Shown here: in pieces, positions 1 through 64,000 of the stretch | How the letters are laid out: each line of letters begins with the position of its first letter | Position numbering within the stretch: the first letter of the stretch is position 1 | Assembly: GCA_041737295.1 (NCBI GenBank) | Contig: JBGSSA010000163.1 | Location: forward strand, 6,898-70,897 | Direction: 5' to 3' | DNA length: 64,000 nucleotides | Source of the DNA: Bacteroidales bacterium | Lineage (GTDB): Bacteria > Bacteroidota > Bacteroidia > Bacteroidales > UBA10428 | The notes under the pieces: model-generated | The model's database searches: none | What the model was told of the DNA's origin: nothing | What the model saw: the letters and a program-made list of their open reading frames with translations, nothing else | Program-made: the position numbers and the translations under genes

Positions 1-2
1 CT

Positions 3-122
3 TATGACAAGGAATCCGGCAAGGTGGTTTGGAAATTGAACCTTGCGCCTTCGGAAGAAAAGAAGCTGCGGCTTTCCTTCGCCATTAAGTATCCGAAGGA
101 TAAACAGGTGTTTGTGGACTGA
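3..122 (+). CDS. 3' end of a gene cut by the window edge; resembles the C-terminus of DUF4139/MuiA-family proteins
   Basis: Open frame YDKESGKVVWKLNLAPSEEKKLRLSFAIKYPKDKQVFVD* ending at TGA 120-122; G-x-x-x-W-x-L-x-L-x-P-x-E...KYPK pattern. Confidence 0.55.
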   Translation, partial: YDKESGKVVWKLNLAPSEEKKLRLSFAIKYPKDKQVFVD

Positions 123-154
123 CAAGTGACAAGTGACAAGCGACGAGTGACAAG
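121..154 (+). repeat. Heptamer tandem repeat GAC(A/G)AG(T/C), about 5 copies, starting at the upstream stop codon
   Basis: gacaagt gacaagt gacaagc gacgagt gacaag. Confidence 0.9.
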
Positions 155-157
155 ATA

Positions 158-190
158 AAACCCCAGGAATTTTCAGATTTCCTGGGGTTT
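158..190. terminator. Probable bidirectional intrinsic terminator between convergent genes
   Basis: AAACCCCAGGAA-loop-TTCCTGGGGTTT inverted repeat with A/T tails. Confidence 0.75.
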
Positions 191-191
191 A

Positions 192-270
192 ACTGCGTGA
201 CTGCACGACTTTCTTATTGTAAAACTGCAAAACTCTTCCTCGTCCCTCGTCCCTTGTCCCTTGTCACTCA
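192..270 (-). repeat. Octamer repeats (ACTGC-containing) followed by heptamer repeats (GGGAC(A/G)A on minus strand) at the nitroreductase 3' end
   Basis: actgcgtgactgcacgact; aaaactgcaaaact; cctcgtccctcgtcccttgtcccttgtcactca. Confidence 0.8.
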
Positions 271-881
271 ATGATTTCAAGGGAATCGGCGAGGTTTGGC
301 TTTGCCTTCGGCTTATGTTCCGACCGGGAATGACCTATGACTACAAAAGCGAGTAATTTTTCAGGTGCATTGATATTCAGCATCTCTTCTATTTCCTGTC
401 TTGCGAACATGGGGCCGCTGAGCCAGCAGGCGCCATACCCCATATCAACAGCCGTAAGCAGGATGTTTTGGATACTGGCCCCGGCACTCTGGATATCCGG
501 ATAATTCCGCAGAATATTAATCTCATCGTGAGTGAGTTCAACAGCCGTTTCAAGCACAGTTTCATAGGGCTTAGTCACCAGGGCAAGCAAAACAGGTGCA
601 TCCTTAAAAAAAGTGGAAAACCAGGTGACCTGGGTTTTTACATTTTTTGAAGCAATGGATTTGGAGGAAGGCAGGTTTTCGATCTTAGCGGTTACCGCAT
701 CGGCCATCCTGTTTAGCAAATCTTTTTTTGTAATGGCAATATACCTCCAGGGCTGGAAATTATTTACACTGGGAGCCAGGCCTGCACGCCGCACCATCTC
801 CCGGACATCTTCCATATTTACTTTTTCTTCGTTAAAGATCCGAATGCTTGTCCGGGCTTCGATTGCTGCTTTAAGTTCCAT
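264..881 (-). CDS. Nitroreductase family protein
   Basis: RTSIRIF, APSVNNFQPW, QNILLTAVDMGYGACW motifs. Confidence 0.9.
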   Translation of the reverse strand: MELKAAIEARTSIRIFNEEKVNMEDVREMVRRAGLAPSVNNFQPWRYIAITKKDLLNRMADAVTAKIENLPSSKSIASKNVKTQVTWFSTFFKDAPVLLALVTKPYETVLETAVELTHDEINILRNYPDIQSAGASIQNILLTAVDMGYGACWLSGPMFARQEIEEMLNINAPEKLLAFVVIGHSRSEHKPKAKPNLADSLEIIE

Positions 882-1001
882 GGCCTGAGTATATTTTCAT
901 CCAAATTAAAATATTTTTATATAAAAATGAAACCATGCAGCAACTATTTTGGTAAACTGTGAAACATCTTGGAGAGCAGCGCACCAACCCAGGTTTTTTT
1001 T

Positions 1002-1841
1002 ATGATGGTTACAGATCAGGATTATCAGCTCTTTGTTTATGCCTTGAAGAATTCTTCGAAGTATGACTTTAGCCAGTATTCGGAGAAATCCCTGAAGCGG
1101 AGGATCCTGAAAATACTGACTGATCATCGGCTTACGTTGCCCGCTCTGATCTCAAGAATGAAATGTGATCCTGATTTTGTAGAGAAAATCGTGAAGGAGA
1201 TCACCGTGAATACGAGCGAACTCTTTCGTGACCCGCAGGTTTGGCAGACCCTGCGGTTTATAATCCTTCCCCGGTTCAAAAACAACAGTATCATCAATAT
1301 ATGGCATGCAGGATGTTCCACGGGCCAGGAAGTTTATTCCATGCTTATCCTGCTTAATGAATTAAACCTCCTTGAAAAATCTAAAATCTACGCTACCGAC
1401 ATCAACAGTGATGTGATGGATACGGCTAAACTGGGCGAATACCGTTACCGGTTTAACCTTTCCTATCTCGATAATTTCGATAAGGTGATCAAGGAAAATC
1501 CATATAACTATGATGAATATAACGATGTTCCGTATGATAAATATTTCACACTCGACAAGGCTACGGATACAATCCGTATGAAGCCTTTCCTGAGGGAAAA
1601 GCCCGTTTTCAAAAAACATGACCTTGTGACGGAAAACAATACATTGTATGTAAAATTCGACCTCATCCTTTGCCGGAATGTGATTATATATTTTAATTAC
1701 AACCTGCAATGCCAGGTCTTTGATCTTTTTCACCAGAATCTGTATGACAGCGGATGCCTGATGTTGGGCCTGCATGAGACGATCCTGGGGGCCCATGCTG
1801 CCAAGTTTCAAAAAAAAGGGCATGCATACCTTAAAAATTGA
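1002..1841 (+). CDS. cheR: CheR-family protein-glutamate O-methyltransferase with canonical motifs
   Basis: ITVNTSELFRDP, IWHAGCSTGQEVYS, ATDIN, DLILCRNVIIYF; ATG 1002 preferred over the ORF-track start 969. Confidence 0.9.
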   Translation: MMVTDQDYQLFVYALKNSSKYDFSQYSEKSLKRRILKILTDHRLTLPALISRMKCDPDFVEKIVKEITVNTSELFRDPQVWQTLRFIILPRFKNNSIINIWHAGCSTGQEVYSMLILLNELNLLEKSKIYATDINSDVMDTAKLGEYRYRFNLSYLDNFDKVIKENPYNYDEYNDVPYDKYFTLDKATDTIRMKPFLREKPVFKKHDLVTENNTLYVKFDLILCRNVIIYFNYNLQCQVFDLFHQNLYDSGCLMLGLHETILGAHAAKFQKKGHAYLKN

Positions 1842-1904
1842 TCCTCTTAGGATATATTTGAATTATTTGAAAACCAAAAGATTATTACCAATAACCAGTA
1901 AAAA

Positions 1905-4079
1905 ATGAAAATTAAAACAACCATATCTGCCATTTCAAAAAATATGTTTTTTGGCATTGGGTTTGTCCTTTTTGCAGGCCTGGTGCTCCTGATCAACTGG
2001 TTTTTTAATTCGCCGGTCAAACAGGCTGATATGATTAACCGCCGACTGGTCAGAACAGAACAACAGATCAATATGCTGAGGTCCGCTCAAAATGAGCTAA
2101 TTCTCCGGTATGACATGGCGGAGGACCTTTTTGCCGATACCCAAAGCCTGTCGGAGGAACAGGTAACATCCGCATTAAATACCGTGAAGAGTGATATTGA
2201 ATACTTCCAGGGCTTCCGTGTAGTGAAAAATCATCCGGCAATAGCCACTTCTCTCAGCAACCAGGGTATTGCACTGAATGAATACGAAGGGAACCTGAAA
2301 GTTCTTATGATGGCGACCGTAGAAAGGGGCAGTGAGCATTCAGGGCTTATAAGCCGCTGGCTTGAAGTAAGCTCAGGAATGCTGAATGCAGCCTCCGACA
2401 ACGGACCTGACATGGTAAGGATGGTTGAAAAATTAAAGCAGACCGAAACAGCATACCTGTTGAATAGCAACATGAAAGGTATAAATGATATCCTTGCATT
2501 GGCCGATGAAATCAGAACCAGGCTTTCGGGAAAAGAAACAGGGATTAAGGTCAGTGACCTGGATTCATACACTGCATTAACAAACAACCTTGTTTCCGTT
2601 GACACGCGGATCGGAACATCCGGAAACCCGGGAATTATTTCGAATACCGGTAAAAGCCTTGAGGCGCTCCTAAATGCCTCCTCGAACACAACCCTTCTCA
2701 TGAATGAGGCTCTGCAAAAAAGGAAAACCGTATGGACTATTGCCCTGTATGTAATAATAGTCCTGATAACCATTTGCGGGATCATTTTCCTCATAGTGAT
2801 CACGAACAGGGTAATCACAACCCCCCTGTCAACTACCGCCGCTTATCTTGGTGACATTGCAGCCGGTAAATTGCCTGCGCAACCCCTGTCCGAAGAGGGG
2901 CTTCCCGAAATTAAGCAGGTTGACCATGCCGTGAATGAACTGTTAATTGAATTAAAAAAGAAAACTGATTTTACCCGTTCCCTGAATGAGAATAATCTCG
3001 GTATACAGCTAATCGCTTCCGGTCCCCACGATGAACTGGCCGGGGAACTGAACTCACTGCAGAAAAAAATGACGGATACTGCCGATGTTCAGAGAATGAA
3101 CGATGTGGAAAATGCCAAAAGACGGTACATTAATGAAGGCCTGGCAAAATTTGCCGAGATTTTGCGGACGCAAAGCAATGATATCCATTTGCTGGGAGAT
3201 GCTTTTATCCGTGAGATCGTAAAATACCTGGGAGCTATCCAGGGCGGGTTTTTCCTGCTTAATGAGGACAAGGGCGATGAAAAAATGCTGGAACTGGTAT
3301 CCTCATTTGCCTACAACCGCAAGAAATACATGCAAAAATCGCTTTACCCGGGTGAAGGACTTGTAGGAACATGTGCCATGGAAAAGCAGATCATCAACCT
3401 TACTGAAATTCCGGAGGGATATATCACAATCACCTCGGGACTTGGCGATACAAAGCCCGACAACCTGCTGCTGGTTCCGGTATTGCACGAATCGGAACTC
3501 ATCGGTGTGCTTGAAATTGCCTCCCTGGCCCTGTTCAAGGAGCACGAAATTCAGTTTGCAGGAGAGGTTGCCGGCAGCCTGGGCGCAACGATCATTTATG
3601 CCCGCAATAACCAGCGAACATCCGAGCTGCTGATGAAATCACAGCAACAGGCGCTTGAAATGTCGGAACAGGAAGAGGAAATGAGGCAGAACATGGAAGA
3701 GCTGAAAGCTACACAGGAAGAGTCATCGCGCCGTGAAGAAGAATTCCGTGGCATTGCCGAAGCCATCAGCCAGTCGCTTTTTATGATTGAGTACGGCCTG
3801 GATGGCATAATCCGTGACGTGAATGATAAATTCTGCATTTTCATGGGCCTTACACGTGAGGATATCCTGGGAAGAGATCATCATACCGTCCTGGCAGGTA
3901 CGCTGATTCCGGATACGTTGTTCTGGGAAGAACTGCAACGAAACAATCATGTAACGCTGACTGAAAAAATAAAAATAGGCAGGAAACAGCATCATCTGAA
4001 GGAACATTTTGCCGTGGTTCAGAACAAGGATGGCATTGTCGTCAGGTACATCAATTTCATTACCGAAGTTACAACATAA
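1905..4079 (+). CDS. Membrane sensor: TM-periplasmic domain-TM-HAMP-GAF-methyl-accepting-like coiled coil-PAS, no output domain
   Basis: Two hydrophobic segments; GAF motif GEGLVGTCA...ITSGLG..PDNLLLVP; heptads EQEEEMR QNMEELK ATQEESS; C-terminal PAS-like DGIIRDVNDKFC. Confidence 0.8.
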   Translation: MKIKTTISAISKNMFFGIGFVLFAGLVLLINWFFNSPVKQADMINRRLVRTEQQINMLRSAQNELILRYDMAEDLFADTQSLSEEQVTSALNTVKSDIEYFQGFRVVKNHPAIATSLSNQGIALNEYEGNLKVLMMATVERGSEHSGLISRWLEVSSGMLNAASDNGPDMVRMVEKLKQTETAYLLNSNMKGINDILALADEIRTRLSGKETGIKVSDLDSYTALTNNLVSVDTRIGTSGNPGIISNTGKSLEALLNASSNTTLLMNEALQKRKTVWTIALYVIIVLITICGIIFLIVITNRVITTPLSTTAAYLGDIAAGKLPAQPLSEEGLPEIKQVDHAVNELLIELKKKTDFTRSLNENNLGIQLIASGPHDELAGELNSLQKKMTDTADVQRMNDVENAKRRYINEGLAKFAEILRTQSNDIHLLGDAFIREIVKYLGAIQGGFFLLNEDKGDEKMLELVSSFAYNRKKYMQKSLYPGEGLVGTCAMEKQIINLTEIPEGYITITSGLGDTKPDNLLLVPVLHESELIGVLEIASLALFKEHEIQFAGEVAGSLGATIIYARNNQRTSELLMKSQQQALEMSEQEEEMRQNMEELKATQEESSRREEEFRGIAEAISQSLFMIEYGLDGIIRDVNDKFCIFMGLTREDILGRDHHTVLAGTLIPDTLFWEELQRNNHVTLTEKIKIGRKQHHLKEHFAVVQNKDGIVVRYINFITEVTT

Positions 4080-4109
4080 TCAGGGGTACAACCAATACAC
4101 CACCAAACC

Positions 4110-4940
4110 ATGCCTGAACTGGGAATTGTTGACATACGGGAAATTATAAGGGTTGTGAAATCAGAATACGATTATGATTTTGCAAATTATGCCCTTACCT
4201 CTTTCAAGCAGCGGCTTGAGCGGCTCATGTCTTTGTATAATATCAGCAGTATAGAATCGCTGACCGGAAAATTAAAAGACGAAAGCGCTTTCATTGACAC
4301 CTTCCTGCACGAAATTACTGTACCCTCCACGGAAATGTTCCGGGATCCTTCGTTGTGGAGATGGTTGCGCGAAGAATATTTTCCGAAGGTTATGGATAAA
4401 TTTCCCGGCAAATTCAAGATCTGGCTGCCCTCATGCGTTTCAGGCGGTGAGCTGTTTTCACTGGCCATCCTGCTTTCGGAATCGGGATTTCTCGATAAGG
4501 TACAGATCATTGCCAGTTGCCTCAGCCTGAAAAGCATCGAGGAAATTAAAAGCGGAAGTTATGACCAGAAAAAAATGGAAATTTCCGAAGAAAATTACAA
4601 GCGTTTCAATGGTTCACGGCAGCTTTCAGATTACTATAAGAGTGACCGTACCGGGATAACAAGGGATACATCGTTAATAAGCCAGGTTGAATTTAAAAAA
4701 CTAAATATTAACTTTGATACTGCACCCCAAAACGTCAGGCTTATATTATTCAGAAACAGCATGATATACTATTACCCCACGCAACAGGAAAAGGTTTTGC
4801 GGATACTCTATAATTCCTTATCAGCTTCAGGACACCTTGTAATCGGCATACGTGAAAAATTAACCGGAATGAGCCCCGGACGCGATTTTGAATTGGCAAA
4901 TGAACTTGAATGTGTTTATCGTAAACGAATATTCAGTTAA
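4110..4940 (+). CDS. cheR: Second CheR-family protein with degenerate SAM-binding motifs
   Basis: YDYDFANYALTSFKQR and TEMFRDP retained; IWLPSCVSGGE, IASCLS and RLILFRNSMIYY replace the canonical motifs. Confidence 0.8.
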   Translation: MPELGIVDIREIIRVVKSEYDYDFANYALTSFKQRLERLMSLYNISSIESLTGKLKDESAFIDTFLHEITVPSTEMFRDPSLWRWLREEYFPKVMDKFPGKFKIWLPSCVSGGELFSLAILLSESGFLDKVQIIASCLSLKSIEEIKSGSYDQKKMEISEENYKRFNGSRQLSDYYKSDRTGITRDTSLISQVEFKKLNINFDTAPQNVRLILFRNSMIYYYPTQQEKVLRILYNSLSASGHLVIGIREKLTGMSPGRDFELANELECVYRKRIFS

Positions 4941-4943
4941 GCG

Positions 4944-5504
4944 ATGAATTACAAGGCAGTAATAATAGGCGGATCCGCCGGCAGTTTCCAGGTAGTAACC
5001 CGGATACTGAACGGTTTGCCAAAATCATTTCCGTTGCCTGTGCTGCTTTGCCTTCACCGGCTGAAGCATGTACGTTCGGGATTCGTTGAAGCCCTTTCCC
5101 TTAAATCGAACATACCCGTTGAAGAGCCCTATGATAAGGATCTGCTTCGCCCGGGAAAGGCCTATCTTGCCCCGGCCAATTATCATATGTACATAGAACT
5201 AGCTAACCGTATTGCGCTTTCAACAGAGGAAACCGTAAATCATTCCAGGCCGTCAATTGATCTTTCATTTATCACGGCGGCCAATGCCTACCGCGAAAAG
5301 CTCATCGGGATCATTCTCTCGGGGGCCAATAAGGACGGTGCCGCGGGGCTTAAAAAGGTTCACGACAACGGGGGCATTGCCATTGTTCAGGATCCGGCTG
5401 AATGTGAGGTGAAAACAATGACCCAATCAGCCCTGCAACTTACCCGGGTGGATTTCGTATATACCACAGATCAAATCATTAATTACCTTGTAAAGCTTAA
5501 GTAA
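4944..5504 (+). CDS. cheB: Stand-alone CheB methylesterase (no receiver domain)
   Basis: IGGSAGS (Ser), LHR (His), SRPSID, ILSGANKDGA (Asp); 186 aa. Confidence 0.9.
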   Translation: MNYKAVIIGGSAGSFQVVTRILNGLPKSFPLPVLLCLHRLKHVRSGFVEALSLKSNIPVEEPYDKDLLRPGKAYLAPANYHMYIELANRIALSTEETVNHSRPSIDLSFITAANAYREKLIGIILSGANKDGAAGLKKVHDNGGIAIVQDPAECEVKTMTQSALQLTRVDFVYTTDQIINYLVKLK

Positions 5505-5508
5505 AACG

Positions 5509-6294
5509 ATGCAAAGCCTCAGTAAATACAGACAATTCAGCATAGCAGCGATGATCATTATGGTCATCTCTTTTGCACTGTCATTTGCCTCGTTATGGAA
5601 CACGGTTTTGACAGGTAAAATCAAGTATACGGGATGGAATATTGCTTTTATTCTAATTCTTTTTATTTCCGGAATGCTCCTTTTTTACTTCGCATACCGG
5701 TTTACGGATGAAAAAGCCGCCGAAGAGGAACAAAAAAAAGCATATGAATCAGGAAAAGCCGAAATTCTGAATGAACTTGAAAAAAGAAACCAGGTTGAAA
5801 AACAAACCCGGCAAACCGATGACGAAGACATTGAAAAAGCAGTATCCCAAATAATGACGGGGATCAAATCGGGCCGTACCCTGAAAACGGGAAACAAGAT
5901 CCTGGCCACCCTGGCCAAACATCTTGATTTTGTGCAGGGCATCCTTTATATAAAAGAACCATCAGGCGAATTATTTATCCCGGAAGGAGAATATGCTTTG
6001 ACCGGACAAAAACCCGCTGCCTTTCAAAAGGGAGAAGGATTGGCCGGACAGGTGGCGGATAGCATGACTCCCATGGTACTTTACGACATTCCGGAACAGT
6101 ATTTTTCTGTAGAATCGGCACTGGGAAGTTCCAAACCATGTTTCCTGCTGCTTACCCCGCTGATTTTTGAAGGCGAATGCTTTGCCGTGATCGAACTGGC
6201 TGCCTTCAAAAAGCCGGATGATCTCACGGGTAAAATTATGCAGAAATTATCTGCTGAACTGGGACCTATATTACATACTTCTTTTGCTGCCTGA
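5509..6294 (+). CDS. 2-TM membrane protein with a C-terminal GAF domain only
   Basis: Two N-terminal TM segments, charged helix, GEGLAGQVA...VESALGSSKPCFLLLTP. Confidence 0.75.
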   Translation: MQSLSKYRQFSIAAMIIMVISFALSFASLWNTVLTGKIKYTGWNIAFILILFISGMLLFYFAYRFTDEKAAEEEQKKAYESGKAEILNELEKRNQVEKQTRQTDDEDIEKAVSQIMTGIKSGRTLKTGNKILATLAKHLDFVQGILYIKEPSGELFIPEGEYALTGQKPAAFQKGEGLAGQVADSMTPMVLYDIPEQYFSVESALGSSKPCFLLLTPLIFEGECFAVIELAAFKKPDDLTGKIMQKLSAELGPILHTSFAA

Positions 6295-6300
6295 TGACCC

Positions 6301-8922
6301 ATGAATGAAGAAAAAAGAAATACAATCCTTCAGGATATTATAAACAGTGAAACATTTGTCACTGCGCTTGTTGCCGGTATACTGTTCCCGCTTATCGCAT
6401 GGAGTATTCAATTCGTACACGGCAACGTTGCCGTTTCCGTATCGGGAATCGGTACCATACACAGGAATAATCCCGTATTGTGGATCCTTGATATCGTTCC
6501 TTTCATATTCATTGCAGGATCTTATTTCCTTGATCAGCGGCAGAAAAGAATACACGGTCAACTATCAACCCAGCTGCATGAACGGGATGCCCGCATGAAT
6601 ACGATGGCAGATTTCGCCCAGAATATCGGGGAAGGGAATTACACATCAAAGCTGGCACTCGATACGAACAATGACACGCTGGCCCAGTCGTTGCTTGTTA
6701 TGCGCGACAACCTGCTGCAGAATACGAGAAAAGAATCTGAACTCAGCTGGATAGCCGGGGGCAAGGAAACCATATCCGACATCCTGCAACAATATAATAA
6801 GATCGATGAACTCTCCAACCGGGTCATTCATTCCCTGGTTAATTACACCCGGCTTGTTCAGGGCGCCCTGTATATTTATGATGAAGATACAAAAACTCTC
6901 AAAAGCGCCGCCACTTATGCCTATAACCGAAGGAAATTCATCACACAGGAATATAAACTGGGATATGGATTGATCGGGGAATGTGCCTACGAGATGGACT
7001 ACATTTACCGCACCGAAATTCCGGATGAATATGTAAGCATCAGCTCCGGCCTCCTGGGAGACCGGAAACCGCGCAGCCTGCTGCTAATACCGCTTATTTC
7101 GGATGAAAAGCTCCAGGGTGTGCTTGAATTTGCTTCCCTCGAAGCCCAGATCCCCCAACTAACCATTACCTTATTAAAAGAACTCGGCGAAATTATTGCC
7201 AGGACCTTTTTCAACTTGAAAATCAATCAGCGCACCGAAAAGTTACTGATCGAATCACAGCAGATGACGCTTGAATTGCAGGAAAATGAGGAGGAACTGC
7301 GGCAAAATGCAGAGGAAATGCGGGCTACCCAGGAAGAACTCAAAAAGTCGAATGATCACCTTGAATCGAAAATCCTTGAGGTGGAAAATGCCCAGAAAAG
7401 ACAATATTCGCTGCTCGAAAATGCATCAGAGATCATTGCCATTTATGACGAAAACATGGTAATGACCTATGAAAGCCCGTCTGTCATTAATATCCTGGGC
7501 TTTACACCCGAAGAAATGATGGCGGGTCAGGATATGAACCGGCTGACCCGAAAAGGGGAAACCAGTATGCGGAATATGTTCAAACAGCTGCTGGCCAATC
7601 CGGCCGAACCGGTTGTGATACAGTATACCTACATGAAAAAGAACGGGCAGAAGATATTCCTGGAGGCAACAGGACGTAATCTGCTAAGTGATAGCGCAAT
7701 CAGCGGTATCATTATCAACTCAACCGATATTACCGAACGGAAACGTGCTGAAAGGGAAGAGCGTTTAAAAAGCAAGATGCAGGCCTTATCGGAAAATTCA
7801 CTCGATCTGATCATACGACTCAGCACGGTAGGGCAGTTCTTTTACGCCAACCCCGTGGTCAGCAATTTCATGGATATAGATCCACGCGACATTCTGAATA
7901 AAACCCTCAACGAAGTGCCGATGTCGGAGATGCTGAAGGCATATTTCAGGGAAACTCTCGACACAATCAAAGCATCCCCCGAAAAGCGGGCTGCAGAAAT
8001 TACAATTTCCACTGTGACTGACGGGGTTCAAACAGACCGGATCATGAGTTTTGCAGCCATCCCCGAATTTAATGAGAATGAACTGGAGACCGTGTTATTT
8101 GTGGGACATGATATTACCGAAGCCAAACAGATTGAGCATGAGATCCAGGATAAGAACAGGAAAATTGAGGATTCGATCAATTATGCTCAGCGCATTCAGA
8201 GTTCTATACTACCGGATATTCGTTCCATAAGGGAATACCTGCCCAAATCATTCGTGTATTATAAACCCCGTGATGTGGTCAGCGGTGACTTCCCATGGTT
8301 CTTCAACAAGGGCAATGATATTTATATCGCTGTGGTGGACTGCACGGGCCATGGCGTGCCGGGTGCCCTGCTGTCGTTTGTAGGCTATTTCCTGCTGAAT
8401 AATATTGTTGACCGTGACAAGAAGTTCTCTGCCGCCGAAGTTTGCGACCTTCTTCATTTCGGCGTGAGAAAAACCCTGAAACAGGATAGTGAGGACGCCG
8501 AGGCCAGGGATGGCATGGATATCGCATTTTGCAAAGTGAACCACGTTGACCGTGAATTACAGTATGCAGGAGCACACCGCCCGCTTTACCTGTTGCGAAA
8601 CGGTGAATTGCTTGAATATAAAGGTGACCGGAAGGCAATCGGGGGAATACCCCACCGCAAAAAAGAGGAGGAGAATTTCACCAATTATGTGATCAAGTAC
8701 AAACGTGGCGACAAGTTTTTCTTCTTTTCTGACGGACTCCCCGACCAGCTGGGCGGTTCAGAAGGAAAAAAATACTCACCCAAACGTATTCGCGAACTGA
8801 TCCTTGAAAATAAAAGTCTGCCCATTGAACAGTATTGTACTCTATTTGAGGAGGACTTTGATGTCTGGAAAGGTGAAAGCAAGCAAATTGACGACGTTTT
8901 GCTGATCGGAATTGAATTTTAG
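6301..8922 (+). CDS. SiaA-like membrane PP2C/SpoIIE phosphatase: TM-HAMP-like-GAF-EE coiled coil-PAS-PAS-SpoIIE
   Basis: GYGLIGECA GAF; ENEEELR QNAEEMR ATQEELK; two PAS/PAC units ending DITE; RDVVSGDF, DCTGHGVPGA, DGMD, FSDGLPDQ, IDDV PP2C motifs. Confidence 0.88.
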   Translation: MNEEKRNTILQDIINSETFVTALVAGILFPLIAWSIQFVHGNVAVSVSGIGTIHRNNPVLWILDIVPFIFIAGSYFLDQRQKRIHGQLSTQLHERDARMNTMADFAQNIGEGNYTSKLALDTNNDTLAQSLLVMRDNLLQNTRKESELSWIAGGKETISDILQQYNKIDELSNRVIHSLVNYTRLVQGALYIYDEDTKTLKSAATYAYNRRKFITQEYKLGYGLIGECAYEMDYIYRTEIPDEYVSISSGLLGDRKPRSLLLIPLISDEKLQGVLEFASLEAQIPQLTITLLKELGEIIARTFFNLKINQRTEKLLIESQQMTLELQENEEELRQNAEEMRATQEELKKSNDHLESKILEVENAQKRQYSLLENASEIIAIYDENMVMTYESPSVINILGFTPEEMMAGQDMNRLTRKGETSMRNMFKQLLANPAEPVVIQYTYMKKNGQKIFLEATGRNLLSDSAISGIIINSTDITERKRAEREERLKSKMQALSENSLDLIIRLSTVGQFFYANPVVSNFMDIDPRDILNKTLNEVPMSEMLKAYFRETLDTIKASPEKRAAEITISTVTDGVQTDRIMSFAAIPEFNENELETVLFVGHDITEAKQIEHEIQDKNRKIEDSINYAQRIQSSILPDIRSIREYLPKSFVYYKPRDVVSGDFPWFFNKGNDIYIAVVDCTGHGVPGALLSFVGYFLLNNIVDRDKKFSAAEVCDLLHFGVRKTLKQDSEDAEARDGMDIAFCKVNHVDRELQYAGAHRPLYLLRNGELLEYKGDRKAIGGIPHRKKEEENFTNYVIKYKRGDKFFFFSDGLPDQLGGSEGKKYSPKRIRELILENKSLPIEQYCTLFEEDFDVWKGESKQIDDVLLIGIEF

Positions 8923-8948
8923 TAATATTGTAATAAATCTGTTAACCT

Positions 8949-9530
8949 ATGGATAATAAAAAAGATGTGAAAGGTTTTCTGGAATTTGTATACGAATTCT
9001 ACAAATCCATGAAAGCTCATGAAATTACCCTCGTGTATGAAGGCGAAATTACACATCAGATTACGAAAGCTTTTACTTCGCTTACCGAATCGAACATGTC
9101 AAAAGAAGATGAACCGAATTCAGTTCAGCGAAAAGTATTTCATGTGATGGTCGAATGCCTTCAGAACATCAGCAAGCATGCTGATGACTTTACATCCAAT
9201 GATTACCTTTTTTCAGGCCGCGGAATCTTTCTTGTCAGCAAAGGTGAAAACGAATATAGCGTTACAACCGGAAATGCTGTTGAAAATGAGAAGATTGAAT
9301 ACCTCACGGAACTGCTTGAAAACATCAACCGGATGGACAAGGAAGAATTAAAGGAACTGTATAAAAAGCAGATGAAAGAGGGCCGGCTTTCCGAAAAGGG
9401 AGGCGCCGGACTTGGCTTTATCGATATCAAACGAAAAACCAACAAGGAACTGGAATATCATTTCCTGCCCATTTCAGATGATACCTCCTTTTTTCTGCTG
9501 ACATCCACTATTTCAAGATCTGACAATTAA
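8949..9530 (+). CDS. SiaB-family protein kinase (GHKL-like)
   Basis: LVYEGEI, VMVECLQNISKH, LKELYKKQM, GGAGLGFIDI; sits between a PP2C gene and siaC. Confidence 0.85.
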   Translation: MDNKKDVKGFLEFVYEFYKSMKAHEITLVYEGEITHQITKAFTSLTESNMSKEDEPNSVQRKVFHVMVECLQNISKHADDFTSNDYLFSGRGIFLVSKGENEYSVTTGNAVENEKIEYLTELLENINRMDKEELKELYKKQMKEGRLSEKGGAGLGFIDIKRKTNKELEYHFLPISDDTSFFLLTSTISRSDN

Positions 9531-9543
9531 AATCATTCAATAT

Positions 9544-9918
9544 ATGGAAACAATCAAAATACAAGGTTCCGAAGACACTCCAAAAATAATTCTGGATGCC
9601 GGAAATGAAATCCTTGAAATCAGCGGCCGTTCATTGCCTGAGGATGTGTCATCTTTCTATGAACCGGTTCTCAACTGGCTGAATGAATATGCTGAGAATC
9701 CCAACAAAAAGACCGTATTCAACTTCAAGCTCACCTATTTTAATACAGCTTCTTCCAAATTACTGCTCGATATTCTGATGAAGCTGGAGGAAATGCATGA
9801 GAAGGGACAGGAAGTACTGATCCGCTGGCATTATCCCGACGATGATGAGGATATGGCAGAGGCCGGCGAAGAATACGCCGATATTGTTGATGTACCCTTC
9901 GAACAGGTATCCTATTGA
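9544..9918 (+). CDS. SiaC-family (DUF1987) regulatory phosphoprotein
   Basis: DTPKI, ISGRSLPED..FYEP, YFNTASSK with Thr at residue 68, WHYPDDDEDMAEAGEE. Confidence 0.88.
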   Translation: METIKIQGSEDTPKIILDAGNEILEISGRSLPEDVSSFYEPVLNWLNEYAENPNKKTVFNFKLTYFNTASSKLLLDILMKLEEMHEKGQEVLIRWHYPDDDEDMAEAGEEYADIVDVPFEQVSY

Positions 9919-9970
9919 ATATACCCTTAATTTATGGCCGTTTGCCGGTGTCAGTTAAACTGGTTATTGA

Positions 9971-12900
9971 ATGAGTGAAGAAATTCTCAGAGCGTTAATG
10001 CAACTGTTTGCTATAATAGCAAAACAGGATGAAGGGGTAGAAACTACCCAGGTTGAATATGTAAAGAATTTTTTGCAGCAACAGCTCAACGATGAAGAAG
10101 TAAAGGAATACTTTCAGCTTTTCAGGCAGTATAGCGGCATGGAAGATGACGGCAACGGTTCCGACCCGGATGAAGATAAGGGCGTACGGAAACTTACTTC
10201 TGTCAGGGATTCTGTCCGGATCCTCGGCCTTTGTAAAAAAATCAACAAAACCCTGACCCAGAAACAAAAAGTAGTTGTTCTGGTCAGACTTTTTGAAATT
10301 GTGAGTGCCGACCGGAAGTTTACCGATCAGCGAATGCAGATCATCAATACGGTTAGTGATGTTTTTAAGGTTGAGAAGGAGGAATTCACAAGCATAGAAT
10401 CCTTTGTGATCAGGAATGAATCCCATGAACTGGATGATAATAACATCCTGATCATAAATGACAAACCGGACGTACCGCGGGAGGCAAAAAAAATACCGAC
10501 TAAACAGCTGAATGGAGATATTTTTGTACTTAAGATCAAAAGTGCGGATCTCTACTTTTTAAAATATACCGGAAATGAAGACCTCTTTTTAAATGGCCTT
10601 CCCATCCGGAATGACCGTATTTATCTGTTCGCCAACGGAAGTACAGTAAAACTGCCCAAGGCGGCGCCCATTTATTTCAGCGATGTGGCAGCCCATTTCC
10701 TGGCAGATACCGTGTCACACCCGATATCCTACATAGCCAGGGATCTGGAATTCAAATTCCCCAACGGGAATACCGGATTGCATCATATCAGCTTTTCCGA
10801 AACCCATGGACGGCTCATTGGGATCATGGGTGCCAGCGGAGCCGGAAAAACTACACTCCTTAATGTGCTCTGTGGCATTGACACACCATCGAATGGCGAA
10901 GTGCTGATCAACGGCATCGATCTGCACAAAAACAATGAAAAACTGGAAGGCGTAATCGGCCTTGTGCCCCAGGATGACCTGTTGATTGAAGAACTTACCG
11001 TATATCAGAACCTGTATTATAATGCAAGGCTTTGTTTTGAGGATAAAAGCGAAACTGAAATCGACGAGCTGGTCAATAAAATACTCGTTAACCTGGGGCT
11101 TTTCGACCGGAAAGAACTGAAAGTAGGGTCCCCCCTGAAGAAAATGATCAGCGGCGGACAGCGTAAAAGGCTGAACATCGCCCTGGAACTGATCCGTGAA
11201 CCTGCAATCCTTTTTGTGGATGAACCAACCTCAGGACTTTCATCCAGGGATTCGGAAAACGTCATGGACCTACTCCGTGAACTGGCCCTCAAAGGCAAAC
11301 TTATTTTCGTTGTCATCCATCAGCCCTCTTCGGAGATTTATAAGATGTTTGACAAGATGATCATCCTCGATACCGGTGGATATATGATCTATTACGGAAA
11401 CCCGGTAGAAGCAGTGATGTATTTCAAACGGCTTGATGCACAGGTAAACAGTGAAATAGGAGAATGCAACGCCTGCGGAAATGTAAACCCCGAACTGATC
11501 TTTAACATTATCGAAGCCAAGGTGGTGGATGAGTTTGGAAATTATACCGATGCCCGTAAGGTAACACCGCAGCAATGGGATGAGCATTTTAAGCAATTGG
11601 TAGATTACAGTGAATCCCCGCAGAATGAAGGCAACCCGCCAAAGAACCTGAGAATACCCGGATGGTTCAAACAATTTGGCATTTATACCGTCCGTGATTT
11701 CTTTTCAAAGATCAGCAATAAACAGTATATCGCACTGAGCCTGCTTGAGGCGCCGGTACTGGGTTTTATCCTGTCGTCAATAATCCGGTATATTGAAGAT
11801 CCGGTTGCCGGCCATTATGTATTCAGGATAAATGAGAATATCCCCATTTTTATCTTCATGTCCCTGATCGTAGCCCTGTTTCTCGGGCTTACAATCAGCG
11901 CGGAGGAGATCTTCCGCGACCGGAAAATATTAAAGCGGGAACAGTTCCTTAACCTCAGCCGTTCAAGCTACCTGATTTCGAAAATTATGATCCTTTTTTC
12001 GATCTCTGCCATCCAGTCGTTCCTGTTTGTCATTGTTGCCAACCAGTTTTTAGGCATCCAGGGAATGCACTTTGTCTACTGGTTTGCCCTGTTTTCAACG
12101 GCTTCTTTTGCCAACATGCTGGGCCTGAATATATCAGCCTCCTTTAATTCGGCGGTGACGATTTACATCCTGATTCCGCTTGTTATGATTCCCATGATGA
12201 TCCTTAGCGGGGCCATGTTCAGCTACGATAAGCTGAATAAAAATATAAGCCGGGTGGATAAGGTACCGGTACTGGCTGAAATGATGGTCACCAAATGGTC
12301 GTATGAGGCCCTGATGGTGCATCAGTTTAAGGACAATATGTTCATGAAACAGAAACTGTACCTGATTGAAAAAGAAGAAAGCCAGAGTGATTATAAGAAA
12401 GTATACTGGCTCCCCGAACTGGCTGAACGCCTTGATCGTGTGCGTGCCGAAGTTCAAAGCACAGGAACAGTGAGCATGTCTTCCAATGACCTGTTGCTGA
12501 TCTCCAATGAAATCAGCAAGGAGTTGCTGACAAATACAGAACTACCGCCATTTGAGGGCATTGATGAACTTCAACCGCTGAAATTTACTTCTTCAACAGC
12601 AGACCTGGTAAGTAGCTATCTCTCGGTCCTCGACAAATACTATGGAGAGAAATTTCAGAAAATCAGCAAGCAGAAAGAAAACTATTTCAATTTTTACCTC
12701 GATCGTGATCCGGATGCCTATAACCGGTTACGAGACCAATATCATAATGAAGGGGTTTCCGATATTGTGCGCAAGGTGTATGAAAAGAATAAGATCCTTG
12801 AATATGATCACCAGCTGGTTCAGCATTATGATCCGATCTATTATGATCCATTTGTGGGAGACATATTAACGCTCAGAACGCATTTCTTTTCTCCTGTAAA

Positions 12901-13045
12901 ACCATTTCTGGGCAAACTGTTTGATACATACTGGTATAACATGATCGTGATCTGGCTGCTCACATTATTTTTGTACCTCGCGCTATATTTTGAATGGTTA
13001 AAGAAACTTATTAACTTGTCTCAACGTTTCAACAAGAACAAGTGA
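9971..13045 (+). CDS. ABCG/White-like single-chain ABC exporter (NBD then TMD) with about 250 aa N-terminal extension and a large extracytoplasmic loop
   Basis: Walker A GASGAGKTT, signature ISGGQRKR, Walker B FVDEPTSGL, H-loop IHQP; ABC2-type TM helices; TerB-like helical N-terminus. Confidence 0.88.
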   Translation: MSEEILRALMQLFAIIAKQDEGVETTQVEYVKNFLQQQLNDEEVKEYFQLFRQYSGMEDDGNGSDPDEDKGVRKLTSVRDSVRILGLCKKINKTLTQKQKVVVLVRLFEIVSADRKFTDQRMQIINTVSDVFKVEKEEFTSIESFVIRNESHELDDNNILIINDKPDVPREAKKIPTKQLNGDIFVLKIKSADLYFLKYTGNEDLFLNGLPIRNDRIYLFANGSTVKLPKAAPIYFSDVAAHFLADTVSHPISYIARDLEFKFPNGNTGLHHISFSETHGRLIGIMGASGAGKTTLLNVLCGIDTPSNGEVLINGIDLHKNNEKLEGVIGLVPQDDLLIEELTVYQNLYYNARLCFEDKSETEIDELVNKILVNLGLFDRKELKVGSPLKKMISGGQRKRLNIALELIREPAILFVDEPTSGLSSRDSENVMDLLRELALKGKLIFVVIHQPSSEIYKMFDKMIILDTGGYMIYYGNPVEAVMYFKRLDAQVNSEIGECNACGNVNPELIFNIIEAKVVDEFGNYTDARKVTPQQWDEHFKQLVDYSESPQNEGNPPKNLRIPGWFKQFGIYTVRDFFSKISNKQYIALSLLEAPVLGFILSSIIRYIEDPVAGHYVFRINENIPIFIFMSLIVALFLGLTISAEEIFRDRKILKREQFLNLSRSSYLISKIMILFSISAIQSFLFVIVANQFLGIQGMHFVYWFALFSTASFANMLGLNISASFNSAVTIYILIPLVMIPMMILSGAMFSYDKLNKNISRVDKVPVLAEMMVTKWSYEALMVHQFKDNMFMKQKLYLIEKEESQSDYKKVYWLPELAERLDRVRAEVQSTGTVSMSSNDLLLISNEISKELLTNTELPPFEGIDELQPLKFTSSTADLVSSYLSVLDKYYGEKFQKISKQKENYFNFYLDRDPDAYNRLRDQYHNEGVSDIVRKVYEKNKILEYDHQLVQHYDPIYYDPFVGDILTLRTHFFSPVKPFLGKLFDTYWYNMIVIWLLTLFLYLALYFEWLKKLINLSQRFNKNK

Positions 13046-13108
13046 AATGTAAATTAATAACATACAAACGAACTCTTTAGTTAATTTTTAAATATAACAC
13101 CACTTATT

Positions 13109-14008
13109 ATGCCCAAAGTATTTGTATATCTTCTGATTACACTGGTGATTGCCGCCTCCTGCAAATCAGGCGGACAGGAACAAAATGCTACGGTCGAAAT
13201 ACCTGATTCCGTTCTTAATCAGGGCATTGAGATTTCCGAGGAAGTTATGCAGGATATTGTTCAGAATATCTCTTCACCGGTTGAAATGGCAGCTATGATT
13301 AAAGATCTTGGCGTGCCCTATTCAATTAAGTACATTTCCCCTACTAACAGGGTAGGCAATCTGACCACAAGTTACCAGCAATCCCTTAACCTTGGCATTT
13401 ATGCCGCTGACCTGGGATACCTGAATATGTATAATAAAACAACGGCTGTCATTGATTACCTTACTGCGATAAAGACCCTATCGGATCAGATCAAAGTTGG
13501 ACAGTTCTTTGATTTTACCACGTTGAAAAGGCTTGCTACCAATAGCAAAAACCTTGATTCGTTGATGTATATTTCTGTGCACAGCTTTAACCAGATGGAT
13601 AAATACCTGCACTCCAACAACCGCACCAACCTCAGCACACTGATCGTAACGGGAGTATGGATTGAAGGGTTGTACCTCGGAACGCAGGTTTACAGACTTT
13701 CTCCGGATAAACAACTCTCTGACCGTATCGGTGAGCAGAAATTAACGCTCGATCAACTGGTTCTCGTATTGGACAAATATAAAAAGGACAAGCAATACGA
13801 AAAATTACTCGCTGAACTCATGATCCTCAAGGAACTTTACAAGCCTGTGGTCATCACATATGAGACGGGTGAACCGGAGATGGTGGAAGAAAATGGAATG
13901 CTGACAATCGTTCAACACGACAAAAGTATTGTTAATATGACTCCGGAACAGCTCACCAGTATTATCAATGCAACTGAACAAGTCCGTAACCGGTTAATAA
14001 GCTTATAA
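13109..14008 (+). CDS. Predicted lipoprotein, mostly helical, function unknown
   Basis: Signal MPKVFVYLLITLVIAAS-C lipobox. Confidence 0.75.
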   Translation: MPKVFVYLLITLVIAASCKSGGQEQNATVEIPDSVLNQGIEISEEVMQDIVQNISSPVEMAAMIKDLGVPYSIKYISPTNRVGNLTTSYQQSLNLGIYAADLGYLNMYNKTTAVIDYLTAIKTLSDQIKVGQFFDFTTLKRLATNSKNLDSLMYISVHSFNQMDKYLHSNNRTNLSTLIVTGVWIEGLYLGTQVYRLSPDKQLSDRIGEQKLTLDQLVLVLDKYKKDKQYEKLLAELMILKELYKPVVITYETGEPEMVEENGMLTIVQHDKSIVNMTPEQLTSIINATEQVRNRLISL

Positions 14009-14010
14009 TT

Positions 14011-14445
14011 ATGAAGAAATTCTTCTTAATACTATCCCTTTGCCTGTTCGTAATGTCAGCTCATTCCCAGGATATTTCTCAGCTAACGGCACAATGTGCT
14101 GCCAATGCAGGTGATGTCATGTATCTTAAGGATTTTGTTGTTAAGCTTGACCAGGGAACCCCGGGTGGTGCACCTCCTACCGTAAGATCCGCAATGTTGC
14201 TCAGCAAAAATGTTGTGTACCGCTTTTCCATATGCACAGCTCCGAATTCCTCAGGAGAAGCCGTGCTCCAGTTATTTGACGGAAGCACTATGATTGGAAG
14301 TACCTTTATCGCTCAAACAGGAAAAGAATTTCCGTTTTTCGATTTCAAATGCCAGAAGTCAGCGGTTTATCATGTATTCATTTCCTTTAAGGAAGGCAAA
14401 GCCGGAGAGGGCGTCGGAATTATGTCCTACGTGAAGAAGCTTTGA
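14011..14445 (+). CDS. Small secreted/periplasmic hypothetical protein
   Basis: Signal peptide MKKFFLILSLCLFVMSAHS; beta-rich mature part with Cys residues; 2 nt after the previous gene. Confidence 0.7.
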   Translation: MKKFFLILSLCLFVMSAHSQDISQLTAQCAANAGDVMYLKDFVVKLDQGTPGGAPPTVRSAMLLSKNVVYRFSICTAPNSSGEAVLQLFDGSTMIGSTFIAQTGKEFPFFDFKCQKSAVYHVFISFKEGKAGEGVGIMSYVKKL

Positions 14446-15417
14446 TCATAGTATTCTCAGTAACAACACTATAACGAGAAAGATCGCTAACAGGCCTTCG
14501 TTGATCCAGTTCCTGGCCGAGTTGCAGAAAAAATGGCTCAAAAGGTACGAGAGAGGAATGGCTGCAATGCTTACCATATCCATTCCAACGCCGGGAATCA
14601 CCACATAAATGATCAGGGAAAACAGGAACAGCCACAGAAAAAGCATAAATATCTTTCTTCCGTGGATCTTCATGTTATCAATGGCTGAAGCCATGTAATA
14701 GCTTGAATAAATCATCATGGCAACCACATACACCCATCCGATCAACTGAATGATGCTATAAGTCTGTTTGTGATGTTCAATTAACCTGTTGAATTCCGGA
14801 AAAAATTCCCTTACAGGTATACCGGCAAGATAATACCCTGCAATCACGAACAAATAAGGGAGCAAAAGCCCGACAAATACATATACCCATTCTCTCCAGT
14901 TTAATTGCCTCAATATAACCAGGGCAACCAGAAGGAATACGAACAGCAAAATGGCCGGAAAATAAATCAGGCTGGCGAGAGAGATCAGGAACCCTGCATC
15001 AAGGAAATTAACAGAGGGTCCATCCATTTTGTAGGTGGCAAATAACCGGAACAGGATTATGATTACAAGCAAGGAAACCACGAGGGTGGGTGTCAACAGA
15101 TGGATCGGATTAAATCCTGCCGCGAACATGATATAAAATAAGGCTGGCAGCTGCGTCCTGACCGGAATAAAAATGTGAATTGTATTTAACTGGATCAGCA
15201 GATACGCATTGGTAAGAATGATCAACAGGGCGATCACCATCGAAAGCACCCTGTAGTGTTCATTAAATGATGCCAGCCACAGGGCCGGGATTGTTCCGGT
15301 AAAGGCCTGATCCGGCAAAGGAACCGCGTTGAAAAAATCAGGGATCCAATACAAAACCGGTACCAGTACAAGCAGGACAAGAACACCAAGACTGTTGCTG
15401 TTGAAAAATCTTAACAC
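14446..15417 (-). CDS. Polytopic membrane protein (DUF6427-like, common in Bacteroidota)
   Basis: Many hydrophobic segments; FLDAGFLISLASLIYFP, WREW..GLLLPY. Confidence 0.7.
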   Translation of the reverse strand: MLRFFNSNSLGVLVLLVLVPVLYWIPDFFNAVPLPDQAFTGTIPALWLASFNEHYRVLSMVIALLIILTNAYLLIQLNTIHIFIPVRTQLPALFYIMFAAGFNPIHLLTPTLVVSLLVIIILFRLFATYKMDGPSVNFLDAGFLISLASLIYFPAILLFVFLLVALVILRQLNWREWVYVFVGLLLPYLFVIAGYYLAGIPVREFFPEFNRLIEHHKQTYSIIQLIGWVYVVAMMIYSSYYMASAIDNMKIHGRKIFMLFLWLFLFSLIIYVVIPGVGMDMVSIAAIPLSYLLSHFFCNSARNWINEGLLAIFLVIVLLLRIL

Positions 15418-15440
15418 AATAAATGAATTACCGCACTGGT

Positions 15441-15767
15441 TTATAAAAGGGCTTCTACCTTGTGTACCAGGTTACTTTTCGGAACTGCACCCACTTGCTT
15501 ATCCGCTACCTGTCCGTTCTTAAAGAAAAGAATCGTTGGAATATTCCGGATCCCGTATTTGGCTGACACTGCCGGATTGTTATCAACGTCAAGCTTTCCA
15601 ACCACTACCTGATCCTTGAAATCCTCTCCGATTTCATTCACAATCGGTCCAATTATTCTGCAGGGGCCGCACCACTCAGCCCAGAAATCAACCAGAACAG
15701 GCTTGTCAGAATGAAGAACCAGCTCCTCAAAGTTAGAATCCGTAAGTACAATTGCCATGGATATCAA
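15441..15767 (-). CDS. trxA: Thioredoxin
   Basis: VDFWAEWCGPC, IRNIPT. Confidence 0.95.
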   Translation of the reverse strand: MISMAIVLTDSNFEELVLHSDKPVLVDFWAEWCGPCRIIGPIVNEIGEDFKDQVVVGKLDVDNNPAVSAKYGIRNIPTILFFKNGQVADKQVGAVPKSNLVHKVEALL

Positions 15768-15808
15768 TATTAAATGAAAAAACTAAGTGTATAAAAGAAA
15801 AGACTCTG

Positions 15809-15816
15809 CAAAGTTA
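15809..15816 (-). promoter_or_regulatory. Bacteroidota sigma-A -7 element upstream of trxA
   Basis: TAACTTTG on minus strand matches TAnnTTTG. Confidence 0.6.
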
Positions 15817-15845
15817 TAAAAGTGCGTGTGAACAGCAAGCGGCAA

Positions 15846-18800
15846 TCAGAACAGTTTAAACTCCATTTCTGAAGTTTGTGTTAAAAATGAGATCAGTTCA
15901 TCGCTCAGCACAACCCGTTGCGACCGGCAGAAAAGATCGATGCTCACATTTTCCGCGGGATCGTAAACAAGGATCTTAAGGTTGGCACTTCCTCCACCCT
16001 GCTGTACATATCCTTCAAAACCTTCCAGGAATTCATCGGTGATTGCATCGAGGGGCATTTTGATCTGTATGTTTTTCACCAGTTCTTCCCGGACAGAACT
16101 CAACAGATAGATTGTTTTTATCTTAAATTCAAGTTCCGGCTGATTTTTCCAGGAATTTTCGCCCACAACTCCTTTTATCAGCAGGGAATACCCTTCATAT
16201 AAATATTTCCGGAAGTTTTCATAATCCTTGCTGAACAAGGTAATCGAAAAGGTATCCGAGTAGTCTTCCAGCGAAAATGATCCAAACGGTTTGCCGGTTT
16301 TTGTTGTGGCATGCCGCACGGTAGTTATCATCCCCGCTATTGAAATTTCCTTATTCCTGAGTGGCTCAAGATCTCTGAGATCAGCGAGAGAATTGGTACA
16401 GAACTGGTTAATCTCCAGTTTGAACTGGTCGAGCGGGTGCGAAGATAAATAGATGCCGATCACCTCTTTTTCCTTGTTCAGTTTAAGCAATGCGGGCCAT
16501 TCAGGTGTTCTTCCCGGCCGGGGTTTGATCACATCAATGCTGTTTACAGTGCCGAACAGGGTAGGCGTGGCATCCGACTGGCTCTGCATCCTGTTGCCAT
16601 AGCGGATAAGCTGCTCAATAAATCCAAGACCCCCATCTTCCGTTTCGAAAAACTGGTGCCGCTGCATATCCCTGAAACTGTCAAACCCGCCAGCCAACGC
16701 CAATGCTTCGAGGCACCGCTTATTTACAGTTGAAAGGTTAACCCTTTCAACAACGTCGAAAATATCCCTGAAGGGGCCCCCCTTTTTTCTAACATCAATG
16801 ATATGTTCAACAGCCGATTCGCCAACCCCTTTGATGGCGGCCAGTCCGAACCGGATCAGTCCCTGCTTGTTCACCGTAAACCGGGCAAAGCTCTCATTGA
16901 TATCAGGAACCAGAACCTGGCTGCCCATGCGCCTGCATTCGTCCATGAAAAAGCCGATCTTCTTCAGGTCATTCAGGTTCCGGCTCAAAACAGCGGCCAT
17001 AAATTCTGCCGGGTAATGTGCCTTGAGATAGGCTGTATGATAGGAGATCAGTGCATAGCAGGTTGAATGTGATTTGTTGAATGCGTAATGGGCAAACGAT
17101 TCCCAATCCTTCCAGATCTTTTGGGCAATTTTCGGATCATGTCCCTTTCTCACGCATCCCTCTTCGAATTTCACCTGCAGTTCATTCATCATGGAGACTA
17201 TCTTTTTCCCCATCGCCTTTCGCAGGGAATCCGCCATACCCTTGGTAAATCCGGCCAGCAATTGCGACAACAACATCACCTGCTCCTGGTATACCGTGAT
17301 GCCATAGGTATCCTTCAGATATACCTCCATTTCAGGAATGTCGTACCGGATCTCTTCCTTCCCGTGTTTCCGGTTTATATAACTGGGTATATACTCCATG
17401 GGACCCGGCCTGTATAAGGCATTCATGGCGATCAGATCCTCAAACCGGTTTGGTTTTAAGGCCTTCAGATGCTTTTTCATCCCATCGGATTCAAACTGGA
17501 ATAACCCGGTTGTTTCCCCGCGGCTGTAAAGTTCATAGGTCATCGGGTCATCCAGCGGGATGTTCTCCATGTCGATGGTGATTTGATGCGAAGTCTGGAT
17601 ATTCTCAAGGGTATCCTTGATAATGGACAGGGTTTTGAGACCGAGGAAGTCCATCTTCAGCATGCCCACCGATTCAATGTGCGAACCTTCAAACTGGGTT
17701 ACATTCAAATCGGCATCCTTATTCCGGCAAATGGGTATATATTCTTCAAGGCTGTCCTTGCCTATGATGATCCCGCAGGCGTGCACGCCGGTCTGCCTGA
17801 CAGAACCTTCCAGCACCTCCGCGTACTTGAGCGTGCTTGCAATAAGCTCATTATCTGACATTTTTTCCGCCAGCAGGGCCGGTACCTTTTCATATACATC
17901 CTTAAAGCTGGTCCCCGGCGTTTCAGGCACCATTTTAGCCAGCCGGTCAGCCTCCTGCAACGGCAGTTTTTGTACCCGGGCCACATCGCGGATCGCCATC
18001 CTGGGCGCCATTGTGCCAAAGGTAATTACATGGGCCACCCTGTTGCGGCCGAATTTCTTCACCACATATTGCAGCACCCTTTCACGCCCATCCTCGTCAA
18101 AGTCGATATCGATATCGGGCATTGATATCCGGTCGGGATTCAGAAAGCGCTCAAACAGCAGGTCATATTTGATCGGGTCAATATCCGTGATTCGGAGACA
18201 GAAAGCAACCACTGATCCGGCAGCGGATCCCCGTCCCGGGCCAACAGCCACATCCATTTCCCTTGCTGCCCTGATCACATCCCAAACAATGAGGAAGTAA
18301 CCCGGGAAACCCATTTTGCGAATGGTTTCCAGTTCAAAATCGATGCGGTCACGAACGGTCTCATTGATATCGGGATATCGCTTCTCCGCTCCCTGGTACG
18401 TAAGATGCCTCAGATACAGATTGGCATCTGTAAATTCCTCCGGAAGGGGGAAATCCGGCATAATCGGATCACTATTCAGATCGTACGATTCAATTTTCCC
18501 GGCCACTTCCTGTGTATTGGCGATTGCCTGGGGCAGGTCAGCAAAAAGCTGTTTCATTTCCGCCTGCGTTTTGAACCATTCCTGGCGGGTATACCGCATG
18601 CGGTTCGGATCATCCACATCTTTGCCTGTGCTGATGCATAAGAGCCTGTCATGGGCTGCTGCATCATCCTCATTGATAAAATGCACATCATTTGTGGCGA
18701 TGCATTTTATGCCCATGGAAGCAGATATTTCGAGCAGGTGCTTATTGACAAATACCTGGTTTTCAAATACCTCCCGGTCGACACGGGCATCCCCGGAGTA

Positions 18801-20057
18801 GTGACGCTGCAATTCCAGGTAAAAATCGGAACCAAAAATCTCAACATACTCTGCCAGTGCCTTCATGGCTGATTCCAGGCCCTCATGACGAAGCAGCCAG
18901 GGGATCTCCCCGTGCAGACAGGCAGACGAAGCAATCAACCCCTTGCTGTACTGGCGGAGCAATTCCTTATCTATGCGGGGTTTGTAGTAAAACCCTTCTG
19001 TCCACCCATAGGAAACCAGTTTGATCAGGTTTTTATATCCTGCCTTATCTTTAGCCAGCAGGATCAGGTGAAAACCACCGCCGTCCTGTTTATCCGATTT
19101 TTCATGCCGGGTGCGCCGGGCGACATAAACCTCGCATCCCAGGATAGCTTTAATTCCCTGTTTCTTTGCTTCATTCAGAAATTCCTTGGCACCGAACATA
19201 TTGCCATGATCGGTGATAGCTACCGCCTTCATGTGGTCGTTCTTCGCCTTGGCGATCAAATGCTTTATCACAGCGGCTCCATCAAGGATTGAGTACTGGG
19301 TATGTAAATGAAGATGGGTAAATACAATATTTTGTAAATCAACGGCTGTATCTGCAACCGATTGCAATTCTTCACGGATTTCCCGGCGGTTTGCCTGTAT
19401 GGCAATCCCGATCTTCGCGATGGTGGTAGGGTTAGCTTCGAGAAATGCATTGAAAACAGCCCGGTCAAGCTTCATCCGTGAAGTGATGATATCCAGCCTG
19501 AGCAATTCAAGAAAACAACGGGCCGTGGCAGCCACGTCGGCAGCAGCATTATGAGCTTCAGTGAATCCTTCCTGGAATAGCCTATAATAGAGTTCCTCCA
19601 GGGAAGGCCATTTAAATTTTCCGCCCCTTCCTCCCGGCAATGCACAAAACTCGGTTGATTCTTCCTTGGTACACAGGGTAACCATGCCCGCCAGCCGCGA
19701 TTGAAATCCCTTGCGAACATATTCCGCCTTAATGATGCTGAGGTCGAATTCAACATTATGACCGATCACAAAAGAAGAACGACTGAGGCTTTTTTCAAAT
19801 TCCTCCAGTACGAATAACAGGTCAACTCCCTCGGTCAGCGCTTTTTCCGTTGTAATGCCATGCACCTTTTCCGCAGCAAATGGAATTGTATATCCCTCGG
19901 GTTTAATGATATAGGATTGGGCTTCGGTTAACTGCCCTGAAGCATCATGACATTCCCAGGCCAGCTGAACCATGCGGGGCCAATTATTCGTATCCGTGGG
20001 CGGCGCATTATAATTGGCCGGCAAGCCTGTGGTCTCCGTGTCAAAAATCAAATACAT
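15846..20057 (-). CDS. dnaE: DNA polymerase III alpha subunit with N-terminal DEDDh 3'-5' exonuclease
   Basis: FDTETTG/GHNVEFD/AHNAAAD exonuclease; HLHLHTQYSILDG PHP; GPGRGSAAGS, MPDIDIDF, YAFNKSHS. Confidence 0.97.
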   Translation of the reverse strand: MYLIFDTETTGLPANYNAPPTDTNNWPRMVQLAWECHDASGQLTEAQSYIIKPEGYTIPFAAEKVHGITTEKALTEGVDLLFVLEEFEKSLSRSSFVIGHNVEFDLSIIKAEYVRKGFQSRLAGMVTLCTKEESTEFCALPGGRGGKFKWPSLEELYYRLFQEGFTEAHNAAADVAATARCFLELLRLDIITSRMKLDRAVFNAFLEANPTTIAKIGIAIQANRREIREELQSVADTAVDLQNIVFTHLHLHTQYSILDGAAVIKHLIAKAKNDHMKAVAITDHGNMFGAKEFLNEAKKQGIKAILGCEVYVARRTRHEKSDKQDGGGFHLILLAKDKAGYKNLIKLVSYGWTEGFYYKPRIDKELLRQYSKGLIASSACLHGEIPWLLRHEGLESAMKALAEYVEIFGSDFYLELQRHYSGDARVDREVFENQVFVNKHLLEISASMGIKCIATNDVHFINEDDAAAHDRLLCISTGKDVDDPNRMRYTRQEWFKTQAEMKQLFADLPQAIANTQEVAGKIESYDLNSDPIMPDFPLPEEFTDANLYLRHLTYQGAEKRYPDINETVRDRIDFELETIRKMGFPGYFLIVWDVIRAAREMDVAVGPGRGSAAGSVVAFCLRITDIDPIKYDLLFERFLNPDRISMPDIDIDFDEDGRERVLQYVVKKFGRNRVAHVITFGTMAPRMAIRDVARVQKLPLQEADRLAKMVPETPGTSFKDVYEKVPALLAEKMSDNELIASTLKYAEVLEGSVRQTGVHACGIIIGKDSLEEYIPICRNKDADLNVTQFEGSHIESVGMLKMDFLGLKTLSIIKDTLENIQTSHQITIDMENIPLDDPMTYELYSRGETTGLFQFESDGMKKHLKALKPNRFEDLIAMNALYRPGPMEYIPSYINRKHGKEEIRYDIPEMEVYLKDTYGITVYQEQVMLLSQLLAGFTKGMADSLRKAMGKKIVSMMNELQVKFEEGCVRKGHDPKIAQKIWKDWESFAHYAFNKSHSTCYALISYHTAYLKAHYPAEFMAAVLSRNLNDLKKIGFFMDECRRMGSQVLVPDINESFARFTVNKQGLIRFGLAAIKGVGESAVEHIIDVRKKGGPFRDIFDVVERVNLSTVNKRCLEALALAGGFDSFRDMQRHQFFETEDGGLGFIEQLIRYGNRMQSQSDATPTLFGTVNSIDVIKPRPGRTPEWPALLKLNKEKEVIGIYLSSHPLDQFKLEINQFCTNSLADLRDLEPLRNKEISIAGMITTVRHATTKTGKPFGSFSLEDYSDTFSITLFSKDYENFRKYLYEGYSLLIKGVVGENSWKNQPELEFKIKTIYLLSSVREELVKNIQIKMPLDAITDEFLEGFEGYVQQGGGSANLKILVYDPAENVSIDLFCRSQRVVLSDELISFLTQTSEMEFKLF

Positions 20058-20061
20058 CCTG

Positions 20062-20069
20062 CAAAAGTA
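20062..20069 (-). promoter_or_regulatory. Bacteroidota -7 element 4 nt before the dnaE ATG
   Basis: TACTTTTG-CAGG-ATG on minus strand. Confidence 0.55.
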
Positions 20070-20146
20070 CGGCAGATTGGGTCAAAAAATGAGCCCTGTT
20101 GATAAAATTGGATAAGTCGGTGCCCCCTGAAAATCAGGATACAGGA

Positions 20147-20911
20147 TCAACTGTGACTTGCATCCACGTGTTTTTCACCCCCCGGATGGGTTGCATCCGC
20201 CGGATGTAATTTCCGTTTCATCCGGATATTGATCATTTCTACAAGCAGTGAAAAGAATACTGCAAAATAAATATATCCTTTTGGAACATGATAATGCACC
20301 CCGTCAATGATCAGCATAAACCCGATTAAAATCAGAAAGGAAAGGGCAAGAATCTGAAGAGTGGGATGGTTATTGATAAATTTGCTCACTGCACCGGCAA
20401 ATACCATCATCACGCCTATGGCAATCACGATGGCAATAATCATTAACAAAACCTGGTCTGACAGCCCTATGGCTGTCAGTATAGAATCAAATGAAAAAAT
20501 AAGGTCAAGCAACACTATCTGCGTAAGTACCGAAGCCACTGTATTCCTGCCTTTTACATGGGGTTTGTTATCTCCTACTCCTTCCATCTTATGATGAATC
20601 TCCGATATGCTCTTTATCAGGAGAAACAGCCCGCCGGCAATCAAAATCAGGTCCCTCACCGAAATACCCAGGCTGAAAACCGTAAATAACGGATTTGTAA
20701 GCCTGATAAAAAAACTGATTGTAAGCAGCAAAAGGCTCCTGAATAACATGGCCAGGAAAAGTCCTATATTTCTAACCATGCGCCTGCTTTCAACCGGCAA
20801 CTTATTGGTAACTATAGAGATGAAAATAATGTTGTCGATACCCAATACTATTTCAAGAAACGTCAGGGTCAACAGGGCAATCCAGCTTTCCGGCTGGAGG
20901 AAAATTTCCAT
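20147..20911 (-). CDS. TerC-family membrane protein
   Basis: LEIVLGIDNIIFI, DLIFSFDSILTAIG, PKGYIYFA. Confidence 0.92.
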   Translation of the reverse strand: MEIFLQPESWIALLTLTFLEIVLGIDNIIFISIVTNKLPVESRRMVRNIGLFLAMLFRSLLLLTISFFIRLTNPLFTVFSLGISVRDLILIAGGLFLLIKSISEIHHKMEGVGDNKPHVKGRNTVASVLTQIVLLDLIFSFDSILTAIGLSDQVLLMIIAIVIAIGVMMVFAGAVSKFINNHPTLQILALSFLILIGFMLIIDGVHYHVPKGYIYFAVFFSLLVEMINIRMKRKLHPADATHPGGEKHVDASHS

Positions 20912-20933
20912 GTAATAAAGAATTCAGGTTTTC

Positions 20934-21488
20934 TTATAGTGCCTTGGATCCGTTTTTCAGCAAAAGCTGCTCGATCTGTTCCCGGAACATTTGTTTAGTT
21001 GCATCCGGTGTATTTGCTATTCCCGATGATATCGTCGGATTTCCTTCCAAGGGACAAAAAAGGAAAGTTGGGATACTCTGAACATTAAACAGGGAGGCCA
21101 GTTCACGTTCCTTATCAATATCCACCTTATATATGTTTATTTTGCCGGCATATTCTTTCGATAATTCTTCCAGAATGGGTGATGTGATCCGACAGGGTGC
21201 GCACCAGTCGGCGTAAAAATCAACCAGACAGGGCTTTTGACCTGCAAATATCCAGGTTTCGGGATTTGTCTTGTAATCCATTACCAATTTTGCAAATTCC
21301 TCTTTATTGATATGCACCGGAAGTGTACCGGAAGTGATTGCAGCTTTTTCTACCGCAGGACTCTTTTCTTTTGAACCGCTATTTTTATCCGATTGCCCGT
21401 TACAACCAATCACCAGGGCAAATAACAACCCCATCACCAGAAAACTGCTTTTTTTCATAATATATGATTTAGACGTAAAATTAAACAA
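20934..21488 (-). CDS. Exported (probable lipoprotein) thioredoxin-family protein
   Basis: Signal with LVIG-C; VDFYADWCAPC; start may be the downstream MKKSS. Confidence 0.85.
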   Translation of the reverse strand: MFNFTSKSYIMKKSSFLVMGLLFALVIGCNGQSDKNSGSKEKSPAVEKAAITSGTLPVHINKEEFAKLVMDYKTNPETWIFAGQKPCLVDFYADWCAPCRITSPILEELSKEYAGKINIYKVDIDKERELASLFNVQSIPTFLFCPLEGNPTISSGIANTPDATKQMFREQIEQLLLKNGSKAL

Positions 21489-21567
21489 ATATTAAAATAA
21501 TAGAGTTCATATTTTATCATATGTACTTATTTCCATATGTTAATACAATTATTGTGCCGGGAAATAA

Positions 21568-21734
21568 AGTTTTGCAGTTTTGCAGTCTGAACTGTTCTGC
21601 AGTTCTGCAGTTCTGCGGTTCTGCACCCTAGAAGTCTAGAAGCCTAGAAGCCTAGAAGTCATGCAGTCGTGCAGTCATGCAGTCTAAAACTGTTCTGCGG
21701 TTCTGCACCCTAGAAGTCTAGAAGCCCAGAAGCC
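21568..21734. repeat. Mosaic of octamer tandem repeats with an internal duplicated block
   Basis: AGTTTTGC, AGTTCTGC, TAGAAG(T/C)C and AGTC(A/G)TGC units; block actgttctgc..ggttctgcaccctagaagtctagaagcc occurs twice. Confidence 0.9.
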
Positions 21735-21761
21735 ACTTTTTTATCTCTCAACTTTTCACTG

Positions 21762-21791
21762 CTTGTCCCTTGTCACTCGTCACTCGTCACT
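21762..21791 (-). repeat. Heptamer repeat G(T/G)GAC(G/A)A overlapping the stop codon of the AlbA_2 gene
   Basis: Minus strand gtgacgagtgacgagtgacaagggacaag encodes V-T-S-D-E-stop. Confidence 0.85.
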
Positions 21792-22429
21792 TTAAATAAA
21801 ACCCCCTTCTCTGTTATCTCCATCCGGATCACGTTCAGCAGCATCAGGTTGATCAGGATCTTCTCAGCATCGGCCTTTCCGATGCGTGCAATTTTTGTGA
21901 ATTTCGACAGGGAGATTTTTTCATTTTCTTTAAGGTAGGTCATCAGTATTTTCTCTTCCTGCCCGTAATTCAATAGTACCCCCTTTTGTTTTCCCTGGCT
22001 CTGCCAAAACCCGACAATAATGCCGGCTGCCTGAATGTTCTGATCTCCCACTCTTACATATGCAATCCATTCCCCGGCATCATTCGGGGCAAAATGGGGT
22101 TTTGCCTGGCTGGCAGGAATTTCAATCTCAAGCACGCAGCGGCCGTCTACAACCCATTTCCTGATATGATAATCAACGGCAGGTTTACAGTACAGGTGAG
22201 CCGACGATTCGGCCATATATATTTCTTCTTCCGACCGGATCCCGGTGATCCTCCCGTTATCTTTTACCCCGATGAGCAGTTTTCCTCCATCTGTATTGGC
22301 AAATGCAGAAAACGTACGTGCCATTTTTTTGGCGTCACTGATTTCGAATTTAAAATCCAGACGCTGGTTTTCACCTAACTGGATAAGGGCGTTGAGATAT
22401 TGACCCGCTTTTTGCGAATCGGTCTTCAT
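21773..22429 (-). CDS. AlbA_2/Schlafen-like domain protein with C-terminal helix-turn-helix-like region
   Basis: GENQRLDFK, AFANTDGGKLLIGVKDNG, AYVRVGDQ; ATG 22429 preferred over 22519. Confidence 0.85.
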   Translation of the reverse strand: MKTDSQKAGQYLNALIQLGENQRLDFKFEISDAKKMARTFSAFANTDGGKLLIGVKDNGRITGIRSEEEIYMAESSAHLYCKPAVDYHIRKWVVDGRCVLEIEIPASQAKPHFAPNDAGEWIAYVRVGDQNIQAAGIIVGFWQSQGKQKGVLLNYGQEEKILMTYLKENEKISLSKFTKIARIGKADAEKILINLMLLNVIRMEITEKGVLFKVTSDE

Positions 22430-22567
22430 GGGTTCAAGGTTAGCCGTTTTGGGATTCCGTGGCAAAAATAAGGTATTTGTCTTAAAAAAATCGGCCTCTT
22501 TGAATCCATCCTGCCTCAAAATGCGTATGAACCTATGCGGACATAAGAATTATAAAATCAGAAAATT

Positions 22568-24301
22568 ATGAGAAACGGGCAGATTCGAATTTGCAGGATA
22601 TCAGGGTTTATCTTCCTGCTTGTATTGGCAGGGATCCTTTATCCGATGAACCTTTCTGCGAACAACCCCCAGCAGCAGACTGACAAAGTGTCAATATTCA
22701 GGGACCATCTTAAAAAAGGCGACGCTTTTCTGGCAGAAAAGAATTATGCCGCCGCCATGCTTGAATATGAAAAGGCATCTGACATCATGCCTGATGAAGA
22801 GCAGCCTAAACTCAAAATGCAAAGTATTGAGGCAACGCTGGGTATCGAGGAACTTGCAGAGGTGCAACGAAAAGTTAAACAGGCGAAAAAACTTGAAAAG
22901 GAGCAGCTTGAAAAAAGTAAGGCTGGTACCACCCCTGCGACTGTCAGGCAGCAGCCCGAAGTGAAGGAATTCATCAGGGAACGCGATCAGCAATCAAAAC
23001 GCGACAGCCTCAGGAAGGTGATTTTTAATACCTATTCTGAAGAGCTTAAGATTGCAGAAAAGGGATCGGACATGATGGCCCGCGCAACCGTTTACCATAA
23101 GATCGCCAATGCATTCAGAAAAGTAAATGATGAAGAAATCGCCATAAATTATTTACAGAAGGCACTCGAGATCGAAGAAAAATACGGGGTATCAAAAAAC
23201 GTTTCTGTTGTACATGAAGAAATGGCCGATGCATACTATTCTTCAGGCAATTTTCAAAATTCTATATCAAGCTATGAAAAGTCGCTTGCCCTGAAGGAAA
23301 AGTCAGGTGACAAAGCCGGCGCATCAAAGGTACTGTCCAATATTGCCAATGTTTATGAAACCACGTATGATTATAAGCAGGCCATCGACTATTACCAGGA
23401 ATCGGCCAAGCTGAAAGACAGCATTAAGGATGAATCCGGACTGAAGGATGTGATGAATGACCTTGGTGACGTATACTATAAACAAAAAATTCTTACGAGT
23501 TCCATTCTCTCCTATGAGAAAACCGTAGGCATCATCCAGAAACTGAACATGAAGCAGGCACTTGGCCCGGTTTACAATAAGCTCGGGGTAGCTCATTATG
23601 AAATGGGAAATTATGCCGATGCTGAAAAGTTTTTTAAGGAATCCCTCAAAAACCTGAATGAAAACGGAAACCGGAAAGAAGCATCCATGGCGCTGAACAA
23701 CCTGGGTAACCTGCTTTTCATAAACAACAAATACGGTGATGCCATTTCCTATTATGAACGTTCCCTTTCTTCAAAGAAATCCGAGAATTATTCATTCGGG
23801 GTAGCGGTGACGATGTACAACCTGGGAAATGCATACAGGAGATCCGGGGACCAGGAAATGGCCATCAGGAATTACGAAGCCTGTAAACGAATTGCCGACA
23901 GTCTGAATATTCCCTCCTTGTCAGCCAAAAGTTGCAAGGCATTGTCGGTGTCATATGAGGCTTTCCGCAATTTTGATAAAGCGGCAGAGCTTGAAGAGGA
24001 ACTGGCAGCAATGAATCAGCCATCGGTAAGCATTGAAATCCCTGTTTCAGAAAACGAAATGGACCTTGAGCATAAAAAGACCCAGGAAATTCTTTCAAAG
24101 CTGAATGAAGAGGCATTAAAAAGAAAAGACCTTGTAGAATCCGGTGCTGACAAGAAAATGACCGACATGTATATCAATAATCTGAATGGCCGGTTCCTGA
24201 AAGAGCAGAATAAAAGTAAAATGCTGGTTATTGTCGCCGGATCGCTTGGCCTATTGCTGATCGTAACCCTGATCCTATCCAGAAGAAAAAAGAAGAAATA
24301 A
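22568..24301 (+). CDS. Exported tetratricopeptide-repeat protein with C-terminal membrane anchor
   Basis: N-terminal signal; repeated NxG/A..Y...G.Y..A..YY..SL units; C-terminal TM followed by RRKKKK. Confidence 0.85.
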   Translation: MRNGQIRICRISGFIFLLVLAGILYPMNLSANNPQQQTDKVSIFRDHLKKGDAFLAEKNYAAAMLEYEKASDIMPDEEQPKLKMQSIEATLGIEELAEVQRKVKQAKKLEKEQLEKSKAGTTPATVRQQPEVKEFIRERDQQSKRDSLRKVIFNTYSEELKIAEKGSDMMARATVYHKIANAFRKVNDEEIAINYLQKALEIEEKYGVSKNVSVVHEEMADAYYSSGNFQNSISSYEKSLALKEKSGDKAGASKVLSNIANVYETTYDYKQAIDYYQESAKLKDSIKDESGLKDVMNDLGDVYYKQKILTSSILSYEKTVGIIQKLNMKQALGPVYNKLGVAHYEMGNYADAEKFFKESLKNLNENGNRKEASMALNNLGNLLFINNKYGDAISYYERSLSSKKSENYSFGVAVTMYNLGNAYRRSGDQEMAIRNYEACKRIADSLNIPSLSAKSCKALSVSYEAFRNFDKAAELEEELAAMNQPSVSIEIPVSENEMDLEHKKTQEILSKLNEEALKRKDLVESGADKKMTDMYINNLNGRFLKEQNKSKMLVIVAGSLGLLLIVTLILSRRKKKK

Positions 24302-24320
24302 AAAACCCGCACAGGGATTG

Positions 24321-24394
24321 TGGAGAATAGGGGAGTCGAACCCCTGACCTATTGCATGCCATGCAATCGCTCTAGCCAACTGAGCTAATTCCCC
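24321..24394 (-). tRNA. tRNA-Ala(GGC), CCA not encoded
   Basis: GGGGAAT..ATTCTCCA acceptor with G3:U70; anticodon arm ATTGC-ATGGCAT-GCAAT; T-loop TTCGACT. Confidence 0.96.
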
Positions 24395-24456
24395 GGGTAA
24401 TAACCGGTGCGGGTGGTTGTCCGCCTGCAACTGGGCTGTGGCGGATGACAACGAAG

Positions 24457-24464
24457 CAAAAGTA
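24457..24464 (-). promoter_or_regulatory. Bacteroidota -7 element for tRNA-Ala
   Basis: TACTTTTG on minus strand about 60 nt upstream of the tRNA. Confidence 0.6.
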
Positions 24465-24537
24465 TAACTTTTTTTGTATTTTCATGTATAACTTCAAAAA
24501 CTGCTTTATGAATTTTCATTTTCCAATATCACATACG

Positions 24538-25710
24538 ATGAAATTTACGCAATTCCTCTTGGTCGGGCTCCTGCTTGTAACGAGCTGTTCATCCCCTGAA
24601 AAACTCCTGCAAAAGGGAAACTATGATGCCCTGATTGAAAAATCAGTCAAAAATCTGATCAAAAAACCGGATAGCGAGGAAGATGCCAATATGCTCGATA
24701 AAGCGTATAAGCTGGCCAATGACAGGGATCTGGAACGTGTCAGGTACCTTAAGATGGAGGGGAATCAGAATACCTGGGATGAGATGCTCGGTTTATACAG
24801 CAGTCTGAAAAACAGGCAGGCTTCAGTCAGGCGTGTGCTTCCTCTTCATATCGGCGGCCGCACCATTCAGTATGAATATGTGGATTATGATGCTGAAATG
24901 GTAGCCGCTAAGAAAAAGGCAGCGGACTATTATTATAATCACGGTAAAAAACTGATGGAAGGAAAAACAAAGGATTCCTACAGGCAGGCCAATTATGAGC
25001 TGAGAAAGGCACGGGATTACTCGGGTGATTCATATTTCGATCTGGCCCAGTTAATCAGCCAGACCCGTGAAATGGGAATCAGCAGGGTTCTGGTCAGCTC
25101 GATGAATAAGACAATCCTCAACCTTCCGGCTGATTTTATGGATGGCCTGGTAGCGGTAAACGCGAACGAACTGAACAGTGAATGGGTTGAATACTATACC
25201 CGAAAAATGGACAAGGAACCGAATTATGATTACTATATTGATATCATTCTCCAAAACATAGAGGTTTCACCCGATGTAGTTCAGGATAAGGATGCTATCG
25301 AAAAGAAAACTGTCGACAATGGTTTTGAATACGTACTCGACAGCAAGGGCAATGTAATGAGGGATACTGCAGGAAATGACATAAAAATTAAGAAATACAA
25401 GGAAATACAATGCACCCTGATCGAAACACACCAGCTAAAGGACTGCATTATTAAGGGAGAAATAGAGTTTTCCTCTGCCAATCCGCAGGCTCTTATCAAA
25501 AAACAACCCATTGGCGCCAACATGCATTTTGAACATGTGTCTGCACGGGCTGTGGGAGATGTTAATGCCTTGTCCCCTGAAAAGAGACAGCTTATCGAAA
25601 TGAAACCTATCCCATTCCCGGATGATATTCGCATGGTTGTAGACTGCACGGAAGCATTGAAAAAGGCAATTAATGAAGCCATTCAATATAACCGCGGTAT
25701 ATTGCAATAA
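24538..25710 (+). CDS. Hypothetical lipoprotein
   Basis: MKFTQFLLVGLLLVTS-C lipobox at ATG 24538; long helical ORF. Confidence 0.75.
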   Translation: MKFTQFLLVGLLLVTSCSSPEKLLQKGNYDALIEKSVKNLIKKPDSEEDANMLDKAYKLANDRDLERVRYLKMEGNQNTWDEMLGLYSSLKNRQASVRRVLPLHIGGRTIQYEYVDYDAEMVAAKKKAADYYYNHGKKLMEGKTKDSYRQANYELRKARDYSGDSYFDLAQLISQTREMGISRVLVSSMNKTILNLPADFMDGLVAVNANELNSEWVEYYTRKMDKEPNYDYYIDIILQNIEVSPDVVQDKDAIEKKTVDNGFEYVLDSKGNVMRDTAGNDIKIKKYKEIQCTLIETHQLKDCIIKGEIEFSSANPQALIKKQPIGANMHFEHVSARAVGDVNALSPEKRQLIEMKPIPFPDDIRMVVDCTEALKKAINEAIQYNRGILQ

Positions 25711-25727
25711 CCCAAACGGATTTTTGC

Positions 25728-25735
25728 TAATTTTG
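25728..25735 (+). promoter_or_regulatory. Bacteroidota -7 element for hflX
   Basis: TAATTTTG. Confidence 0.6.
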
Positions 25736-25759
25736 CGCCGTATTTATATTGAATTTTGA

Positions 25760-26950
25760 GTGAAGGGTTATCGAATGAGTACCGAGCCTGAAAAGGCTGT
25801 ATTAATAGGCGTAATAAACGATCACCAGGATATAAGGCTGGTGAACGACTATCTTGAAGAGCTTGCTTTTCTGGTTGAGACTGCCGGGGCAATTCCGGTT
25901 AAAAAATTCATTCAAAGGCTGGATTCTCCTAATGCACGCACTTATATTGGCAGTGGAAAACTGGAGGAGATCCATCAGTTTACAATCCAGGAGAAAATAG
26001 ATATCGTCATTTTTGATGACGAATTATCTCCCAGCCAGATGAGAAATATTGAAAAGGAGCTGGAAATCCGTGTACTTGACCGGACTAATCTTATCCTTGA
26101 TATCTTTGCACAGCGTGCAAAAACCGCCTACGCAAAAACTCAGGTTGAACTGGCGCAATATGAATACCTCCTTCCCCGGCTTGCCGGCATGTGGACACAC
26201 CTTGAAAGACAACAGGGAGGTATCGGAATGCGGGGTCCGGGTGAAACTGAAATTGAAACCGACCGGCGGATAATCCGCACAAAAATTGCCCTTTTAAAGG
26301 ATCAGCTGGAAAAGATTGACCGCCAGATGATCACACAGCGTAAAAACAGGGGAAAATTGGTAAGGGTTTCCCTCGTTGGCTATACCAATGTGGGAAAATC
26401 AACCCTGATGAACCAGCTTAGCAAGTCGGACCTGTTTGCCGAAAACAAATTGTTTGCCACTCTGGATGCTACCGTGCGAAAGGTTGTGATCGGAAACCTT
26501 CCTTTCCTGCTTTCTGATACAGTAGGCTTTATCCGTAAACTGCCCCATCATCTCGTGGAATCATTCAAATCCACGCTCGATGAGGTGCGTGAAGCCGATC
26601 TTCTTCTGCATGTGGTAGATATATCCCACCCGGGTTTTGAGGATCAGATCGGCATCGTAAACCAAACCCTCCAGGAAATCCATGCGGCCGATAAGCCTAC
26701 AATAGTTGTATTCAACAAGACAGATGCCTATTCCTTCATTCCCAGGGATGAGGATGACCTTAGTCCCCGCCAAAAGGAGAATCTGACCCTTGAGGAATTA
26801 AAAAACAGCTGGATGGCAAGAAATAATGCCCCTTCCATCTTTATTTCCGCCCTGAAAAAGCAAAATATAGATGGCCTGCGGGAATTGCTTTACGAAACCG
26901 TAAAGGAAATTCACATCACCCGGTACCCTTACGACAATTTTCTTTATTAG
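25760..26950 (+). CDS. hflX: Ribosome-splitting GTPase HflX
   Basis: RGPGETEIETDRR, GYTNVGKST, FATLD, DTVGF, NKTD. Confidence 0.97.
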   Translation: MKGYRMSTEPEKAVLIGVINDHQDIRLVNDYLEELAFLVETAGAIPVKKFIQRLDSPNARTYIGSGKLEEIHQFTIQEKIDIVIFDDELSPSQMRNIEKELEIRVLDRTNLILDIFAQRAKTAYAKTQVELAQYEYLLPRLAGMWTHLERQQGGIGMRGPGETEIETDRRIIRTKIALLKDQLEKIDRQMITQRKNRGKLVRVSLVGYTNVGKSTLMNQLSKSDLFAENKLFATLDATVRKVVIGNLPFLLSDTVGFIRKLPHHLVESFKSTLDEVREADLLLHVVDISHPGFEDQIGIVNQTLQEIHAADKPTIVVFNKTDAYSFIPRDEDDLSPRQKENLTLEELKNSWMARNNAPSIFISALKKQNIDGLRELLYETVKEIHITRYPYDNFLY

Positions 26951-27936
26951 ATCAGCTTTTCGCTGACAATGTATTCAGCGATCTGAACAGCATTTGTGGC
27001 AGCACCCTTGCGCAGGTTGTCCGAAACAATCCACATGTTCAGGGTGCGCGGCTGTGATTCATCCCGCCTGAGGCGACCCACAAATACCTCATCCCGGTCA
27101 TGTGATATGAGTGGCATGGGGTATGAATTATTTTTCGGGTCATCCATGACGATTACCCCAGGGGAATTTTCAAGGATCTTACGGACCTCAGCCAGGTCAA
27201 ATTCTTTCTCACACTCTACATTGACCGCTTCCGAATGGCCTCCTATAACCGGTATCCTTACTGTGGTGGCGGTTACCCCAATCGAATCATCGCCCATGAT
27301 CTTCCTGGTTTCGTTCACCATTTTCATTTCTTCTTTGGTATACCCGTTATCCAGGAAAACATCAATGTGGGGCAACGCATTCATATCGATCTGATGAGGA
27401 TACGCTTTTATCCCCTGTATCCCGCCTCTTTCTTCCATGAGCTGGTCATAGCCCTTTTTGCCGGAACCGGTAACGGACTGGTATGTAGAGACAACAATTC
27501 TTTTTATCCTGTAGGCCTTGTGAATACCAACCAGCGCAACAACCATCTGTATGGTAGAGCAGTTCGGATTGGCTATTATTTTATCTGCTTTTGTCAGGAC
27601 ATGTGCATTCACTTCCGGAACCACAAGTTTTATATGCGGATCCATTCGCCAGGCGGATGAATTATCCACCACGGTAGCGCCCGCTTCTGCGAATCTCGGA
27701 GCCCATGTTTTTGATGTCGCACCGCCGGCGGAAAAAATGGCAATCTGTGGCTTTCTGTCAATGGCTGTCTGCATTCCAACCACTTCATATTCCTTCCCTT
27801 TGAAAGAAACCTTTTTACCAACGGATTTTTCTGATGCGACCGGGATAAATTCCGTCACATTGAAATTCCGCTCTTCGAGCACTTTGATCATCTTTGATCC
27901 TACCAGTCCTGTAGCGCCAACAACTGCAACTTTCAT
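26947..27936 (-). CDS. asd: Aspartate-semialdehyde dehydrogenase
   Basis: GATGLVG, DNSSAWRM, ANPNCSTIQ, GHSE, DNLRKGAATN. Confidence 0.97.
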   Translation of the reverse strand: MKVAVVGATGLVGSKMIKVLEERNFNVTEFIPVASEKSVGKKVSFKGKEYEVVGMQTAIDRKPQIAIFSAGGATSKTWAPRFAEAGATVVDNSSAWRMDPHIKLVVPEVNAHVLTKADKIIANPNCSTIQMVVALVGIHKAYRIKRIVVSTYQSVTGSGKKGYDQLMEERGGIQGIKAYPHQIDMNALPHIDVFLDNGYTKEEMKMVNETRKIMGDDSIGVTATTVRIPVIGGHSEAVNVECEKEFDLAEVRKILENSPGVIVMDDPKNNSYPMPLISHDRDEVFVGRLRRDESQPRTLNMWIVSDNLRKGAATNAVQIAEYIVSEKLI

Positions 27937-27976
27937 CGGGTTAAACTATTAAGGTTACTCACTCTATTTTATAAGA

Positions 27977-27996
27977 AAATCCCCTGATGGGGATTT
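27977..27996. terminator. GC-stem hairpin in the asd 5' region with T-rich tails on both strands
   Basis: AAATCCCC-TGAT-GGGGATTT. Confidence 0.5.
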
Positions 27997-28064
27997 GTTT
28001 TTTCTATACCAAATGCCTAAATTTCCTGTTCCGTTGCATGCAAAATTCGTAAAAAAAATGATTA

Positions 28065-29846
28065 ATGAAAACGTTAGGCGGTATTTTTTTACTTCCCTGC
28101 ATTACATTCACCTTCTATTGTGCAGGGCAAAATTCAGGATCCCGGGATAATAAAATCGTACCCTCCCTCGAGGCAGCGAAAACATATTCGCTCATTATCA
28201 CCGAAATTATGGCGGACCCCCATCCTGCGGTGGCATTGCCTGATGCGGAATATCTTGAAATTTATAACCGGGGGCCCCAGCCGGTGTCCCTTTCCGGTTA
28301 CAGGCTCCTGTTTGGCGATAATGAAAAGGTATTGAACTCCGGCAGGGTGGCAGCACCGGGAGAATATATCATTGTTTGCGACGAGAAGGACGAGGTTGCT
28401 TTTAAACCGAGGGGTACCACATTGCCGGTACCCCATATGCCCGCCATTGTCAATACAGGGGCAACGCTTGTTCTTGAATCACCTTCCGGGAACATGATAC
28501 ATTCCGTTTCCTTCACTGACAAATGGTACAGGTCTGCCGGGAAAGCGGGTGGCGGATGGTCTCTTGAAATGATCGATCCTGAAAATCCGTGCGGGCACGC
28601 CGAAAACTGGCGTGAATCGACGGATCCTGCGGGTGGCTCACCGGGACAACCCAATTCCGTGAATGCGAAAAATCCGGATCATGAAAAACCGGAATTGCTG
28701 AGGGCTTCGTTGAATCCGGACAGTTCGGTAGTCCTTTATTTCAGCGAGGACATGGACAGTATTTCCCTAATGGATCCGTTACATTACTATGCCACGTTGG
28801 GGCTGCTCCATCCGTTCAGGACCAACCCCGTGGAACCTGCATTTTCAACTGTACACCTCAACTTTAATGGCAATCTGAACTGTGCCTTTACGTACACTGT
28901 AACGGTCCTGAGCAAGCTGAACGATTGTGCTGGAAATCCATTGCAGGGCAACGCCCAGGCTGATTTTGCCATTCCCGTTAAGGCCGATAGCTTTGATATT
29001 GTCATTAACGAACTGCTCTTTGACACCCCGGCCGGTATGTCCGAATTTATTGAACTTTTCAACAGGTCGGAAAAAGTAATAGACCTGGCCGGATTTTCAA
29101 TAGGTTCCTGCAATGTCAATACCGATAGCCTGGTTAGACTTGCATCATCCGGGGAAAACTCCTTTTTACTCTTTCCGCATCAATATGTGGTTTTTACCAG
29201 GCGCTCTGACCGGTTGCCTGATCCGGAAAACCGGCTTGATTTATCCAATGTGATTGAGTTGCCGTCCCTGTTTACCTTTCCGGATAAGGAAGGCAAAATC
29301 GCCATTTATAATGCTGAAAATCAACCAATGGACGTCTTTTACTATTCTCCATCCATGCATTCGATTTTTATAAAGGATAACGAAGGCATTTCCCTTGAGA
29401 GGATACATGCCGATTTGCCGACAAATGATGTCACCAACTGGTATTCCGCGGCATATGACAAGGGATATTGCACCCCGGGCTTCAAAAATTCCCAGGAAAT
29501 TTCAACCTCAACGGAGAAAGAAAGCATAACGGTATCCCCGTCTGTATTTTCTCCGGATGCAGATGGTGCAGATGACCAGGTATTTCTGACCATATTACCG
29601 GGCGCCCCTGGTTTCACAGGTACAATCCTGATTTACGATTTACAGGGCAAAAAGATGAAGAATTTATGCTCCAATGAGCTGTTAGGGACAGAAACCATCG
29701 TGTCATGGGACGGGAAATGCAATGATAACAGCGATGCTCCGCCCGGTATCTACCTGATCTGCATCGAAATATTCAACCAACAGGGAGCCGTAAAAAAATA
29801 CCGGAAAGTTGTTACGCTGGCACGTGGGCTTTTTATGATTAATTGA
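28065..29846 (+). CDS. Secreted lamin-tail-domain protein with T9SS-type C-terminal domain
   Basis: IITEIMADP..EYLEIYNR and VINELLFD..EFIELFNR (two LTDs); FSPDADGADD...WDG...PGIY tail. Confidence 0.8.
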   Translation: MKTLGGIFLLPCITFTFYCAGQNSGSRDNKIVPSLEAAKTYSLIITEIMADPHPAVALPDAEYLEIYNRGPQPVSLSGYRLLFGDNEKVLNSGRVAAPGEYIIVCDEKDEVAFKPRGTTLPVPHMPAIVNTGATLVLESPSGNMIHSVSFTDKWYRSAGKAGGGWSLEMIDPENPCGHAENWRESTDPAGGSPGQPNSVNAKNPDHEKPELLRASLNPDSSVVLYFSEDMDSISLMDPLHYYATLGLLHPFRTNPVEPAFSTVHLNFNGNLNCAFTYTVTVLSKLNDCAGNPLQGNAQADFAIPVKADSFDIVINELLFDTPAGMSEFIELFNRSEKVIDLAGFSIGSCNVNTDSLVRLASSGENSFLLFPHQYVVFTRRSDRLPDPENRLDLSNVIELPSLFTFPDKEGKIAIYNAENQPMDVFYYSPSMHSIFIKDNEGISLERIHADLPTNDVTNWYSAAYDKGYCTPGFKNSQEISTSTEKESITVSPSVFSPDADGADDQVFLTILPGAPGFTGTILIYDLQGKKMKNLCSNELLGTETIVSWDGKCNDNSDAPPGIYLICIEIFNQQGAVKKYRKVVTLARGLFMIN

Positions 29847-29879
29847 TTAATTTCATGCCCTACAAATTTTACGGAACAC

Positions 29880-30407
29880 ATGATCATTAAAAAAGAATAC
29901 CAGGAAAAATCCCTATTGCTATACCAGGGTACACTTACTGTTAATCTTATCTCCATACTAAGCAATCATATCCGCTTGCTGCTCAATCATGATTTCAAGG
30001 CCCTGCAGAAAATTTTCAAGATTTTTATTGAATTGTCCCAGAATGTCTCCTATTATTCAGCTGATTCATTTGAAGTAAATACCGGCGTATTTTGCGGGAT
30101 AGGCTGGGTTTCCGTCCAGGATCTCGATGAATGCTACCGTATTACCACCGGCAATATCATCAGGCCAGCGGACGCAGATACATTGACCAAGTATTGCCAG
30201 GAGATCAATTCAATGTCTGAGGAACAACTGAGAAAATTAAAAAGGGAAATCCGTTCAGAAGCGCTGGCAAGAGAGACAGGCGCTCATATCGGGCTCATCC
30301 AGACGAGCATTATCAGCGGAAATAATCTTGAATTCCATTTTGACCGGGAGGATGAGACCAAACCGGCTTTCATTTTATCCGCCATAATCAACAAAGAACC
30401 TGTATAA
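29880..30407 (+). CDS. Second, orphan SiaB-family protein
   Basis: LLYQGTLT, FIELSQNVSYYS, ITTGN, QLRKLKREI, GAHIGLI align by eye with the 8949 protein. Confidence 0.75.
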   Translation: MIIKKEYQEKSLLLYQGTLTVNLISILSNHIRLLLNHDFKALQKIFKIFIELSQNVSYYSADSFEVNTGVFCGIGWVSVQDLDECYRITTGNIIRPADADTLTKYCQEINSMSEEQLRKLKREIRSEALARETGAHIGLIQTSIISGNNLEFHFDREDETKPAFILSAIINKEPV

Positions 30408-30435
30408 CAGGGCAGAAGTTTGGTTGGCCGGTCTG

Positions 30436-31176
30436 TCAGGTAATTTTTGCAGTAAGGAATTCGCGGTTCAACCGGGCGATATGGGACAGGGATATCTGTT
30501 TCGGACATTCAGCCTCGCAAGCCCCTGTATTCGTGCAATTTCCAAAGCCTAATTCATCCATTTTAGCTACCATTTTAAGTACCCTTTCTTTGGCCTCAAC
30601 CCTACCCTGCGGAAGGACGGCAAACTGGGATACCTTGGCGGCCACAAAAAGCATTGCGGATGCATTTTTGCAGGCGGCAACACATGCACCGCAACCAATG
30701 CAGGCTGCAGCATCCATTGAAGTTTCGGCACTATGCCTGGGAACAGGAATGCTGTTTGCGTCGGGAACACCCCCCGTATTCACAGAAACATATCCTCCTG
30801 CCTGAATGATCCTGTCAAAAGCAGAACGGTCAACCACAAGGTCCTTGATAATGGGAAAAGGCTTTGCCCGCCAGGGTTCCACAATAATTGTATCTCCATC
30901 TTTAAATTTCCGCATATGCAGCTGGCAGGTGGTAACCGCTGTGTCGGGCCCGTGGGGGCGGCCATTAATATACAATCCACAGGCACCACATATACCTTCC
31001 CGGCAGTCATGATCGAAACAAACCGGTTTATCAAGTTTATTGACCAACTGGTTATTAAGGATATCCAGCATTTCAAGAAAAGAACAGTCAGCTGAAATTC
31101 CGGTTACCTGGTATTTTTCAAACCTGCCTTTTGTCCTGGCATTTTCCTGCCTCCAAATCTTCAACGTAAAATTCAT
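30436..31176 (-). CDS. sdhB: Succinate dehydrogenase/fumarate reductase iron-sulfur subunit
   Basis: [32 protein letters not shown]. Confidence 0.95.
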
Positions 31177-31180
31177 AACC

Positions 31181-33136
31181 CTATATTTTATAATTGCGGG
31201 ACTGTACTTTTATGCTTTCATAGACCAGCGGTTCCTTATGAAGAACCGGTTCCCGGGTACCGTCTGTATACTGCCAGGCAGCCACGAACATATAATCATC
31301 ATCATTTCTTTTGGCTTCTCCTTCTTCTGTCTGATATTCTTCCCTGAAATGGCCGCCGCAGGATTCTTCCCGCTGCAGGGCATCCCTTGCCATGAGTTCA
31401 CCCATTTCAATAAAATCAGCCACGCGCCCAGCTTTTTCGAGCTCAGGATTCATCTCGTCCGCACCACCCGGTATCCGTGCATCAGACCAGAATTCAGCCT
31501 TCAGGCGGCCGAAGTCGAGGATTGCTTTTTCAAGGCCGCTCTTATTCCTGGCCATGCCAACCGTATCCCAGAGGAGCAGGCCAAATTTCCGGTGCAACAC
31601 ATCCACAGGCTGTGTACCTTTGATTTGCATAAGTTTGCTGATCCGCTCATGAACGTTATTTTCAGCTTCCTCAAATTCAGGGAGGGTAACCGGCACCCGG
31701 GGGGTCATGATTTCGGCGGCGAGGTAATTCTGGATTGTATACGGCAGTATAAAATATCCGTCCGCCAGACCCTGCATCAATGCCGAAGCACCCAGACGGT
31801 TTGCCCCATGATCCGAAAAATTGCATTCCCCGATAGAAAACAATCCCGGAATATTGGTCATGAGTTCGTAATCAACCCATGTACCGCCCATACAATAATG
31901 AATGGCCGGATAGATCATCATGGGTGTTTTATACGGATCATCATCCACTATTTTTTCATACATCTGGAAAAGGTTGCCATACCGTTCTTCGATCACATGT
32001 TTTCCAAGCCGCCCGATTGATTCCGCGAAATCGAGGTACACGGCCAACCCGCTGCCCACACCAAATCCGGCATCACATCTTTCTTTTGCCGCACGTGAAG
32101 CAACATCCCTGGGAACCAGGTTCCCAAATGCGGGATAACGCCGTTCAAGGTAATAGTCACGATCCTGTTCCGGGATGTCAGCCGGTTTTTTGGTCCCTTT
32201 CCGGAGTACTTCCACATCCTCTTTTTTTGCCGGTACCCATATACGGCCATCATTACGGAGGCTTTCACTCATCAGCGTAAGCTTCGATTGGTAATCACCG
32301 TGAACGGGGATACAGGTCGGATGGATCTGCACAAAGGATGGATTGGCAATGAGTGCGCCTTTTTTATAGGCCTGCCAGATTGCGCTTCCGTTTGAACCCA
32401 TGGCATTCGTTGAAAGAAAAAAGGCCCTGCCATAACCACCGGTTGCAATGACTACCGCGTGACTGAAATGTCTTTCAATTTTTCCGGTCACAAGGTTCCG
32501 TACGATGATTCCTCTGGCCTTGCCCTCAATAATCACAACATCCAGCATCTCCGTTCGGGGAAAGATCTTCACAGTCCCTAATTCCGCCTGGCGCATAAGG
32601 GCGCTGTAAGCACCCAGCAATAACTGCTGCCCGGTCTGTCCACGGGCATAAAATGTACGCGACACCTGGGCACCGCCAAATGACCGGTTATCAAGCAGTC
32701 CACCGTATTCCCTTGCAAAGGGAACGCCCTGTGCAACACACTGGTCGATAATACTGCCGCTTACTTCGGCAAGACGGTACACATTGGCTTCCCTGGCCCG
32801 GTAATCCCCCCCTTTTATCGTATCGTAAAAAAGTCTGTATACACTATCTCCGTCATTCGGATAATTCTTGGCGGCGTTTATTCCCCCCTGTGCAGCAATA
32901 CTGTGTGCCCTGCGCGGGCTGTCCTGGTAACAGAAGGCCTTTACGTTAAACCCAAGTTCCCCAAGACTGGCGGCTGCCGAAGCCCCGGCAAGTCCGGTTC
33001 CTACGACAATAATATCCAGTTTTCGCTTGTTAGCCGGGTTTACCAGCTTTTGCGTGGCCTTATAGTTCGTCCATTTCTGAGCCAGGGGGCCTTCCGGAAT
33101 ACGGGGATTCAGCTTTGTCATATCAGTGTAATTCAT
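31181..33136 (-). CDS. sdhA: Succinate dehydrogenase/fumarate reductase flavoprotein subunit
   Basis: [34 protein letters not shown]. Confidence 0.96.
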
Positions 33137-33140
33137 TTTC

Positions 33141-33812
33141 TCACATCCAGAAATAAATGTAAATCGGTATATATATAAATCCTCCCGTGATTACAATGGT
33201 GTAAAATATACCCAGTGCCTTGATCAGCGGTGTGTAACGCCAGTGGTCCAATCCTAGCGTCTGAAAGGCTGACCAGAACCCGTGAATGAGGTGAAATCCC
33301 AAAAACAGGAAACAGGCAATATTAAAAATGACATATCCGGGGATCTTGAATTTCTCAAGAACCAGGATACCCAGATCATGATATTCCGTTCCTCCATAAA
33401 CAACCTGGGGTACATTGCCAAAAACCTTCGCCTTAAAATAAAAATCGATAAGATGGATCACAAGAAATACGGTTATGATCGCTGCCGTATGGATCATGAA
33501 TTTCGAAAAAAAGGAAGTCTGGGAAAAATTTTCCTTTAAATACCTTGTTGGACGGGCAAACCAGTTTTGCATCTGAATAATAGTCCCATAAATCATATGA
33601 AGCAAAAAGCCTCCAAACAAGACTATTTCCATGATTTTCAGAATAATATTACTGCTCATGAAATGGGCCGATTTGTTAAATATTTCCCGGCTGTCGGAAA
33701 AAACCAGGGTCAGATTGACAGCCAGGTGAACAGCCAGAAAGGCGATCAGGAACAGTCCGGCCAGGGACATCATTAATTTTTTTCCTATTGAAGATACGAA
33801 GATGTTATTCAT
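33141..33812 (-). CDS. sdhC: Succinate dehydrogenase/fumarate reductase cytochrome b subunit
   Basis: [13 protein letters not shown], His-bearing TM helices, [11 protein letters not shown]; first gene of the operon. Confidence 0.93.
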
Positions 33813-33864
33813 ATTACCTCGTTTATTGAATTGCAGGTCGAAATATACGCCATAAATGTGACAG

Positions 33865-33872
33865 CAAAGTTA
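33865..33872 (-). promoter_or_regulatory. Bacteroidota -7 element for the sdhCAB operon
   Basis: TAACTTTG on minus strand. Confidence 0.55.
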
Positions 33873-33965
33873 TTGGTTTAGCTTAATTTTATCAAATCAC
33901 GCTTGCTAAGTTGGCCTTTTTAGTAAATTAAAACAAATGCGTTGATTTTAATTTAATTAGTTATT

Positions 33966-35264
33966 ATGAAGACAATCCATATCTCCCCTTCCTTTTTCGC
34001 CAGGAACAGGCAGCGGTTAACACTTTCCCTGAAAAGTAATTCGCTGGCCATTGTTCATTCAAACGATGAAATGAATCGTACCGCAGATCAGTATTTTCCT
34101 TTCCGTCAGCACTCTGATCTGTTTTACCTGACGGGTATCAACCAGGAAAAGACTACCCTTTTGATGGCTCCTGCAATTGAGGATGAGTCCCTTAGGGAGA
34201 TCCTGGTTATCCGGCGGTCAAATCCGAAACTTGAAACATGGGAAGGTCATAAGCTTACCCGGGAGGAAGCAGGTTTGATTTCCGGAATTAAAAATGTCAA
34301 ATTTGAAGATGAGATAGAATCGCTGCTGGCCCCCATCATGATGCAGGCTGAACATGTGTACCTCAATCTTCCTGAATACCTCAAATTTATACCCGAATTA
34401 CCCGGGAGAGACCACCGTAAGGGAGAGGAACTCATGAAGAAATTCCCGGCACATAAATATGAACGGCTGGCACCTCTTATGCAGGATCTGAGAGTTACCA
34501 AATCGGAAGAAGAAATCGGTCTCATCAGCCAGGCCTGTGACATCACGAGGAAAGCGTTTCTGAATACGCTTCAGACACTAAAACCGGGAATGATGGAATA
34601 TGAGGTTGAAGCCCTGATTACCCGCGATTTCATCAGGGAAGGCGCCAGGGGACATGCCTATCAGCCCATAATAGCCTCCGGATCAAATGCCTGCGTCCTG
34701 CATTATATTGATAACAACGACACCTGTTCGGATGGTGAACTCCTGTTGATGGATTTTGGAGCAGAAATTGGAAATTATGCCGCAGATTGTACACGCACAA
34801 TTCCTGTCAATGGCCTTTTTACGGCAAGGCAGAAGGATCTGTACAAATCCGTACTTGAGGTTTTTAAATTCGCCCGTTCCCTGATGGTTCCCGGAAGTAC
34901 GATAAATAAAGTACACCAGGAAGTGTGCCGGAAATTTGAAAAGGAACACATCCGCCTTGGGCTTTTTACACAAGAGGCTGTTGAAGCGCAGGATAGGGAA
35001 AATCCATTGTGGCAGCAGTATTATATGCATGGAACCTCTCATTTCCTGGGACTGGATGTTCATGATGTAGGAAGCAAGGACCAGGAATTCAGGCCCGGCA
35101 TGGTACTAACCTGTGAACCCGGGATCTACCTGCCCGGAGAACAAACCGGGATACGGCTTGAAAACAATATCCTTATTACCCGTGAGGGCAATGTGGACCT
35201 GATGAAGGATATTCCTATTGAACCGGATGAAATAGAGGAATTGATGAGAAGGAGTAGGGAGTAA
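33966..35264 (+). CDS. Xaa-Pro aminopeptidase (M24B), paralogue 1
   Basis: FRQHSDLFYLTG, DFGAE...ADCTRT, HGTSHFLGLDVHD, TCEPGIY, GIRLE. Confidence 0.92.
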   Translation: MKTIHISPSFFARNRQRLTLSLKSNSLAIVHSNDEMNRTADQYFPFRQHSDLFYLTGINQEKTTLLMAPAIEDESLREILVIRRSNPKLETWEGHKLTREEAGLISGIKNVKFEDEIESLLAPIMMQAEHVYLNLPEYLKFIPELPGRDHRKGEELMKKFPAHKYERLAPLMQDLRVTKSEEEIGLISQACDITRKAFLNTLQTLKPGMMEYEVEALITRDFIREGARGHAYQPIIASGSNACVLHYIDNNDTCSDGELLLMDFGAEIGNYAADCTRTIPVNGLFTARQKDLYKSVLEVFKFARSLMVPGSTINKVHQEVCRKFEKEHIRLGLFTQEAVEAQDRENPLWQQYYMHGTSHFLGLDVHDVGSKDQEFRPGMVLTCEPGIYLPGEQTGIRLENNILITREGNVDLMKDIPIEPDEIEELMRRSRE

Positions 35265-35285
35265 GGAGTAAGGAGTAGGGAGTAA
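35250..35285 (+). repeat. Heptamer GGAGTA(G/A), about 5 copies, containing the peptidase stop codon
   Basis: ggagtag ggagtaa ggagtaa ggagtag ggagtaa. Confidence 0.9.
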
Positions 35286-35458
35286 CCCCAAAAACAAATA
35301 GTGGAACGGGAAATGCGAGCAAGTCGTGCATCAATCTGAGAAATCTCAGAAAATCTGCGAGAAAAAAGCCCCGCAACCTCAACTCTAATTAGTGTGATAC
35401 GAGTAAGATCCATTCAATCAGTCCTTTAAAATCCAGTTATATAAGAGTAGGGAGAAAT

Positions 35459-35830
35459 TTAACTGCAAAATTTCTCCGGGTGATTTATCATGGAGATTAG
35501 CATTTTACGGATTTCACTATATTTTGAAAAGAGCAAATCATGTGTCTGTAAATCAATATATTTCATGTCTCGCGACATATTAAGCCAAACTTCTGTTTCA
35601 AATTCTTCCGCCAGAGCGTCCGATATTTTATTTACAAAGGCTTTGAGATATAATCTTTTTGCCCAGGATTCTGCAATATTGGCTGGGATTGAACGGGAGG
35701 ACCTTCTAATTTGGTCAGTTAATGCATATTTTTCTTCTTTGGGGAAGAATCTCGATAATTCATTTATTTCCATAGAAAGCAAATAGGCTTTCTGATAGAC
35801 AATTAAGTCTCTGAATCCCTGCATTTCCAT
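35459..35830 (-). CDS. Four helix bundle protein (23S rRNA IVS/TIGR02436-like family)
   Basis: FRDLIVYQKA, FPKEEKYALTDQIRRSSRSIPANIAE, ETEVWL; ATG 35830 preferred. Confidence 0.92.
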   Translation of the reverse strand: MEMQGFRDLIVYQKAYLLSMEINELSRFFPKEEKYALTDQIRRSSRSIPANIAESWAKRLYLKAFVNKISDALAEEFETEVWLNMSRDMKYIDLQTHDLLFSKYSEIRKMLISMINHPEKFCS

Positions 35831-35875
35831 TGTGATATATATTAGGCCTAACTTTTTGACTCCCACCAAATGGCA

Positions 35876-35972
35876 CCTCACTCCTCACTCCCTACTCCCT
35901 ACTCCCTACTCCTTACTCCCTACTCCCTACTCCCTACTCCTCACTCCCTACTCCCTACTCCCTACTCCTTAC
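35876..35972 (-). repeat. Heptamer array, about 14 copies (GGAGTAG on minus strand), containing the stop of peptidase paralogue 2
   Basis: (c/t)tactcc and tcactcc units repeated; reverse complement of the 35250 array. Confidence 0.95.
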
Positions 35973-37359
35973 CCCCCACCGCCTTCTCCACTTCAGCCGC
36001 TTCCTTCGCTATCGGCTTTCCGATAACCTTATATCCCTTCGCAGTAACGAGAATATTGTCTTCAATGCGAATACCGCCGAAGCCCCGGAATTTTCCGACC
36101 GCATCATAATTGATGAAATCCCTGTAGCGGCCTTCGTTGCGCCACTTGTCCATCAGTTGTGATATAAAATAGATACCCGGTTCAACCGTTACGGTAAATC
36201 CTTCCTGCAATCGCCTAGCCATCCGCAGATAGGCTGTGCCAAAGTGGTCAGAACGCTTGAATTCGTTGTCATATCCTACATAATCTTCACCTACGTCTTC
36301 CATATCATGCACATCCAGCCCAATCATATGGCCTATTCCATGCGGGAAAAAGAGTGCATGGGCACCATTTTGCACGGCCTCACCCGTATCGCCTTTCATC
36401 AATCCCATATCTTTTAAACCTGAAGCGATTACACGTGCGGCGGTCATGTGAACCTCAACAAACGGTTTTCCAGGCTTGATTGCCTGGATGGCTTCAGTCT
36501 GTGCTTTCAATACAATGTTGTAAATATCTTTTTGCTGCACGGATAACTTACCTCCTACAGGATATGTCCGTGTAATATCGGTTGCATAATGCATGGGGGA
36601 TTCGGCCCCGGCATCAATGATTAGCAGATCCCCTTTTTTCAGTTCATTTCCATAAAAGTGATTGTGCAGGGTTTCTCCCCTTACTGAACAGATAATCGGA
36701 TAAGCCATCCTGCAGTTTTTTGACAGGATGGAACCTTCCAGTGCCCCGGAAACATTGTACTCAAAAGAGCCGGGCCTGATCTGTCGGATGGCTTGCAGAT
36801 ACGCATCGCGGGTGATGTCAGACATGGTGGATTCCATTTCCCCGATCTCATGCGCATCCTTTACCGAACGCTGGGCAACAACAGCCTTGATCAGGGCAAC
36901 CGAAGCATTCCTGTCAACTTCCTCATACTTCAGGTTATCATAGTATGCAAGTTGTAATCGTCTTTGTTCCCGGTAAGGGGGAAGATAATGAACCTCGCGG
37001 TTATGTGCAATTACCCTGAACACATCCCCATCCAGCTTTTCTATCGCTTTAATCTGCTTGATCCCGCTCTTGAGTGCCTTCTCCAGGAGGGGCTCCTGGT
37101 TCCCTATCCAGATAATATCCTCCAGCGTCGGATCGGTGCCATAAATTGTCTCTTCCCCGGATTCTGCGTCGATCATGCCCGCAATATCAGGTATGTCGAG
37201 ACCAAAATAATACAGGAATGAACTATCCTGGCGAAACGGATAACTATTGGCTTTATAATTCATCGATACTTCCTTGTTGCCGAGAAAAAGAATGACTCCT
37301 TTACCGACTAGCTCCTTCAGGCGCTTTCTTCTTTGTATATAAACTTCTGCGGGAAACAT
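35962..37359 (-). CDS. Xaa-Pro aminopeptidase (M24B), paralogue 2
   Basis: FRQDSSFLYYFG, DAGAE...TDITRT, HGIGHMIGLDVHD, TVEPGIY, GIRIED. Confidence 0.92.
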   Translation of the reverse strand: MFPAEVYIQRRKRLKELVGKGVILFLGNKEVSMNYKANSYPFRQDSSFLYYFGLDIPDIAGMIDAESGEETIYGTDPTLEDIIWIGNQEPLLEKALKSGIKQIKAIEKLDGDVFRVIAHNREVHYLPPYREQRRLQLAYYDNLKYEEVDRNASVALIKAVVAQRSVKDAHEIGEMESTMSDITRDAYLQAIRQIRPGSFEYNVSGALEGSILSKNCRMAYPIICSVRGETLHNHFYGNELKKGDLLIIDAGAESPMHYATDITRTYPVGGKLSVQQKDIYNIVLKAQTEAIQAIKPGKPFVEVHMTAARVIASGLKDMGLMKGDTGEAVQNGAHALFFPHGIGHMIGLDVHDMEDVGEDYVGYDNEFKRSDHFGTAYLRMARRLQEGFTVTVEPGIYFISQLMDKWRNEGRYRDFINYDAVGKFRGFGGIRIEDNILVTAKGYKVIGKPIAKEAAEVEKAVGGKE

Positions 37360-37496
37360 GGCTAAACGTTTTTGAATGAACATTAAAATTAATCGCTATT
37401 TTCATTTTAAACCAACAAATTCAACAATAATTAAAAACCCTCTATTCAGTTTATGCGTATAAAAAATATCTTCGTTCACAGACCATTGAAAAATCC

Positions 37497-38216
37497 ATGC
37501 CATACAGGAGATTACCCAATACTGACTTGGCCCGCCTGAGAGCCCTCAGAATTGCCTTTGAAAAGGGAAAAGAATTGCCACCCTTTCAGTTGGCCTTCTC
37601 GCAGTCCACCCTGCAGAAGATACAATCGAATCTCCATATTTTTGAGGCAGCTGTTCAGGAAAGCAGGCAGGCTTATAATATACAGATTTTAAAAAGCCAG
37701 GAATATATCAAACTCCTCAAAAAGGTAAAACTGTATATGTCCCATTTTGTTCAGGTTACCAATATGGCCATCATCCGTGGAGACCTCAACGCATCCGATT
37801 GCAATTATTTTGGATTTACCCATGGACACAAGGTTCCCTCTTTTAATTCAGAAAAAGAGGTAATTGCATGGGGTGAAAAACTTATCCAGGGTGAGACCCT
37901 CAGGATTAAAAACAGGCTGACCCCGGTTGTAAATCCATCCATTGCCGTAGTCAAAGTATGGTATGAAAAATTTGTCGATGCAAACCTTTTTCAAAAAAAT
38001 CTGCAGAAAAACCTTCAGCGAAGCCAGAAAAATCTGATCGGATTAAGGAAACTCGTTGATGGCATTATTTCACAGATCTGGAATGAGGTAGAACTGTATT
38101 ACCAGGATCAGCCCGATGAAGTTAAACGGAATAACAGCAAGATTTACGGGATTGTTTACTTCTACAGAAAGAACGAGCTTCCCGCCAGTAACCTGTCAAA
38201 AAATCTTTTGGGATAA
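37497..38216 (+). CDS. Conserved hypothetical helical protein
   Basis: 239-aa ORF starting MPYRRLPNTDLARL; fills the gap between known genes. Confidence 0.7.
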   Translation: MPYRRLPNTDLARLRALRIAFEKGKELPPFQLAFSQSTLQKIQSNLHIFEAAVQESRQAYNIQILKSQEYIKLLKKVKLYMSHFVQVTNMAIIRGDLNASDCNYFGFTHGHKVPSFNSEKEVIAWGEKLIQGETLRIKNRLTPVVNPSIAVVKVWYEKFVDANLFQKNLQKNLQRSQKNLIGLRKLVDGIISQIWNEVELYYQDQPDEVKRNNSKIYGIVYFYRKNELPASNLSKNLLG

Positions 38217-39155
38217 TTCCTTTCCCTTTTTTTCCTTCATAAAAATGAAAATCAACAGCAAGGCTGTGGAGACTATGCTTAAATAAAGCATGTATGAGTG
38301 CTCTTCCCCTGTGCCCAACTGGTCCATGCTGGTTTCACCCATGGGTTTCGCAGCAAAATGATAGTATAGCACCGCAAATCCATTATTGATAAAATGTCCG
38401 ATGACCGGCACCCAGATGGACGAGCTCCATAGAAGGAGGTATCCAAAATACAGTCCCAGCAGAAACCGGGGCAGGAAACCATAGAACTGGAAGTGAATAA
38501 AACTAAAAAGAAAAGCCGAAATCCATATCCCCAGATGCCTGTTCCGGGTCCAATCAGTTGCAAGGCGCTGGATCACACCCCTGAAAAGAAATTCTTCGCC
38601 CAATGCCGGCAACACGGCTATCATAAACAGGTTGAGTGCCAGCGTATACCCATCCCCTCCGGTGAGAAATAATCCGGTCAGACGGCCGGCTGTTTCCTCC
38701 ATAGTTTTCATTTTTACCTCCAGCGAATGCAGCCATTGAGGGAGTACCATCTCAGAATTGAACATGGCGAGAGCATTCAGCAGGGGAATGGCCAAAACAA
38801 TAGAAAGCATCACCAGCAAAAGGGTCAGTGCCTTCGGCTTTTTGTCTGCCTGTAAATAATGTGCCAGGTCGTCACTGTATAACCAGGCGGCAATCAGGGC
38901 AGGCACAAGAAATAAAAAAACAGACTGTATAATCTGGAAATATTTGACTACCCCAAGATTGTCTGCGTCCGGATTGCTTACGATCTGGTATATCTGGGCC
39001 AGATCAAGCCTGAAAATAGGCTTGGCGAGCAATATGCCAAGGATGGAACTGATGAGCAGGAATACAAGGACAAGCATAACCAGCAACAGGATCTTGATAA
39101 ATGGGGACATGCTGATAAAGCCTTGTCTGAAATGATATGAAATTGAGTTTTGCAT
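38196..39155 (-). CDS. CPBP (Abi/CAAX) family intramembrane metalloprotease
   Basis: EEFLFRG, FSFIH, HFINN. Confidence 0.92.
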   Translation of the reverse strand: MQNSISYHFRQGFISMSPFIKILLLVMLVLVFLLISSILGILLAKPIFRLDLAQIYQIVSNPDADNLGVVKYFQIIQSVFLFLVPALIAAWLYSDDLAHYLQADKKPKALTLLLVMLSIVLAIPLLNALAMFNSEMVLPQWLHSLEVKMKTMEETAGRLTGLFLTGGDGYTLALNLFMIAVLPALGEEFLFRGVIQRLATDWTRNRHLGIWISAFLFSFIHFQFYGFLPRFLLGLYFGYLLLWSSSIWVPVIGHFINNGFAVLYYHFAAKPMGETSMDQLGTGEEHSYMLYLSIVSTALLLIFIFMKEKKGKELSQKIF

Positions 39156-39210
39156 TTATTGACAGTTAGATTGAAGACAATTCCGGGGTAAATTTAATAT
39201 AACTTTCTTC

Positions 39211-39218
39211 TAACTTTG
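39211..39218 (+). promoter_or_regulatory. Bacteroidota -7 element for dusB
   Basis: TAACTTTG; overlaps the ORF-track start, implying a later true start. Confidence 0.6.
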
Positions 39219-39242
39219 CCCCTCAACCTGAAATGTGATAAA

Positions 39243-40226
39243 TTGATACAAATCGGCAACATATCCCTTCGAGAAAAGTCCTTGTTCCTGGCCCCCATGG
39301 AAGATGTTACCGATCCTTCCTTCCGATTCATCTGCAAGCATTTTGGGGCCGATATGGTATATACGGAATTTATACCCTCCGACGGGCTTATCCGCGATGC
39401 AAAGAAAAGCCTGAAAAAGCTCGAACTCAACCAGGAAGAAAGGCCTGTCGGAATACAATTATACGGACATCTGCTGGATAGCATGGTGGAGGCTGCCCGG
39501 ATTGCCGAGGAAGCCAATCCCGACCTGATTGACATCAATTATGGGTGCCCGGTGCGAAAAATCGCCAACCGCGGAGCAGGAGCCGGAATGCTGTGTAACA
39601 TACCCTTCATGGTGGAGATGACAAAAGCTATTGTGGATGCAGTGAAATTGCCAGTTACGGTAAAGACACGGCTTGGTTGGGATGATACAAGCAAGAATAT
39701 CGTGAGCATAGCGGAACAGTTGCAGGATGTCGGGATCAGGGCAATCACCATACACGGACGTACCCGTGCCCAGCTTTATAAGGGCAATGCAGACTGGACC
39801 CTGATTGGTGATGTAAAAAATAATCCCCGAATGAAAATCCCGGTTATCGGGAACGGAGATATAATTTCACCTGAATCCGCCAGGGATGCTTTTGATAAAT
39901 TCGGTGTGGATGCCATCATGATCGGCCGGGCCACTGTCGGCAGGCCATGGATATTTCGTGATAGCAATCATTTTCTGGAAACCGGGGAACTGCTGCCTCC
40001 TATGACCCTTGTGCAAAAAGTAGACCTCGCCCGTTTACAGTTTGAGAAGTCCCTGGAAATAAAAGGAATGCCCAGGGGTATATTCGAGATGAGGCGGCAT
40101 TTTTCGAATTATTTTAAAGGATTGCCTGATTTCAGGGACATCCGGATGAAACTGGTGACGTCATTGGACCCTGGGGAGATAAACGCGCTTCTCGATCAGA
40201 TCCTGGTTACTTATCCGCAGTATTAG
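39243..40226 (+). CDS. dusB: tRNA dihydrouridine synthase
   Basis: LAPMEDVTD, DINYGCP, IHGRT, GNGDI, MIGR; TTG 39243 chosen as the start. Confidence 0.92.
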   Translation: MIQIGNISLREKSLFLAPMEDVTDPSFRFICKHFGADMVYTEFIPSDGLIRDAKKSLKKLELNQEERPVGIQLYGHLLDSMVEAARIAEEANPDLIDINYGCPVRKIANRGAGAGMLCNIPFMVEMTKAIVDAVKLPVTVKTRLGWDDTSKNIVSIAEQLQDVGIRAITIHGRTRAQLYKGNADWTLIGDVKNNPRMKIPVIGNGDIISPESARDAFDKFGVDAIMIGRATVGRPWIFRDSNHFLETGELLPPMTLVQKVDLARLQFEKSLEIKGMPRGIFEMRRHFSNYFKGLPDFRDIRMKLVTSLDPGEINALLDQILVTYPQY

Positions 40227-41793
40227 CCGGATTCTTCTGGGGATAATCGAGGGTGTAATGCAATCCCCTGCTTTCCTTTCGTTGCTGGGCAGCTTTCAGG
40301 ATAAGGTACCCGGCGTTGATCATGTTCCGTAATTCACACAACTTCTGGGTAAGCTTGGATTTAACAAACAATTCCTCGGTTTCGTTGAAAATGATCCAAA
40401 GCCTGTCCATGGCCCTTTTTAACCTTATATTAGAACGAACGATACCCACATAATAACTGAATATCTGTTGTACTTCCTTATAGTTCTGAGTGATCAAAAC
40501 CATTTCTTCAGGATGGGTGGTTCCTTCATCATTCCACACCGGGATATCCTGCTGGATACTGTATCTTTTGTAGTTCTGAATCGAATGCCTGGCTGACCGG
40601 TCGGCATAAACCATAGCCTCGAGCAGGGAATTGCTGGCCAACCGGTTTGCACCATGAAGACCCGTGCATGAAGATTCCCCTGCAGCATATAACCGCTGGA
40701 TGGAACTGCACCCATCCAGGTCCACCTTGACTCCCCCGCACAGGAAATGCGCTGCAGGTACAACCGGAATCATATCGCGCGTAAAATCAATGCCCACAGA
40801 AAGACATTTTTCATAAATCGTAGGAAAACTGCTTTTCAGATCCTCGGAATCAATCCTGGTGGCATCAAGAAAAACAAATTCTTCCCCGCTGGTTTTCATT
40901 TCATTGTCGATTGCCCGGGCCACAATATCCCTGGGTGCAAGCGATCCCCTTACATCATAGCGGCTCATGAAATCTTCTCCCTTGTGATTTCGCAGGATCG
41001 CACCATGACCCCGCATGGCTTCGGTGATCAGGAAAGAGGGCCTTTCACCCAGTGAATACAATGAAGTAGGATGAAATTGAACGAATTCCATATTTTCAAT
41101 GATCCCTTTGGCCCTGTATACCATAGCTATTCCATCGCCGGTGGCAATGGCCGGATTGGTGGTTGTATGATAAAGATTCCCTATTCCTCCCGTGGCAATC
41201 ATTGTTATCCTGGATAGGAATTTATGGATGACCCCCGAGTTGAGATCGAGAACATAAGCCCCGTAACATTCAATGCCAGGGAGATAGCGCCTGACCAGTT
41301 TCCCCAGGTGATGCTGGGTAATGATTTCTATCGCAAAGAAATTTTCATAAATATCAATATTCGGGTGTGTCTGCACTACTGCAGTCAATACTTTTTGAAT
41401 TTCAGATCCCGTATTATCCTTGTGATGAAAAATGCGGCGCTCGGAATGCCCGCCTTCCCTGGCCAGATCAAATTTTCCTGAAGTCTCACGATCGAAATCA
41501 GTACCCCACTTCAGCAATTGTTCAATTTGTGCCGGGGCTTCCCGCACAACCATCTCCACTACTTTCTTGCTGCAAAGTCCATCCCCGGCGATCAGGGTAT
41601 CATTGATGTGCTTTTCAAAATTATCAACATCGCTCGATACTGCAGCGATCCCTCCCTGCGCATAACTTGTATTTGTTTCATCCAATGACGCCTTTGTGAT
41701 AATGGCAACCTTCCCATGTTCTGCCACTTTCAACGCGTATGTTAACCCTGCAAGTCCTGAACCTATGACCAGAAAATCATATTGATGATCCAT
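40207..41793 (-). CDS. nadB: L-aspartate oxidase
   Basis: YAQGGIAAV, REGGHS, QFHPT, GLHGANRLASNSLLEA, ESRGLH. Confidence 0.96.
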   Translation of the reverse strand: MDHQYDFLVIGSGLAGLTYALKVAEHGKVAIITKASLDETNTSYAQGGIAAVSSDVDNFEKHINDTLIAGDGLCSKKVVEMVVREAPAQIEQLLKWGTDFDRETSGKFDLAREGGHSERRIFHHKDNTGSEIQKVLTAVVQTHPNIDIYENFFAIEIITQHHLGKLVRRYLPGIECYGAYVLDLNSGVIHKFLSRITMIATGGIGNLYHTTTNPAIATGDGIAMVYRAKGIIENMEFVQFHPTSLYSLGERPSFLITEAMRGHGAILRNHKGEDFMSRYDVRGSLAPRDIVARAIDNEMKTSGEEFVFLDATRIDSEDLKSSFPTIYEKCLSVGIDFTRDMIPVVPAAHFLCGGVKVDLDGCSSIQRLYAAGESSCTGLHGANRLASNSLLEAMVYADRSARHSIQNYKRYSIQQDIPVWNDEGTTHPEEMVLITQNYKEVQQIFSYYVGIVRSNIRLKRAMDRLWIIFNETEELFVKSKLTQKLCELRNMINAGYLILKAAQQRKESRGLHYTLDYPQKNPANTADK

Positions 41794-41857
41794 GTTCCGT
41801 ATTCCGTTGATTGATAATCATCAAAATTAAGAGAATAATTCGGAATTTAGCATATCA

Positions 41858-42035
41858 GGCTTCTGGGCTTCTGGGCTTCTGGGCTTCTGGTGGGGGACGT
41901 CTTCGGTTCAGAAACATGAACACCAGCTTCCTCCATAAACTATCAACTATCAACCATCAACCATCAACTTTTAGTTTTTATCTTTTAGTTTTTCACTATT
42001 CTTCATTGTTTATTGTTCATTGTTCATTGTTCATT
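41858..42035. repeat. Mosaic of short tandem repeats in the nadB/glyQS divergent region
   Basis: GGCTTCTG x4; C(T/C)ATCAA x4; TTTTAG-like units; TT(C/T)ATTG x5. Confidence 0.88.
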
Positions 42036-42042
42036 ACATTTG
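42035..42042 (+). promoter_or_regulatory. Bacteroidota -7 element for glyQS
   Basis: TACATTTG about 22 nt before ATG 42065. Confidence 0.6.
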
Positions 42043-42064
42043 TCCCAATTACAACACTAAAAAC

Positions 42065-43615
42065 ATGGTCCAGGAAGATCTCTTTAAGAAAATCATTGCC
42101 CACAGCAAGGAATACGGATTTATTTTCCCATCAAGCGAAATCTATGACGGGCTGAGTGCCGTGTATGACTACGGCCAGAACGGAGTTGAACTGAAAAACA
42201 ACATTCGCCGCTACTGGTGGGAATCCATGGTTAAATTAAATGAGAATATTGTAGGCATTGATGCCGCTATTTTCATGCACCCCCGCACATGGGAAGCGTC
42301 CGGACATGTGGCAGCCTTCAGCGACCCCCTTATCGATAACCGGGATTCGAAGAAAAGATATCGTGCCGATCAGCTGATTGAAGAATATCTTCAAAAAATA
42401 GATGATAAAATACAAAAAGAAGTTATCAAGGCAGCCGAAAGATTTGGGGCCTCCTTTGATGAGGCTAAATTCAGGTCAACCAATCCAAGGGTTACCGAGA
42501 ATCAGCAAAAGCGGGATGAAGTGCATTCCCGGTTTGTTAAAGCCCTCGAAAAAGACGATTTGAAGGAACTGGGCCAGATCATTGCCGATGCCGAAATTGT
42601 CTGCCCAGTATCGGGTACCAAAAACTGGACTGATGTTCGCAAGTTCAACCTCATGTTCAGCACACAGCTTGGATCAGTCAGCGAGGATTCCAACACAATT
42701 TATTTAAGGCCTGAGACCGCACAGGGAATATTTGTTAATTTCCTGAATGTCCAGAAATCCGGAAGGATGAAAATTCCCTTTGGAATTGCACAAACAGGCA
42801 AAGCTTTCAGGAATGAGATCGTAGCCAGGCAGTTTATATTACGTATGCGGGAATTTGAGCAAATGGAAATGCAGTTTTTCATAAAGCCCGGTACCGAAAT
42901 GCAATGGTATGAACATTGGAAGCAAAAACGGATGAGCTGGCATAAGGCACTGGGACTGGGAGATCAGAAATACAGGTTCCATGATCATGAAAAGCTTGCA
43001 CATTACGCCAATGCCGCCAGCGATATTGAATTTGAATTCCCCATCGGGTTTAAGGAAGTGGAAGGTATACATTCACGCACAAATTTTGACCTGAGCAATC
43101 ATGAAAAATTCTCAGGTAAAAAGCTTCAATATTTTGATTCTGAGTCAAATGAAGCGTTCACGCCTTATGTGATCGAAACATCCATCGGGCTCGACCGGAT
43201 GTTCTTTACCCTGCTATCGAGCGCCTATACTGAAGAGAAGGTGGAATGGGAAGGAAGCGCAAAAGAAGAAAGGGTTGTATTAAAAATTCCTGCACCCCTG
43301 GCCCCCGTGCAACTTGCAATACTTCCGCTGATGAAAAAGGATGAATTGCCCGAAAAAGCAAGGGAAATCATGGATCATATGAAGTTTGACTTCAATTGCC
43401 AGTATGAGGAAAAGGACTCCATCGGCAAACGCTACCGGCGCCAGGATGCCATCGGAACCCCATTCTGTATAACAATCGATCATGATACGTTGAATGACAA
43501 TACGGTAACCCTCAGGTACCGTGATTCCATGCAGCAGGAACGGGTAGATGTTTCACGCCTTCCTGAAATCATGACGGAAAAGGTAAGCCTCAGGGGTCTG
43601 CTTAAAAAACTATGA
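42065..43615 (+). CDS. glyQS: Glycine--tRNA ligase (alpha2 type)
   Basis: SEIYDG, LRPETAQGIF, FRNEI, REFEQME, SIGKRYRRQDAIGTP. Confidence 0.97.
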   Translation: MVQEDLFKKIIAHSKEYGFIFPSSEIYDGLSAVYDYGQNGVELKNNIRRYWWESMVKLNENIVGIDAAIFMHPRTWEASGHVAAFSDPLIDNRDSKKRYRADQLIEEYLQKIDDKIQKEVIKAAERFGASFDEAKFRSTNPRVTENQQKRDEVHSRFVKALEKDDLKELGQIIADAEIVCPVSGTKNWTDVRKFNLMFSTQLGSVSEDSNTIYLRPETAQGIFVNFLNVQKSGRMKIPFGIAQTGKAFRNEIVARQFILRMREFEQMEMQFFIKPGTEMQWYEHWKQKRMSWHKALGLGDQKYRFHDHEKLAHYANAASDIEFEFPIGFKEVEGIHSRTNFDLSNHEKFSGKKLQYFDSESNEAFTPYVIETSIGLDRMFFTLLSSAYTEEKVEWEGSAKEERVVLKIPAPLAPVQLAILPLMKKDELPEKAREIMDHMKFDFNCQYEEKDSIGKRYRRQDAIGTPFCITIDHDTLNDNTVTLRYRDSMQQERVDVSRLPEIMTEKVSLRGLLKKL

Positions 43616-44769
43616 AAAAAGTTTCGGTATTTAAAGAAGGATTCCCCACCTCAATAATCCTTCTTTTATGCTTTATTCCTGTTCAGTCACAAAATCTGGT
43701 TCCTAATTCCTCTTTCGAAGATTTTGTAGATTTTGCCGGTAAAACCACTTCCGGCTGGCATAAAATTCAACATACCGATACTCCCGAATACTTTAGTTTT
43801 GGGAATAAACCACATAACAACATTTTTGCCGAATATATCGGAGGTACACAGCCCAAAACAGGGGATTCCTTTGCAGGCTTCTTCTGCCTGCGGTCAAATC
43901 CTCAACGAAATGTGAAGAATGTAAGAGAGTTTATTGGTACTACACTTTTAAGCACATTGGAAAAGGATAGCCTGTACAGGGTTGAAATTTCCTTGTGCCT
44001 GGATGCCGAATCAAATGCCGCCATAAAAAATTTCGGATTGATCTTTTCAACAAATTCACTTGAATTCAACAAAGATTACCAGTTGTTTTCAGCAAAACCC
44101 CAGATTGAATTCAGTCTTTCCTATCCTGACAGAACAACAGGATGGATCACTGTGTCTTCATTTTATAAGGCTTTGGGAAATGAAAAATGCATCATCATTG
44201 GAAATTTCAGAACGGATAAGGCGACCGTTTTCAAAAGGCAGGACGTAACAAGGGTAAAAGGCAAGGAAAAAAAATGGAATCTTCAGATTGCAGAAACTGC
44301 AGCCTATTACTATGTGGATGACGTTATCATCGAAAAAACCAAAATCGAAACGGTCATATTGCCCGTTGAACCTATAATTACGACAGAAAAAGAGGATACT
44401 CTTGATCTCAGCAAAATAGAGATCGATTCTGCAATTGTCCTTAAAAATATATTGTTCGCGTTTAACAGAACTGAATTGCTCCCGGAATCGTATACAGAAA
44501 TAAATAAATTGCTTAGGTTGATGATCTTTAATCCCCGGATAAAAATCAAATTGGAAGGGCATACCGATAATATAGGCGGCTATGATTTCAATACCCGGTT
44601 GTCCAATGCCAGGGCCGAGTCAGTGGTCAGATACCTGATTGAAAAAGGAATTGATCCTGATCGTATTGAATATGCAGGATATGGATATACACAACCGCTT
44701 GCCTCGAATGATACCGAAGAAGGCAGAAAAATCAACCGGCGAGTGGCATTCAAAGTTGTCAAAAAATAG
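43612..44769 (+). CDS. OmpA-family protein with N-terminal beta-sandwich domain
   Basis: QNLVPNSSFE N-terminus; EGHTDNIG..NTRLSNARA..GYG...NRRV. Confidence 0.9.
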   Translation: MKKVSVFKEGFPTSIILLLCFIPVQSQNLVPNSSFEDFVDFAGKTTSGWHKIQHTDTPEYFSFGNKPHNNIFAEYIGGTQPKTGDSFAGFFCLRSNPQRNVKNVREFIGTTLLSTLEKDSLYRVEISLCLDAESNAAIKNFGLIFSTNSLEFNKDYQLFSAKPQIEFSLSYPDRTTGWITVSSFYKALGNEKCIIIGNFRTDKATVFKRQDVTRVKGKEKKWNLQIAETAAYYYVDDVIIEKTKIETVILPVEPIITTEKEDTLDLSKIEIDSAIVLKNILFAFNRTELLPESYTEINKLLRLMIFNPRIKIKLEGHTDNIGGYDFNTRLSNARAESVVRYLIEKGIDPDRIEYAGYGYTQPLASNDTEEGRKINRRVAFKVVKK

Positions 44770-44776
44770 GCATTTC

Positions 44777-45757
44777 ATGAGATTCTGCCAATTCACCGCC
44801 CTTTTATTTGTGCTTAATGTTGCAGTAACGACTATTTCAAGCGGCCAGGAAGCATCTGTTTTTAGCAATTACTATTTAAGTCCTTTCATTGTAAATCCGG
44901 CTTTTACCGGTTCATCATATTATCCAGTTGCCGTGTTGTCAGTTAAAAAACAATGGGCAGGAATCCCGGATTCCCCGGGAACCATGTTGCTGGGCGGTAA
45001 TTACAGGATCGGAACCTATGATTTTTATGATCCAAAAGGATTTGTTAATAAAGGTAACCTGAAATTGCAGGACCGGCTGGGACTTGGTGCTGCTGTTTAT
45101 CGTGATAAAAACGGCCCTGCTGAAAATACAGGCGGATTAATTTCGTATGCATATCATTCAGATATTAACGCGAAGGATGAATTGTCTTTTGGGATGTCTG
45201 TCACCGGTACCTATTATTCATTTAACAGCAGTATCCTGGAGCCTGATCAGCCCGATGATCCCTATCTCTTTGACGGAAATGAGAATACCTTCAGGCTTAA
45301 TTTCAACCTGGGTGCATTATATCACAGTTCAACGTATTTTGTGGGAATTTCTGCGGCAAAAATTTTGCCTGACCACTTTTCTGTAAATGATCCGGTGGCG
45401 ATGGAGCCCAGCTACTTTCTCATGGGGGGATATAAGCACAAGATCAACAGTCTTTTCTCAATTGAACCCTCGGTGACAATAAAAAAACTGGGGTCAGAAG
45501 GCTTCTCGGCGGACATATTCTCAAAGCTTTATGTAAAAAGAATAAATTGGATTGCCTTGTCCTACAGCACTTCAGGCAAAGTGAATTTTTTGTTTGGCGT
45601 GCACCTGATAAAAATGGTATATGCCGGATATTCATACGAATATTCCCTGAGCAAAATTTCACGGTACACTTATGGCACGCATGAAATATATCTTGGTATT
45701 AATTTGGGATTGTTTGGTGTGGGGGGTATTGGAAGATCAACAGGAGACAAGCTATGA
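44777..45757 (+). CDS. T9SS PorP/SprF-family outer membrane protein
   Basis: FSNYY..PFIVNPAFTG, KQWAG, GYSYEY, GTHEI; ATG 44777 preferred. Confidence 0.88.
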   Translation: MRFCQFTALLFVLNVAVTTISSGQEASVFSNYYLSPFIVNPAFTGSSYYPVAVLSVKKQWAGIPDSPGTMLLGGNYRIGTYDFYDPKGFVNKGNLKLQDRLGLGAAVYRDKNGPAENTGGLISYAYHSDINAKDELSFGMSVTGTYYSFNSSILEPDQPDDPYLFDGNENTFRLNFNLGALYHSSTYFVGISAAKILPDHFSVNDPVAMEPSYFLMGGYKHKINSLFSIEPSVTIKKLGSEGFSADIFSKLYVKRINWIALSYSTSGKVNFLFGVHLIKMVYAGYSYEYSLSKISRYTYGTHEIYLGINLGLFGVGGIGRSTGDKL

Positions 45758-47550
45758 AAAAATCACGTAATCAGTCCATCCTTATTATCCTGCTTCTCCT
45801 GGCACAGGTAGCAACAGCCCAGGTACCTACAGACGGACTGGTAGCCTTTTATCCGTTTAATGGAAATGCGGAGGATGCATCCGGAAACAACAATAATGGA
45901 TCCGTTTTGGGACCAACTTTAACTTTGGACAGATGTTCAAATCCAAACAGTGCCTATTTATTTAATGGGAATAGTCAATATATCAGCTTGCCTCCTGAAA
46001 AATTCCTCTTGAATGAATATACCTATTCTGCCTGGATCAAAGTTTCAAGCTTTCCAGCCGATGGAGATGATGGCTGGATGATCTTTTCGCCCGGTTCATC
46101 CAACTCGGGAATGTGCCAGGGTTTTTCGATACATTCATTGGGTAGAATTTGCGGAATTAGCTATAATATAGGTGACGATCCACATGGCTGTTGGGCAGTA
46201 ACTCCTTCGATTGAGACGGACAAATGGTTCCACATAGTATATATGAGAAGTTATGAAATATTGAAAATTTATATAAACGGCGTATTAATGCCTTACCTGC
46301 AAACGGATGTTTATTCGCCTTATCCGAATAACCAGCCTGCAAATTACGGATCTCCCGAATACACGGCCTTGATAGGATGCAGATCAAATTATAAGTATGA
46401 TGATTATTTTTATGGAATTATAGATGATCTGTATGTATATGATCGTCCGCTCTCACACTCAGAAGTACTGGAGCTCTATAAATCCACCTGCGCTGTTGGC
46501 ACGATTGAAGGGATTCAGGAGGTTTGTGCCGGACAGGAAAATGTGGGTTATAGTTATCCTGTTTTACCAGGTTACACAAATTATGAATGGAAATACAGTG
46601 GTAATAATGTAAATCTACAACCTAATATTGAAAATCTTCTGATTGATTTTTCTGATACCGCCACTAGCGGAACTTTGTCCCTGGTGCTCTCTGGAAATGG
46701 TAAGGATACCATTACTTCCCAATTATCTGTATTAGTGGGAAATTTGCCAGGAGAAGCCGGAATTATTTCTGGTGGAGGTGAAGTCTGTGTTTCTCAGACC
46801 GATGTGAAATTTGAGATCAATTTGATTCCATTTGCTTCAAGTTATGAATGGATGTATTCAGGTACTGGGGCGATGATATCAGGGACTACTAACAAGATTT
46901 CGGTGGATTTCTCCTCAAATGCCACGGTGGGCCAGTTAACTGTTTCAGGAATTAATTCTTGTGGTAAGGGTATTCTTTCTCCTCCAAAATTGATCAGTTT
47001 ATCAATGCATCCTTCAAATGCTGGTTCAATAATCGGAGTTCAGGAAGTATGTCAAAACGAGGGAAACTTCTTGTTTTCTGTTAGTGAAATCAGCTCTGCT
47101 GAAAACTATACCTGGGAATATAGCGGGGATGGTGTTACCATATCAGGCAACACAGATAGTGTTCGGCTATATTTTTTTAACAATGCAACAAGTGGCAATC
47201 TTACTGTATTTGGAACAAATCAATGTGGACCAGGGGCTTCATCAGAAAATTTTCCAATAATAGTCAAATCCTGTTCAGAAAATCCGGGGAGCCTCAGTAT
47301 ACCCAATGCTTTCTCTCCCAATGGGGATGGGATCAATGATTTGTTTCTAATCAAGGGGCTTCCTTCACTATCGCAATTACTGGTTTTCGACCGATCCGGT
47401 AAAAAATGTTATCAGTCCGATAATTATTTAAATGACTGGGATGGCAAGGATTCCGAAGGGTATGTAATACAGTCCGATACCTATTGGTACATTCTGATCG
47501 TCCCCGGAATTCAGAACGAATTCAAAGGGTTTGTTTATCTAAAAAAGTAG
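45754..47550 (+). CDS. T9SS cargo: LamG-like domain, Ig/PKD-like repeats, type-B (gliding-motility-associated) CTD
   Basis: GLVAFYPFNGNA.D.SGN, GIIDDLYVYDRPLS; repeated G.I.G..EVC units; IPNAFSPNGDGIND...WDG...TYWY. Confidence 0.88.
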   Translation: MKKSRNQSILIILLLLAQVATAQVPTDGLVAFYPFNGNAEDASGNNNNGSVLGPTLTLDRCSNPNSAYLFNGNSQYISLPPEKFLLNEYTYSAWIKVSSFPADGDDGWMIFSPGSSNSGMCQGFSIHSLGRICGISYNIGDDPHGCWAVTPSIETDKWFHIVYMRSYEILKIYINGVLMPYLQTDVYSPYPNNQPANYGSPEYTALIGCRSNYKYDDYFYGIIDDLYVYDRPLSHSEVLELYKSTCAVGTIEGIQEVCAGQENVGYSYPVLPGYTNYEWKYSGNNVNLQPNIENLLIDFSDTATSGTLSLVLSGNGKDTITSQLSVLVGNLPGEAGIISGGGEVCVSQTDVKFEINLIPFASSYEWMYSGTGAMISGTTNKISVDFSSNATVGQLTVSGINSCGKGILSPPKLISLSMHPSNAGSIIGVQEVCQNEGNFLFSVSEISSAENYTWEYSGDGVTISGNTDSVRLYFFNNATSGNLTVFGTNQCGPGASSENFPIIVKSCSENPGSLSIPNAFSPNGDGINDLFLIKGLPSLSQLLVFDRSGKKCYQSDNYLNDWDGKDSEGYVIQSDTYWYILIVPGIQNEFKGFVYLKK

Positions 47551-47690
47551 TTTTTTGAGTTATCCTGGATTTTTCCTCGTATACCTGTCACTGAAATAAA
47601 TAGGACTTGCGATTTCAGATATTAGTTTTTAGTTTTTAGATTTACAATTGACAAATCGAGACTAATATTTTAAATGTAAATCGTAAATTC

Positions 47691-48983
47691 TTGCGTAAAG
47701 CTCTGATCATAACTTATTACTGGCCTCCAAGTGGCGGCTCATCCGTTCTCAGGTGGCTTAAATTTTCGAAATACCTGCGTGATTTTGGCTGGGAACCCGT
47801 AATTTATACCCCCTCCAATCCCGAATCGCAGGAAATTGACCAGTCGTTGCTTCATGAGATTCCCCCTGGTATTGAGGTGATTAAATCGCCGATCTGGGAG
47901 CCTTATGGTATTTATAAACTCCTGTCCGGTAAAAAAAAGAAGGATCGCCTGGGTGTTGCCCTCATGAACGATTCGAAATCCAAGTTTACCGGAAGGGTTA
48001 TGCTGTGGGTGCGGAGTAACCTGTTTATTCCCGATCCGCGCAGATTCTGGGTAAGGCCTTCCATTGAGTTCCTGGTGTTCTGGATTCGTAAAAATCCGGT
48101 GGATGTTATTATTACAACCGGGCCTCCCCACAGCATGCACCTAATCGGAATGGGACTGCACAAGAGATTGGGAATTAAGTGGGTGGCAGATTTCAGGGAT
48201 CCCTGGACAAATATTGATTTTTATAAGGAACTCCTGTTAACCAGGATTGCTGACCGCTATCATCATCAGCTGGAACGGAAAGTATTGCAGGAAGCCGATC
48301 ATATTATTACGGTGAGCCCGGGAATGACACGTGAATTTGAATCCCTGGGGATCAACAAGGTAACAACCATTACCAATGGCTATGATCATGAACCTGCCGA
48401 AAGCGGAAGTGCCGTACCGGGCAAATTCAGTATCCTGCACCTGGGCTCACTTCCAAAATCAAGGAACCCGATCCGGTTATGGGAGGTTCTATCCTCCCTG
48501 GCAGCAGAAAATCAATCCTTTTCGTCCATGCTGGAGGTCAGGCTGGTCGGCAGAATGGATATTACCGTAAAGGAATCCATCGCTCAGTTAGACCTGCAAC
48601 GGTACGTGGTTCAGCAGGAATATATACCGCATGAGCAGACCTTCGATTTGCTCACCAAATCATCTGTATTGCTGTTATGCATTAATAATACACCCAATGC
48701 CGATGGAATATTAACCAATAAGTTTTTCGAGTATCTGTCTGCCCGGCGTCCCATCCTCGCCATAGGCCCGGTAAACGGGGATGCTTCGGTTATACTTGGC
48801 GAATCCGGTGCAGGAAAGATGTTTGAATACGATGATTCCATTTTATTGAAAGAACATGTTTTAAGTCTGTTTGAATTATATTCGCAACAAAAATTGACCG
48901 GGAAGAATCAGTCTATTGAGAAATTTTCACGGAAAAATCTCACAAGGCAACTGACAGACCTTTTAAACAAGATCATCCTTTGA
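47691..48983 (+). CDS. Glycosyltransferase family 4
   Basis: IITYYWPPSGG, TGPPHS, DFRDPW, KFFEYL..RPI. Confidence 0.88.
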   Translation: MRKALIITYYWPPSGGSSVLRWLKFSKYLRDFGWEPVIYTPSNPESQEIDQSLLHEIPPGIEVIKSPIWEPYGIYKLLSGKKKKDRLGVALMNDSKSKFTGRVMLWVRSNLFIPDPRRFWVRPSIEFLVFWIRKNPVDVIITTGPPHSMHLIGMGLHKRLGIKWVADFRDPWTNIDFYKELLLTRIADRYHHQLERKVLQEADHIITVSPGMTREFESLGINKVTTITNGYDHEPAESGSAVPGKFSILHLGSLPKSRNPIRLWEVLSSLAAENQSFSSMLEVRLVGRMDITVKESIAQLDLQRYVVQQEYIPHEQTFDLLTKSSVLLLCINNTPNADGILTNKFFEYLSARRPILAIGPVNGDASVILGESGAGKMFEYDDSILLKEHVLSLFELYSQQKLTGKNQSIEKFSRKNLTRQLTDLLNKIIL

Positions 48984-50056
48984 AGAAAATTGTTACAATT
49001 ATCGGTGCCCGTCCCCAGTTTATTAAAGCGGCCACCATTAGTCGCCGGATCCGGAAAGACGAGCATATTCATGAAGTGATCATACACACCGGACAGCATT
49101 TTGACTCCAATATGTCGTCGGTATTCTTTTCAGAAATGGAAATTCCAAAACCGGATTATAACCTTGAAATCAGCGGACTGTCGCATGGAGCCATGACCGG
49201 CAGGATGATTGAGAAGATTGAAGATATTCTGATCCATGAAAGTCCAGATTTGGTATTGGTCTATGGAGATACGAATTCTACGCTGGCAGGGGCCCTGGCT
49301 GCAGCAAAGCTAAATATCAGGATTGCCCACGTGGAAGCGGGTCTCAGGTCATTCAACATGAAAATGCCTGAAGAAATCAATCGCATTCTAACCGACAGGA
49401 TTTCGGAAGTTCTGTTTTGTCCGACACAAAATGCCGTTCAAAATCTTCACAATGAAGGGTTTGACCAATTTAGTAGCAAGGTACACCTGGTAGGAGATGT
49501 AATGTATGATGCAGCCCTGTTTTACGGTTCAATGTCCTCCGACCGGTCAGACATCATGTCCAGGCTCAGTCTCGGGGGACGAAAATTCATGCTTTGTACG
49601 GTTCACAGGCAGGAAAATACGGATGATCTTGCCCGCCTTAGATCAATTATAGAGGCCTTGAATGAAATCCACAGGGAAACACCCGTGGTTCTTCCCCTTC
49701 ACCCGAGAACAAGGAAGATCCTTGCACAAAATTCCATTCATACCGGCTTTGAACCTATTGAACCGGTCGGATATTTTGACATCATTGAGTTGCTGAAACA
49801 CTGTAGCCTTGTGATTACAGATAGCGGCGGCATGCAAAAAGAGGCATACTTTTTTAAAAAGTATTGTATTACATTGCGGGAAGAAACAGAATGGGTTGAA
49901 CTGGTGGAAAATAATTTTAATGTATTGGCTGGTTGTGATCCGGTTCTTATTAAAAAAGCCGTAAGCCGGTTTTCGGGCAGGGAAATTACTTCTTCTTCAG
50001 GACTATATGGAAATGGGGATGCCAGCCAATTAATCCTGGACATTATTAAAAAATAA
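48980..50056 (+). CDS. wecB: UDP-N-acetylglucosamine 2-epimerase (non-hydrolysing)
   Basis: GARPQFIK, HTGQH, GDTNST, HVEAGLRS, TDSGGMQKEA. Confidence 0.93.
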   Translation: MKKIVTIIGARPQFIKAATISRRIRKDEHIHEVIIHTGQHFDSNMSSVFFSEMEIPKPDYNLEISGLSHGAMTGRMIEKIEDILIHESPDLVLVYGDTNSTLAGALAAAKLNIRIAHVEAGLRSFNMKMPEEINRILTDRISEVLFCPTQNAVQNLHNEGFDQFSSKVHLVGDVMYDAALFYGSMSSDRSDIMSRLSLGGRKFMLCTVHRQENTDDLARLRSIIEALNEIHRETPVVLPLHPRTRKILAQNSIHTGFEPIEPVGYFDIIELLKHCSLVITDSGGMQKEAYFFKKYCITLREETEWVELVENNFNVLAGCDPVLIKKAVSRFSGREITSSSGLYGNGDASQLILDIIKK

Positions 50057-50061
50057 AGCGT

Positions 50062-51225
50062 TTGAAAATATTAATGGTTCTTGATCGTGAATTTCCACCT
50101 GACATAAGGGTGGAAAATGAAATCGATGCGTTGGTTGGTGCAGGCCATGATGTGCATATTGCCTGTTATACACGAAAAAATAAACCGGCACTTGAAATAA
50201 CTGAAAAGATTACAATACACCGGAAATCCATTTCATCCTTTATTTACAAATCCAGTGTCGCCAGCCTGACACTCCCTTTTTATTGCCGCTTCTGGAAAAG
50301 ATTCCTGGTACATATTCTACAAACACAGCATTTTGATGTGCTTCATATCCACGATCTCCCGCTGGTGGGTCTGGGCGTGCGTTTAAAGAAACTATTCAAT
50401 ATAAAACTTGTGGCCGACCTCCACGAAAACTGGCCCGCTTTTCTCGACATTTCAAAACATTCAACCACATTAACAGGGCGAATTGTTTCTCCAATATTCC
50501 TTTGGCGCCGGTATGAGAAAAAAGTTCTGATGCATGCCGATGCCGTTGTTGTTGTAGTTGAAGAGGCCCGGCAACGACTGGCAGATCTTGGTATCGACAA
50601 ACAAAAGATAGTTGTAGTATCCAATACGATCAACCTGGATGAACTGAAACCGTTGCCCCCCGAAAGTAAACATACTGAAACCATCCTGTATTATGCAGGT
50701 GGAATCAATTATCATCGTGGTTTGCAGAATGTTATCCGGGCTATCTATAAATCCGGGAACCCCCGGTTGAAATTCATGATTCTTGGAGCTGGCAGTTACA
50801 AGGATGAACTGGTCAACATGGTTGAAAAGCTTGCATTAACACAACAGGTGATATTCTGTGGTTACCAGCCCTTCACCAGGGTAATGGAAATGCTCTCGGA
50901 ATCTGATTATGCCCTGATACCCCACTTAAAGACAGAGCATACCGACTCAACAATCCCTCATAAACTATTTCAATATATGTATTTGCAAAAACCGGTCATT
51001 GCGAGTAATTGCCTGCCCATTAAACGCATTGTGGAAGAGACCGGCTCCGGAGTGATATACCCGGCTGATGACATCAACTATCTAAGTGAATTGTTAAATC
51101 AATTGGGGACATTAAATTATGCCGGGATGGCTGTTAAAGGCAAAAATGCCGTAATTGAAAAATATAACTGGAACGTTGACAGTGAAGTATTATTAAATTT
51201 GTACCAGGAAATAGTATCCTCTTAG
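50062..51225 (+). CDS. Glycosyltransferase family 4
   Basis: HIHDLP, ADLHE, PHKLFQYM..KPVIAS, YNW. Confidence 0.88.
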   Translation: MKILMVLDREFPPDIRVENEIDALVGAGHDVHIACYTRKNKPALEITEKITIHRKSISSFIYKSSVASLTLPFYCRFWKRFLVHILQTQHFDVLHIHDLPLVGLGVRLKKLFNIKLVADLHENWPAFLDISKHSTTLTGRIVSPIFLWRRYEKKVLMHADAVVVVVEEARQRLADLGIDKQKIVVVSNTINLDELKPLPPESKHTETILYYAGGINYHRGLQNVIRAIYKSGNPRLKFMILGAGSYKDELVNMVEKLALTQQVIFCGYQPFTRVMEMLSESDYALIPHLKTEHTDSTIPHKLFQYMYLQKPVIASNCLPIKRIVEETGSGVIYPADDINYLSELLNQLGTLNYAGMAVKGKNAVIEKYNWNVDSEVLLNLYQEIVSS

Positions 51226-51249
51226 AAAATCAGATTTATATCCACCATT

Positions 51250-53379
51250 ATGCTCCAGGCACTAATACACAGGGGTTCTGTTAAAGCTGAGGAAGTCCCT
51301 GCCCCTATAGTAGGAAAGGGAAGGGTTTTGATCAGGGTAGTCAATAGTTGCATTTCTGCAGGAACAGAAATGGCAAGCGTTTCGTCTACCGGAAAATCAC
51401 CTGTGCAGATCATGCGTGAACAGCCTGAAAAAATAAAGAAAGTTTTTGATATGATCCGATCCGAAGGATTGAGAAAAATAGCGGATCAGTATAAATTTAT
51501 TAAAGAATCAGGCCAGCCAACGGGCTATTCCGTCAGCGGTATTATTATCGGACTTGGCGAAGGAGTATCCGGATTTAAGATCGGTGAGCACGTCGCTGCT
51601 GCCGGCGGCGGATTTGCATACCATGCAGAATTTGTTGAAGTTCCCATAAACCTTGTCGTGGCGATTCCTCCCGGACTTCCGTTCTCAGGGGCCTCAACAG
51701 TGGCAATTGGAGCAATCGCCCTGCATGGCGTCAGGCGAGCGGGCCTTGAGATTGGAGAATACTGCATTGTAATGGGGGTAGGTATATTGGGATTAATTGC
51801 AGTTCAATTACTTAAGAAATCAGGTGTACGTATTATTGCCGTTGATATTGATGAAAACAGACTCAACCTGGCATCCAGGCTTGGGGCGGATTTTACAATA
51901 AATTCAGGCAGTGAAGATCCGGTCAAGGCTGTTGAAAATATTACCGCTGCCCACGGCGCAGATGCAGTGCTTTTCGCCGCTTCCACATCAGATAGCAAGC
52001 CTTTATCCCAGGCCTTTCAGATGTGCAGGCGGAAAGGAAAGGTTGTGCTTATGGGTGTAGCCGGTATGGAATTAAACCGAAAAGATATCTATCCCGGAGA
52101 ACTTGATCTGAATATTTCAACCTCTTATGGACCCGGCCGGTATGATAAAAATTATGAGGAAAACGGGATCGATTATCCCTATGCCTATGTACGGTGGACC
52201 GAAGGCCGGAATTTTACTGAATACCTCAGACTGGTTGCAGCCAAAGAGGTGGTTATTGAACCCCTCATTCATAAAGTTTTTCCTGTAGAAGATGCCGAAA
52301 TAGCCTTTGACTCGCTCAAAGATACCCTTAACAAGCCCCTCCTCGTTTTGCTTGATTACGGCATACCCACCGATATTGATTCCATTGTTGTCTCCAGAAA
52401 GGTTATTCTCAATCCCAAAAATCTGGTGAATAAAGACAGGATCAATGTAGGCTTGCTTGGCGTGGGCAATTTTGCCCAATCCGTGCACCTGCCGAACCTT
52501 AAAAAACTAGAGAAAAAATTTAACATCTATGCCCTGGCAAGCCATTCGGGTGTAAAGGCAAAAAATGCAGGATTATTCTACAATGCACAATATGTCACAA
52601 CCGAATATGATGAGATCCTTAATGATGCCAATATTGACCTTGTGATGATCTGCACACGGCATGGCAATCATGCTTCTCTCGCGCTCCGGGCACTGAAAGC
52701 AGGGAAGCACGTTTTTGTCGAGAAACCTCTGGCTACCACTTTAGCCGATCTCCGGCTCCTGGAGGAATATATTGAAGACAATCCCGACAATATGCCTTTG
52801 CTGATGGTCGGTTATAACCGACGATTCAGTCCATACGCCAAGGAGATCAGAAAGCATACGGATCACCGGGTCGGCCCGCTGTTTATCCATTATCGCATGA
52901 ATGCGGGCTTTCAGCCACCTGATCACTGGACTCACCAGGATGGTGGAAGGATCATCGGGGAGGCCTGTCATATAATTGACCTCGTGAATTCACTCACAAA
53001 CTGCCGGATTATAAGCTGTCATGCAGAAGGCATTGATTCAGGCAAGGGCAAGTTTTCAGGCACTGACAATAAATCAATATTGTTAAAATATGAAGATGGC
53101 TCTGTGGCAACAATTGATTATATTGCAATGGGCAACAGATCAATGGCAAAAGAGTATATGGAAATTCACTTCGATGAGAAATCGATAGTACTCGATGATT
53201 ATAAGTACCTTGAATCATATGGTGTTAAAATCGCAAAGATAAAATCAAAGACAAGTTTGAAAGGGCATTTGGAAGAACTTGAAGTGATGTATAATTTCCT
53301 GGTTGGAAAAAATGAGGGTCGGCCTGTTGAATTTCGAAATCTGATTGAAACTTCCCGAATTACAATTGAAATGGCTTAA
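51250..53379 (+). CDS. Bi-domain oxidoreductase (MDR dehydrogenase + Gfo/Idh/MocA)
   Basis: ISAGTE, GVGILG, SYGPGRYD; GVGNF, HVFVEKP, GYNRRF, GEACH. Confidence 0.9.
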   Translation: MLQALIHRGSVKAEEVPAPIVGKGRVLIRVVNSCISAGTEMASVSSTGKSPVQIMREQPEKIKKVFDMIRSEGLRKIADQYKFIKESGQPTGYSVSGIIIGLGEGVSGFKIGEHVAAAGGGFAYHAEFVEVPINLVVAIPPGLPFSGASTVAIGAIALHGVRRAGLEIGEYCIVMGVGILGLIAVQLLKKSGVRIIAVDIDENRLNLASRLGADFTINSGSEDPVKAVENITAAHGADAVLFAASTSDSKPLSQAFQMCRRKGKVVLMGVAGMELNRKDIYPGELDLNISTSYGPGRYDKNYEENGIDYPYAYVRWTEGRNFTEYLRLVAAKEVVIEPLIHKVFPVEDAEIAFDSLKDTLNKPLLVLLDYGIPTDIDSIVVSRKVILNPKNLVNKDRINVGLLGVGNFAQSVHLPNLKKLEKKFNIYALASHSGVKAKNAGLFYNAQYVTTEYDEILNDANIDLVMICTRHGNHASLALRALKAGKHVFVEKPLATTLADLRLLEEYIEDNPDNMPLLMVGYNRRFSPYAKEIRKHTDHRVGPLFIHYRMNAGFQPPDHWTHQDGGRIIGEACHIIDLVNSLTNCRIISCHAEGIDSGKGKFSGTDNKSILLKYEDGSVATIDYIAMGNRSMAKEYMEIHFDEKSIVLDDYKYLESYGVKIAKIKSKTSLKGHLEELEVMYNFLVGKNEGRPVEFRNLIETSRITIEMA

Positions 53380-53395
53380 TACACTTCCGTGAATT

Positions 53396-54283
53396 ATGTA
53401 CAAGGCAACTTTTGTGATCCTGCATTATGAGACTTATTCTGACACCGTTAAATGTGTAGATTCAATAGTTAAAACCACTCAGTATCCTGAATGGACTATT
53501 ATAGTCGTAGATAATGGTTCTTCCAATAAATCAGGAAACAAACTAAAGGTTCTCTACGAGAATGAGCCCAGGATCTATGTCCTGCTTAATAATAAAAACC
53601 TGGGATTTGCCAGGGGGAACAATACAGGATATCTGTATGCAAAAAGAACATTGAATGCAGATTTTGTTATTGTAATTAACAATGATACAATCATAAAACA
53701 GACGGATTTTGTTGAAAAGATAATTGAGAGGTATAAGCGAAAGCGATTTGATATTCTTGGTCCGGATATACTATCCATGAAGAATGGATCCCATCAGAAT
53801 CCAAGAACAGAAGTATTCACAAATGCTTTTATAGTAAGAAAATATATCCGGTACTTCCGGTATACTTTATGGTTGAATTATTTGCATATGGATACCCTTG
53901 TAGTTAAAATCAAAAAGTTTTTTTCTCCATCTTCAACCCTTCCAAGCGCCAACTCAACAGATATCAACCCGTTGAATGAAGAAATGGAAAATATAAAATT
54001 ACATGGCAGTGCCCTGGTTTTTTCTCCTGACTTTCTAAAACAAAGCGAGGATGCTTTTTATCCCGAAACATTTCTATACTGTGAGGAATCCATTTTGTAC
54101 CATCTTTCAAGCAAGATGGGTCTCATCACTGTTTATTACCCGCCAGTAAAGATTTTTCACAAGGAAGACGCAACCTCGGATTACCTGAATAAAAGGGAAC
54201 ATATAAAAAGACGCTTTTATCTTAAACATAACATTCATTCAGCCAAGGTACTTTTAAAACTTTTTACCAATTCAACAATATGA
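53396..54283 (+). CDS. Glycosyltransferase family 2
   Basis: VILHY, VVDNGS, NLGFARGNN, INND, FLYCEE. Confidence 0.9.
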   Translation: MYKATFVILHYETYSDTVKCVDSIVKTTQYPEWTIIVVDNGSSNKSGNKLKVLYENEPRIYVLLNNKNLGFARGNNTGYLYAKRTLNADFVIVINNDTIIKQTDFVEKIIERYKRKRFDILGPDILSMKNGSHQNPRTEVFTNAFIVRKYIRYFRYTLWLNYLHMDTLVVKIKKFFSPSSTLPSANSTDINPLNEEMENIKLHGSALVFSPDFLKQSEDAFYPETFLYCEESILYHLSSKMGLITVYYPPVKIFHKEDATSDYLNKREHIKRRFYLKHNIHSAKVLLKLFTNSTI

Positions 54284-55239
54284 ACTGTAGAATTTGTAAC
54301 AACAACACGAATAATACCTCCTATATATTCAGGGAAATGCATTTTGGTTTCCGTGATGAATTTGAATATTTTCAATGTGGGTCCTGCGGATGTCTTCAAA
54401 TCGCAGAATTTCCTGAAAACCTTTCCAAATATTATCCGAAGGAATACGGGGCCTATAAACTTCATGAAAAAATACATGAGAATAAAATCATCCGTTATCT
54501 GAAAAAAAAGAAACTTGAAGTCAGCCTGGGGATGAATCACAATTTGATCGGTATTCTGTCAAACTTTCTTATCGATAAAGGATTTGTCCGGTATCTCCAA
54601 CCTACCCACATAAATATTGATTCAAGCATACTCGATGTTGGGACGGGAATTGGTTCCAGGCTTATCGGACTGAAAAAAAAAGGTTTTAAAAATTTAACCG
54701 GTATTGAGCCTTTTATTGAAAAAGACATTCATTATGATGTTGGAGTCAGTGTTTTTAAGAAACAACTACATGAATTTGAGGGTCAATTTGATATGGTCAT
54801 GCTGAATCATTCCTTTGAACATATGCCCGATCCCCTCCAGGCAATGAAAGATATATTCAGGCTTCTTAAAGCCAACCGTACAGCCTTGATCAGGATACCG
54901 GTTGCTGATTCATATGGCTGGGAAAAATATCAGAATAACTGGATGGGCTTACATGCACCGCGGCATTTCTTTCTACATACCAATAAAAGTATCGAGATCC
55001 TGGCACATAAGGTTGGATTTGTGATAGTAGATGTTATTTATGACTCCATGGGTTTTCAATATGCGGCAAGTGAACAAATAGTGAGAAATATACCATTGCA
55101 GGATAAGAATTCCTATTACGTAACCCGTAAGTCATCTATGTTTTCAAAAAAAGAACTGAAGGATTTTTCAAAATTTGCAAAACAACTAAATGAAACAAAG
55201 CGGGGCGATACTGCATGTTTCTATTTATATAAGAAATAA
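54280..55239 (+). CDS. Class I SAM-dependent methyltransferase with N-terminal Cys (zinc-ribbon-like) motifs
   Basis: CRIC, CGSCG, LDVGTGIG, HSFEH.PDP, PRH. Confidence 0.88.
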   Translation: MNCRICNNNTNNTSYIFREMHFGFRDEFEYFQCGSCGCLQIAEFPENLSKYYPKEYGAYKLHEKIHENKIIRYLKKKKLEVSLGMNHNLIGILSNFLIDKGFVRYLQPTHINIDSSILDVGTGIGSRLIGLKKKGFKNLTGIEPFIEKDIHYDVGVSVFKKQLHEFEGQFDMVMLNHSFEHMPDPLQAMKDIFRLLKANRTALIRIPVADSYGWEKYQNNWMGLHAPRHFFLHTNKSIEILAHKVGFVIVDVIYDSMGFQYAASEQIVRNIPLQDKNSYYVTRKSSMFSKKELKDFSKFAKQLNETKRGDTACFYLYKK

Positions 55240-55264
55240 TTCCTTTATAATTAACAGCCGTTTT

Positions 55265-56473
55265 ATGATGTCCGAAGAGTTATCCTCTCTATTGAAGCTA
55301 TTCGAATGGATAAGAAAAAACGGATTTGCCGGATATGACCCATATGACATTAAGGGAAACAGGGCATTTATAAGGCTTACGAACCTTGGCAACAGAAATT
55401 TTGCAGCAGCACTCCTCAGGGAATTAGTATTTGAAATCTTCTATACTTTTCCAATCTTTTCACGAAAGCTTTTTCAAATCAAAAAGACTGTAAATGCCAA
55501 GGCGATGGCCTTAATGACAACCTCCTATCTGGAATTGCATCTGCTTTTAGGAGATGATATCTATTATGAAAAATCTATGGAAGGCTTCAACTGGCTCAAA
55601 AATAACGCAGTCAGTATTAATAATGGCCTCGGCTGGGGATACCCGTTCGACTGGCAGTCGAAAGAACTGATACCGGCAAATACGCCGAATGGTATTGTCA
55701 CCACAGTCGTCGGGGACGCTTTTTGGAGTCATTTCAACCATTTTCGCGACAAGGAATCCCTGGAATACTGCGTTCAGATTTGTGAGTTTCTAACCACATT
55801 ACCGGTGGATGAAATATCGGATGAACAGATTTGCTTCTCTTATACACCCCTTTTCATAAACCATGTTCATAATCTGAATTTATTTGTGGCTGAATTTCTG
55901 CTAAAAACCGGAAAAGAAACCGGTAATGCAACTTGGATCTCAATGGGCAACCGGGCAGTTAATTATACCCTTGCGAATCAGCGGAGCGACGGTTCATTTG
56001 ATTATAACGGCCCGCCTGAAAAACCAAATAATCATGTTGACAATTATCATACCGGTTTTGTACTGAGGATGCTTTACTCTGTTTGGAAGCTCACCGGCCG
56101 CGAAGATGTTTCTGCAGCCCTGCACAACTGTTATGCCCATTATATTGCCAATTTTTTCGAAGACGGGAGAATACCAAAGTTGATGCCCGATAAAAAATAC
56201 CGCATCGATATCCATTCCTGCGCTGAAAGTATTAACTGCCTTTCTTCATTGAGCCCAATATTCCCCGATGGACTGAAACTTGCTGATAATGTCCTCAACT
56301 GGACGATCCATAATCTGCAGGATAAATCCGGCTATTTTTATTACGGTATTCTTAAAAGCCGGTTTACGGGAATACCTTTTAAATCGAAGATTCCTTACAT
56401 TCGCTGGGGTCAGGCCTGGATGATGCGCGCTCTCGTCAGCCACCAGGAAGCCGTTCATAATAAAAAGACATGA
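55265..56473 (+). CDS. Hypothetical alpha/alpha-toroid-type protein of polysaccharide loci
   Basis: GYDPYD, GWGYPFDWQ, DGSFDY, VDNYHTGF, GYFYY, IRWGQAWM. Confidence 0.65.
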   Translation: MMSEELSSLLKLFEWIRKNGFAGYDPYDIKGNRAFIRLTNLGNRNFAAALLRELVFEIFYTFPIFSRKLFQIKKTVNAKAMALMTTSYLELHLLLGDDIYYEKSMEGFNWLKNNAVSINNGLGWGYPFDWQSKELIPANTPNGIVTTVVGDAFWSHFNHFRDKESLEYCVQICEFLTTLPVDEISDEQICFSYTPLFINHVHNLNLFVAEFLLKTGKETGNATWISMGNRAVNYTLANQRSDGSFDYNGPPEKPNNHVDNYHTGFVLRMLYSVWKLTGREDVSAALHNCYAHYIANFFEDGRIPKLMPDKKYRIDIHSCAESINCLSSLSPIFPDGLKLADNVLNWTIHNLQDKSGYFYYGILKSRFTGIPFKSKIPYIRWGQAWMMRALVSHQEAVHNKKT

Positions 56474-56474
56474 T

Positions 56475-57974
56475 ATGCTGCCTGTCCTTAAATCCACTAT
56501 AAAAAATACATTCATTTACAGTATCGGCACTTTCTCTTCCAGATTGGCCGGTTTTATTCTTATTCCACTATATACCAGGCAATTTAGCGTAGAGCAATAC
56601 GGAATGCTCGGCATTATGGAGGTTTCTGCCCAGGTTGTGCTTTCCTTACTCGGTTTTAGCTTGTATAATGCCTATTTCAGATGGTACTGGGATAAGAACT
56701 ATGAATCAAAGCAAAAATCCATATTGTTTACGATCCTGGTTTTTCTGCTATTCCAGGTTATACTTTTTATAATACTGGCAGTCACCCTGCGTCACGAATT
56801 TTCATTTCTCCTGTTTAATTCAGGTCAATATACCTACCTGATTCAGCTATTACTTATCGTGAGCGCTTTCGAGGCTGTCGGGGTACTTATTTCAACCTTG
56901 CTGAGACTTAAAGAAAGGGCCGTATACTATACGATCCTCCAGGTTATTAAGCTGTCTGTAAGCCTGCTCGTGACCATCTATCTGATCAATGTTAAAAACA
57001 GGAATATTGAGGCCGTATATGAGGCTCAGCTTATTGCCAATATCCTGTATTTCATAATGATATTGGGCATTTTAAGAAAAAATATAACTTTCCGTTTCGA
57101 ATGGAAGATCCTCAGGGAGATGTTAGCCTTCAGTCTGCCCCTTGTTCTTACCTCTGTGTCGGGCATCATCCTGAATATTACAGACAGGTATTCACTGCGT
57201 TTTCTTTCAAATATGGGAAATGTCGGCATTTATTCCCTTGGCTTCAAGATCGCCAATACACTCCGTGTATTTCTTGTAACCTCCGTTAACCTGGCACTTC
57301 AACCCATGATTTTCAAAATGATGAATGATCCTGCCAATAAACGGTTCTATTCCAAAGTAATGACCTATTTTTCCTTTGGACTCATGTTTTTTGTACTGTT
57401 TTTTTCACTATTTGCCTCGGAAATCGTAAAAGTCATTTCATCCAAAATGGAATACTGGGAGGCTTACAAGATAGTCCCCATCCTTTCGCTTTCAATGCTT
57501 TTCAGCATGCTTAGGGATGTGGCGTATACCGGTCTGAACATAACCAAAAGAACCCGGATAATCGCCCTGCTTATTTTTTTCGCGGCCCTTCTGAACATCC
57601 TTTTAAACCAGGTTTTCATTCCGAAATGGAGTTATTACGGAGCGGCTGTTGCAACAACGATGTCACAAATCGTTTTTTTCGCTTCCGTTTTGTATTTCGC
57701 CCAGCGTTATTACCCGGTACCCTATGAATTAAAAAAAATAATCCTCATGATCATTACAGGCATTGCCCTGTATTTCATTGGACTGTTGTTTGACCCGTTG
57801 CCATTGGTTCTGCGGGTGACACTAAAGTTCTCCCTGATTGCAGCTTTCCCTTTTATCTTATATGTTTTTCGCTTTTATGAACCTGTTGAATTGGATCGGA
57901 TCAGAGAAATCTGGCATAAATGGCATAATCCAAGGAACCTGGGCAAAAATCTAAGCAAAATAAAATTCAATTGA
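56475..57974 (+). CDS. Wzx-type oligosaccharide flippase
   Basis: About 12-14 TM segments; KNTFIY, TDRY, GIYSLG, GAAVAT. Confidence 0.88.
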   Translation: MLPVLKSTIKNTFIYSIGTFSSRLAGFILIPLYTRQFSVEQYGMLGIMEVSAQVVLSLLGFSLYNAYFRWYWDKNYESKQKSILFTILVFLLFQVILFIILAVTLRHEFSFLLFNSGQYTYLIQLLLIVSAFEAVGVLISTLLRLKERAVYYTILQVIKLSVSLLVTIYLINVKNRNIEAVYEAQLIANILYFIMILGILRKNITFRFEWKILREMLAFSLPLVLTSVSGIILNITDRYSLRFLSNMGNVGIYSLGFKIANTLRVFLVTSVNLALQPMIFKMMNDPANKRFYSKVMTYFSFGLMFFVLFFSLFASEIVKVISSKMEYWEAYKIVPILSLSMLFSMLRDVAYTGLNITKRTRIIALLIFFAALLNILLNQVFIPKWSYYGAAVATTMSQIVFFASVLYFAQRYYPVPYELKKIILMIITGIALYFIGLLFDPLPLVLRVTLKFSLIAAFPFILYVFRFYEPVELDRIREIWHKWHNPRNLGKNLSKIKFN

Positions 57975-58013
57975 ACAATTTGGATATCTTAGTATGCTAA
58001 AATTATTCTGATC

Positions 58014-60506
58014 ATGGAAAATAGCCGAAGACACTACCTGCAGTATGTATTTCCTGTTGTAATTTTCTTGTTCCTTTCTATCGCCTATTTTGTCCCTGAT
58101 ATCCTCCAGGGTAAAAAAATCAATCAGCATGACATAATGCAATATAAGGGAATGTCGAAGGAAATAACTGATTTCAGGACAACATACGGGAAAGAGCCTT
58201 TATGGACCAACAGCATGTTTGTCGGTATGCCTGCCTACCTGGTTTCTACCCAGTACAGGGGTAATTTCCTGCAGTACGTTCACCGTATCTTTACCTTATA
58301 TAATTCCAGGCCTGTTAGTTTCATATTCCTTTATCTCATTGGGGCCTATCTCGCTTTTCTGCTGTTTGGGCTCAGTCCGTGGGTAAGTTTTCTTGGGGCC
58401 ATTGCCTATGGCTTTTCATCTTATTTCTTTATAATTATACAGGCCGGTCATGTTTCAAAGGTCCTGGCACTGGGGTATATGACGCCCATCATAGCCGGAG
58501 TTTATGCAGCATTCCGGGGAAAGGCTTTGTTGGGAAGCCTTGTGGCGGGAATTTTCCTGGGGCTGCAGATCTTCATTAACCACCTGCAGATTACCTACTA
58601 TACAATGCTCATCATCCTGATGTTTGGAATTTTCGAACTTGTATATGCCATCCGGAAGAAAACCTTTGCTGATTTTCTCAAGCCGTTTCCCTGGCTTTTC
58701 CTTTTTGTCGCTCTGGCTATCGGGGCCAACTTCAGCAATTTGTATACAACTTATGAATACGGAAAATATTCAATACGCGGCAAGTCGGAACTTTCGGTAA
58801 ATGCGGAAAACAAAACATCCGGACTGGACAAGGATTATGCTATGCAATGGAGTTATGGTATAGGGGAGACCTTTACATTGCTGATCCCTGATTTTATGGG
58901 AGGAGCGTCTTCCATGGAGCTGAAAAATAATTCAAACACCTATGAATTTATAAAGAATACCTATGGCGCCGGCGAGGCGAAAAAATTTGTAAAGAGCGTT
59001 CCCGTTTACTGGGGAAAACAGCCAATCACTTCGGGTCCGGTATATGTAGGGGCGGTAGTTTTATTTCTGTTTATCCTGGGGATGTTTCTTGTGAAAGGCC
59101 GAGTCAAATGGTGGCTGTTCACTGTAACCGTTGTGTCAATAGCACTTTCCTGGGGACACAATTTTACCTCCCTGAGCAATCTGATGTTCGATTATTTCCC
59201 GGGTTATAACAAATTCAGAACGGTTTCCATGACCCTGATCATGGCTGAATTTGCCATGCCTTTCCTGGCCATTCTGACCTTGTGGGAAATTATCAACGGC
59301 AATCCCCAGAAAAAAGAATTTCTAAAAGCGCTGAAATTTAGCTTCTTTGGACTTTCGGGCCTTATTCTGATCTTGTTAGTGATCAGCGGATCGTTTGACA
59401 TGTCGGCCCCCATAGATGAACAATTGCGATCACAGGGACTGGATAAGATCGTGGAAGCCATTCATAAAGACCGTCTTTCCCTGTTTCGCACAGATGCATT
59501 CAGGTCCCTTGTATTTGTTTCTCTGTCCGCTGCGCTTGTATATTTTGCCTGGATGAAAAAAATCAAGTTCACTACGCTAATTATTCTAACAGCTTTTTTG
59601 CTGCTTATTGATATGTGGCCTGTGAACAAAAGATTCCTTGGCAGCCGGGATTTTCTTACTGCCAAAGAAGATAAAAACCTGTTCACTCCCACTACTGCCG
59701 ATATGGTTATCCTGCGTGACAAAGACCCGAATTTCAGGGTCCTGAACCTTACAGTCAGTATTCTTCAGGATGCGACCACTTCATATTATCATAAGTCGCT
59801 GGGCGGGTATCATGGCGCCAAGATGAGAAGGTACCAGGAATTGTTTGATCATAGCATTGAAAAAGAACTGAATGATCTTATCAATACCCTCCAGAAAAGG
59901 CCGAGTCCTCAGGCAGTTGATAGTACATTCGCCACATTGGGTACATTGAATATGCTGAACACCCGGTATATTATCTACAATACTGAGGCACCCCCGCTTG
60001 TAAACCGGCATGAATTGGGAAATGCCTGGTTTGTAAACAACTATACAATGGTCCCTGATGCAGATGCTGAAATCCTGGCTGTTTCTTCCGGTCTAAAACC
60101 CGGCCAGGAAGCTGTAATTGATTCCCGTTTTGAAAACGAGGTAAAACAGTTAACCCTTGTCCCGGATACGACAGCCCGGATTTCCCTGACCGAATACAGG
60201 GTAAACTACCTGAAATACAGTTCCATTACATCCAGTGAACAATTGGCGGTATTTTCTGAAGTGTATTATGATAAGGGATGGCAGGCTTTTATAGATGGCA
60301 AACCGGCTCCTCACTTCAGGGCCAATTACCTGCTCAGGGCAATGAGGGTTCCGGAAGGCACGCATACAATAGAATTCAAATTTCATCCCAACAGTTATTT
60401 TATGGGTGAAAAAGTCTCCATGGCCAGTTCGTTGTTGCTGTTGTTGCTGGCAGTGGGAATTGGCTGGAGGGAGTGGAAGAAGAAAGTAGGGAGTAAGGAG
60501 AAATGA
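58014..60506 (+). CDS. YfhO-family membrane protein (GT-C-like)
   Basis: WTNSMFVGMP, HLQITYY, GGYHGAK, MLNTRY, FSEVYY..GW, ANYLLRA. Confidence 0.88.
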   Translation: MENSRRHYLQYVFPVVIFLFLSIAYFVPDILQGKKINQHDIMQYKGMSKEITDFRTTYGKEPLWTNSMFVGMPAYLVSTQYRGNFLQYVHRIFTLYNSRPVSFIFLYLIGAYLAFLLFGLSPWVSFLGAIAYGFSSYFFIIIQAGHVSKVLALGYMTPIIAGVYAAFRGKALLGSLVAGIFLGLQIFINHLQITYYTMLIILMFGIFELVYAIRKKTFADFLKPFPWLFLFVALAIGANFSNLYTTYEYGKYSIRGKSELSVNAENKTSGLDKDYAMQWSYGIGETFTLLIPDFMGGASSMELKNNSNTYEFIKNTYGAGEAKKFVKSVPVYWGKQPITSGPVYVGAVVLFLFILGMFLVKGRVKWWLFTVTVVSIALSWGHNFTSLSNLMFDYFPGYNKFRTVSMTLIMAEFAMPFLAILTLWEIINGNPQKKEFLKALKFSFFGLSGLILILLVISGSFDMSAPIDEQLRSQGLDKIVEAIHKDRLSLFRTDAFRSLVFVSLSAALVYFAWMKKIKFTTLIILTAFLLLIDMWPVNKRFLGSRDFLTAKEDKNLFTPTTADMVILRDKDPNFRVLNLTVSILQDATTSYYHKSLGGYHGAKMRRYQELFDHSIEKELNDLINTLQKRPSPQAVDSTFATLGTLNMLNTRYIIYNTEAPPLVNRHELGNAWFVNNYTMVPDADAEILAVSSGLKPGQEAVIDSRFENEVKQLTLVPDTTARISLTEYRVNYLKYSSITSSEQLAVFSEVYYDKGWQAFIDGKPAPHFRANYLLRAMRVPEGTHTIEFKFHPNSYFMGEKVSMASSLLLLLLAVGIGWREWKKKVGSKEK

Positions 60507-60535
60507 GTAAGGAGATTACTCCCTACTCCTTACTT
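60486..60535. repeat. Inverted pair of GGAGTA(G/A) heptamers between convergent genes, probable hairpin/terminator
   Basis: agtagggagtaaggag...agtaaggagattactccctactccttact. Confidence 0.8.
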
Positions 60536-61570
60536 TTAATATCTGTCCAGCCACCTGTACTTCCTTGCGGTATCCCCCAGTTTGGCTGAGAAGCAGATCT
60601 CGTGGGAACCCAGGGAATATCTGGAAATCCCCTTGAATCCATAGTCAAACGAGTAGCCGAAGTAATAGTTTTTTAATTTAATTCCGGCAAGGAGGATAAT
60701 ATCTCCACTGGTGCGTCCTGAAAGACCAAACCAGTACTGACGTTTATAATAGGCCTTCATGGTGAGATCAGCCTGCATTCTCAGCATTTCATTTAAAATG
60801 ATGAGGGTTGAAGGCTCTATTTCCCAATTGGGATTTGATGCGACAGTATGCCGGTAATCCGCCAGGATGCTGTAATGCCGCATTAACCGTATTTCTTCTG
60901 AATTTTGATAATCCGCGCTATTCCCTATTTTGAGCCTGGACTGGAAAATCTGCAGAACTGAAAAACCAGCATGCCAGTTACTTTTCATGTAATTAACCCC
61001 TATTCCTGCATCCGGAACCAGGGTTGATTTGCCAATAAGCCCATTTAGGGGATCCGTTTCGGGATTTTTCAATTTGGCCAATTCAGGATTGATCCGGAAT
61101 TGAAAAACGTTTCCGGTTAATCCGAACGACAACTGCGAGTTCCTGATAAAAAGATGATATGCATAACTGAATTGTGCACCCGTTCGGCCGACAGCCCCGT
61201 TTTCATCGTGATAAACAATACCTCCCAATCCTACCCTTCCCTTGCCTGCCTTACGCAAGTTATTGCCTCCCTTCGGACCGGCTTTCAAGGTATACCCTGT
61301 TTTGAGAAGCCTTCCCTGCGCACTGATAATATAGGAAGACGGGGTGTTCTCGGAGAATCCAAGCCATTGCTTTCGCGCACCAATATTGAAAACAGTGCGC
61401 CCGTCACATCCGGCCACAGCGGGATTGATCAGGAATTCATTTGAATAGTACTGGCTGAAACGCGGTAACTGCTGTGCCTGAACAGAGCCCATAAAACCAC
61501 TGATTAACAGAATAATAATTATCCTGATAGTAATAATGCTTGCTTTTATATGGTAAATACTGTTCTTCAC
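60536..61570 (-). CDS. T9SS PorP/SprF-family outer membrane protein
   Basis: QQLPRFSQY, INPAVAG, RKQWLG, GYSFDY, GSHEI. Confidence 0.92.
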   Translation of the reverse strand: MKNSIYHIKASIITIRIIIILLISGFMGSVQAQQLPRFSQYYSNEFLINPAVAGCDGRTVFNIGARKQWLGFSENTPSSYIISAQGRLLKTGYTLKAGPKGGNNLRKAGKGRVGLGGIVYHDENGAVGRTGAQFSYAYHLFIRNSQLSFGLTGNVFQFRINPELAKLKNPETDPLNGLIGKSTLVPDAGIGVNYMKSNWHAGFSVLQIFQSRLKIGNSADYQNSEEIRLMRHYSILADYRHTVASNPNWEIEPSTLIILNEMLRMQADLTMKAYYKRQYWFGLSGRTSGDIILLAGIKLKNYYFGYSFDYGFKGISRYSLGSHEICFSAKLGDTARKYRWLDRY

Positions 61571-61590
61571 TCTTATGCTTTATACCTCTC

Positions 61591-63999
61591 CTATTTAATA
61601 ATGGTTACGATACCCTTTATCGGGGGCTGATCTTTTCCATTGTTCAGTTCAATAATGAAATAATAGGTGTCCACAGGAAGTGTACGTCCCTTCAGGTCTT
61701 CCCCGTTCCATGGCTCGGCACATCCCCCGTTACAACGGTATACAAGGCTGCCCAGCCGGTCATATACCTCAATTACGCCTTCAGGATAAATTTCATGGAA
61801 GGTGGCTTCTCCTCCGTCCTCATTGATATAGTTTATTTCCCATGTATCGTTGGCAAAATCATAATTGGGCGTAAAAGCTGTGGGAATTCCCAGGCATGAG
61901 CTGCTCCGTGCTGTTAATTTAAATATGCCTTCTGCTGTGCATCCCCGGATGTCAGTTACCCTCACTTCATATTTATCCTCCCTGATATCATTCAGTATTG
62001 AATCTGTTTCATCCGGATAATCCGTCCATTCAAACTGGAATAAAGGAGTTCCGCCTGTGACACGGATGGCCAACGCACCATTCTGCCAATCGGGACAGAA
62101 CGGAGAAACCGTATTGCTTTCGTCGATCGATAACTTCAAGGGTTCCGGCTCCCTGATCATAACAGGGGTGTCAAGTATGCAATTCCTTTTATCTATTATC
62201 CGCAGCATATATGTGCCCGCCTTTTTCTGATCAACAAGAGTTCCATTCACCAACGTATCATTCCAGAAATATGTATAATCCGGCGTTCCTCCGGTTGCAC
62301 CAAATGTTACTGAACCATCCGCAAAGCTGAAACACGTTGGAGTATTTATATCAACCATTGCAGCTAATTCATCCGGATCATTCAGCACAATGGTTTGTGT
62401 ACCTGCACATTGATCAACATCGGTCACGGTTAGGCTATAGGAGCCCCGTTTCACTCCTGATATGGTTTCTGCATGACTTCCCGTGTTCCATTCATAAATA
62501 AAGGGTGCCATTCCGGTATGAACCACAGCCTTAAGTTCACCATCCGTATTATTGTAACATGAAATACTGTCCGTCACCTGAATTTCAATTTGAACCGGCG
62601 GATTCTGGATAATGACCGAAGTATCCATTATCTGGCATAGGTTCCTGTCTGTGACGGTGAGAATATATTCTCCGATATCCAGGCCGGACCTCGCGGATTC
62701 CGTTTCCCCCGTTTTCCATAAATAGGTATAGGCAGATAATCCCCCGGCAACCACTGCATGAGTGCTTCCTTTGCCCAGACCGGTGCAGTTTACATTCGTA
62801 TTTTCAAACCGGAGAGTAAGCTGATCCGGGGATTTCAACGGGGCTGTCCATGATACGGCACAGTTATTTGCATCAGTTAGGATCAACTTGTATGTTCCGG
62901 TGGACAGGTTATCGATATAGGATGTATCCCTTCCCAATGCGATAGTATTGGCGGTCCAGTCATAATTATAACTTCCTGCACCACCCCTGGAAAAGGTCCG
63001 GATACTCCCGTCATTTCCTTCAAAACAGGAAACTGCAAATCCATTATGGCTTGACATCCGAACTGAATCTATCTGCAGTTTATCCGGTTGAACGATAACT
63101 ATTGTATCGTTAATACTGCAATGAATACCATCCGTAACCGTCACAACATATTCTCCGGCTTCAAGGTTACGCAATTCAGAGGATGTGCCCCCCTGCTCCC
63201 AATGGAATTGGTATGGTGATTCCGAGGTATCTCCACCTTCGGGATGCAAAACAATAAATCCCGATTTGTCGCCATAACAATTCAGGTTGTATCCTCCGGT
63301 AACTGAATTTGAAACGTCAGATAAAACATTTATTTCGGATGGCTGAATCAGATCAAATGTATCCTTTACCGCACAATTGAATGTATCAGAAACAACTACA
63401 CCATATTGACCTGCCTCAAGACCGGTCAGATTTCTAAGTGTACTGTCGGCAATTGTACCCCCGGATAATGCATTCCAGGTATAAGTATACCCCTGCCGGG
63501 CATGACCTCCACGGATGCTGTTCAATGTTATACTTCCATCCGTAAGTCCGAAACAGCTGACATTGTATAAATTATGATAGGTTGACAGACTAGAACTTTC
63601 AATTATCAGAGGATCGGGTTGAATTAAAATTCGTTCAATTGAATCTGAACAATCTGAGGCATCTGTATAATAGAGGGTATAAATCCCTGCTACCAGATTG
63701 TCCTGATAATTAAACTTCAGGGCATTTGTAAATGTAGTGTCAAAATCATTGGGACCCGTCCAGTGATAGGTAATACTTGCCATACTGTTATTTACAGTGG
63801 TCCAGTTGCCTGAGTTCTCTCCATGGCATTTGATCTGGTAGTCCCCATATAAATATGGATATGCACCGACCTTAACTGCAGGAGGTGAAGTTAAATCTCT
63901 CACTGCACTTACCAGGGTTGAACACATATTGGTATCAACAGCTTTCAGAACATATCTTCCTTCGGGTGCATTATACAGAGTATCCCGATGGATTTCGGC
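61591..63999 (-). CDS. Large SprB-repeat surface protein with type-B T9SS CTD; 5' end lies outside the window
   Basis: Repeated C.G..DG.I....GG...Y.Y.W....L..G.Y...VTD...C units; IPTAFTPN...WNG...DTYYF; frame stays open to the window edge. Confidence 0.92.
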   Translation of the reverse strand, partial: AEIHRDTLYNAPEGRYVLKAVDTNMCSTLVSAVRDLTSPPAVKVGAYPYLYGDYQIKCHGENSGNWTTVNNSMASITYHWTGPNDFDTTFTNALKFNYQDNLVAGIYTLYYTDASDCSDSIERILIQPDPLIIESSSLSTYHNLYNVSCFGLTDGSITLNSIRGGHARQGYTYTWNALSGGTIADSTLRNLTGLEAGQYGVVVSDTFNCAVKDTFDLIQPSEINVLSDVSNSVTGGYNLNCYGDKSGFIVLHPEGGDTSESPYQFHWEQGGTSSELRNLEAGEYVVTVTDGIHCSINDTIVIVQPDKLQIDSVRMSSHNGFAVSCFEGNDGSIRTFSRGGAGSYNYDWTANTIALGRDTSYIDNLSTGTYKLILTDANNCAVSWTAPLKSPDQLTLRFENTNVNCTGLGKGSTHAVVAGGLSAYTYLWKTGETESARSGLDIGEYILTVTDRNLCQIMDTSVIIQNPPVQIEIQVTDSISCYNNTDGELKAVVHTGMAPFIYEWNTGSHAETISGVKRGSYSLTVTDVDQCAGTQTIVLNDPDELAAMVDINTPTCFSFADGSVTFGATGGTPDYTYFWNDTLVNGTLVDQKKAGTYMLRIIDKRNCILDTPVMIREPEPLKLSIDESNTVSPFCPDWQNGALAIRVTGGTPLFQFEWTDYPDETDSILNDIREDKYEVRVTDIRGCTAEGIFKLTARSSSCLGIPTAFTPNYDFANDTWEINYINEDGGEATFHEIYPEGVIEVYDRLGSLVYRCNGGCAEPWNGEDLKGRTLPVDTYYFIIELNNGKDQPPIKGIVTIIK

Positions 64000-64000
64000 T

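Follow-up and report, generated by a model that had tools for sequence, protein, structure and literature searches.

An eleven-gene operon of an uncultured Bacteroidales bacterium may couple CheR/CheB-type methylation to a Sia-type phospho-switch and an ABC exporter

In the window (the whole 64,000-nt stretch of DNA analysed here, from an uncultured Bacteroidales bacterium), one operon encodes CheR/CheB-type enzymes, a phosphatase, a Thr phospho-switch and an exporter. It consists of eleven ORFs (g1 to g11), all on the plus strand between positions 1002 and 14445, with intergenic gaps of 2-63 nt (from g1 to g11: 63, 30, 3, 4, 6, 26, 13, 52, 63 and 2 nt). We somewhat favour the view that they form a self-contained three-module sensory pathway, in which methylation-tuned sensors act through a Sia-type Thr switch on the exporter. 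If this is true, adaptation of the chemotaxis type would here serve to tune export, not swimming.

The ORF map and Pfam bore out the first-pass annotation, which had described eleven co-oriented genes with gaps of at most 63 nt and had named their domains. It had also described an operon free of CheA, CheW, MCP, histidine kinase and GGDEF genes, and indeed Pfam found no CheA, CheW, MCPsignal, HisKA or GGDEF domain among the eleven gene products, nor any DNA-binding, sigma-factor or cyclase gene. A TAnnTTTG element, which we take to be a promoter consensus, lies within the g1-g2 gap and could be an internal promoter. Two wastewater RNA libraries, both from a single study, yielded seven short contigs (151-290 nt), which are weak evidence of expression; the contig over the g8-g9 junction extends just 24 nt into g9.

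Table 1. Features of the operon and its flanks (positions in the window)
Feature	Position	Strand	Domains and remarks
Nitroreductase, left flank	264-881	opposite	
g1, CheR methyltransferase, canonical SAM motifs	1002-1841	+	Pfam CheR_N + CheR (4e-36)
g2, membrane sensor without output	1905-4079	+	Pfam GAF + PAS
Candidate methyl-accepting site of g2	3675-3722	+	residues 591-606, EEMRQNMEELKATQEE
g3, CheR-like, degenerate SAM motifs	4110-4940	+	Pfam CheR_N + CheR (1.5e-28)
g4, CheB methylesterase without REC, 186 aa	4944-5504	+	Pfam CheB_methylest 9e-50, residues 6-181
g5, small two-TM GAF protein	5509-6294	+	Pfam GAF_2; TM 11-29, 45-63
g6, phosphatase	6301-8922	+	two TM, GAF, Glu-pair coiled coil, two PAS, PP2C (SpoIIE); Pfam
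Candidate methyl-accepting site of g6	7291-7338	+	residues 331-346, EELRQNAEEMRATQEE
g7, SiaB-family protein kinase	8949-9530	+	Pfam DUF6272; NCBIfam NF038262 175.7 bits, cut-off 85
g8, SiaC-family phosphoprotein	9544-9918	+	Pfam SiaC 6e-43; Thr68 codon 9745-9747
g9, TerB + ABCG-like NBD-TMD	9971-13045	+	Pfam TerB (residues 8-142), ABC_tran, ABC2_membrane
g10, predicted lipoprotein, uncharacterised Bacteroidota family	13109-14008	+	lipobox-like N-terminus by eye
g11, small predicted secreted protein	14011-14445	+	signal-peptide-like N-terminus by eye
DUF6427 + thioredoxin, right flank	14446-15767	opposite	

Co-conservation of the che, sia and ABC blocks, on which the first-pass reading depended, was observed. 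All 11 genes were in order at 51 of the 54 related loci that span the region, and other families of the class also had the three blocks grouped. At L101, a locus from a second family of the order, the gene arrangement was identical. L102 and L103, two loci from one further family within the class, shared it, but with a single CheR and without g2. Some relatives had no g2 between their cheR genes. Median identities across related loci were 89% for g7, the highest in the operon, 55% for the fast-evolving g3, 41% for g2 and 33% for g5. Thus g5 and, next to it, g2 are the most variable genes; they drifted to about 30-40% identity while the 11-gene order stayed. Gene g5 was found at 69 of 70 loci. 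Gene g11 was present at 64 of 65 related loci, and L103 had an equally long ORF (144 aa) in the same place.

Two of the candidate sensors, g2 and g6, share a motif. The layout of g2 is a TM segment (15-33), about 245 aa outside, a second TM segment (281-299), a linker, GAF, a Glu-pair coiled coil and PAS. Its motif QEEEMRQNMEEL.ATQEE was near-invariant in 39 g2 sequences, whose whole proteins were 30-80% identical. Similarly, ENEE.LRQNAEEM.ATQEEL was near-invariant in 71 g6 sequences, with an E/Q toggle at one position. The Glu-Glu pairs of both proteins are at heptad spacing; g5 does not have the motif. We scanned the genome (ORFs of at least 100 aa, n = 9,323) with the pattern [EQ][EQ]x5[EQ][EQ]xxA[ST]x[EQ][EQ]. 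Only six ORFs matched: g2, g6, three GAF paralogues and the sole MCP of the genome, in which the pattern falls within the C-terminal methylation helix. The methyl-accepting-type motif that methylation-tuned sensing would call for is found in g2 and g6. Five other motif-bearing GAF proteins of this genome had sensor domains only, and the same held for the six examined among eight further motif-bearing matches from the f15 genomes. Among the motif-bearing proteins examined, only g6 has an enzymatic output, its PP2C domain. In NCBIfam this domain best matched SiaA, over model positions 395-655 of 658; it scored 175.7 bits, whereas the equivalog cut-off is 700.

Among the methylation enzymes, g1 matched the CheR of B. 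subtilis (5FTW, E = 5e-27) and kept GCS[ST]GQE, [ST]D and CRNV.IYF in all 63 true g1 rows. Gene g3, labelled "cheR-like" in the first pass, has CheR domains. Motif I of g3-type proteins reads P.C.SG.E and none of 65 rows had the conserved Asp at the ATD-motif position, so canonical SAM binding by g3 is improbable. In the g4 family, GGSAGS and LHRLKH were present in 71 of 71 full rows, and of 72 rows, 66 had QDP as the third motif, five had QNP and one had QEP.

The Sia assignment of g7 and g8, with Thr68 in YFNT, was confirmed by NCBIfam and by alignments with the P. aeruginosa structure 6KKO. Against SiaB (chain A), g7 gave E = 8e-13, and its E...N and GAGLG motifs lined up with those of SiaB. 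Against SiaC (chain C), g8 gave E = 2e-17, and T68 of YFNT aligned with the T of YLNT. Residues Y65, F66, N67, T68, S70, S71 and K72 were invariant in 68 SiaC sequences. An excerpt of bioRxiv 10.1101/674879 gives Thr68 of P. aeruginosa SiaC as phosphorylated, in the peptide LLYLNT*SSIK. The GGDEF search suggested by the first-pass annotation returned 0 matches in this genome, which is 95.5% complete, and this leaves no c-di-GMP output.

The first-pass annotation was correct in calling g9 an ABC exporter, but it overlooked a 265-aa N-terminal extension, which consists of TerB and an unassigned 120-aa domain. Residues 268-756 aligned with human ABCG1 (E = 8e-40), and in the TM map a stretch of about 245 aa separates the last two TM segments. 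TerB was present in 66 of 68 g9 orthologues. No g9-family member matched Pfam FHA; the extension had one weak similarity of this kind, to the Mek1 FHA domain (E = 0.015). Neither g10 nor g11 had a Pfam or NCBIfam match, and in the Atlas g10 fell in unnamed Bacteroidota clusters only. Homologues of g10 adjoin TerB-ABC copies on this genome's contig C151 and at five loci elsewhere (L101-L103, L105 and L106).

The pathway that we favour would work as follows. Membrane sensors with a common GAF module (g2, g5 and g6) would perceive the signal, and the Glu-pair coiled coil after GAF in g2 and g6 would be comparable to chemoreceptor methylation helices. These Glu pairs would be the substrate of CheR (g1), with g3 as a putative non-catalytic accessory, while CheB (g4), which has no receiver, would remove the methyl groups or deamidate the side chains; this cycle would reset sensor sensitivity and so may affect the phosphatase. 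The PP2C domain of g6 would dephosphorylate Thr68 of SiaC, and the SiaB-family kinase would rephosphorylate it. One phospho-form of SiaC would then bind the cytoplasmic N-terminal extension of g9 (TerB and the unassigned domain), and this contact would switch envelope export of a presumed substrate by g9 together with lipoprotein g10 and secreted g11. Several points count against this mechanism: there is no evident feedback for adaptation because CheB has no receiver domain, g3 has lost a conserved SAM-motif residue, and the Glu-pair helix might serve signalling in a structural role, with no methylation at any time.

The signalling part might act as proposed while the target of SiaC is encoded elsewhere, the exporter genes being merely co-transcribed neighbours. 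This genome has nine SiaC paralogues, in varied contexts, versus three SiaB-like genes, so SiaC proteins do have other contexts. In addition, genomes G171 and G379 have TerB-ABC without any SiaC, and 17 of 26 sampled TerB-ABC copies had no SiaB-family match within 4 kb. Thus the exporter does not need Sia; conversely, TerB-ABC was missing at 14 of 20 distant SiaB loci. However, the N-terminal matches of the other nine copies, in 8 of 13 genomes, were at most 4 kb from a SiaB-family match, in co-oriented, convergent and duplicated arrangements with several gene orders. Because the adjacency recurs in such varied forms, chance or a single inherited operon is hard to hold. In the f15 genomes, the only SiaC adjoins one of three TerB-ABC paralogues. 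ABC-adjacent SiaCs also cluster in the SiaC tree (5 label changes, when 500 shuffles averaged 10.7 and none had so few), although this test overstates clustering since kin share labels. In G363 a homologue of the exporter's lipoprotein lies in a che operon divergent from the Sia-ABC genes. In eLife PMC8457831, DUF1987 (SiaC-family) proteins are proposed to regulate their neighbours. The cluster itself has no DNA-binding, sigma-factor or cyclase gene. We regard a target elsewhere as unlikely.

We find it harder still to believe that the Glu-pair helix is purely structural, that the operon's CheR and CheB serve the conventional chemoreceptor of contig C93, or other proteins, and that their location has no mechanistic meaning. 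According to excerpts of bioRxiv 10.1101/2022.05.07.491037, no MAC protein has yet been shown to be methylated. Contig C93 of this genome carries a canonical MCP-CheA-CheW cluster with its only canonical chemoreceptor. In two other families, complete MCP-CheA-CheW sets are physically joined to the same Sia-ABC module, in G363 and in G243, where a full che operon is contiguous with the cluster. The system is thus less separate from CheA pathways than the first-pass reading implied. Against this alternative, the che operons of C93 and G243 carry their own CheR and REC-CheB. Moreover, three 100% complete genomes (G111, G311 and G359) have a single CheB, SiaB and SiaC each, all within this cluster, and no MCPsignal or CheW match; thus CheR and CheB there have no other plausible substrate. 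G363, which has no Glu-pair-motif protein, also has no CheR or CheB in its Sia-ABC operon; there the SiaB genes and the nearest CheB match are some 12 kb apart, with the che operon, divergent from PP2C-SiaB-SiaC-ABC, in between. The motif is also common to g2, g6 and the MCP methylation helix. The flow might even be reversed, with the exporter or its TerB domain sensing envelope or metal state and controlling SiaC availability, and the phosphatase and sensors lying downstream. A role in binding ligands or metals has been proposed for TerB domains, and SiaC-type partner switches are symmetric in principle. Yet the sensory domains (periplasmic region, GAF and PAS) are on the phosphatase side and the exporter is the only output domain in the cluster, which makes this reading very improbable.

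The proposed sensor-to-exporter pathway resembles several known systems. Like SiaABCD of P. aeruginosa, the operon has a PP2C phosphatase with an N-terminal sensor, a SiaB-family kinase and SiaC in the same gene order, with the phospho-acceptor Thr at the same aligned position. Unlike SiaABCD, it has no diguanylate cyclase, in a genome without GGDEF genes; its neighbour is a TerB-ABCG exporter, and its phosphatase has GAF, PAS and a Glu-pair coiled coil, with CheR and CheB alongside. ACF-class chemosensory pathways, e.g. Wsp of P. aeruginosa, have non-motility outputs. Methylation-based adaptation would be tied to such an output here too, and G243 and G363 join a full CheA pathway to the Sia-ABC module. 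Unlike that class, the window operon has no CheA, CheW, CheY or MCP, and the effector enzyme is fused to the candidate methyl-accepting protein itself.

Rv1747 of Mycobacterium tuberculosis is an ABC exporter with N-terminal FHA domains that is controlled by Ser/Thr phosphorylation. Similarly, g9 combines an ABCG-like NBD-TMD with an N-terminal cytoplasmic regulatory extension and lies beside Ser/Thr phospho-signalling genes, although its extension is TerB plus the unassigned domain rather than a Pfam-matched FHA. RsbU/RsbV/RsbW switching uses a PP2C phosphatase, a GHKL-type kinase and a small phosphoprotein. The operon has the same set, with a small phosphoprotein of STAS-like fold; unlike Rsb, it has no sigma factor or anti-sigma target, and the proposed target is a transporter. 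The SiaC fold is related to the STAS-like fold, as stated in part of eLife PMC8457831.

As in MAC2 systems (Wuichet and Zhulin 2010, via summaries), separate CheR and CheB genes lie by Glu-pair coiled-coil proteins in an operon without CheA or CheW. Excerpts of bioRxiv 10.1101/2022.05.07.491037 describe MAC proteins as having receptor and kinase functions. Compared with MAC proteins as summarised, rather than with the original output list, several motif-bearing proteins here have no output at all, and the output is a PP2C phosphatase that would feed a Thr phospho-switch. The operon would thus combine MAC-type methylation with a Sia-type partner switch.

The eleven genes of the operon (g1-g11) are separated by gaps of 63, 30, 3, 4, 6, 26, 13, 52, 63 and 2 nt and are bounded at both ends by genes on the opposite strand. 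The window is part of contig C52 of a 5.4-Mb assembly (G000), which is 95.5% complete. Pfam and NCBIfam profile searches recovered all of the domains named in the first-pass annotation. That annotation had also claimed that the operon has no gene for CheA, CheW, an MCP, a histidine kinase or a GGDEF protein, and this was borne out by Pfam, which matched none of these domains in the eleven proteins. A protein cluster search placed g10 only in unnamed clusters. An anti-phage defence function was considered and rejected, as eight proteins were scanned against PADLOC and only g9 showed a similarity, to ABC ATPases in general. Beyond the operon, a long ORF was observed just past a thioredoxin gene.

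Features of the operon and of related loci, with the median identity of each gene among the best 80 of more than 574 relatives
Feature	Position	Description	Assigned by	Median identity
Operon g1-g11	window 1002-14445, + strand			
g1		CheR	Pfam	73%
g2		Membrane sensor, GAF-PAS, no output domain	Pfam	41%
g2 candidate methyl-accepting sites	window 3675..3722	Residues 591-606		
g3		Second CheR-family protein	Pfam	55%
g4		CheB methylesterase, 186 aa, without receiver domain	Pfam	81%
g5		GAF protein with two TM segments	Pfam	33%
g6		Phosphatase, TM-GAF-PAS-PAS-SpoIIE; SpoIIE is the C-terminal domain	Pfam	68%
g6 candidate methyl-accepting sites	window 7291..7338	Residues 331-346		
g7		SiaB-family kinase	NCBIfam	89%
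g8		SiaC-family protein	Pfam	83%
g9		TerB, ABC_tran and ABC-2 membrane domain, 1,024 aa	Pfam	67%
g10		No known family matched	Pfam, NCBIfam	58%
g11		No known family matched	Pfam, NCBIfam	64%
Promoter-like element	window 1853-1860	TAnnTTTG		
Long ORF	window 15846-20057, - strand	1,403 aa		
Second SiaB-like gene	window 29880-30407 (region 28065-30407)	DUF6272, after a 593-aa Lamin-tail and Big_5 protein		
CheB-CheR fusion of G000	C10:862-3819	986 aa		
Orphan CheB of G000 (L125)	C2:30995-31519	Without receiver domain		
SiaC paralogue locus of G000 (L121)	C191:116496-124454			
Extended cluster of G243 (L127 and L101)	C1:2360000-2392000			
che and Sia locus of G363 (L106)	C11:457000-476999			
Nine-gene form (L102, L103)		CheR, CheB, TM-GAF, 1,119-aa sensor-HAMP-GAF-PAS-PAS-SpoIIE, SiaB, SiaC, TerB-ABC, lipoprotein, 144-aa ORF		

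The gene-neighbourhood survey proposed in the first-pass annotation showed an intact order in nearly all loci whose DNA covers the full region expected. We scanned one genome per species with g7, which revealed more than 574 relatives, and analyzed the best 80, all of them uncultured Bacteroidales/Bacteroidota MAGs. Among these, 51 of the 54 full-span loci had all eleven genes in order. Two of the remaining three lacked only g2, and the third (L076) comprised a partial phosphatase gene, SiaB and SiaC. Together with the identities of the single genes, this implied that the gene order was held even though the sensors have strongly diverged. The phylum was also sampled evenly with 401 genomes, of which 23 had SiaB-family genes and 210 had CheB. 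Twenty distant SiaB loci were then compared. The entire cluster was present in one of them (L101), from a different family of the same order, and the nine-gene form in two from a different family of the class; the other 17 had smaller gene combinations. A PP2C homologue lay within about 5 kb in 12 of the 20 loci and TerB-ABC in six. The family is also common in environmental metagenomes, where the sensor part of g6 had 1,279 homologues (E<=1e-10) annotated merely as 'PAS domain S-box protein'. Those listed were close orthologues only and added no distant architectures.

Directly C-terminal to the GAF domains, the segments EEMRQNMEELKATQEE in g2 and EELRQNAEEMRATQEE in g6 have Glu-Glu pairs at exact heptad spacing and the element E-E-x-x-A-T, which we take to be the classical chemoreceptor methylation consensus. 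The motif segment was near-invariant in 39 g2 and 71 g6 sequences, whereas the rest of g2 was merely 30-80% identical. One motif position alternated between Glu and Gln among the 71 g6 sequences, as is also the case for methylation sites encoded in chemoreceptors. G000 was scanned in six frames for the pattern [EQ][EQ]x5[EQ][EQ]xxA[ST]x[EQ][EQ], and of its 9,323 ORFs with 100 aa or more, six had a match: g2, g6, three GAF paralogues and the sole canonical MCP, where the pattern lies in the C-terminal methylation helix. With a looser three-heptad pattern there were 13 ORFs, and the matches now took in the CheB-CheR fusion of contig C10 and the MCP's other methylation helix. This 986-aa fusion, with NEELQS-type heptad repeats, is MAC1-like. 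The five other proteins of G000 that have the module of GAF plus motif carried sensor domains only (regulator propeller with Y_Y_Y, GAF and PAS). A search with the motif region in three f15 genomes that are 100% complete (G111, G311 and G359) found the cluster phosphatase and eight more proteins, and the six of these eight that we examined had only HAMP, GAF and PAS domains. The picture is one of a family of chemoreceptor-like sensors without an output, plus one member fused to a phosphatase.

The substrate of the cluster CheR and CheB is best considered in these three f15 genomes. No MCP signalling domain and no CheW were found genome-wide in any of them. CheB, SiaB and SiaC are present as a single gene each per genome, and all three lie within the cluster. 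This is the strongest argument that the cluster enzymes act on the GAF proteins. The canonical CheR motifs were kept in all 63 rows of true g1 orthologues. For CheB (g4), all 71 full rows retained the Ser motif and the His motif, and 66 of 72 rows read QDP. In contrast, the g3-type sequences evolved fast, lacked the Asp of the ATD motif in 65 of 65 rows and had an altered glycine-rich motif. Because of these losses, and because the lone CheR of the nine-gene form is canonical, g3 is probably a non-catalytic accessory. Four CheB and five CheR-family matches (one marginal) were counted in G000 itself. One of its CheB genes is an orphan on contig C2. Its neighbors are a SpoIID-domain gene on one side and an ABC-F type ATPase on the other, no CheR is nearby, and we regarded it as unrelated to the system.

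In some lineages, a conventional CheA pathway might also feed the module. The only canonical cluster of G000 (MCP, CheA, CheW, CheR and REC-CheB) is on another contig, C93. Among the best 80 of the more than 574 relatives, no CheA, CheW, CheD or MCP was found in the visible 2 kb upstream. Two distant genomes differed. In G243, about 21 co-oriented genes comprise a complete che operon (MCP, Hpt, CheA, two CheW, CheR, a HATPase_c protein, CheD and REC-CheB) and, downstream of it, the whole MAC-Sia-ABC cluster, beginning with a g2-like gene. In G363, a che operon (MCP, CheW, CheA, CheY, a STAS protein, a HATPase_c protein and a homologue of the g10 lipoprotein) is divergent from PP2C-SiaB-SiaB-SiaC-SiaC-ABC. 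The PP2C of G363 is short and has no GAF, and the motif-region search found no motif-bearing protein in this genome. Its second SiaC is the C-terminal domain of a 365-aa protein before TerB-ABC, and a PKD/CHU_C type IX secretion substrate lies downstream. The che linkage in these two genomes, against none in the 2 kb visible in close relatives, implied that the input to the Sia-ABC module differs from one lineage to another. In the lineage of the window, the effector enzyme and the methyl-accepting protein are a single polypeptide.

The Sia assignment of the first-pass annotation also held. The g7 protein scored 175.7 bits against the SiaB-family kinase model NF038262 (cut-off 85) and aligned to the solved SiaB chain of Pseudomonas aeruginosa, 6KKO_A (E = 8e-13). 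The g8 protein matched Pfam SiaC at 6e-43 and the solved P. aeruginosa SiaC chain at 2e-17; its score against the NCBIfam SiaC equivalog was 93, under the cut-off of 150. Thr68 of g8, which the first-pass annotation had singled out, was invariant across 68 sequences and aligned with the phospho-acceptor threonine of P. aeruginosa SiaC, described as the phosphorylated residue in bioRxiv 10.1101/674879. Upstream of these two genes, g6 matched SpoIIE at 2e-16, and its top NCBIfam match was SiaA, across the PP2C part of SiaA, with a score under the equivalog cut-off. The same annotation had advised a genome-wide search for GGDEF genes. This gave no match in the 95.5% complete G000, and control genomes gave matches. 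G000 has nine SiaC paralogues and three SiaB-like genes. Elsewhere in the window, a second SiaB-like gene was seen with no SiaC or PP2C adjoining it.

The g9 protein has ABC_tran at residues 270-421 and ABC2_membrane at 568-782, and residues 268-756 were similar to human ABCG1 (E = 8e-40). Its score against TIGR00955 was 267 bits, under the cut-off. The NBD-TMD order, the ABC-2 domain and the ABCG similarity fit a predicted ABCG-type (type V) exporter. The N-terminal TerB domain was present in 66 of 68 orthologues and is followed by a domain of about 120 aa without assignment; about 245 aa lie between the last two predicted TM segments. Residues 187-228 gave one weak PDB match to FHA (E = 0.015, 42 residues), and Pfam FHA matched none of the 68 family members; we retain FHA here as a lead only.

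Whether this exporter belongs with SiaB and SiaC was judged from the 401-genome sample. The g9 N-terminal part had 26 matches in 13 genomes, all of the same class. A SiaB-family match lay within 4 kb of nine of the 26, in eight of the 13 genomes. The two genes are co-oriented in the window, G243, G311, G359 and G111, convergent in G107, G103 and a second locus of G243, and duplicated (SiaB-SiaB-SiaC-SiaC-ABC) in G363. The other 17 copies had no SiaB match within 4 kb, and G171 and G379 have the exporter family and no SiaC. These cases are evidence against a strict dependence of the exporter family on Sia. When 34 SiaC rows were placed on a tree, the copies next to an ABC gene fell mainly into two well-supported clades, and the adjacency label changed five times compared with a shuffled mean of 10.7, a figure inflated by relatedness. 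DUF1987 (SiaC-family) proteins have been proposed in general to regulate adjacent proteins (PMC8457831). Further arrangements were observed in G000. On contig C243 (L122), which ends on both sides, a TerB-ABC paralogue directly precedes a 732-aa HAMP-PP2C gene, and on contig C151 a lipoprotein homologue precedes TerB-ABC. On contig C191, a GAF-PAS histidine kinase, a LuxR-type regulator, a single receiver, a SiaC paralogue, DUF2807 and a split ABC-2 transporter share one orientation, so that here too a SiaC adjoins an ABC-2 exporter, though with no SiaB.

Seven contigs of 151-290 nt, from two wastewater metatranscriptome runs of one study (small shares, 0.07 and 0.05), matched the window with 0 to 9 differences. 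They mapped to g2, g7, g9, g11 and the g8-g9 junction, where the contig extends just 24 nt into g9. They are a weak sign that the sequence is present in RNA libraries, short of proof that it forms a single transcript, and carry no information on the uncovered parts. Promoter-like sites (32 vs 29.7±5.7) and terminator-like sites (22 vs 15.4±3.8) occurred at chance level in our scan, and no Rfam family was found in window 1-16000. The 63-nt gap between g1 and g2 holds TAnnTTTG, one of four on the + strand within the first 15 kb. This element fits the Bacteroidetes-type promoter consensus and could be an internal promoter.

We propose that signals received by g2, g5 and g6 (and perhaps by those paralogues that lack an output and are encoded elsewhere) would set the PP2C activity of g6. 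Methylation of the Glu pairs by g1 and demethylation by g4 would adjust this activity. The phosphorylation level of SiaC Thr68 would then reflect the balance between the g6 phosphatase and the g7 kinase, and one form of SiaC may dock on the cytoplasmic N-terminal module of g9 and switch export, in which g10 and g11 might work with g9 in the periplasm. In P. aeruginosa, the unphosphorylated SiaC is the active form, as PMC8457831 states. The anatomy and the co-occurrence were observed directly, and from them we infer all of the biochemical steps. The whole chain, from methylation through PP2C and SiaC to the exporter, seems to us slightly favored, and its weakest link is the step from SiaC to the exporter. 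On this account, a Sia-type partner switch would have its first concrete proposal of an output other than a cyclase, in a phylum whose member here lacks c-di-GMP synthesis, and an ABC exporter would be under direct, adapting control at the post-translational level, which is rare.

A broader reading is that the phosphatase replaces CheA in a chemoreceptor-like system. Output-less GAF receptors with varied sensors (periplasmic propellers, helical bundles and PAS) and one common methylatable helix would assemble with the only member that bears a PP2C, and a single CheR/CheB pair would serve them all. The cell might then make adapting temporal comparisons in the manner of chemotaxis, and SiaC, docking on the TerB-containing module, would gate the ABCG-like exporter post-translationally. 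We consider this joint reading, with its adapting control of the exporter through SiaC, rather unlikely as a whole.

[quoted passage not shown] Among the papers searched, none joined CheR, CheB, PP2C and partner-switching; the founding MAC paper (Wuichet and Zhulin 2010) and supplements may report phosphatase outputs. The prediction of MAC systems dates from 2010, and bioRxiv 10.1101/2022.05.07.491037 states that experimental studies of them are lacking. The operon in the window is a compact and widespread version, and its enzymatic read-out would be simple: the action of a phosphatase on one threonine, through which methylation-dependent signalling could be tested in vitro.

Compared with known systems, a canonical chemotaxis locus encodes CheA, CheW and an MCP signalling domain, none of which the window operon has. 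MAC2 systems share with it a stand-alone CheR and CheB beside a coiled-coil protein without CheA/CheW. The methylation-type Glu/Gln pairs at heptad spacing of the MAC2 coiled coil also occur in g2 and g6, as judged by the Glu/Gln-pair pattern rather than the MiST MAC2 profile. However, MAC2 has a histidine kinase in the same protein; here g6 ends in SpoIIE, g2 has no output and the other motif-bearing proteins are kinase-free. The SiaABC system shares the kinase, the Thr-bearing SiaC/DUF1987 protein and the upstream PP2C, but its output is the diguanylate cyclase SiaD, and neither the operon nor the genome had a GGDEF match. We regard the operon as new in what it combines, namely methylation of the MAC type, a partner switch of the Sia type and an exporter of the ABCG type, each of a kind already known.

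Follow-up and report, generated by a model that had tools for sequence, protein, structure and literature searches.

Which proteins do CheR and CheB modify when their genes lie together with those of a phosphatase switch? Methylation by CheR/CheB is a textbook mechanism of sensory adaptation and is almost always discussed for MCP-CheA arrays. A sequence-only reading of the stretch of DNA analysed here (64,000 nucleotides, referred to as the window) had proposed that Glu-Glu heptads in a PP2C phosphatase and in a nearby sensor are their substrates. We report that this motif lies at the heart of a conserved module in which a GAF domain precedes a helix that bears a Glu-Glu pair at every seventh residue. 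We give a probability of roughly 0.6 that this helix accepts methyl groups in a chemotaxis-like sensory system that works without MCP, CheA and CheW. The sequence motif, domain architecture, gene order, co-occurrence and predicted helix that bear on this are shown here. The relevant features are:

969..1841, + strand: CheR1, a standalone CheR-type methyltransferase (Pfam CheR 4.8e-36, CheR_N 1.4e-6)
1905..4079, + strand: output-less receptor (the sensor), with an N-terminal membrane/sensor region, GAF, Glu-pair coil and PAS
about 3639..3749, + strand: Glu-pair coil of the sensor, SQQQALEMSEQEEEMRQNMEELKATQEESSRREEEFR (coordinates computed from the ORF start)
4110..4940, + strand: CheR2 (Pfam CheR 1.5e-28, CheR_N 6.6e-7)
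4944..5504, + strand: CheB methylesterase without receiver domain (186 aa; Pfam CheB_methylest 8.7e-50, aa 6-181)
5509..6294, + strand: small membrane GAF protein ('g'; Pfam GAF_2 1.2e-7), without coil
6301..8922, + strand: membrane-anchored GAF-coil-PAS-PAS-SpoIIE/PP2C phosphatase with a SiaA-like role (Pfam)
7156..7419, + strand: continuous predicted helix from GAF to PAS, with the Glu-pair heptads (aa 286-373, 88 residues)
7255..7350, + strand: Glu-pair stretch of the phosphatase (pairs E331/332, E338/339 and E345/346; exact 7-residue spacing)
8949..9530, + strand: SiaB-like protein kinase (DUF6272; Pfam DUF6272 1.3e-43)
9544..9918, + strand: SiaC-family regulatory phosphoprotein (Pfam SiaC 6.3e-43)
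9971..13045, + strand: TerB-ABC fusion, ATPase plus ABC-2 membrane part (Pfam TerB, ABC_tran and ABC2_membrane)

These genes form a cassette that was found repeatedly across Bacteroidota in the order CheR, (sensor), CheR, REC-less CheB, small GAF protein, GAF-coil-PAS-PP2C, SiaB-like kinase, SiaC and TerB-ABC transporter. The CheR2 type is present in every cassette (orthologues were collected from 51 loci), the small GAF protein always lies immediately upstream of the PP2C gene in the cassette maps, and the TerB-ABC gene is the conserved final gene, also found downstream in the maps of other genomes. That cheR and cheB are adjacent, as the sequence-only reading had implied, was confirmed by Pfam matches at 969-1841, 4110-4940 and 4944-5504, and CheB and CheR look intact. 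Specifically, CheR2 aligns to B. subtilis CheR (5ftw; 1.4e-18), and CheB to T. maritima CheB (3sft; 1.9e-25), where the Ser of GGSAGS, the His of LHRL and the Asp of NKDG match a Ser, a His and an Asp of the template, residues that we take to be the catalytic triad. CheR1 scores 115 bits against the fused CheR of the source genome's CheB-CheR protein and 80.5 bits against the CheR of the MCP cluster; its listed ORF starts with TTG, and an in-frame Met-Met lies 11 codons downstream. The DUF6272 protein matches PDB 6kko chain A (8.2e-13), presumably SiaB, and the SiaC protein matches chain C (1.8e-17) with its YFNTASS aligned to YLNTSS; we assume that the Thr in this motif is the phospho-site.

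The 873-aa phosphatase (GAF_2 aa 168-301, PAS_9 aa 378-479, SpoIIE aa 672-872) carries the heptads ENEEELR-QNAEEMR-ATQEELK between GAF and PAS, as had been claimed, and the translation of 7255..7350 (+) reads SQQMTLELQENEEELRQNAEEMRATQEELKKS. The near-identical stretch reported for the sensor is also there in the translation of ORF 1905..4079, where SEQEEEMRQNMEELKATQEESSRREEEFRG lies between GAF (GAF_2, aa 428-563) and PAS (aa 612-723), the only Pfam domains found; no enzymatic domain was detected in this protein. In our reading, the phosphatase Glu pairs would occupy heptad positions b and c, and position d would be taken by L333, M340 and L347. Since three EE pairs at heptad spacing occur in only 7 of the 14,706 ORFs of the whole genome (stop-to-stop, ≥80 aa), the heptads are beyond chance; six of the seven ORFs encode Glu-pair module proteins or the CheB-CheR fusion protein, and the seventh (contig C192) is unrelated. 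The back-translated DNA pattern EE[LIMF][RS]QNxEE[LIMF] gave six matches in the source genome (none for the reversed control) and matched 2 of 250 other genomes of the phylum.

The module has seven copies in the source genome, the seventh with EQ at the core pair, and thousands of carrier proteins elsewhere, most of them output-less receptors. The other module proteins are chemoreceptor-like, with 4HB, Cache, CHASE3, PilJ and HAMP domains and no output domain; no enzymatic domain was found in 34 of 34 module proteins of other genomes. Among 47 of the 150 best library matches, 44 are without an enzymatic domain and three have SpoIIE, and HisKA, HATPase, GGDEF, EAL and MCPsignal were found in none of the 47. 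PP2C is thus the only enzyme found fused to the Glu-pair coil.

Relatives of the phosphatase number 1572 at E≤1e-5, and the 120 listed among them show 72-100% identity over aa 150-420. Both core Glu pairs are kept in the PP2C at 42 of 49 cassette loci; conservation of the PP2C coil was read from 46 distinct orthologue coils, and because the core motif columns were imposed by the search patterns the invariance in the alignments (A2, PP2C coil, and A4) is partly circular. In the receptor coils (n=51), as many as five consecutive heptads carry a Glx pair at b,c, and in the heptad that precedes the core 26 of the 51 have E and 21 have Q at position c. MCP methylation sites are known to alternate between E and Q at their second Glx; in the same 51 coils, E and Q are also mixed at some positions outside the pairs. 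The source genome's own MCP reads SSTEEISSSMEEMVS and ASSEEMATSAEELSS, and the xxxEE-hydrophobic register is common to these and ENEEELRQNAEEMRATQEEL. A coil-only profile, which finds the sensor at E 1.4e-12, leaves the MCP and the CheB-CheR fusion protein of the source genome unmatched at E≤10, and the likeness to methylation helices is therefore one of pattern and not of detectable homology.

This last result is also what would be expected if the coil were a structural signalling helix only, an S-helix-like linker or PAS N-cap held by intra- or inter-helical E/R/Q/N salt bridges, with CheR and CheB modifying other residues or another protein (the small GAF protein, SiaC, SiaB or the TerB domain). 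Many proteins contain 2-9 copies of the coil, usually placed before each PAS domain, and by our own reading the EExR/K spacing fits salt bridges from i to i+3/4, both of which agree with such a role. However, the exposed b,c positions are conserved across orders, unlike those of ordinary linkers, and by eye no heptad Glx pairs were seen in any other cassette protein translated from the window. Together with the linkage evidence below, this leads us to regard a purely structural helix as unlikely, and the Glu-pair coil appears to be the only MCP-like methylation feature present in the cassette.

A receptor coil has 4-5 Glx pairs, with E/Q alternation, and a PP2C coil has 2-3 pairs with no Q at pair positions. 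This difference would suit a situation in which methylation is confined to the output-less receptors (the sensor at 1905-4079 among them) and the phosphatase coil pairs with them through the shared GAF-coil-PAS without being a substrate itself. Four cassettes point the same way: in two (L076 and L082) the PP2C has no coil, CheR/CheB are retained and the neighbouring sensor carries five EE-hydrophobic triplets; in two others (L094 and L095) AEIM and QVEL replace the EE pairs of the PP2C, leaving single Glu only, and CheR/CheB are again retained. Hence the target is not in every case the helix of the phosphatase itself. For a purely structural coil, retention of CheR/CheB in these four cassettes counts in favour, but a coil-bearing sensor adjoins each coil-less PP2C. 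For methylation confined to receptors, that some PP2Cs lack the coil or pairs while receptors retain both counts in favour, but the 42 of 49 PP2Cs that keep both core pairs do so over large evolutionary distances, and many cassettes have no receptor gene nearby, though receptors are encoded elsewhere in those genomes. We consider restriction to the receptors distinctly improbable and retain the reading that the Glu-pair helix is methyl-accepting in phosphatase and receptors.

At orthologous PP2C loci from the genomes of other species, CheR and CheB lie immediately upstream in 32 of 36. The remaining four comprise one locus, cut upstream, with CheB only, one cut at the PP2C gene, and two with neither gene nearby; the two genomes concerned have CheR-CheR-CheB-GAF on another contig. 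An even phylum-wide sample contained the strict motif in only 2 of 250 genomes, and module genomes were hence gathered through the motif instead. The co-occurrence set (n=44) joins 42 genomes without CheR/CheB in the fetched module flank to the two genomes of the phylum sample that have the module (G243 and G111). CheR is present in 42 of the 42 and also in G243 and G111, CheB in 44 of 44, and each genome has an open frame for a CheB of 185-217 aa beside a standalone CheR (lengths read from table coordinates). With CheR as frequent as it is in the phylum sample (119 of 250 genomes) and the 44 genomes related to one another, the co-occurrence statistic is inflated. That the pair accompanies the module in all 44 speaks against a merely structural coil.

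A coil homologue in genomes lacking cheR/cheB, named beforehand as an observation that would count against a substrate role, was not found when the phylum sample was searched with DUF6272; the systems of the 10 CheR-less genomes that have this domain are paralogous. The PP2Cs encoded beside SiaB/SiaC in CheR-less genomes (five loci) have no two EE pairs 7 residues apart, which again argues against a structural helix only, and one of them (L137) is a Reg_prop/Y_Y_Y-PP2C without GAF and without coil.

The source genome also encodes one MCP with CheA, CheW, CheR and CheB (contig C93) and one CheB-CheR fusion protein (contig C10), and the adjacency in the cassette might be incidental if CheR and CheB served either of these. 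However, a CheR and a 363-aa CheB frame already belong to the MCP cluster, the fusion protein brings domains of its own, and the cassette also occurs in genomes without MCP, without CheW and with a single CheR/CheB. MCPsignal had no match at E≤1e-5 in 17 of the 44 module genomes, and CheW was found in none of five carrier genomes tested. Around a CheR of MCP-less genomes, the order CheR-CheB-GAF-PP2C-SiaB-SiaC-TerB/ABC was present at 12 of 12 fetched loci, and in 10 of these 12 genomes the cassette CheR and CheB are the only copies found. Service to the genome's own MCP cluster was rejected, being contradicted by the MCP-less genomes, and an incidental adjacency of whichever kind has a probability close to nil. 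Since the cassette persists in genomes without MCP and CheW, a non-MCP substrate is required there, and the genomic data give good support to the Glu-pair coils as the putative substrates of CheR and CheB. Of the earlier proposal that the helices of the phosphatase and the sensor are these substrates, the tie of CheR/CheB to phosphatase cassette and module thus stands phylum-wide; the restriction to two helices does not, as there are seven coil proteins in this genome.

An AlphaFold2 model of phosphatase aa 149-478 (46 sequences, monomer; mean pLDDT 84.5) predicts the helix at fragment residues 138-225. A predicted complex of two PP2C coils (A2), CheR2 (A3) and SAM gave no support, its scores (0.23 and 0.01) falling short of the 0.32 mark, and is counted on neither side of the question of binding.

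The mechanism that we infer comprises methylation, the Glu residues that would be modified, dimeric packing, receptor-phosphatase coupling, transporter output and adaptation kinetics. Receptors built as (sensor domain)-HAMP-GAF-coil-(PAS)n, with no output of their own, would be coupled to the membrane PP2C, which has the same GAF-coil-PAS module. PP2C and the SiaB-like kinase would set the phosphorylation state of the SiaC-like protein, which probably acts on the TerB-ABC transporter encoded alongside, the candidate output of the cassette. The cassette CheRs would methylate solvent-exposed Glu/Gln at heptad positions b and c on the GAF-PAS helix, and the REC-less CheB would demethylate or deamidate those same residues; the classical phospho-feedback would be missing, because this CheB has no receiver domain. 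Charge neutralisation could alter how a marginal coiled coil, with polar residues at one of its core positions, is packed and so bias phosphatase output, an effect that we liken to the change in output on methylation of chemoreceptors. Our data suggest that the phosphatase switch may be tuned in this chemotaxis-style manner through CheR/CheB. More tentatively, and at somewhat less than even odds, the cassette may be a complete chemotaxis-like pathway on Ser/Thr instead of His-Asp phosphorylation, in which output-less receptors would feed one PP2C (the part of CheA) and SiaB/SiaC (the part of CheY), with adaptation by CheR/CheB and an ABC transporter as output, widespread in Bacteroidota including species without MCP and CheW.

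Here CheR and CheB are linked with a partner switch of PP2C, SiaB and SiaC and with a large receptor-like family without output, in bacteria that include chemoreceptor-less ones. If the Glu pairs are methylated, methylation-based tuning can plug into Ser/Thr phosphatase signalling, and a function would fall to 'PAS domain S-box' or GAF proteins that now lack one, which number in the thousands. Moreover, the idea behind the MAC proteins would gain a tractable case in cultured Cytophagales (Marivirga, Fulvivirga and Xanthocytophaga records).

In our literature searches no paper was found that combines DUF1987 with CheR, and none, among the main texts searched, on CheR/CheB with SiaABC or PP2C in Bacteroidota. 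The idea of a methylated non-MCP helix has precedent in MAC proteins and in RsbK/RsbM. The MAC proteins, described as acting both as receptors and as kinases, and as experimentally uncharacterised as of 2022 (bioRxiv 10.1101/2022.05.07.491037), resemble the module in that they have a coiled coil, not of the MCP kind, whose Glu pairs look like methylation sites (10.1101/2022.05.07.491037; PMC6943060), and CheB and CheR are described as fused to them (MAC1, of which the source genome has one, contig C10) or encoded alongside (MAC2), as in the cassette. By that description they are set apart from our proteins: neither HisKA nor HATPase was found in the phosphatase and the sensor of the window, in any of 34 module proteins or in any of 47 library matches; PP2C is the only enzymatic output found on the coil here, most carriers are output-less, and the coil-only profile does not match the coil of the source genome's MAC1-like protein.

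In Bacillus cereus, RsbM methylates the post-GAF S-helix of RsbK (PMC4574943, PMC12848376). As these sources describe it, RsbK is built like some of the receptors (CHASE3-HAMP-GAF-helix) with a CheR-like methyltransferase alongside, and the system shares a downstream PP2C and partner switching with the cassette. RsbK is, however, a hybrid histidine kinase with a receiver domain, neither of which is present in the window's two module proteins; its PP2C (RsbY) is described as a separate response regulator, whereas here the helix lies within the PP2C itself and in output-less receptors; and RsbM is described as an orphan methyltransferase without a paired esterase, whereas CheB is always present in the cassette.

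With MCPs the module shares a sequence pattern of heptad-spaced Glx pairs on long helices and E/Q alternation at the second residue, and it also shares chemoreceptor-type ligand-binding domains and HAMP upstream, and several receptors per genome for one CheR/CheB pair. It differs in that no MCPsignal hairpin (PF00015) was found in the PP2C and sensor (Pfam E≤0.01) or in the 34 or 47 carriers examined, in the carriers without CheW (five of five tested) or MCP (17 of 44), in a CheB without receiver domain, and in a helix that is predicted, from a monomer model only, to run between GAF and PAS, where MCP helices form an antiparallel four-helix bundle. Finally, SiaABCD of Pseudomonas aeruginosa resembles the cassette in encoding PP2C, SiaB-like kinase and SiaC (DUF1987) in a row; at our locus a TerB-ABC transporter follows SiaC instead of the diguanylate cyclase SiaD, the phosphatase has GAF-coil-PAS inputs, and CheR/CheB precede.

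Translation bore out what the sequence-only reading had described in the PP2C phosphatase, i.e. heptads with Glu-Glu pairs between GAF and PAS (7255-7350, SQQMTLELQENEEELRQNAEEMRATQEELKKS; pairs at residues 331/332, 338/339 and 345/346), and a near-identical stretch in the sensor (1905-4079, ...SEQEEEMRQNMEELKATQEESSRREEEFRG). According to Pfam, the 873-aa PP2C (6301-8922) comprises GAF_2 (aa 168-301), PAS (378-479 and 498-609) and SpoIIE/PP2C (672-872), and the 724-aa sensor GAF (428-563), PAS (612-723) and no further domain. The pattern is rare within the genome: three EE pairs at heptad spacing occur in 7 of 14,706 six-frame ORFs (≥80 aa, whole genome), six of which encode the module (GAF plus Glu-pair helix, the "coil") or a CheB-CheR fusion protein.

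An AlphaFold2 model of PP2C aa 149-478, built from 46 orthologues (mean pLDDT 84.5), has a single unbroken 88-residue helix (aa 286-373) running from the GAF end into PAS. In the orthologue consensus Leu/Met/Val recurs every 7 residues across nine heptads, read as position d; within the three Glu-pair heptads, polar or small residues (E, A, Q, N) fill the second core position. For the PP2C coil we infer from this a heptad register and a parallel dimer; the Glu pairs fall at b,c and would therefore be solvent-exposed. This register is shared by the genome's own MCP (SSTEEISSSMEEMVS and ASSEEMATSAEELSS).

The cassette genes in the window are all co-directional:

Cassette genes in the window
969-1841, +, CheR1 (listed start TTG; translation may really begin at an in-frame Met-Met 11 codons downstream)
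1905-4079, +, sensor
4110-4940, +, CheR2, aligns to B. subtilis CheR
4944-5504, +, CheB, 186 aa, methylesterase domain only
5509-6294, +, small membrane GAF protein
6301-8922, +, PP2C
8949-9530, +, DUF6272 (SiaB-like), matches chain A of PDB 6kko (8.2e-13)
9544-9918, +, SiaC, matches chain C of 6kko (1.8e-17), N-T-S/A-S stretch aligned
9971-13045, +, TerB-ABC fusion

Ser, His and Asp are in place in the alignment of this CheB with T. maritima CheB. Since DUF6272 and SiaC match chains A and C of 6kko, which we take to be the SiaB-SiaC complex, the right-hand half of the cluster amounts to a SiaA/SiaB/SiaC-type partner switch, the Thr of the aligned stretch presumably being the SiaC phospho-site. 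A second DUF6272 gene (29880-30407, +; Pfam 5.3e-28) is flanked by a Lamin-tail/Big_5 protein (28065-29846) and opposite-strand fumarate reductase/succinate dehydrogenase genes (30436-33136), and the neighbouring ORFs scanned include neither PP2C nor SiaC; contig C46 carries a third copy.

The window belongs to contig C52 of a 5.4 Mb assembly (258 contigs, rated 95.5% complete), which also has one classical cluster on C93 (MCP, CheW, a CheW match in a 687-aa frame, CheR and a 363-aa CheB frame) and one CheB-CheR-coil-PAS fusion on C10. The latter (862-3819, + in locus L006; stop-to-stop frame 986 aa) is MAC1-like, ordered CheB-CheR-coil-PAS_10-PAS, and its coil runs through eight or more EE-L/M/I heptads in succession, NEELNSMREEMQTSQEEISSANEELQSTNEELQSANEELTTSMEEMQSMNEEL. 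Its CheB domain is the closest match (36.6% identity) of a lone 201-aa CheB (C2:30974-31576, - strand; locus L007), beside which no CheR was found on C2. Apart from PP2C and the sensor, module copies are located on C117, C122, C167 and C196, with sensor domains, GAF and PAS only and no output domain. A seventh, divergent GAF-coil protein (C24:3760-7173, -; 1138-aa frame) ends in SEEQLRMNLEEIMATQEES and has EQ at the core pair where the other copies have EE.

Searching species-representative genomes with the module alignment gave 618 confirmed stretches, the best 80 of which were kept as loci. Among these, 36 are PP2C orthologues (50-80% identity over the module) with the order CheR-(sensor)-CheR-CheB-GAF-PP2C-SiaB-SiaC-TerB/ABC; 32 of the 36 have both CheR and CheB, and one, cut upstream, CheB alone. 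Neither gene is present at L044, whose contig breaks off at PP2C, or within 9.6 kb of upstream DNA at L029 and L030. In the two genomes of these last loci (G251, G252) the cassette lies in two parts, PP2C-SiaB-SiaC-TerB/ABC being on one contig and CheR-CheR-CheB-GAF (L099/L100) on another. At L031, from a metagenome bin, the cassette CheB apparently lies in two frames; a frameshift or misassembly may account for this. The remaining 44 loci (Cytophagales and others) are more distant (36-45% identity); four have sensor-CheR-CheB-GAF-PP2C-SiaB-SiaC, and CheR/CheB are absent from the flanks of 40.

For the 43 loci without adjacent CheR/CheB, the 42 genomes behind them were checked as wholes, together with G243 and G111, the two module carriers in the phylum sample, 44 in total. 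CheR was present in 42/42 and CheB in 44/44, with a 185-217-aa CheB adjoining a standalone CheR in every such genome (coordinates compared between both tables), counts that overstate independence because the genomes are related to one another and most are metagenome bins. A module homologue in a genome lacking cheR/cheB, set beforehand as refuting, was not found among these 44. The background frequency of CheR was 119/250 phylum genomes, many being long fused forms. No MCPsignal match was obtained in 17 of the 44 module genomes, nor CheW in any of five tested. Among 15 further loci fetched around standalone CheR genes, all 12 from MCP-less genomes read CheR-CheB-GAF-PP2C-SiaB-SiaC-TerB/ABC, and in 10 of these 12 genomes the cassette CheR and CheB are the only copies found. 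The CheR/CheB pair thus belongs to the cassette and needs a non-MCP substrate.

Pair conservation was scored at 49 loci where a PP2C occurs with SiaB-like genes. The two core pairs (NAEE-M/L and Q/H-EE-L) are intact in 42 PP2Cs and one is altered in three (QDEL, HDEL, QEIL); L094 and L095 have AEIM and QVEL at the pair positions, and at L076 and L082 the coil is lost, the same-cassette sensor having five EE-hydrophobic triplets. In these last two orthologues (L076 9635-12106, 824 aa; L082 9653-12142, 830 aa) the entire coil is missing, so that only a short linker joins GAF to PAS, and the sensor coil is full. Such coil-less or degenerate PP2Cs in four cassettes speak against the coil as methyl-acceptor. 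In 51 aligned receptor-type coils, as many as five heptads in a row have a Glx pair at b,c; at c of the heptad before the core, E occurs in 26/51 and Q in 21/51, and some further positions likewise mix E and Q. For PP2C and receptor coils alike, the core columns were set by the search patterns used.

All 34 module proteins examined from other genomes combine 4HB_MCP, dCache, CHASE3, PilJ or HAMP inputs with GAF, coil and 0-4 PAS, and at E≤1e-5 they show no enzymatic domain. With a 75-position profile of the receptor-type coils, 5529 cluster representatives among 1.84 billion matched at E≤1e-3, the top matches having 2-9 coil copies per protein. Pfam was run on 47 of the best 150 (every third, minus the long P0122, P0128 and P0182), some of which may be fragments: 44 lack an enzymatic domain, three have SpoIIE, and none has HisKA, HATPase, GGDEF, EAL or MCPsignal. 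The very long sensor proteins P0122 (1989 aa), P0128 (2405 aa) and P0131 (2122 aa; seven PAS_4 stretches) have repeated coils, with 8-9 GAF-end-plus-coil matches per chain. P0125 has four coil copies, before PAS domains and again near the C-terminus, and the PP2C P0185 has three. A structural linker also fits the coil, which is repeated before PAS domains.

No feature other than the Glu-pair helix resembles methylation sites; this helix covaries with the CheR/CheB pair and is common to the phosphatase and the output-less receptor family. For these reasons, and because the pair needs a non-MCP substrate, we consider the coil probably (roughly 0.6) the methyl-accepting element of a receptor-to-PP2C-to-SiaC pathway. 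Counting against this, a coil-only profile detected neither the genome's MCP nor the coil of its fusion protein. A further point against it is that the CheB has no receiver domain, which leaves "adaptation" without an obvious feedback route. The proposal that both helices are CheR/CheB substrates is partly supported, the strong support being that of comparative genomics.

Our literature search found no paper joining DUF1987 with CheR or linking CheR/CheB to a PP2C/SiaABC cassette in Bacteroidota. MAC proteins, reportedly credited to Wuichet & Zhulin 2010, are a related case. They are described as methyl-accepting coiled-coil proteins whose CheB/CheR is either fused (MAC1) or associated (MAC2); receptor and kinase functions are ascribed to them, and they are reported to be experimentally uncharacterised (bioRxiv 10.1101/2022.05.07.491037; PMC6943060); compared by description only, they differ from the module proteins, which lack kinases. 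In B. cereus, the S-helix that follows the RsbK GAF domain is methylated by RsbM, and RsbK in turn controls RsbY, a PP2C (PMC4574943; PMC12848376); a histidine kinase is part of that system, an esterase is not. SiaABCD shares the switch of the cassette's SiaA/SiaB/SiaC-type half, but its target is a diguanylate cyclase.

Follow-up and report, generated by a model that had tools for sequence, protein, structure and literature searches.

Among the small-protein families of bacteria that are still uncharacterised, PF05635/TIGR02436 is one of the commonest; it was first found inside ribosomal-RNA intervening sequences (IVSs), and ORF-carrying IVSs of 23S rRNA are borne by Leptospira as well as by Coxiella. 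Heptamer tandem arrays have been puzzling since the first cyanobacterial genomes. The Coxiella 23S IVS has an S23p ORF and a 28-bp terminal inverted-repeat stem; its 5' arm region, ahead of the ATG, holds three to four tandem heptamers, the number depending on the strain, and in vitro cleavage by RNase III occurs at the first repeat (PMC4990558). Heptamer arrays have been reported with the units GGGAATC in Xanthomonas and GGGGA(C/T)T in Nostoc (PMC4692102) and TAACTGA in Beggiatoaceae, Cyanobacteria and Bacteroidetes (PMC4679880), and Geobacter metallireducens has paired sites of four octamers and five heptamers (PMC2700814). In term searches, neither IVSs nor a four-helix-bundle protein turned up in the main text of these three array papers or in 13 of the 19 supplementary files of the last one. 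Our literature search found no published description of four-helix-bundle genes with repeat arms as a class of cassettes.

Here we analyse a locus in a 64,000-nt stretch of Bacteroidales DNA (the window, to which the coordinates refer), where a PF05635 gene is enclosed by two inverted heptamer arrays. As in the rRNA IVS of Coxiella burnetii helix 45, a PF05635-family ORF lies within terminal inverted repeats forming a long (here predicted) stem, the element is AT-rich compared with its host and patchily distributed, as are the IVSs, which are regarded as selfish, and the arms (34 nt, 97% complementarity in an inverted-repeat search) exceed the IVS stem length of at least 20 bp. Unlike the IVS, the cassette lies between two protein genes and its arms are long arrays of 5 and 14 units; moreover, RNase III cleavage was shown in vitro for Coxiella, whereas the corresponding evidence here is a predicted stem and an RNase III gene in the host genome (G000, contig C128). 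The locus resembles the bacterial heptamer arrays in having intergenic 7-8-nt tandem arrays, of which there are hundreds per genome, often in convergent inverted pairs and with fast-changing copy number, and the two arrays, with 5.3 and 13.9 copies, qualify as STRR-like (at least three tandem 7-nt copies, intergenic, many per genome). It differs from them in that a gene cassette has the arrays as its arms and in that array abundance across the genome tracks the cassette lineage. MITEs and REP/BIME-type elements share the hairpin-forming inverted repeats in intergenic DNA and the terminal inverted repeats, and the coexistence of gene-less and gene-bearing copies recalls their non-autonomous and autonomous elements; unlike them, the arms here are tandem arrays with a family-specific unit, no transposase or RAYT-type gene was seen and no target-site duplication was identified.

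Architecture of the locus and its protein

The cassette and its two neighbours comprise the following features.

33966..35264, plus strand: pepP1, M24 Xaa-Pro aminopeptidase-like (Pfam PF00557 E 7.9e-57, PF05195 E 2.5e-28)
35249..35285: distal left arm, GGAGTAR x5.3, G-rich on the plus strand (TRF; its inverted partner is the right array)
35286..35441: 156-nt extra stretch inside the cassette, not in the G020 ortholog (ortholog comparison)
35442..35457: proximal two-unit arm remnant directly after the stop codon of the four-helix-bundle gene (third repeat copy at 81%)
35459..35830, minus strand: four-helix-bundle (4HB) gene, PF05635/TIGR02436, 123 aa (profile matches, PDB relatives, dN/dS)
35831..35879, minus strand: 49-nt AT-rich leader from the right arm to the ATG (read from the sequence)
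35880..35976: right arm, ACTCCCT x13.9 on the plus strand (TRF, inverted-repeat search)
35962..37383, minus strand: pepP2, second M24 Xaa-Pro peptidase-like (Pfam PF00557 E 5.6e-47, PF05195 E 2.3e-23)

The 4HB gene is enclosed by GGAGTAR on the left and its reverse complement on the right, in agreement with the five and fourteen copies counted in the preliminary description. TRF reports the left array with period 7 in the AAGGAGT register, and the right array either as 12.9 copies of ACTCCCT (35887-35976) or as a 28-nt super-period covering 35880-35976, which equals 13.9 heptamers. The 4HB gene and pepP2 are co-directional, and in their reading direction the right arm is GGGAGTA. The preliminary description was also right that both convergent peptidase genes end inside the repeats: the last codons and TAA stop of pepP1 (tail ..EELMRRSRE) lie within the left array and the last codons and stop of pepP2 (tail ..AVGGKE) within the right arm. 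Its AT-rich interior was recovered as well (GC of 0.37 between the arrays vs 0.434 for the genome), and so was the lack of mobility genes, with no transposase-like ORF in the cassette and no transposase, integrase or reverse transcriptase in or near it (the ORFs named within 3 kb are pepP, sdh and CPBP-like, and the Pfam scan covered four ORFs). There is no rRNA match in 35000-36200, where the locus sits between the two M24 peptidase genes, Rfam at E<=1 gave nothing except two sub-threshold chance matches, and PADLOC gave a single weak match (PDC-M42B, E 0.0025) with no defence-system assignment. The 156-nt stretch, which separates the distal left array from the two-unit remnant, carries a ~44-nt module (about 35333-35376) that is repeated on other contigs, and blastn against the genome placed 18 further partial matches to the module region on C34, C73, C14 and others. 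In the predicted fold, the remnant is paired to units on the inner side of the right array, and the leader word AAAAGTTAGG is conserved across all four orthologous cassettes.

The encoded protein matches PF05635 with E 3.9e-31 (107.9 bits, cut-off 33.8, profile positions 1-105 of 106) and TIGR02436 with E 2.1e-29 (101.9 bits, cut-off 24), and its homologue-consistent start is the ATG at 35830, giving 123 aa, not the GTG at 35881 in the ORF list. PMC3936711 gives GxxRxxxSxxxNxxE as the conserved motif of the family; the protein carries ..DQIRRSSRSIPANIAES.., in which R-x3-S-x3-N-x2-E is present and the leading G is replaced by D. The four-helix-bundle fold is predicted via similarity to the solved members 2RLD (E 1e-11) and 2GSC (E 4.9e-7), its sequence relatives in the PDB. 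The 4HB gene is evidently under purifying selection, judging from a dN/dS of 0.06-0.11 among orthologs (0.06 for pepP1), and the protein is functional; its most likely role is that of a nucleic-acid-binding factor acting on the arms. It shares with the DGR protein Avd a distant sequence relationship and a small helical bundle, and the crystal forms of the relatives 2RLD and 2GSC are pentameric, with five chains each. Its scores, however, fall far under the cut-offs (bAvd PF22296, E 7.8e-4, 20.4 of 40 bits; Avd NF033474, E 2.4e-5, 24.6 of 80 bits), there is no template/variable repeat, and the protein is not a DGR Avd because no reverse transcriptase was found (no PF00078 match in the 95.5%-complete genome).

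Insertion at the pepP site

The preliminary description proposed a mobile or repeat-associated cassette and looked to relatives for presence and absence with breakpoints at the repeats. Such a polymorphism was found at the pepP locus, with the arrays as breakpoints, and this result, together with the arrays flanking the family as a whole (see below), supports the proposal. Among the 30 pepP loci surveyed, four hold the 4HB cassette (G000, G020, G001, G024), four hold arrays only (G048, G002, G010, G014), one is occupied by another gene, 18 show nothing but a short gap, and three are uninformative. The gene-less arrays imply that arrays can exist or arise without the gene. Judged from this survey, the cassette was acquired at the convergent peptidase junction in the ancestor of the four species, which are closely related. 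The site offers a natural series of states: no insert, arrays without a gene, and the cassette itself, which is also seen with switched arms and with a broken gene.

Two genomes, G014 and G009, have a 71%-identical 4HB gene at a different locus, flanked by the same GGAGTAG/CCCTACT arms, and their own pepP site is without the cassette; gene and arms evidently travel as one unit. The arms themselves change. In G001 both arms are of the GAGAGGT type, although a single old GGAGTAG unit persists where the right arm ends on its outer side; the right arm of G024 is composite, with new units inside and old units outside. The unit has been switched jointly in both arms in two species, and the arms keep matching each other while the unit sequence turns over. 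Comparison of the junctions with empty sites gave no obvious target-site duplication, and because the arrays overwrite the gene ends, the original insertion junction can no longer be read. Since the six paralogs of the host genome are very divergent, there is no sign of recent transposition, and the case for mobility comes from old events. A candidate for recent mobility, the pair L104/L109 (97.7% identical genes, outer flanks unmatched beyond 300 nt), was rejected: the homology runs ~180 nt past the gene and takes in the initial ~100 nt of its downstream neighbour, and the site is therefore probably orthologous. With no transposase or integrase in or near it and no PF00078 match in the 95.5%-complete genome, the cassette has no known mobility engine.

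Repeat arms across the PF05635 family

The design of the cassette is a ~120-aa PF05635 gene in a hairpin loop, whose arms are inverted short-tandem-repeat arrays, usually of a heptamer. All six PF05635 genes of G000, merely 23-33% identical to each other, have flanking 7/8-mer arrays, with a different unit at each. In a within-genome control (unit mismatch <=1, array within 230 nt on each side), only seven of 3,799 evaluable crude genes had inverted 7/8-mer arrays on both sides, and three of the seven were 4HB genes, which amounts to 3/4 evaluable 4HB genes vs 4/3,795 others. Among 31 4HB genes of relatives (30 genomes), 28 have an array upstream, 27 downstream and 24 on both sides, and 16 have inverted arrays at <=1 unit mismatch. 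For 76 4HB genes of other phyla, TRF found an array upstream of 50, downstream of 49 and on both sides of 37, with 23 inverted at <=1 mismatch. In local alignments, 86 of 107 cassettes (median arm 34 nt) have inverted repeats in their flanks that score beyond the 99th percentile of shuffles, several copies on viral contigs do so too, and 21 of the 107 have no significant inverted flanks; the 107 are 4HB genes sampled from relatives and many phyla, and the cross-phylum part represents one 4HB subfamily rather than the whole family, a closer subfamily alignment having been used as query. The arrays are concentrated at the gene, with densities of 4.81/kb adjoining it vs 0.37/kb at >=400 nt in the relatives, and 2.67/kb vs 0.45/kb in the diverse set. 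Arrays are present on both flanks at 6 of 10 loci on viral contigs, and none of 20 sampled cassette loci lies within rRNA. The gene-plus-repeat package thus recurs across many phyla, and it may link the unexplained heptamer repeats with an orphan family of proteins.

The arms have a fixed polarity, with the G-rich arm 5' and the C-rich arm 3' on either strand: the 5' arm has G>C in 79 cassettes, C>G in 4 and equal contents in 3. Concerning the preliminary statement that the arrays supply the stop codons of the flanking genes, it is correct for this locus and does not extend to a rule. A stop triplet in the inward reading direction occurs in 72 of 140 arms, compared with 63.6 +/- 4.6 in unit shuffles (~1.8 sd), and stop supply is incidental and was rejected as a general reason for heptamers or for the polarity. 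Two other candidate regularities were discarded. A long upstream and a short downstream arm is true of the G000 cassettes with two scored arms, and the relatives divide 9 vs 10. A family-wide code linking protein to unit was rejected too: units are within one mismatch in 56% of protein pairs >60% identical and in 4-7% of other pairs, with no correlation below 60% identity.

Origin of the cassette and competing readings

We consider it probable that the locus is one copy of a widespread IVS-type selfish insertion cassette outside rRNA, with hairpin arms that are likely an RNase III substrate. The cassette would be transcribed, probably by read-through from pepP2 or else from its own leader, and the transcribed arms would pair into a stem of roughly 35-40 bp enclosing the ORF. 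By analogy with the rRNA IVSs, RNase III may then cut the stem, parting the cassette RNA from the host mRNA. At the DNA level, replication slippage and arm-to-arm template switching could keep the arms matched, and the flanking stop codons in the arrays would be a by-product of gene-end insertion and array growth. A point against this reading is that the authors of the Coxiella report hold that S23p is probably not made (PMC4990558).

The preliminary description also raised long-range RNA pairing between the arrays. The pairing is predicted by folding, in that the MFE structure of the 751-nt sense RNA (-244.1 kcal/mol, z -5.4) has an outer long-range stem joining both arrays, but a signal of selection at the RNA level did not appear. 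Among the arm mismatch columns, 160 are G-U compatible in the sense and 161 in the antisense RNA, with 222 transversions, and with wobble counts this close, selection for a sense-strand RNA stem is not visible as the force that keeps the arms complementary. A cruder comparison of duplex energies favoured the sense strand (69 vs 35, p 1e-4) with energies barely above shuffles; because shuffled flanks fold almost equally, this test is too noisy and was replaced by the column-wise wobble count. As for transcripts, an RNA library contributes one identical 151-nt contig over 35739-35864, without strand or end information and possibly from DNA carry-over, and the search of public runs gave four RNA runs with just 5-9% of the sampled words. 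Public metagenome contigs break at the arrays, and three low-depth joints, with short sides of 21-32 nt, are not trusted.

The gene-arm unit at a second site and the pepP series together tie PF05635, heptamer arrays and rRNA IVSs to each other. For annotation, the cassette explains short repeat-encoded C-terminal tails, array-borne stops and contig breaks at arrays. A much broader claim, which we put forward tentatively and regard as doubtful, is that PF05635 genes with heptamer arms form a cross-phylum mobile class without transposase or reverse transcriptase, whose lineages seed gene-less arrays and of which the rRNA IVS is a special case. If so, the gene-less arrays and hairpins of Bacteroidota, cyanobacterial, Xanthomonas, Geobacter and Beggiatoa genomes would have been seeded by 4HB lineages, the repeat unit acted on would be specific to each protein lineage, and the rRNA IVSs would be copies that landed in rRNA.

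An unlikely alternative, overlapping with the selfish IVS-type cassette, casts the protein as the driver: each 4HB lineage would act as master or trans-acting component for one heptamer family, recognising the unit and promoting the spread or maintenance of gene-less arrays, as an autonomous transposon does for MITEs. Windows with GGAGTAG x3 (<=2 mismatches, both strands) number 75, 14, 6, 40, 52 and 153 in six genomes with the 4HB lineage and 17, 5, 2, 0, 12, 1, 0, 0 and 0 in nine genomes without it (one-sided Mann-Whitney p 0.0026), and 6-9-mer arrays number 36 in 523 kb of 12 genomes with PF05635 vs 5 in 420 kb of eight genomes without (p 0.007), although such genome-level p-values overstate the significance because the compared genomes are related. 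The 17 and 12 windows belong to G045 and G003, which lack the lineage, and conversely G027 and G033 have three to five 4HB genes and no arrays in the 34-40 kb sampled. In the pepP clade, the unit of the cassette arms is the genome-wide dominant of two units in three of four species, with G020 discordant. The units of the six G000 cassettes all belong to abundant genomic array families, and GGAGTAR hairpins without a gene share the cassette unit (e.g. C220:13125-13261 and C29:20557-20716), gene-less hairpins numbering about 30 in this genome; against this, there are about 120 unit families for six PF05635 genes, and unit similarity follows protein identity solely above 60%. The family is mostly basic (median pI 9.0; pI >8 in 52 of 76), whereas the protein encoded here is close to neutral (pI 6.7). 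We know of no biochemical precedent for a 120-aa helical bundle that moves DNA.

Still less probable is that the arrays are regulatory or insulating sites of the host, such as operators of a global regulator, bidirectional terminators or Rho-loading sites, which flank an ordinary regulated host 4HB gene by chance. The fixed polarity makes outgoing transcripts C-rich and G-poor, as preferred by Rho, and a hairpin between convergent genes can serve as a terminator. The paired Geobacter sites were interpreted as places where unknown global regulators bind (PMC2700814). However, the cassette is missing from most relatives at the pepP site, gene and arms also occur together at another locus, and the Rfam search produced chance matches only. 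The behaviour expected of operator sites is contradicted because the units differ per cassette and turn over fast, within a few percent of host divergence.

That the gene simply landed between two arrays of an array-rich genome is hardly credible: G000 does have 849 arrays of period 6-9 with >=3.5 copies in 5.42 Mb (523 of period 7 and 328 of period 8 when these periods are taken at the same copy number), and 801 of 3,799 crude genes are adjoined by an array on one or both sides, but inverted arrays on both sides are strongly concentrated on 4HB genes in the within-genome control, the same design occurs in phyla and genomes with a low array background and on viral contigs, and three of the four adjacent inverted pairs of G-rich-then-C-rich order with a loop of >=200 nt enclose a 4HB gene. 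A further 4HB-enclosing pair, the fourth, lies on C14 and has a unit in which G equals C.

The cassette between two peptidase genes

The preliminary description placed a four-helix-bundle (4HB) gene inside inverted heptamer arrays that supply the stop codons of both flanking peptidase genes. We confirmed the gene, whose 123-aa product clearly belongs to PF05635/TIGR02436 and has the solved structures 2RLD and 2GSC among its relatives, and the arrays, which are inverted copies of each other (34 nt at 97%) and provide the final codons as well as the stops of the convergent pepP1 and pepP2. The locus lies within the window G000:C52:6898-70897 (genome G000 has 5.42 Mb, 258 contigs and 43% GC). It is a 4HB cassette of the type known from the intervening sequence (IVS) of 23S rRNA, has heptamer arrays as its arms and was inserted between the two peptidase genes. 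Its parts, in window positions, are as follows.

from 33966, plus strand: pepP1, M24 Xaa-Pro aminopeptidase-like gene
35249-35285: left array, GGAGTAR x5.3
35286-35441: 156-nt stretch
35442-35457: two-unit arm remnant
35459-35830, minus strand: 123-aa 4HB gene
between the 4HB gene and the right array: 49-nt leader
35880-35976: right array, ACTCCCT x13.9
to 37383, minus strand: pepP2, second M24 gene

The 156-nt stretch contains a ~44-nt module (35333-35376) with further copies, some of them in tandem, on contigs C34, C73, C14, C33 and others. The module looks like a modular intergenic repeat that was inserted into the cassette, with the proximal arm remnant on one side and the distal arm on the other. 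A 239-aa ORF beside pepP2 (37497-38216, plus strand) matches nothing in Pfam at E<=0.01.

The orthologs of the focal 4HB gene are under purifying selection (dN/dS 0.06-0.11 vs 0.06 for pepP1). Two copies look disrupted: in genome G020 (L212) the stop is lost and the frame reads through the C-rich arm into pepP1 antisense, giving 274 aa, and in G024 (L217) the match is interrupted by one TGA and one TAA. In both, the cause may be decay or an error in the MAG sequence. Most members of the family are basic (median pI 9.0), and the focal copy has a pI of 6.7. We rejected an identity with Avd, the accessory protein of diversity-generating retroelements (DGRs), on scores below the cut-off and the lack of any reverse transcriptase found in G000. 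The 4HB protein may have a role on the arms.

Generality of the cassette architecture

All six PF05635 genes of G000 share one order in gene orientation, in which an upstream array is followed by an AT-rich leader of ~25-110 nt, the ATG and ORF, the stop, 10-30 nt and an inverted array. Their units differ (GGGAGTA, GACTRGG, TTGATAG, GGCTGAA, ACGATTT and one octamer), and the four paralogs aligned are 23-33% identical. Because arrays are so abundant in G000 (counting those with at least 3.5 copies, 523 have period 7 and 328 have period 8), a within-genome control was required. Among 3,799 evaluable crude ORF calls, 86 are flanked by arrays on either side and seven by inverted ones; three of these seven are 4HB genes, out of four evaluable 4HB genes, two others being left out as too near contig ends.

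The co-occurrence of the family with heptamer arrays, for which a count had been proposed, extends well beyond this genome. PF05635 is present in 33 of 41 relative genomes, and 31 4HB genes from 30 of these have an array upstream in 28 cases, downstream in 27 and on both sides in 24, with inverted arrays (<=1 unit mismatch) at 16. For a cross-phylum sample, one genome per species was scanned with a subfamily alignment, giving 80 loci, 76 with a callable ORF; going by record titles, the sample includes Bacteroidota, Ignavibacteria, Chlorobi, Acidobacteria, Nitrospirae, Desulfobacterota, Geobacter, Nitrosomonas, Gammaproteobacteria, Clostridia, Fibrobacter, Planctomycetes-type and Patescibacteria. 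Here arrays lie upstream at 50/76, downstream at 49/76 and on both sides at 37/76, and are inverted (<=1 mismatch) at 23/76. On viral contigs, six of ten 4HB loci have arrays on both flanks.

Array density beside the 4HB gene is 13-fold (relatives) and 6-fold (diverse set) that found 400-1500 nt away, and most proximal arrays have period 7 (56/65 and 69/92, respectively). As a TRF-independent measure, the 230-nt upstream flank was locally aligned with the reverse-complemented downstream flank; after removal of a duplicate locus, the inverted repeat exceeded the 99th percentile of shuffled flanks in 86 of 107 cassettes. Arms have a median length of 34 nt, the arm-to-start distance is 48 nt and the stop-to-arm distance 24 nt. 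In several relatives, many 4HB genes are clustered within a few tens of kb, as at G010:C10 (about 2.4-27 kb), G002:C8 (331-396 kb) and G018:C13, and at L008 two neighboring cassettes have separate arms for each.

Insertion polymorphism and evolution of the arms

Across the genus, pepP1 and pepP2 are conserved as a convergent pair, and the proposed presence/absence comparison was run on 30 such loci. The cassette is present in four (G000, G020, G001 and G024, with pepP1 87-100% identical), and 18 have a short array-free gap; four carry nothing but arrays, of unrelated units (G048, G002, G010, G014), one has another gene (G021) and three are uninformative. The lineage of the focal 4HB protein also occurs in G014 and G009 (71% identity), at a different locus, after a gene whose product ends in YWENEW, with GGAGTAG/CCCTACT arms, and the pepP sites of these genomes lack the cassette. 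Remoter lineages (55-61%) occupy yet other loci with other units (GCGTAAA; CAGTGG-type 6/9-mers). Insertion is thus polymorphic, and gene and arms are inherited together.

At the pepP site, G000 and G020 have GGAGTAR in both arms. G001 has GAGAGGT in both, and a single GGAGTAG persists outermost in its right arm. In G024 the left arm is GAGAGRT, and the right arm is composite, the new units lying inside and the old GGAGTAG units outside. Both arms have thus switched to one new unit, apparently starting from the inner side, which amounts to concerted evolution of the two arms. At the site orthologous to that of the G000:C212 cassette, beside a tRNA, the 4HB gene of G004 (L006) has the opposite orientation to that in G000 (L013) with respect to both flanks; compared with G008 (L002), the flanks are reversed and the gene is not, which is the identical relative flip. 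This fits either recombination between the inverted arms (loop inversion) or re-insertion.

Long-range RNA pairing between the arrays had also been suggested. The predicted fold of the cassette sense RNA does contain an outer long-range stem that joins both arrays and encloses the ORF (-244.1 kcal/mol, z -5.4), and such an arm stem may be processed by RNase III. However, arm mismatches bear no mark of RNA-level filtering: wobble columns number 160 for the sense strand and 161 for the antisense strand, and 222 columns are transversions. We therefore ascribe the arm matching to a DNA-level process of homogenization. The likeliest such process would be slippage combined with template switching between the arms, both known behaviors of quasipalindromes.

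The arms also obey a new regularity: in 79 cassettes the first (5') arm is rich in G and poor in C and the second rich in C and poor in G, with the opposite in four and three neutral (binomial p 4e-19). Because an inverted repeat is strand-symmetric, this polarity is the same on both strands and independent of gene orientation. Gene-less hairpins of G000 follow it as well (28 vs 2, 6 neutral). Loading of Rho onto the outgoing transcripts, or structure specific to one strand, might be imagined as its source.

Known systems and genome-wide arrays

In PMC4990558, the Coxiella IVS is described with an S23p ORF, a 28-bp inverted-repeat stem and three to four tandem heptamers of strain-variable count, RNase III cutting at the first repeat, and an old idea is cited that the IVS ORF serves mobility. 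Other papers report 18 PF05635-type genes within cas loci (PMC3936711), such genes in rRNA insertions of CPR bacteria (PMC11270868) and a resemblance of PF05635 to Avd (PMC10053308). Term searches of the main texts of the heptamer-array papers PMC4692102 and PMC4679880, and of the main text and 13 of 19 supplementary files of PMC2700814, returned no mention of the 4HB protein. A full-text literature search, with subscription journals mostly uncovered, yielded no paper that treats the gene-plus-heptamer-arm package as a class outside rRNA. The pepP locus adds an arm-switch series at one site and the same lineage and arms at a second, along with the orientation flip, polarity rule, null RNA-wobble result, selection estimate and unit-specific genome counts. 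In Table S4 of PMC2700814, several paired 4x octamer sites of Geobacter metallireducens adjoin IS110- or IS481-family transposase genes and others lie between adjacent genes, e.g. nifD/nifK and proB/proA. IS110-type elements may thus use hairpin arrays as targets for insertion.

G000 has ~30 gene-less inverted pairs with loops <200 nt, several with units of the six cassettes, and 0.157 arrays of 6-9-mers per kb. In sampled sequence, such arrays number 36 in 523 kb of 12 genomes with PF05635 vs 5 in 420 kb of eight without (one-sided Mann-Whitney p 0.007, a significance overstated by the relatedness of the genomes), and density is heterogeneous, G027 and G033 having none in the 34-40 kb sampled. 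Windows matching GGAGTAG x3 with <=2 mismatches number 75, 14, 6, 40, 52 and 153 in six genomes with the focal 4HB lineage vs 17, 5, 2, 0, 12, 1, 0, 0 and 0 in nine without (p 0.0026), and G048 (99% complete, 4 contigs), which of the relatives lacking the cassette at pepP is the nearest, has no GGAGTAG or GAGAGGT window in its genome. The association of GGAGTAG abundance with the focal lineage is clear, if not absolute.

Other arrays in the window are TGACAAG x5 (120-154), CCTCGTC x4.6 (238-269), clusters of octamer and heptamer arrays of several kinds (21568-21792 and 41858-42035) and AGTAAGG x4.3 (60485-60514), which is of the unit family of the cassette arms, yet has no adjoining 4HB gene. 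In public metagenomes from biofilms and the rhizosphere, summed contig depth over the ACTCCCT array reaches thousands and contigs end at it, so that many organisms must commonly carry arrays of this unit, which cause assemblies to fragment.
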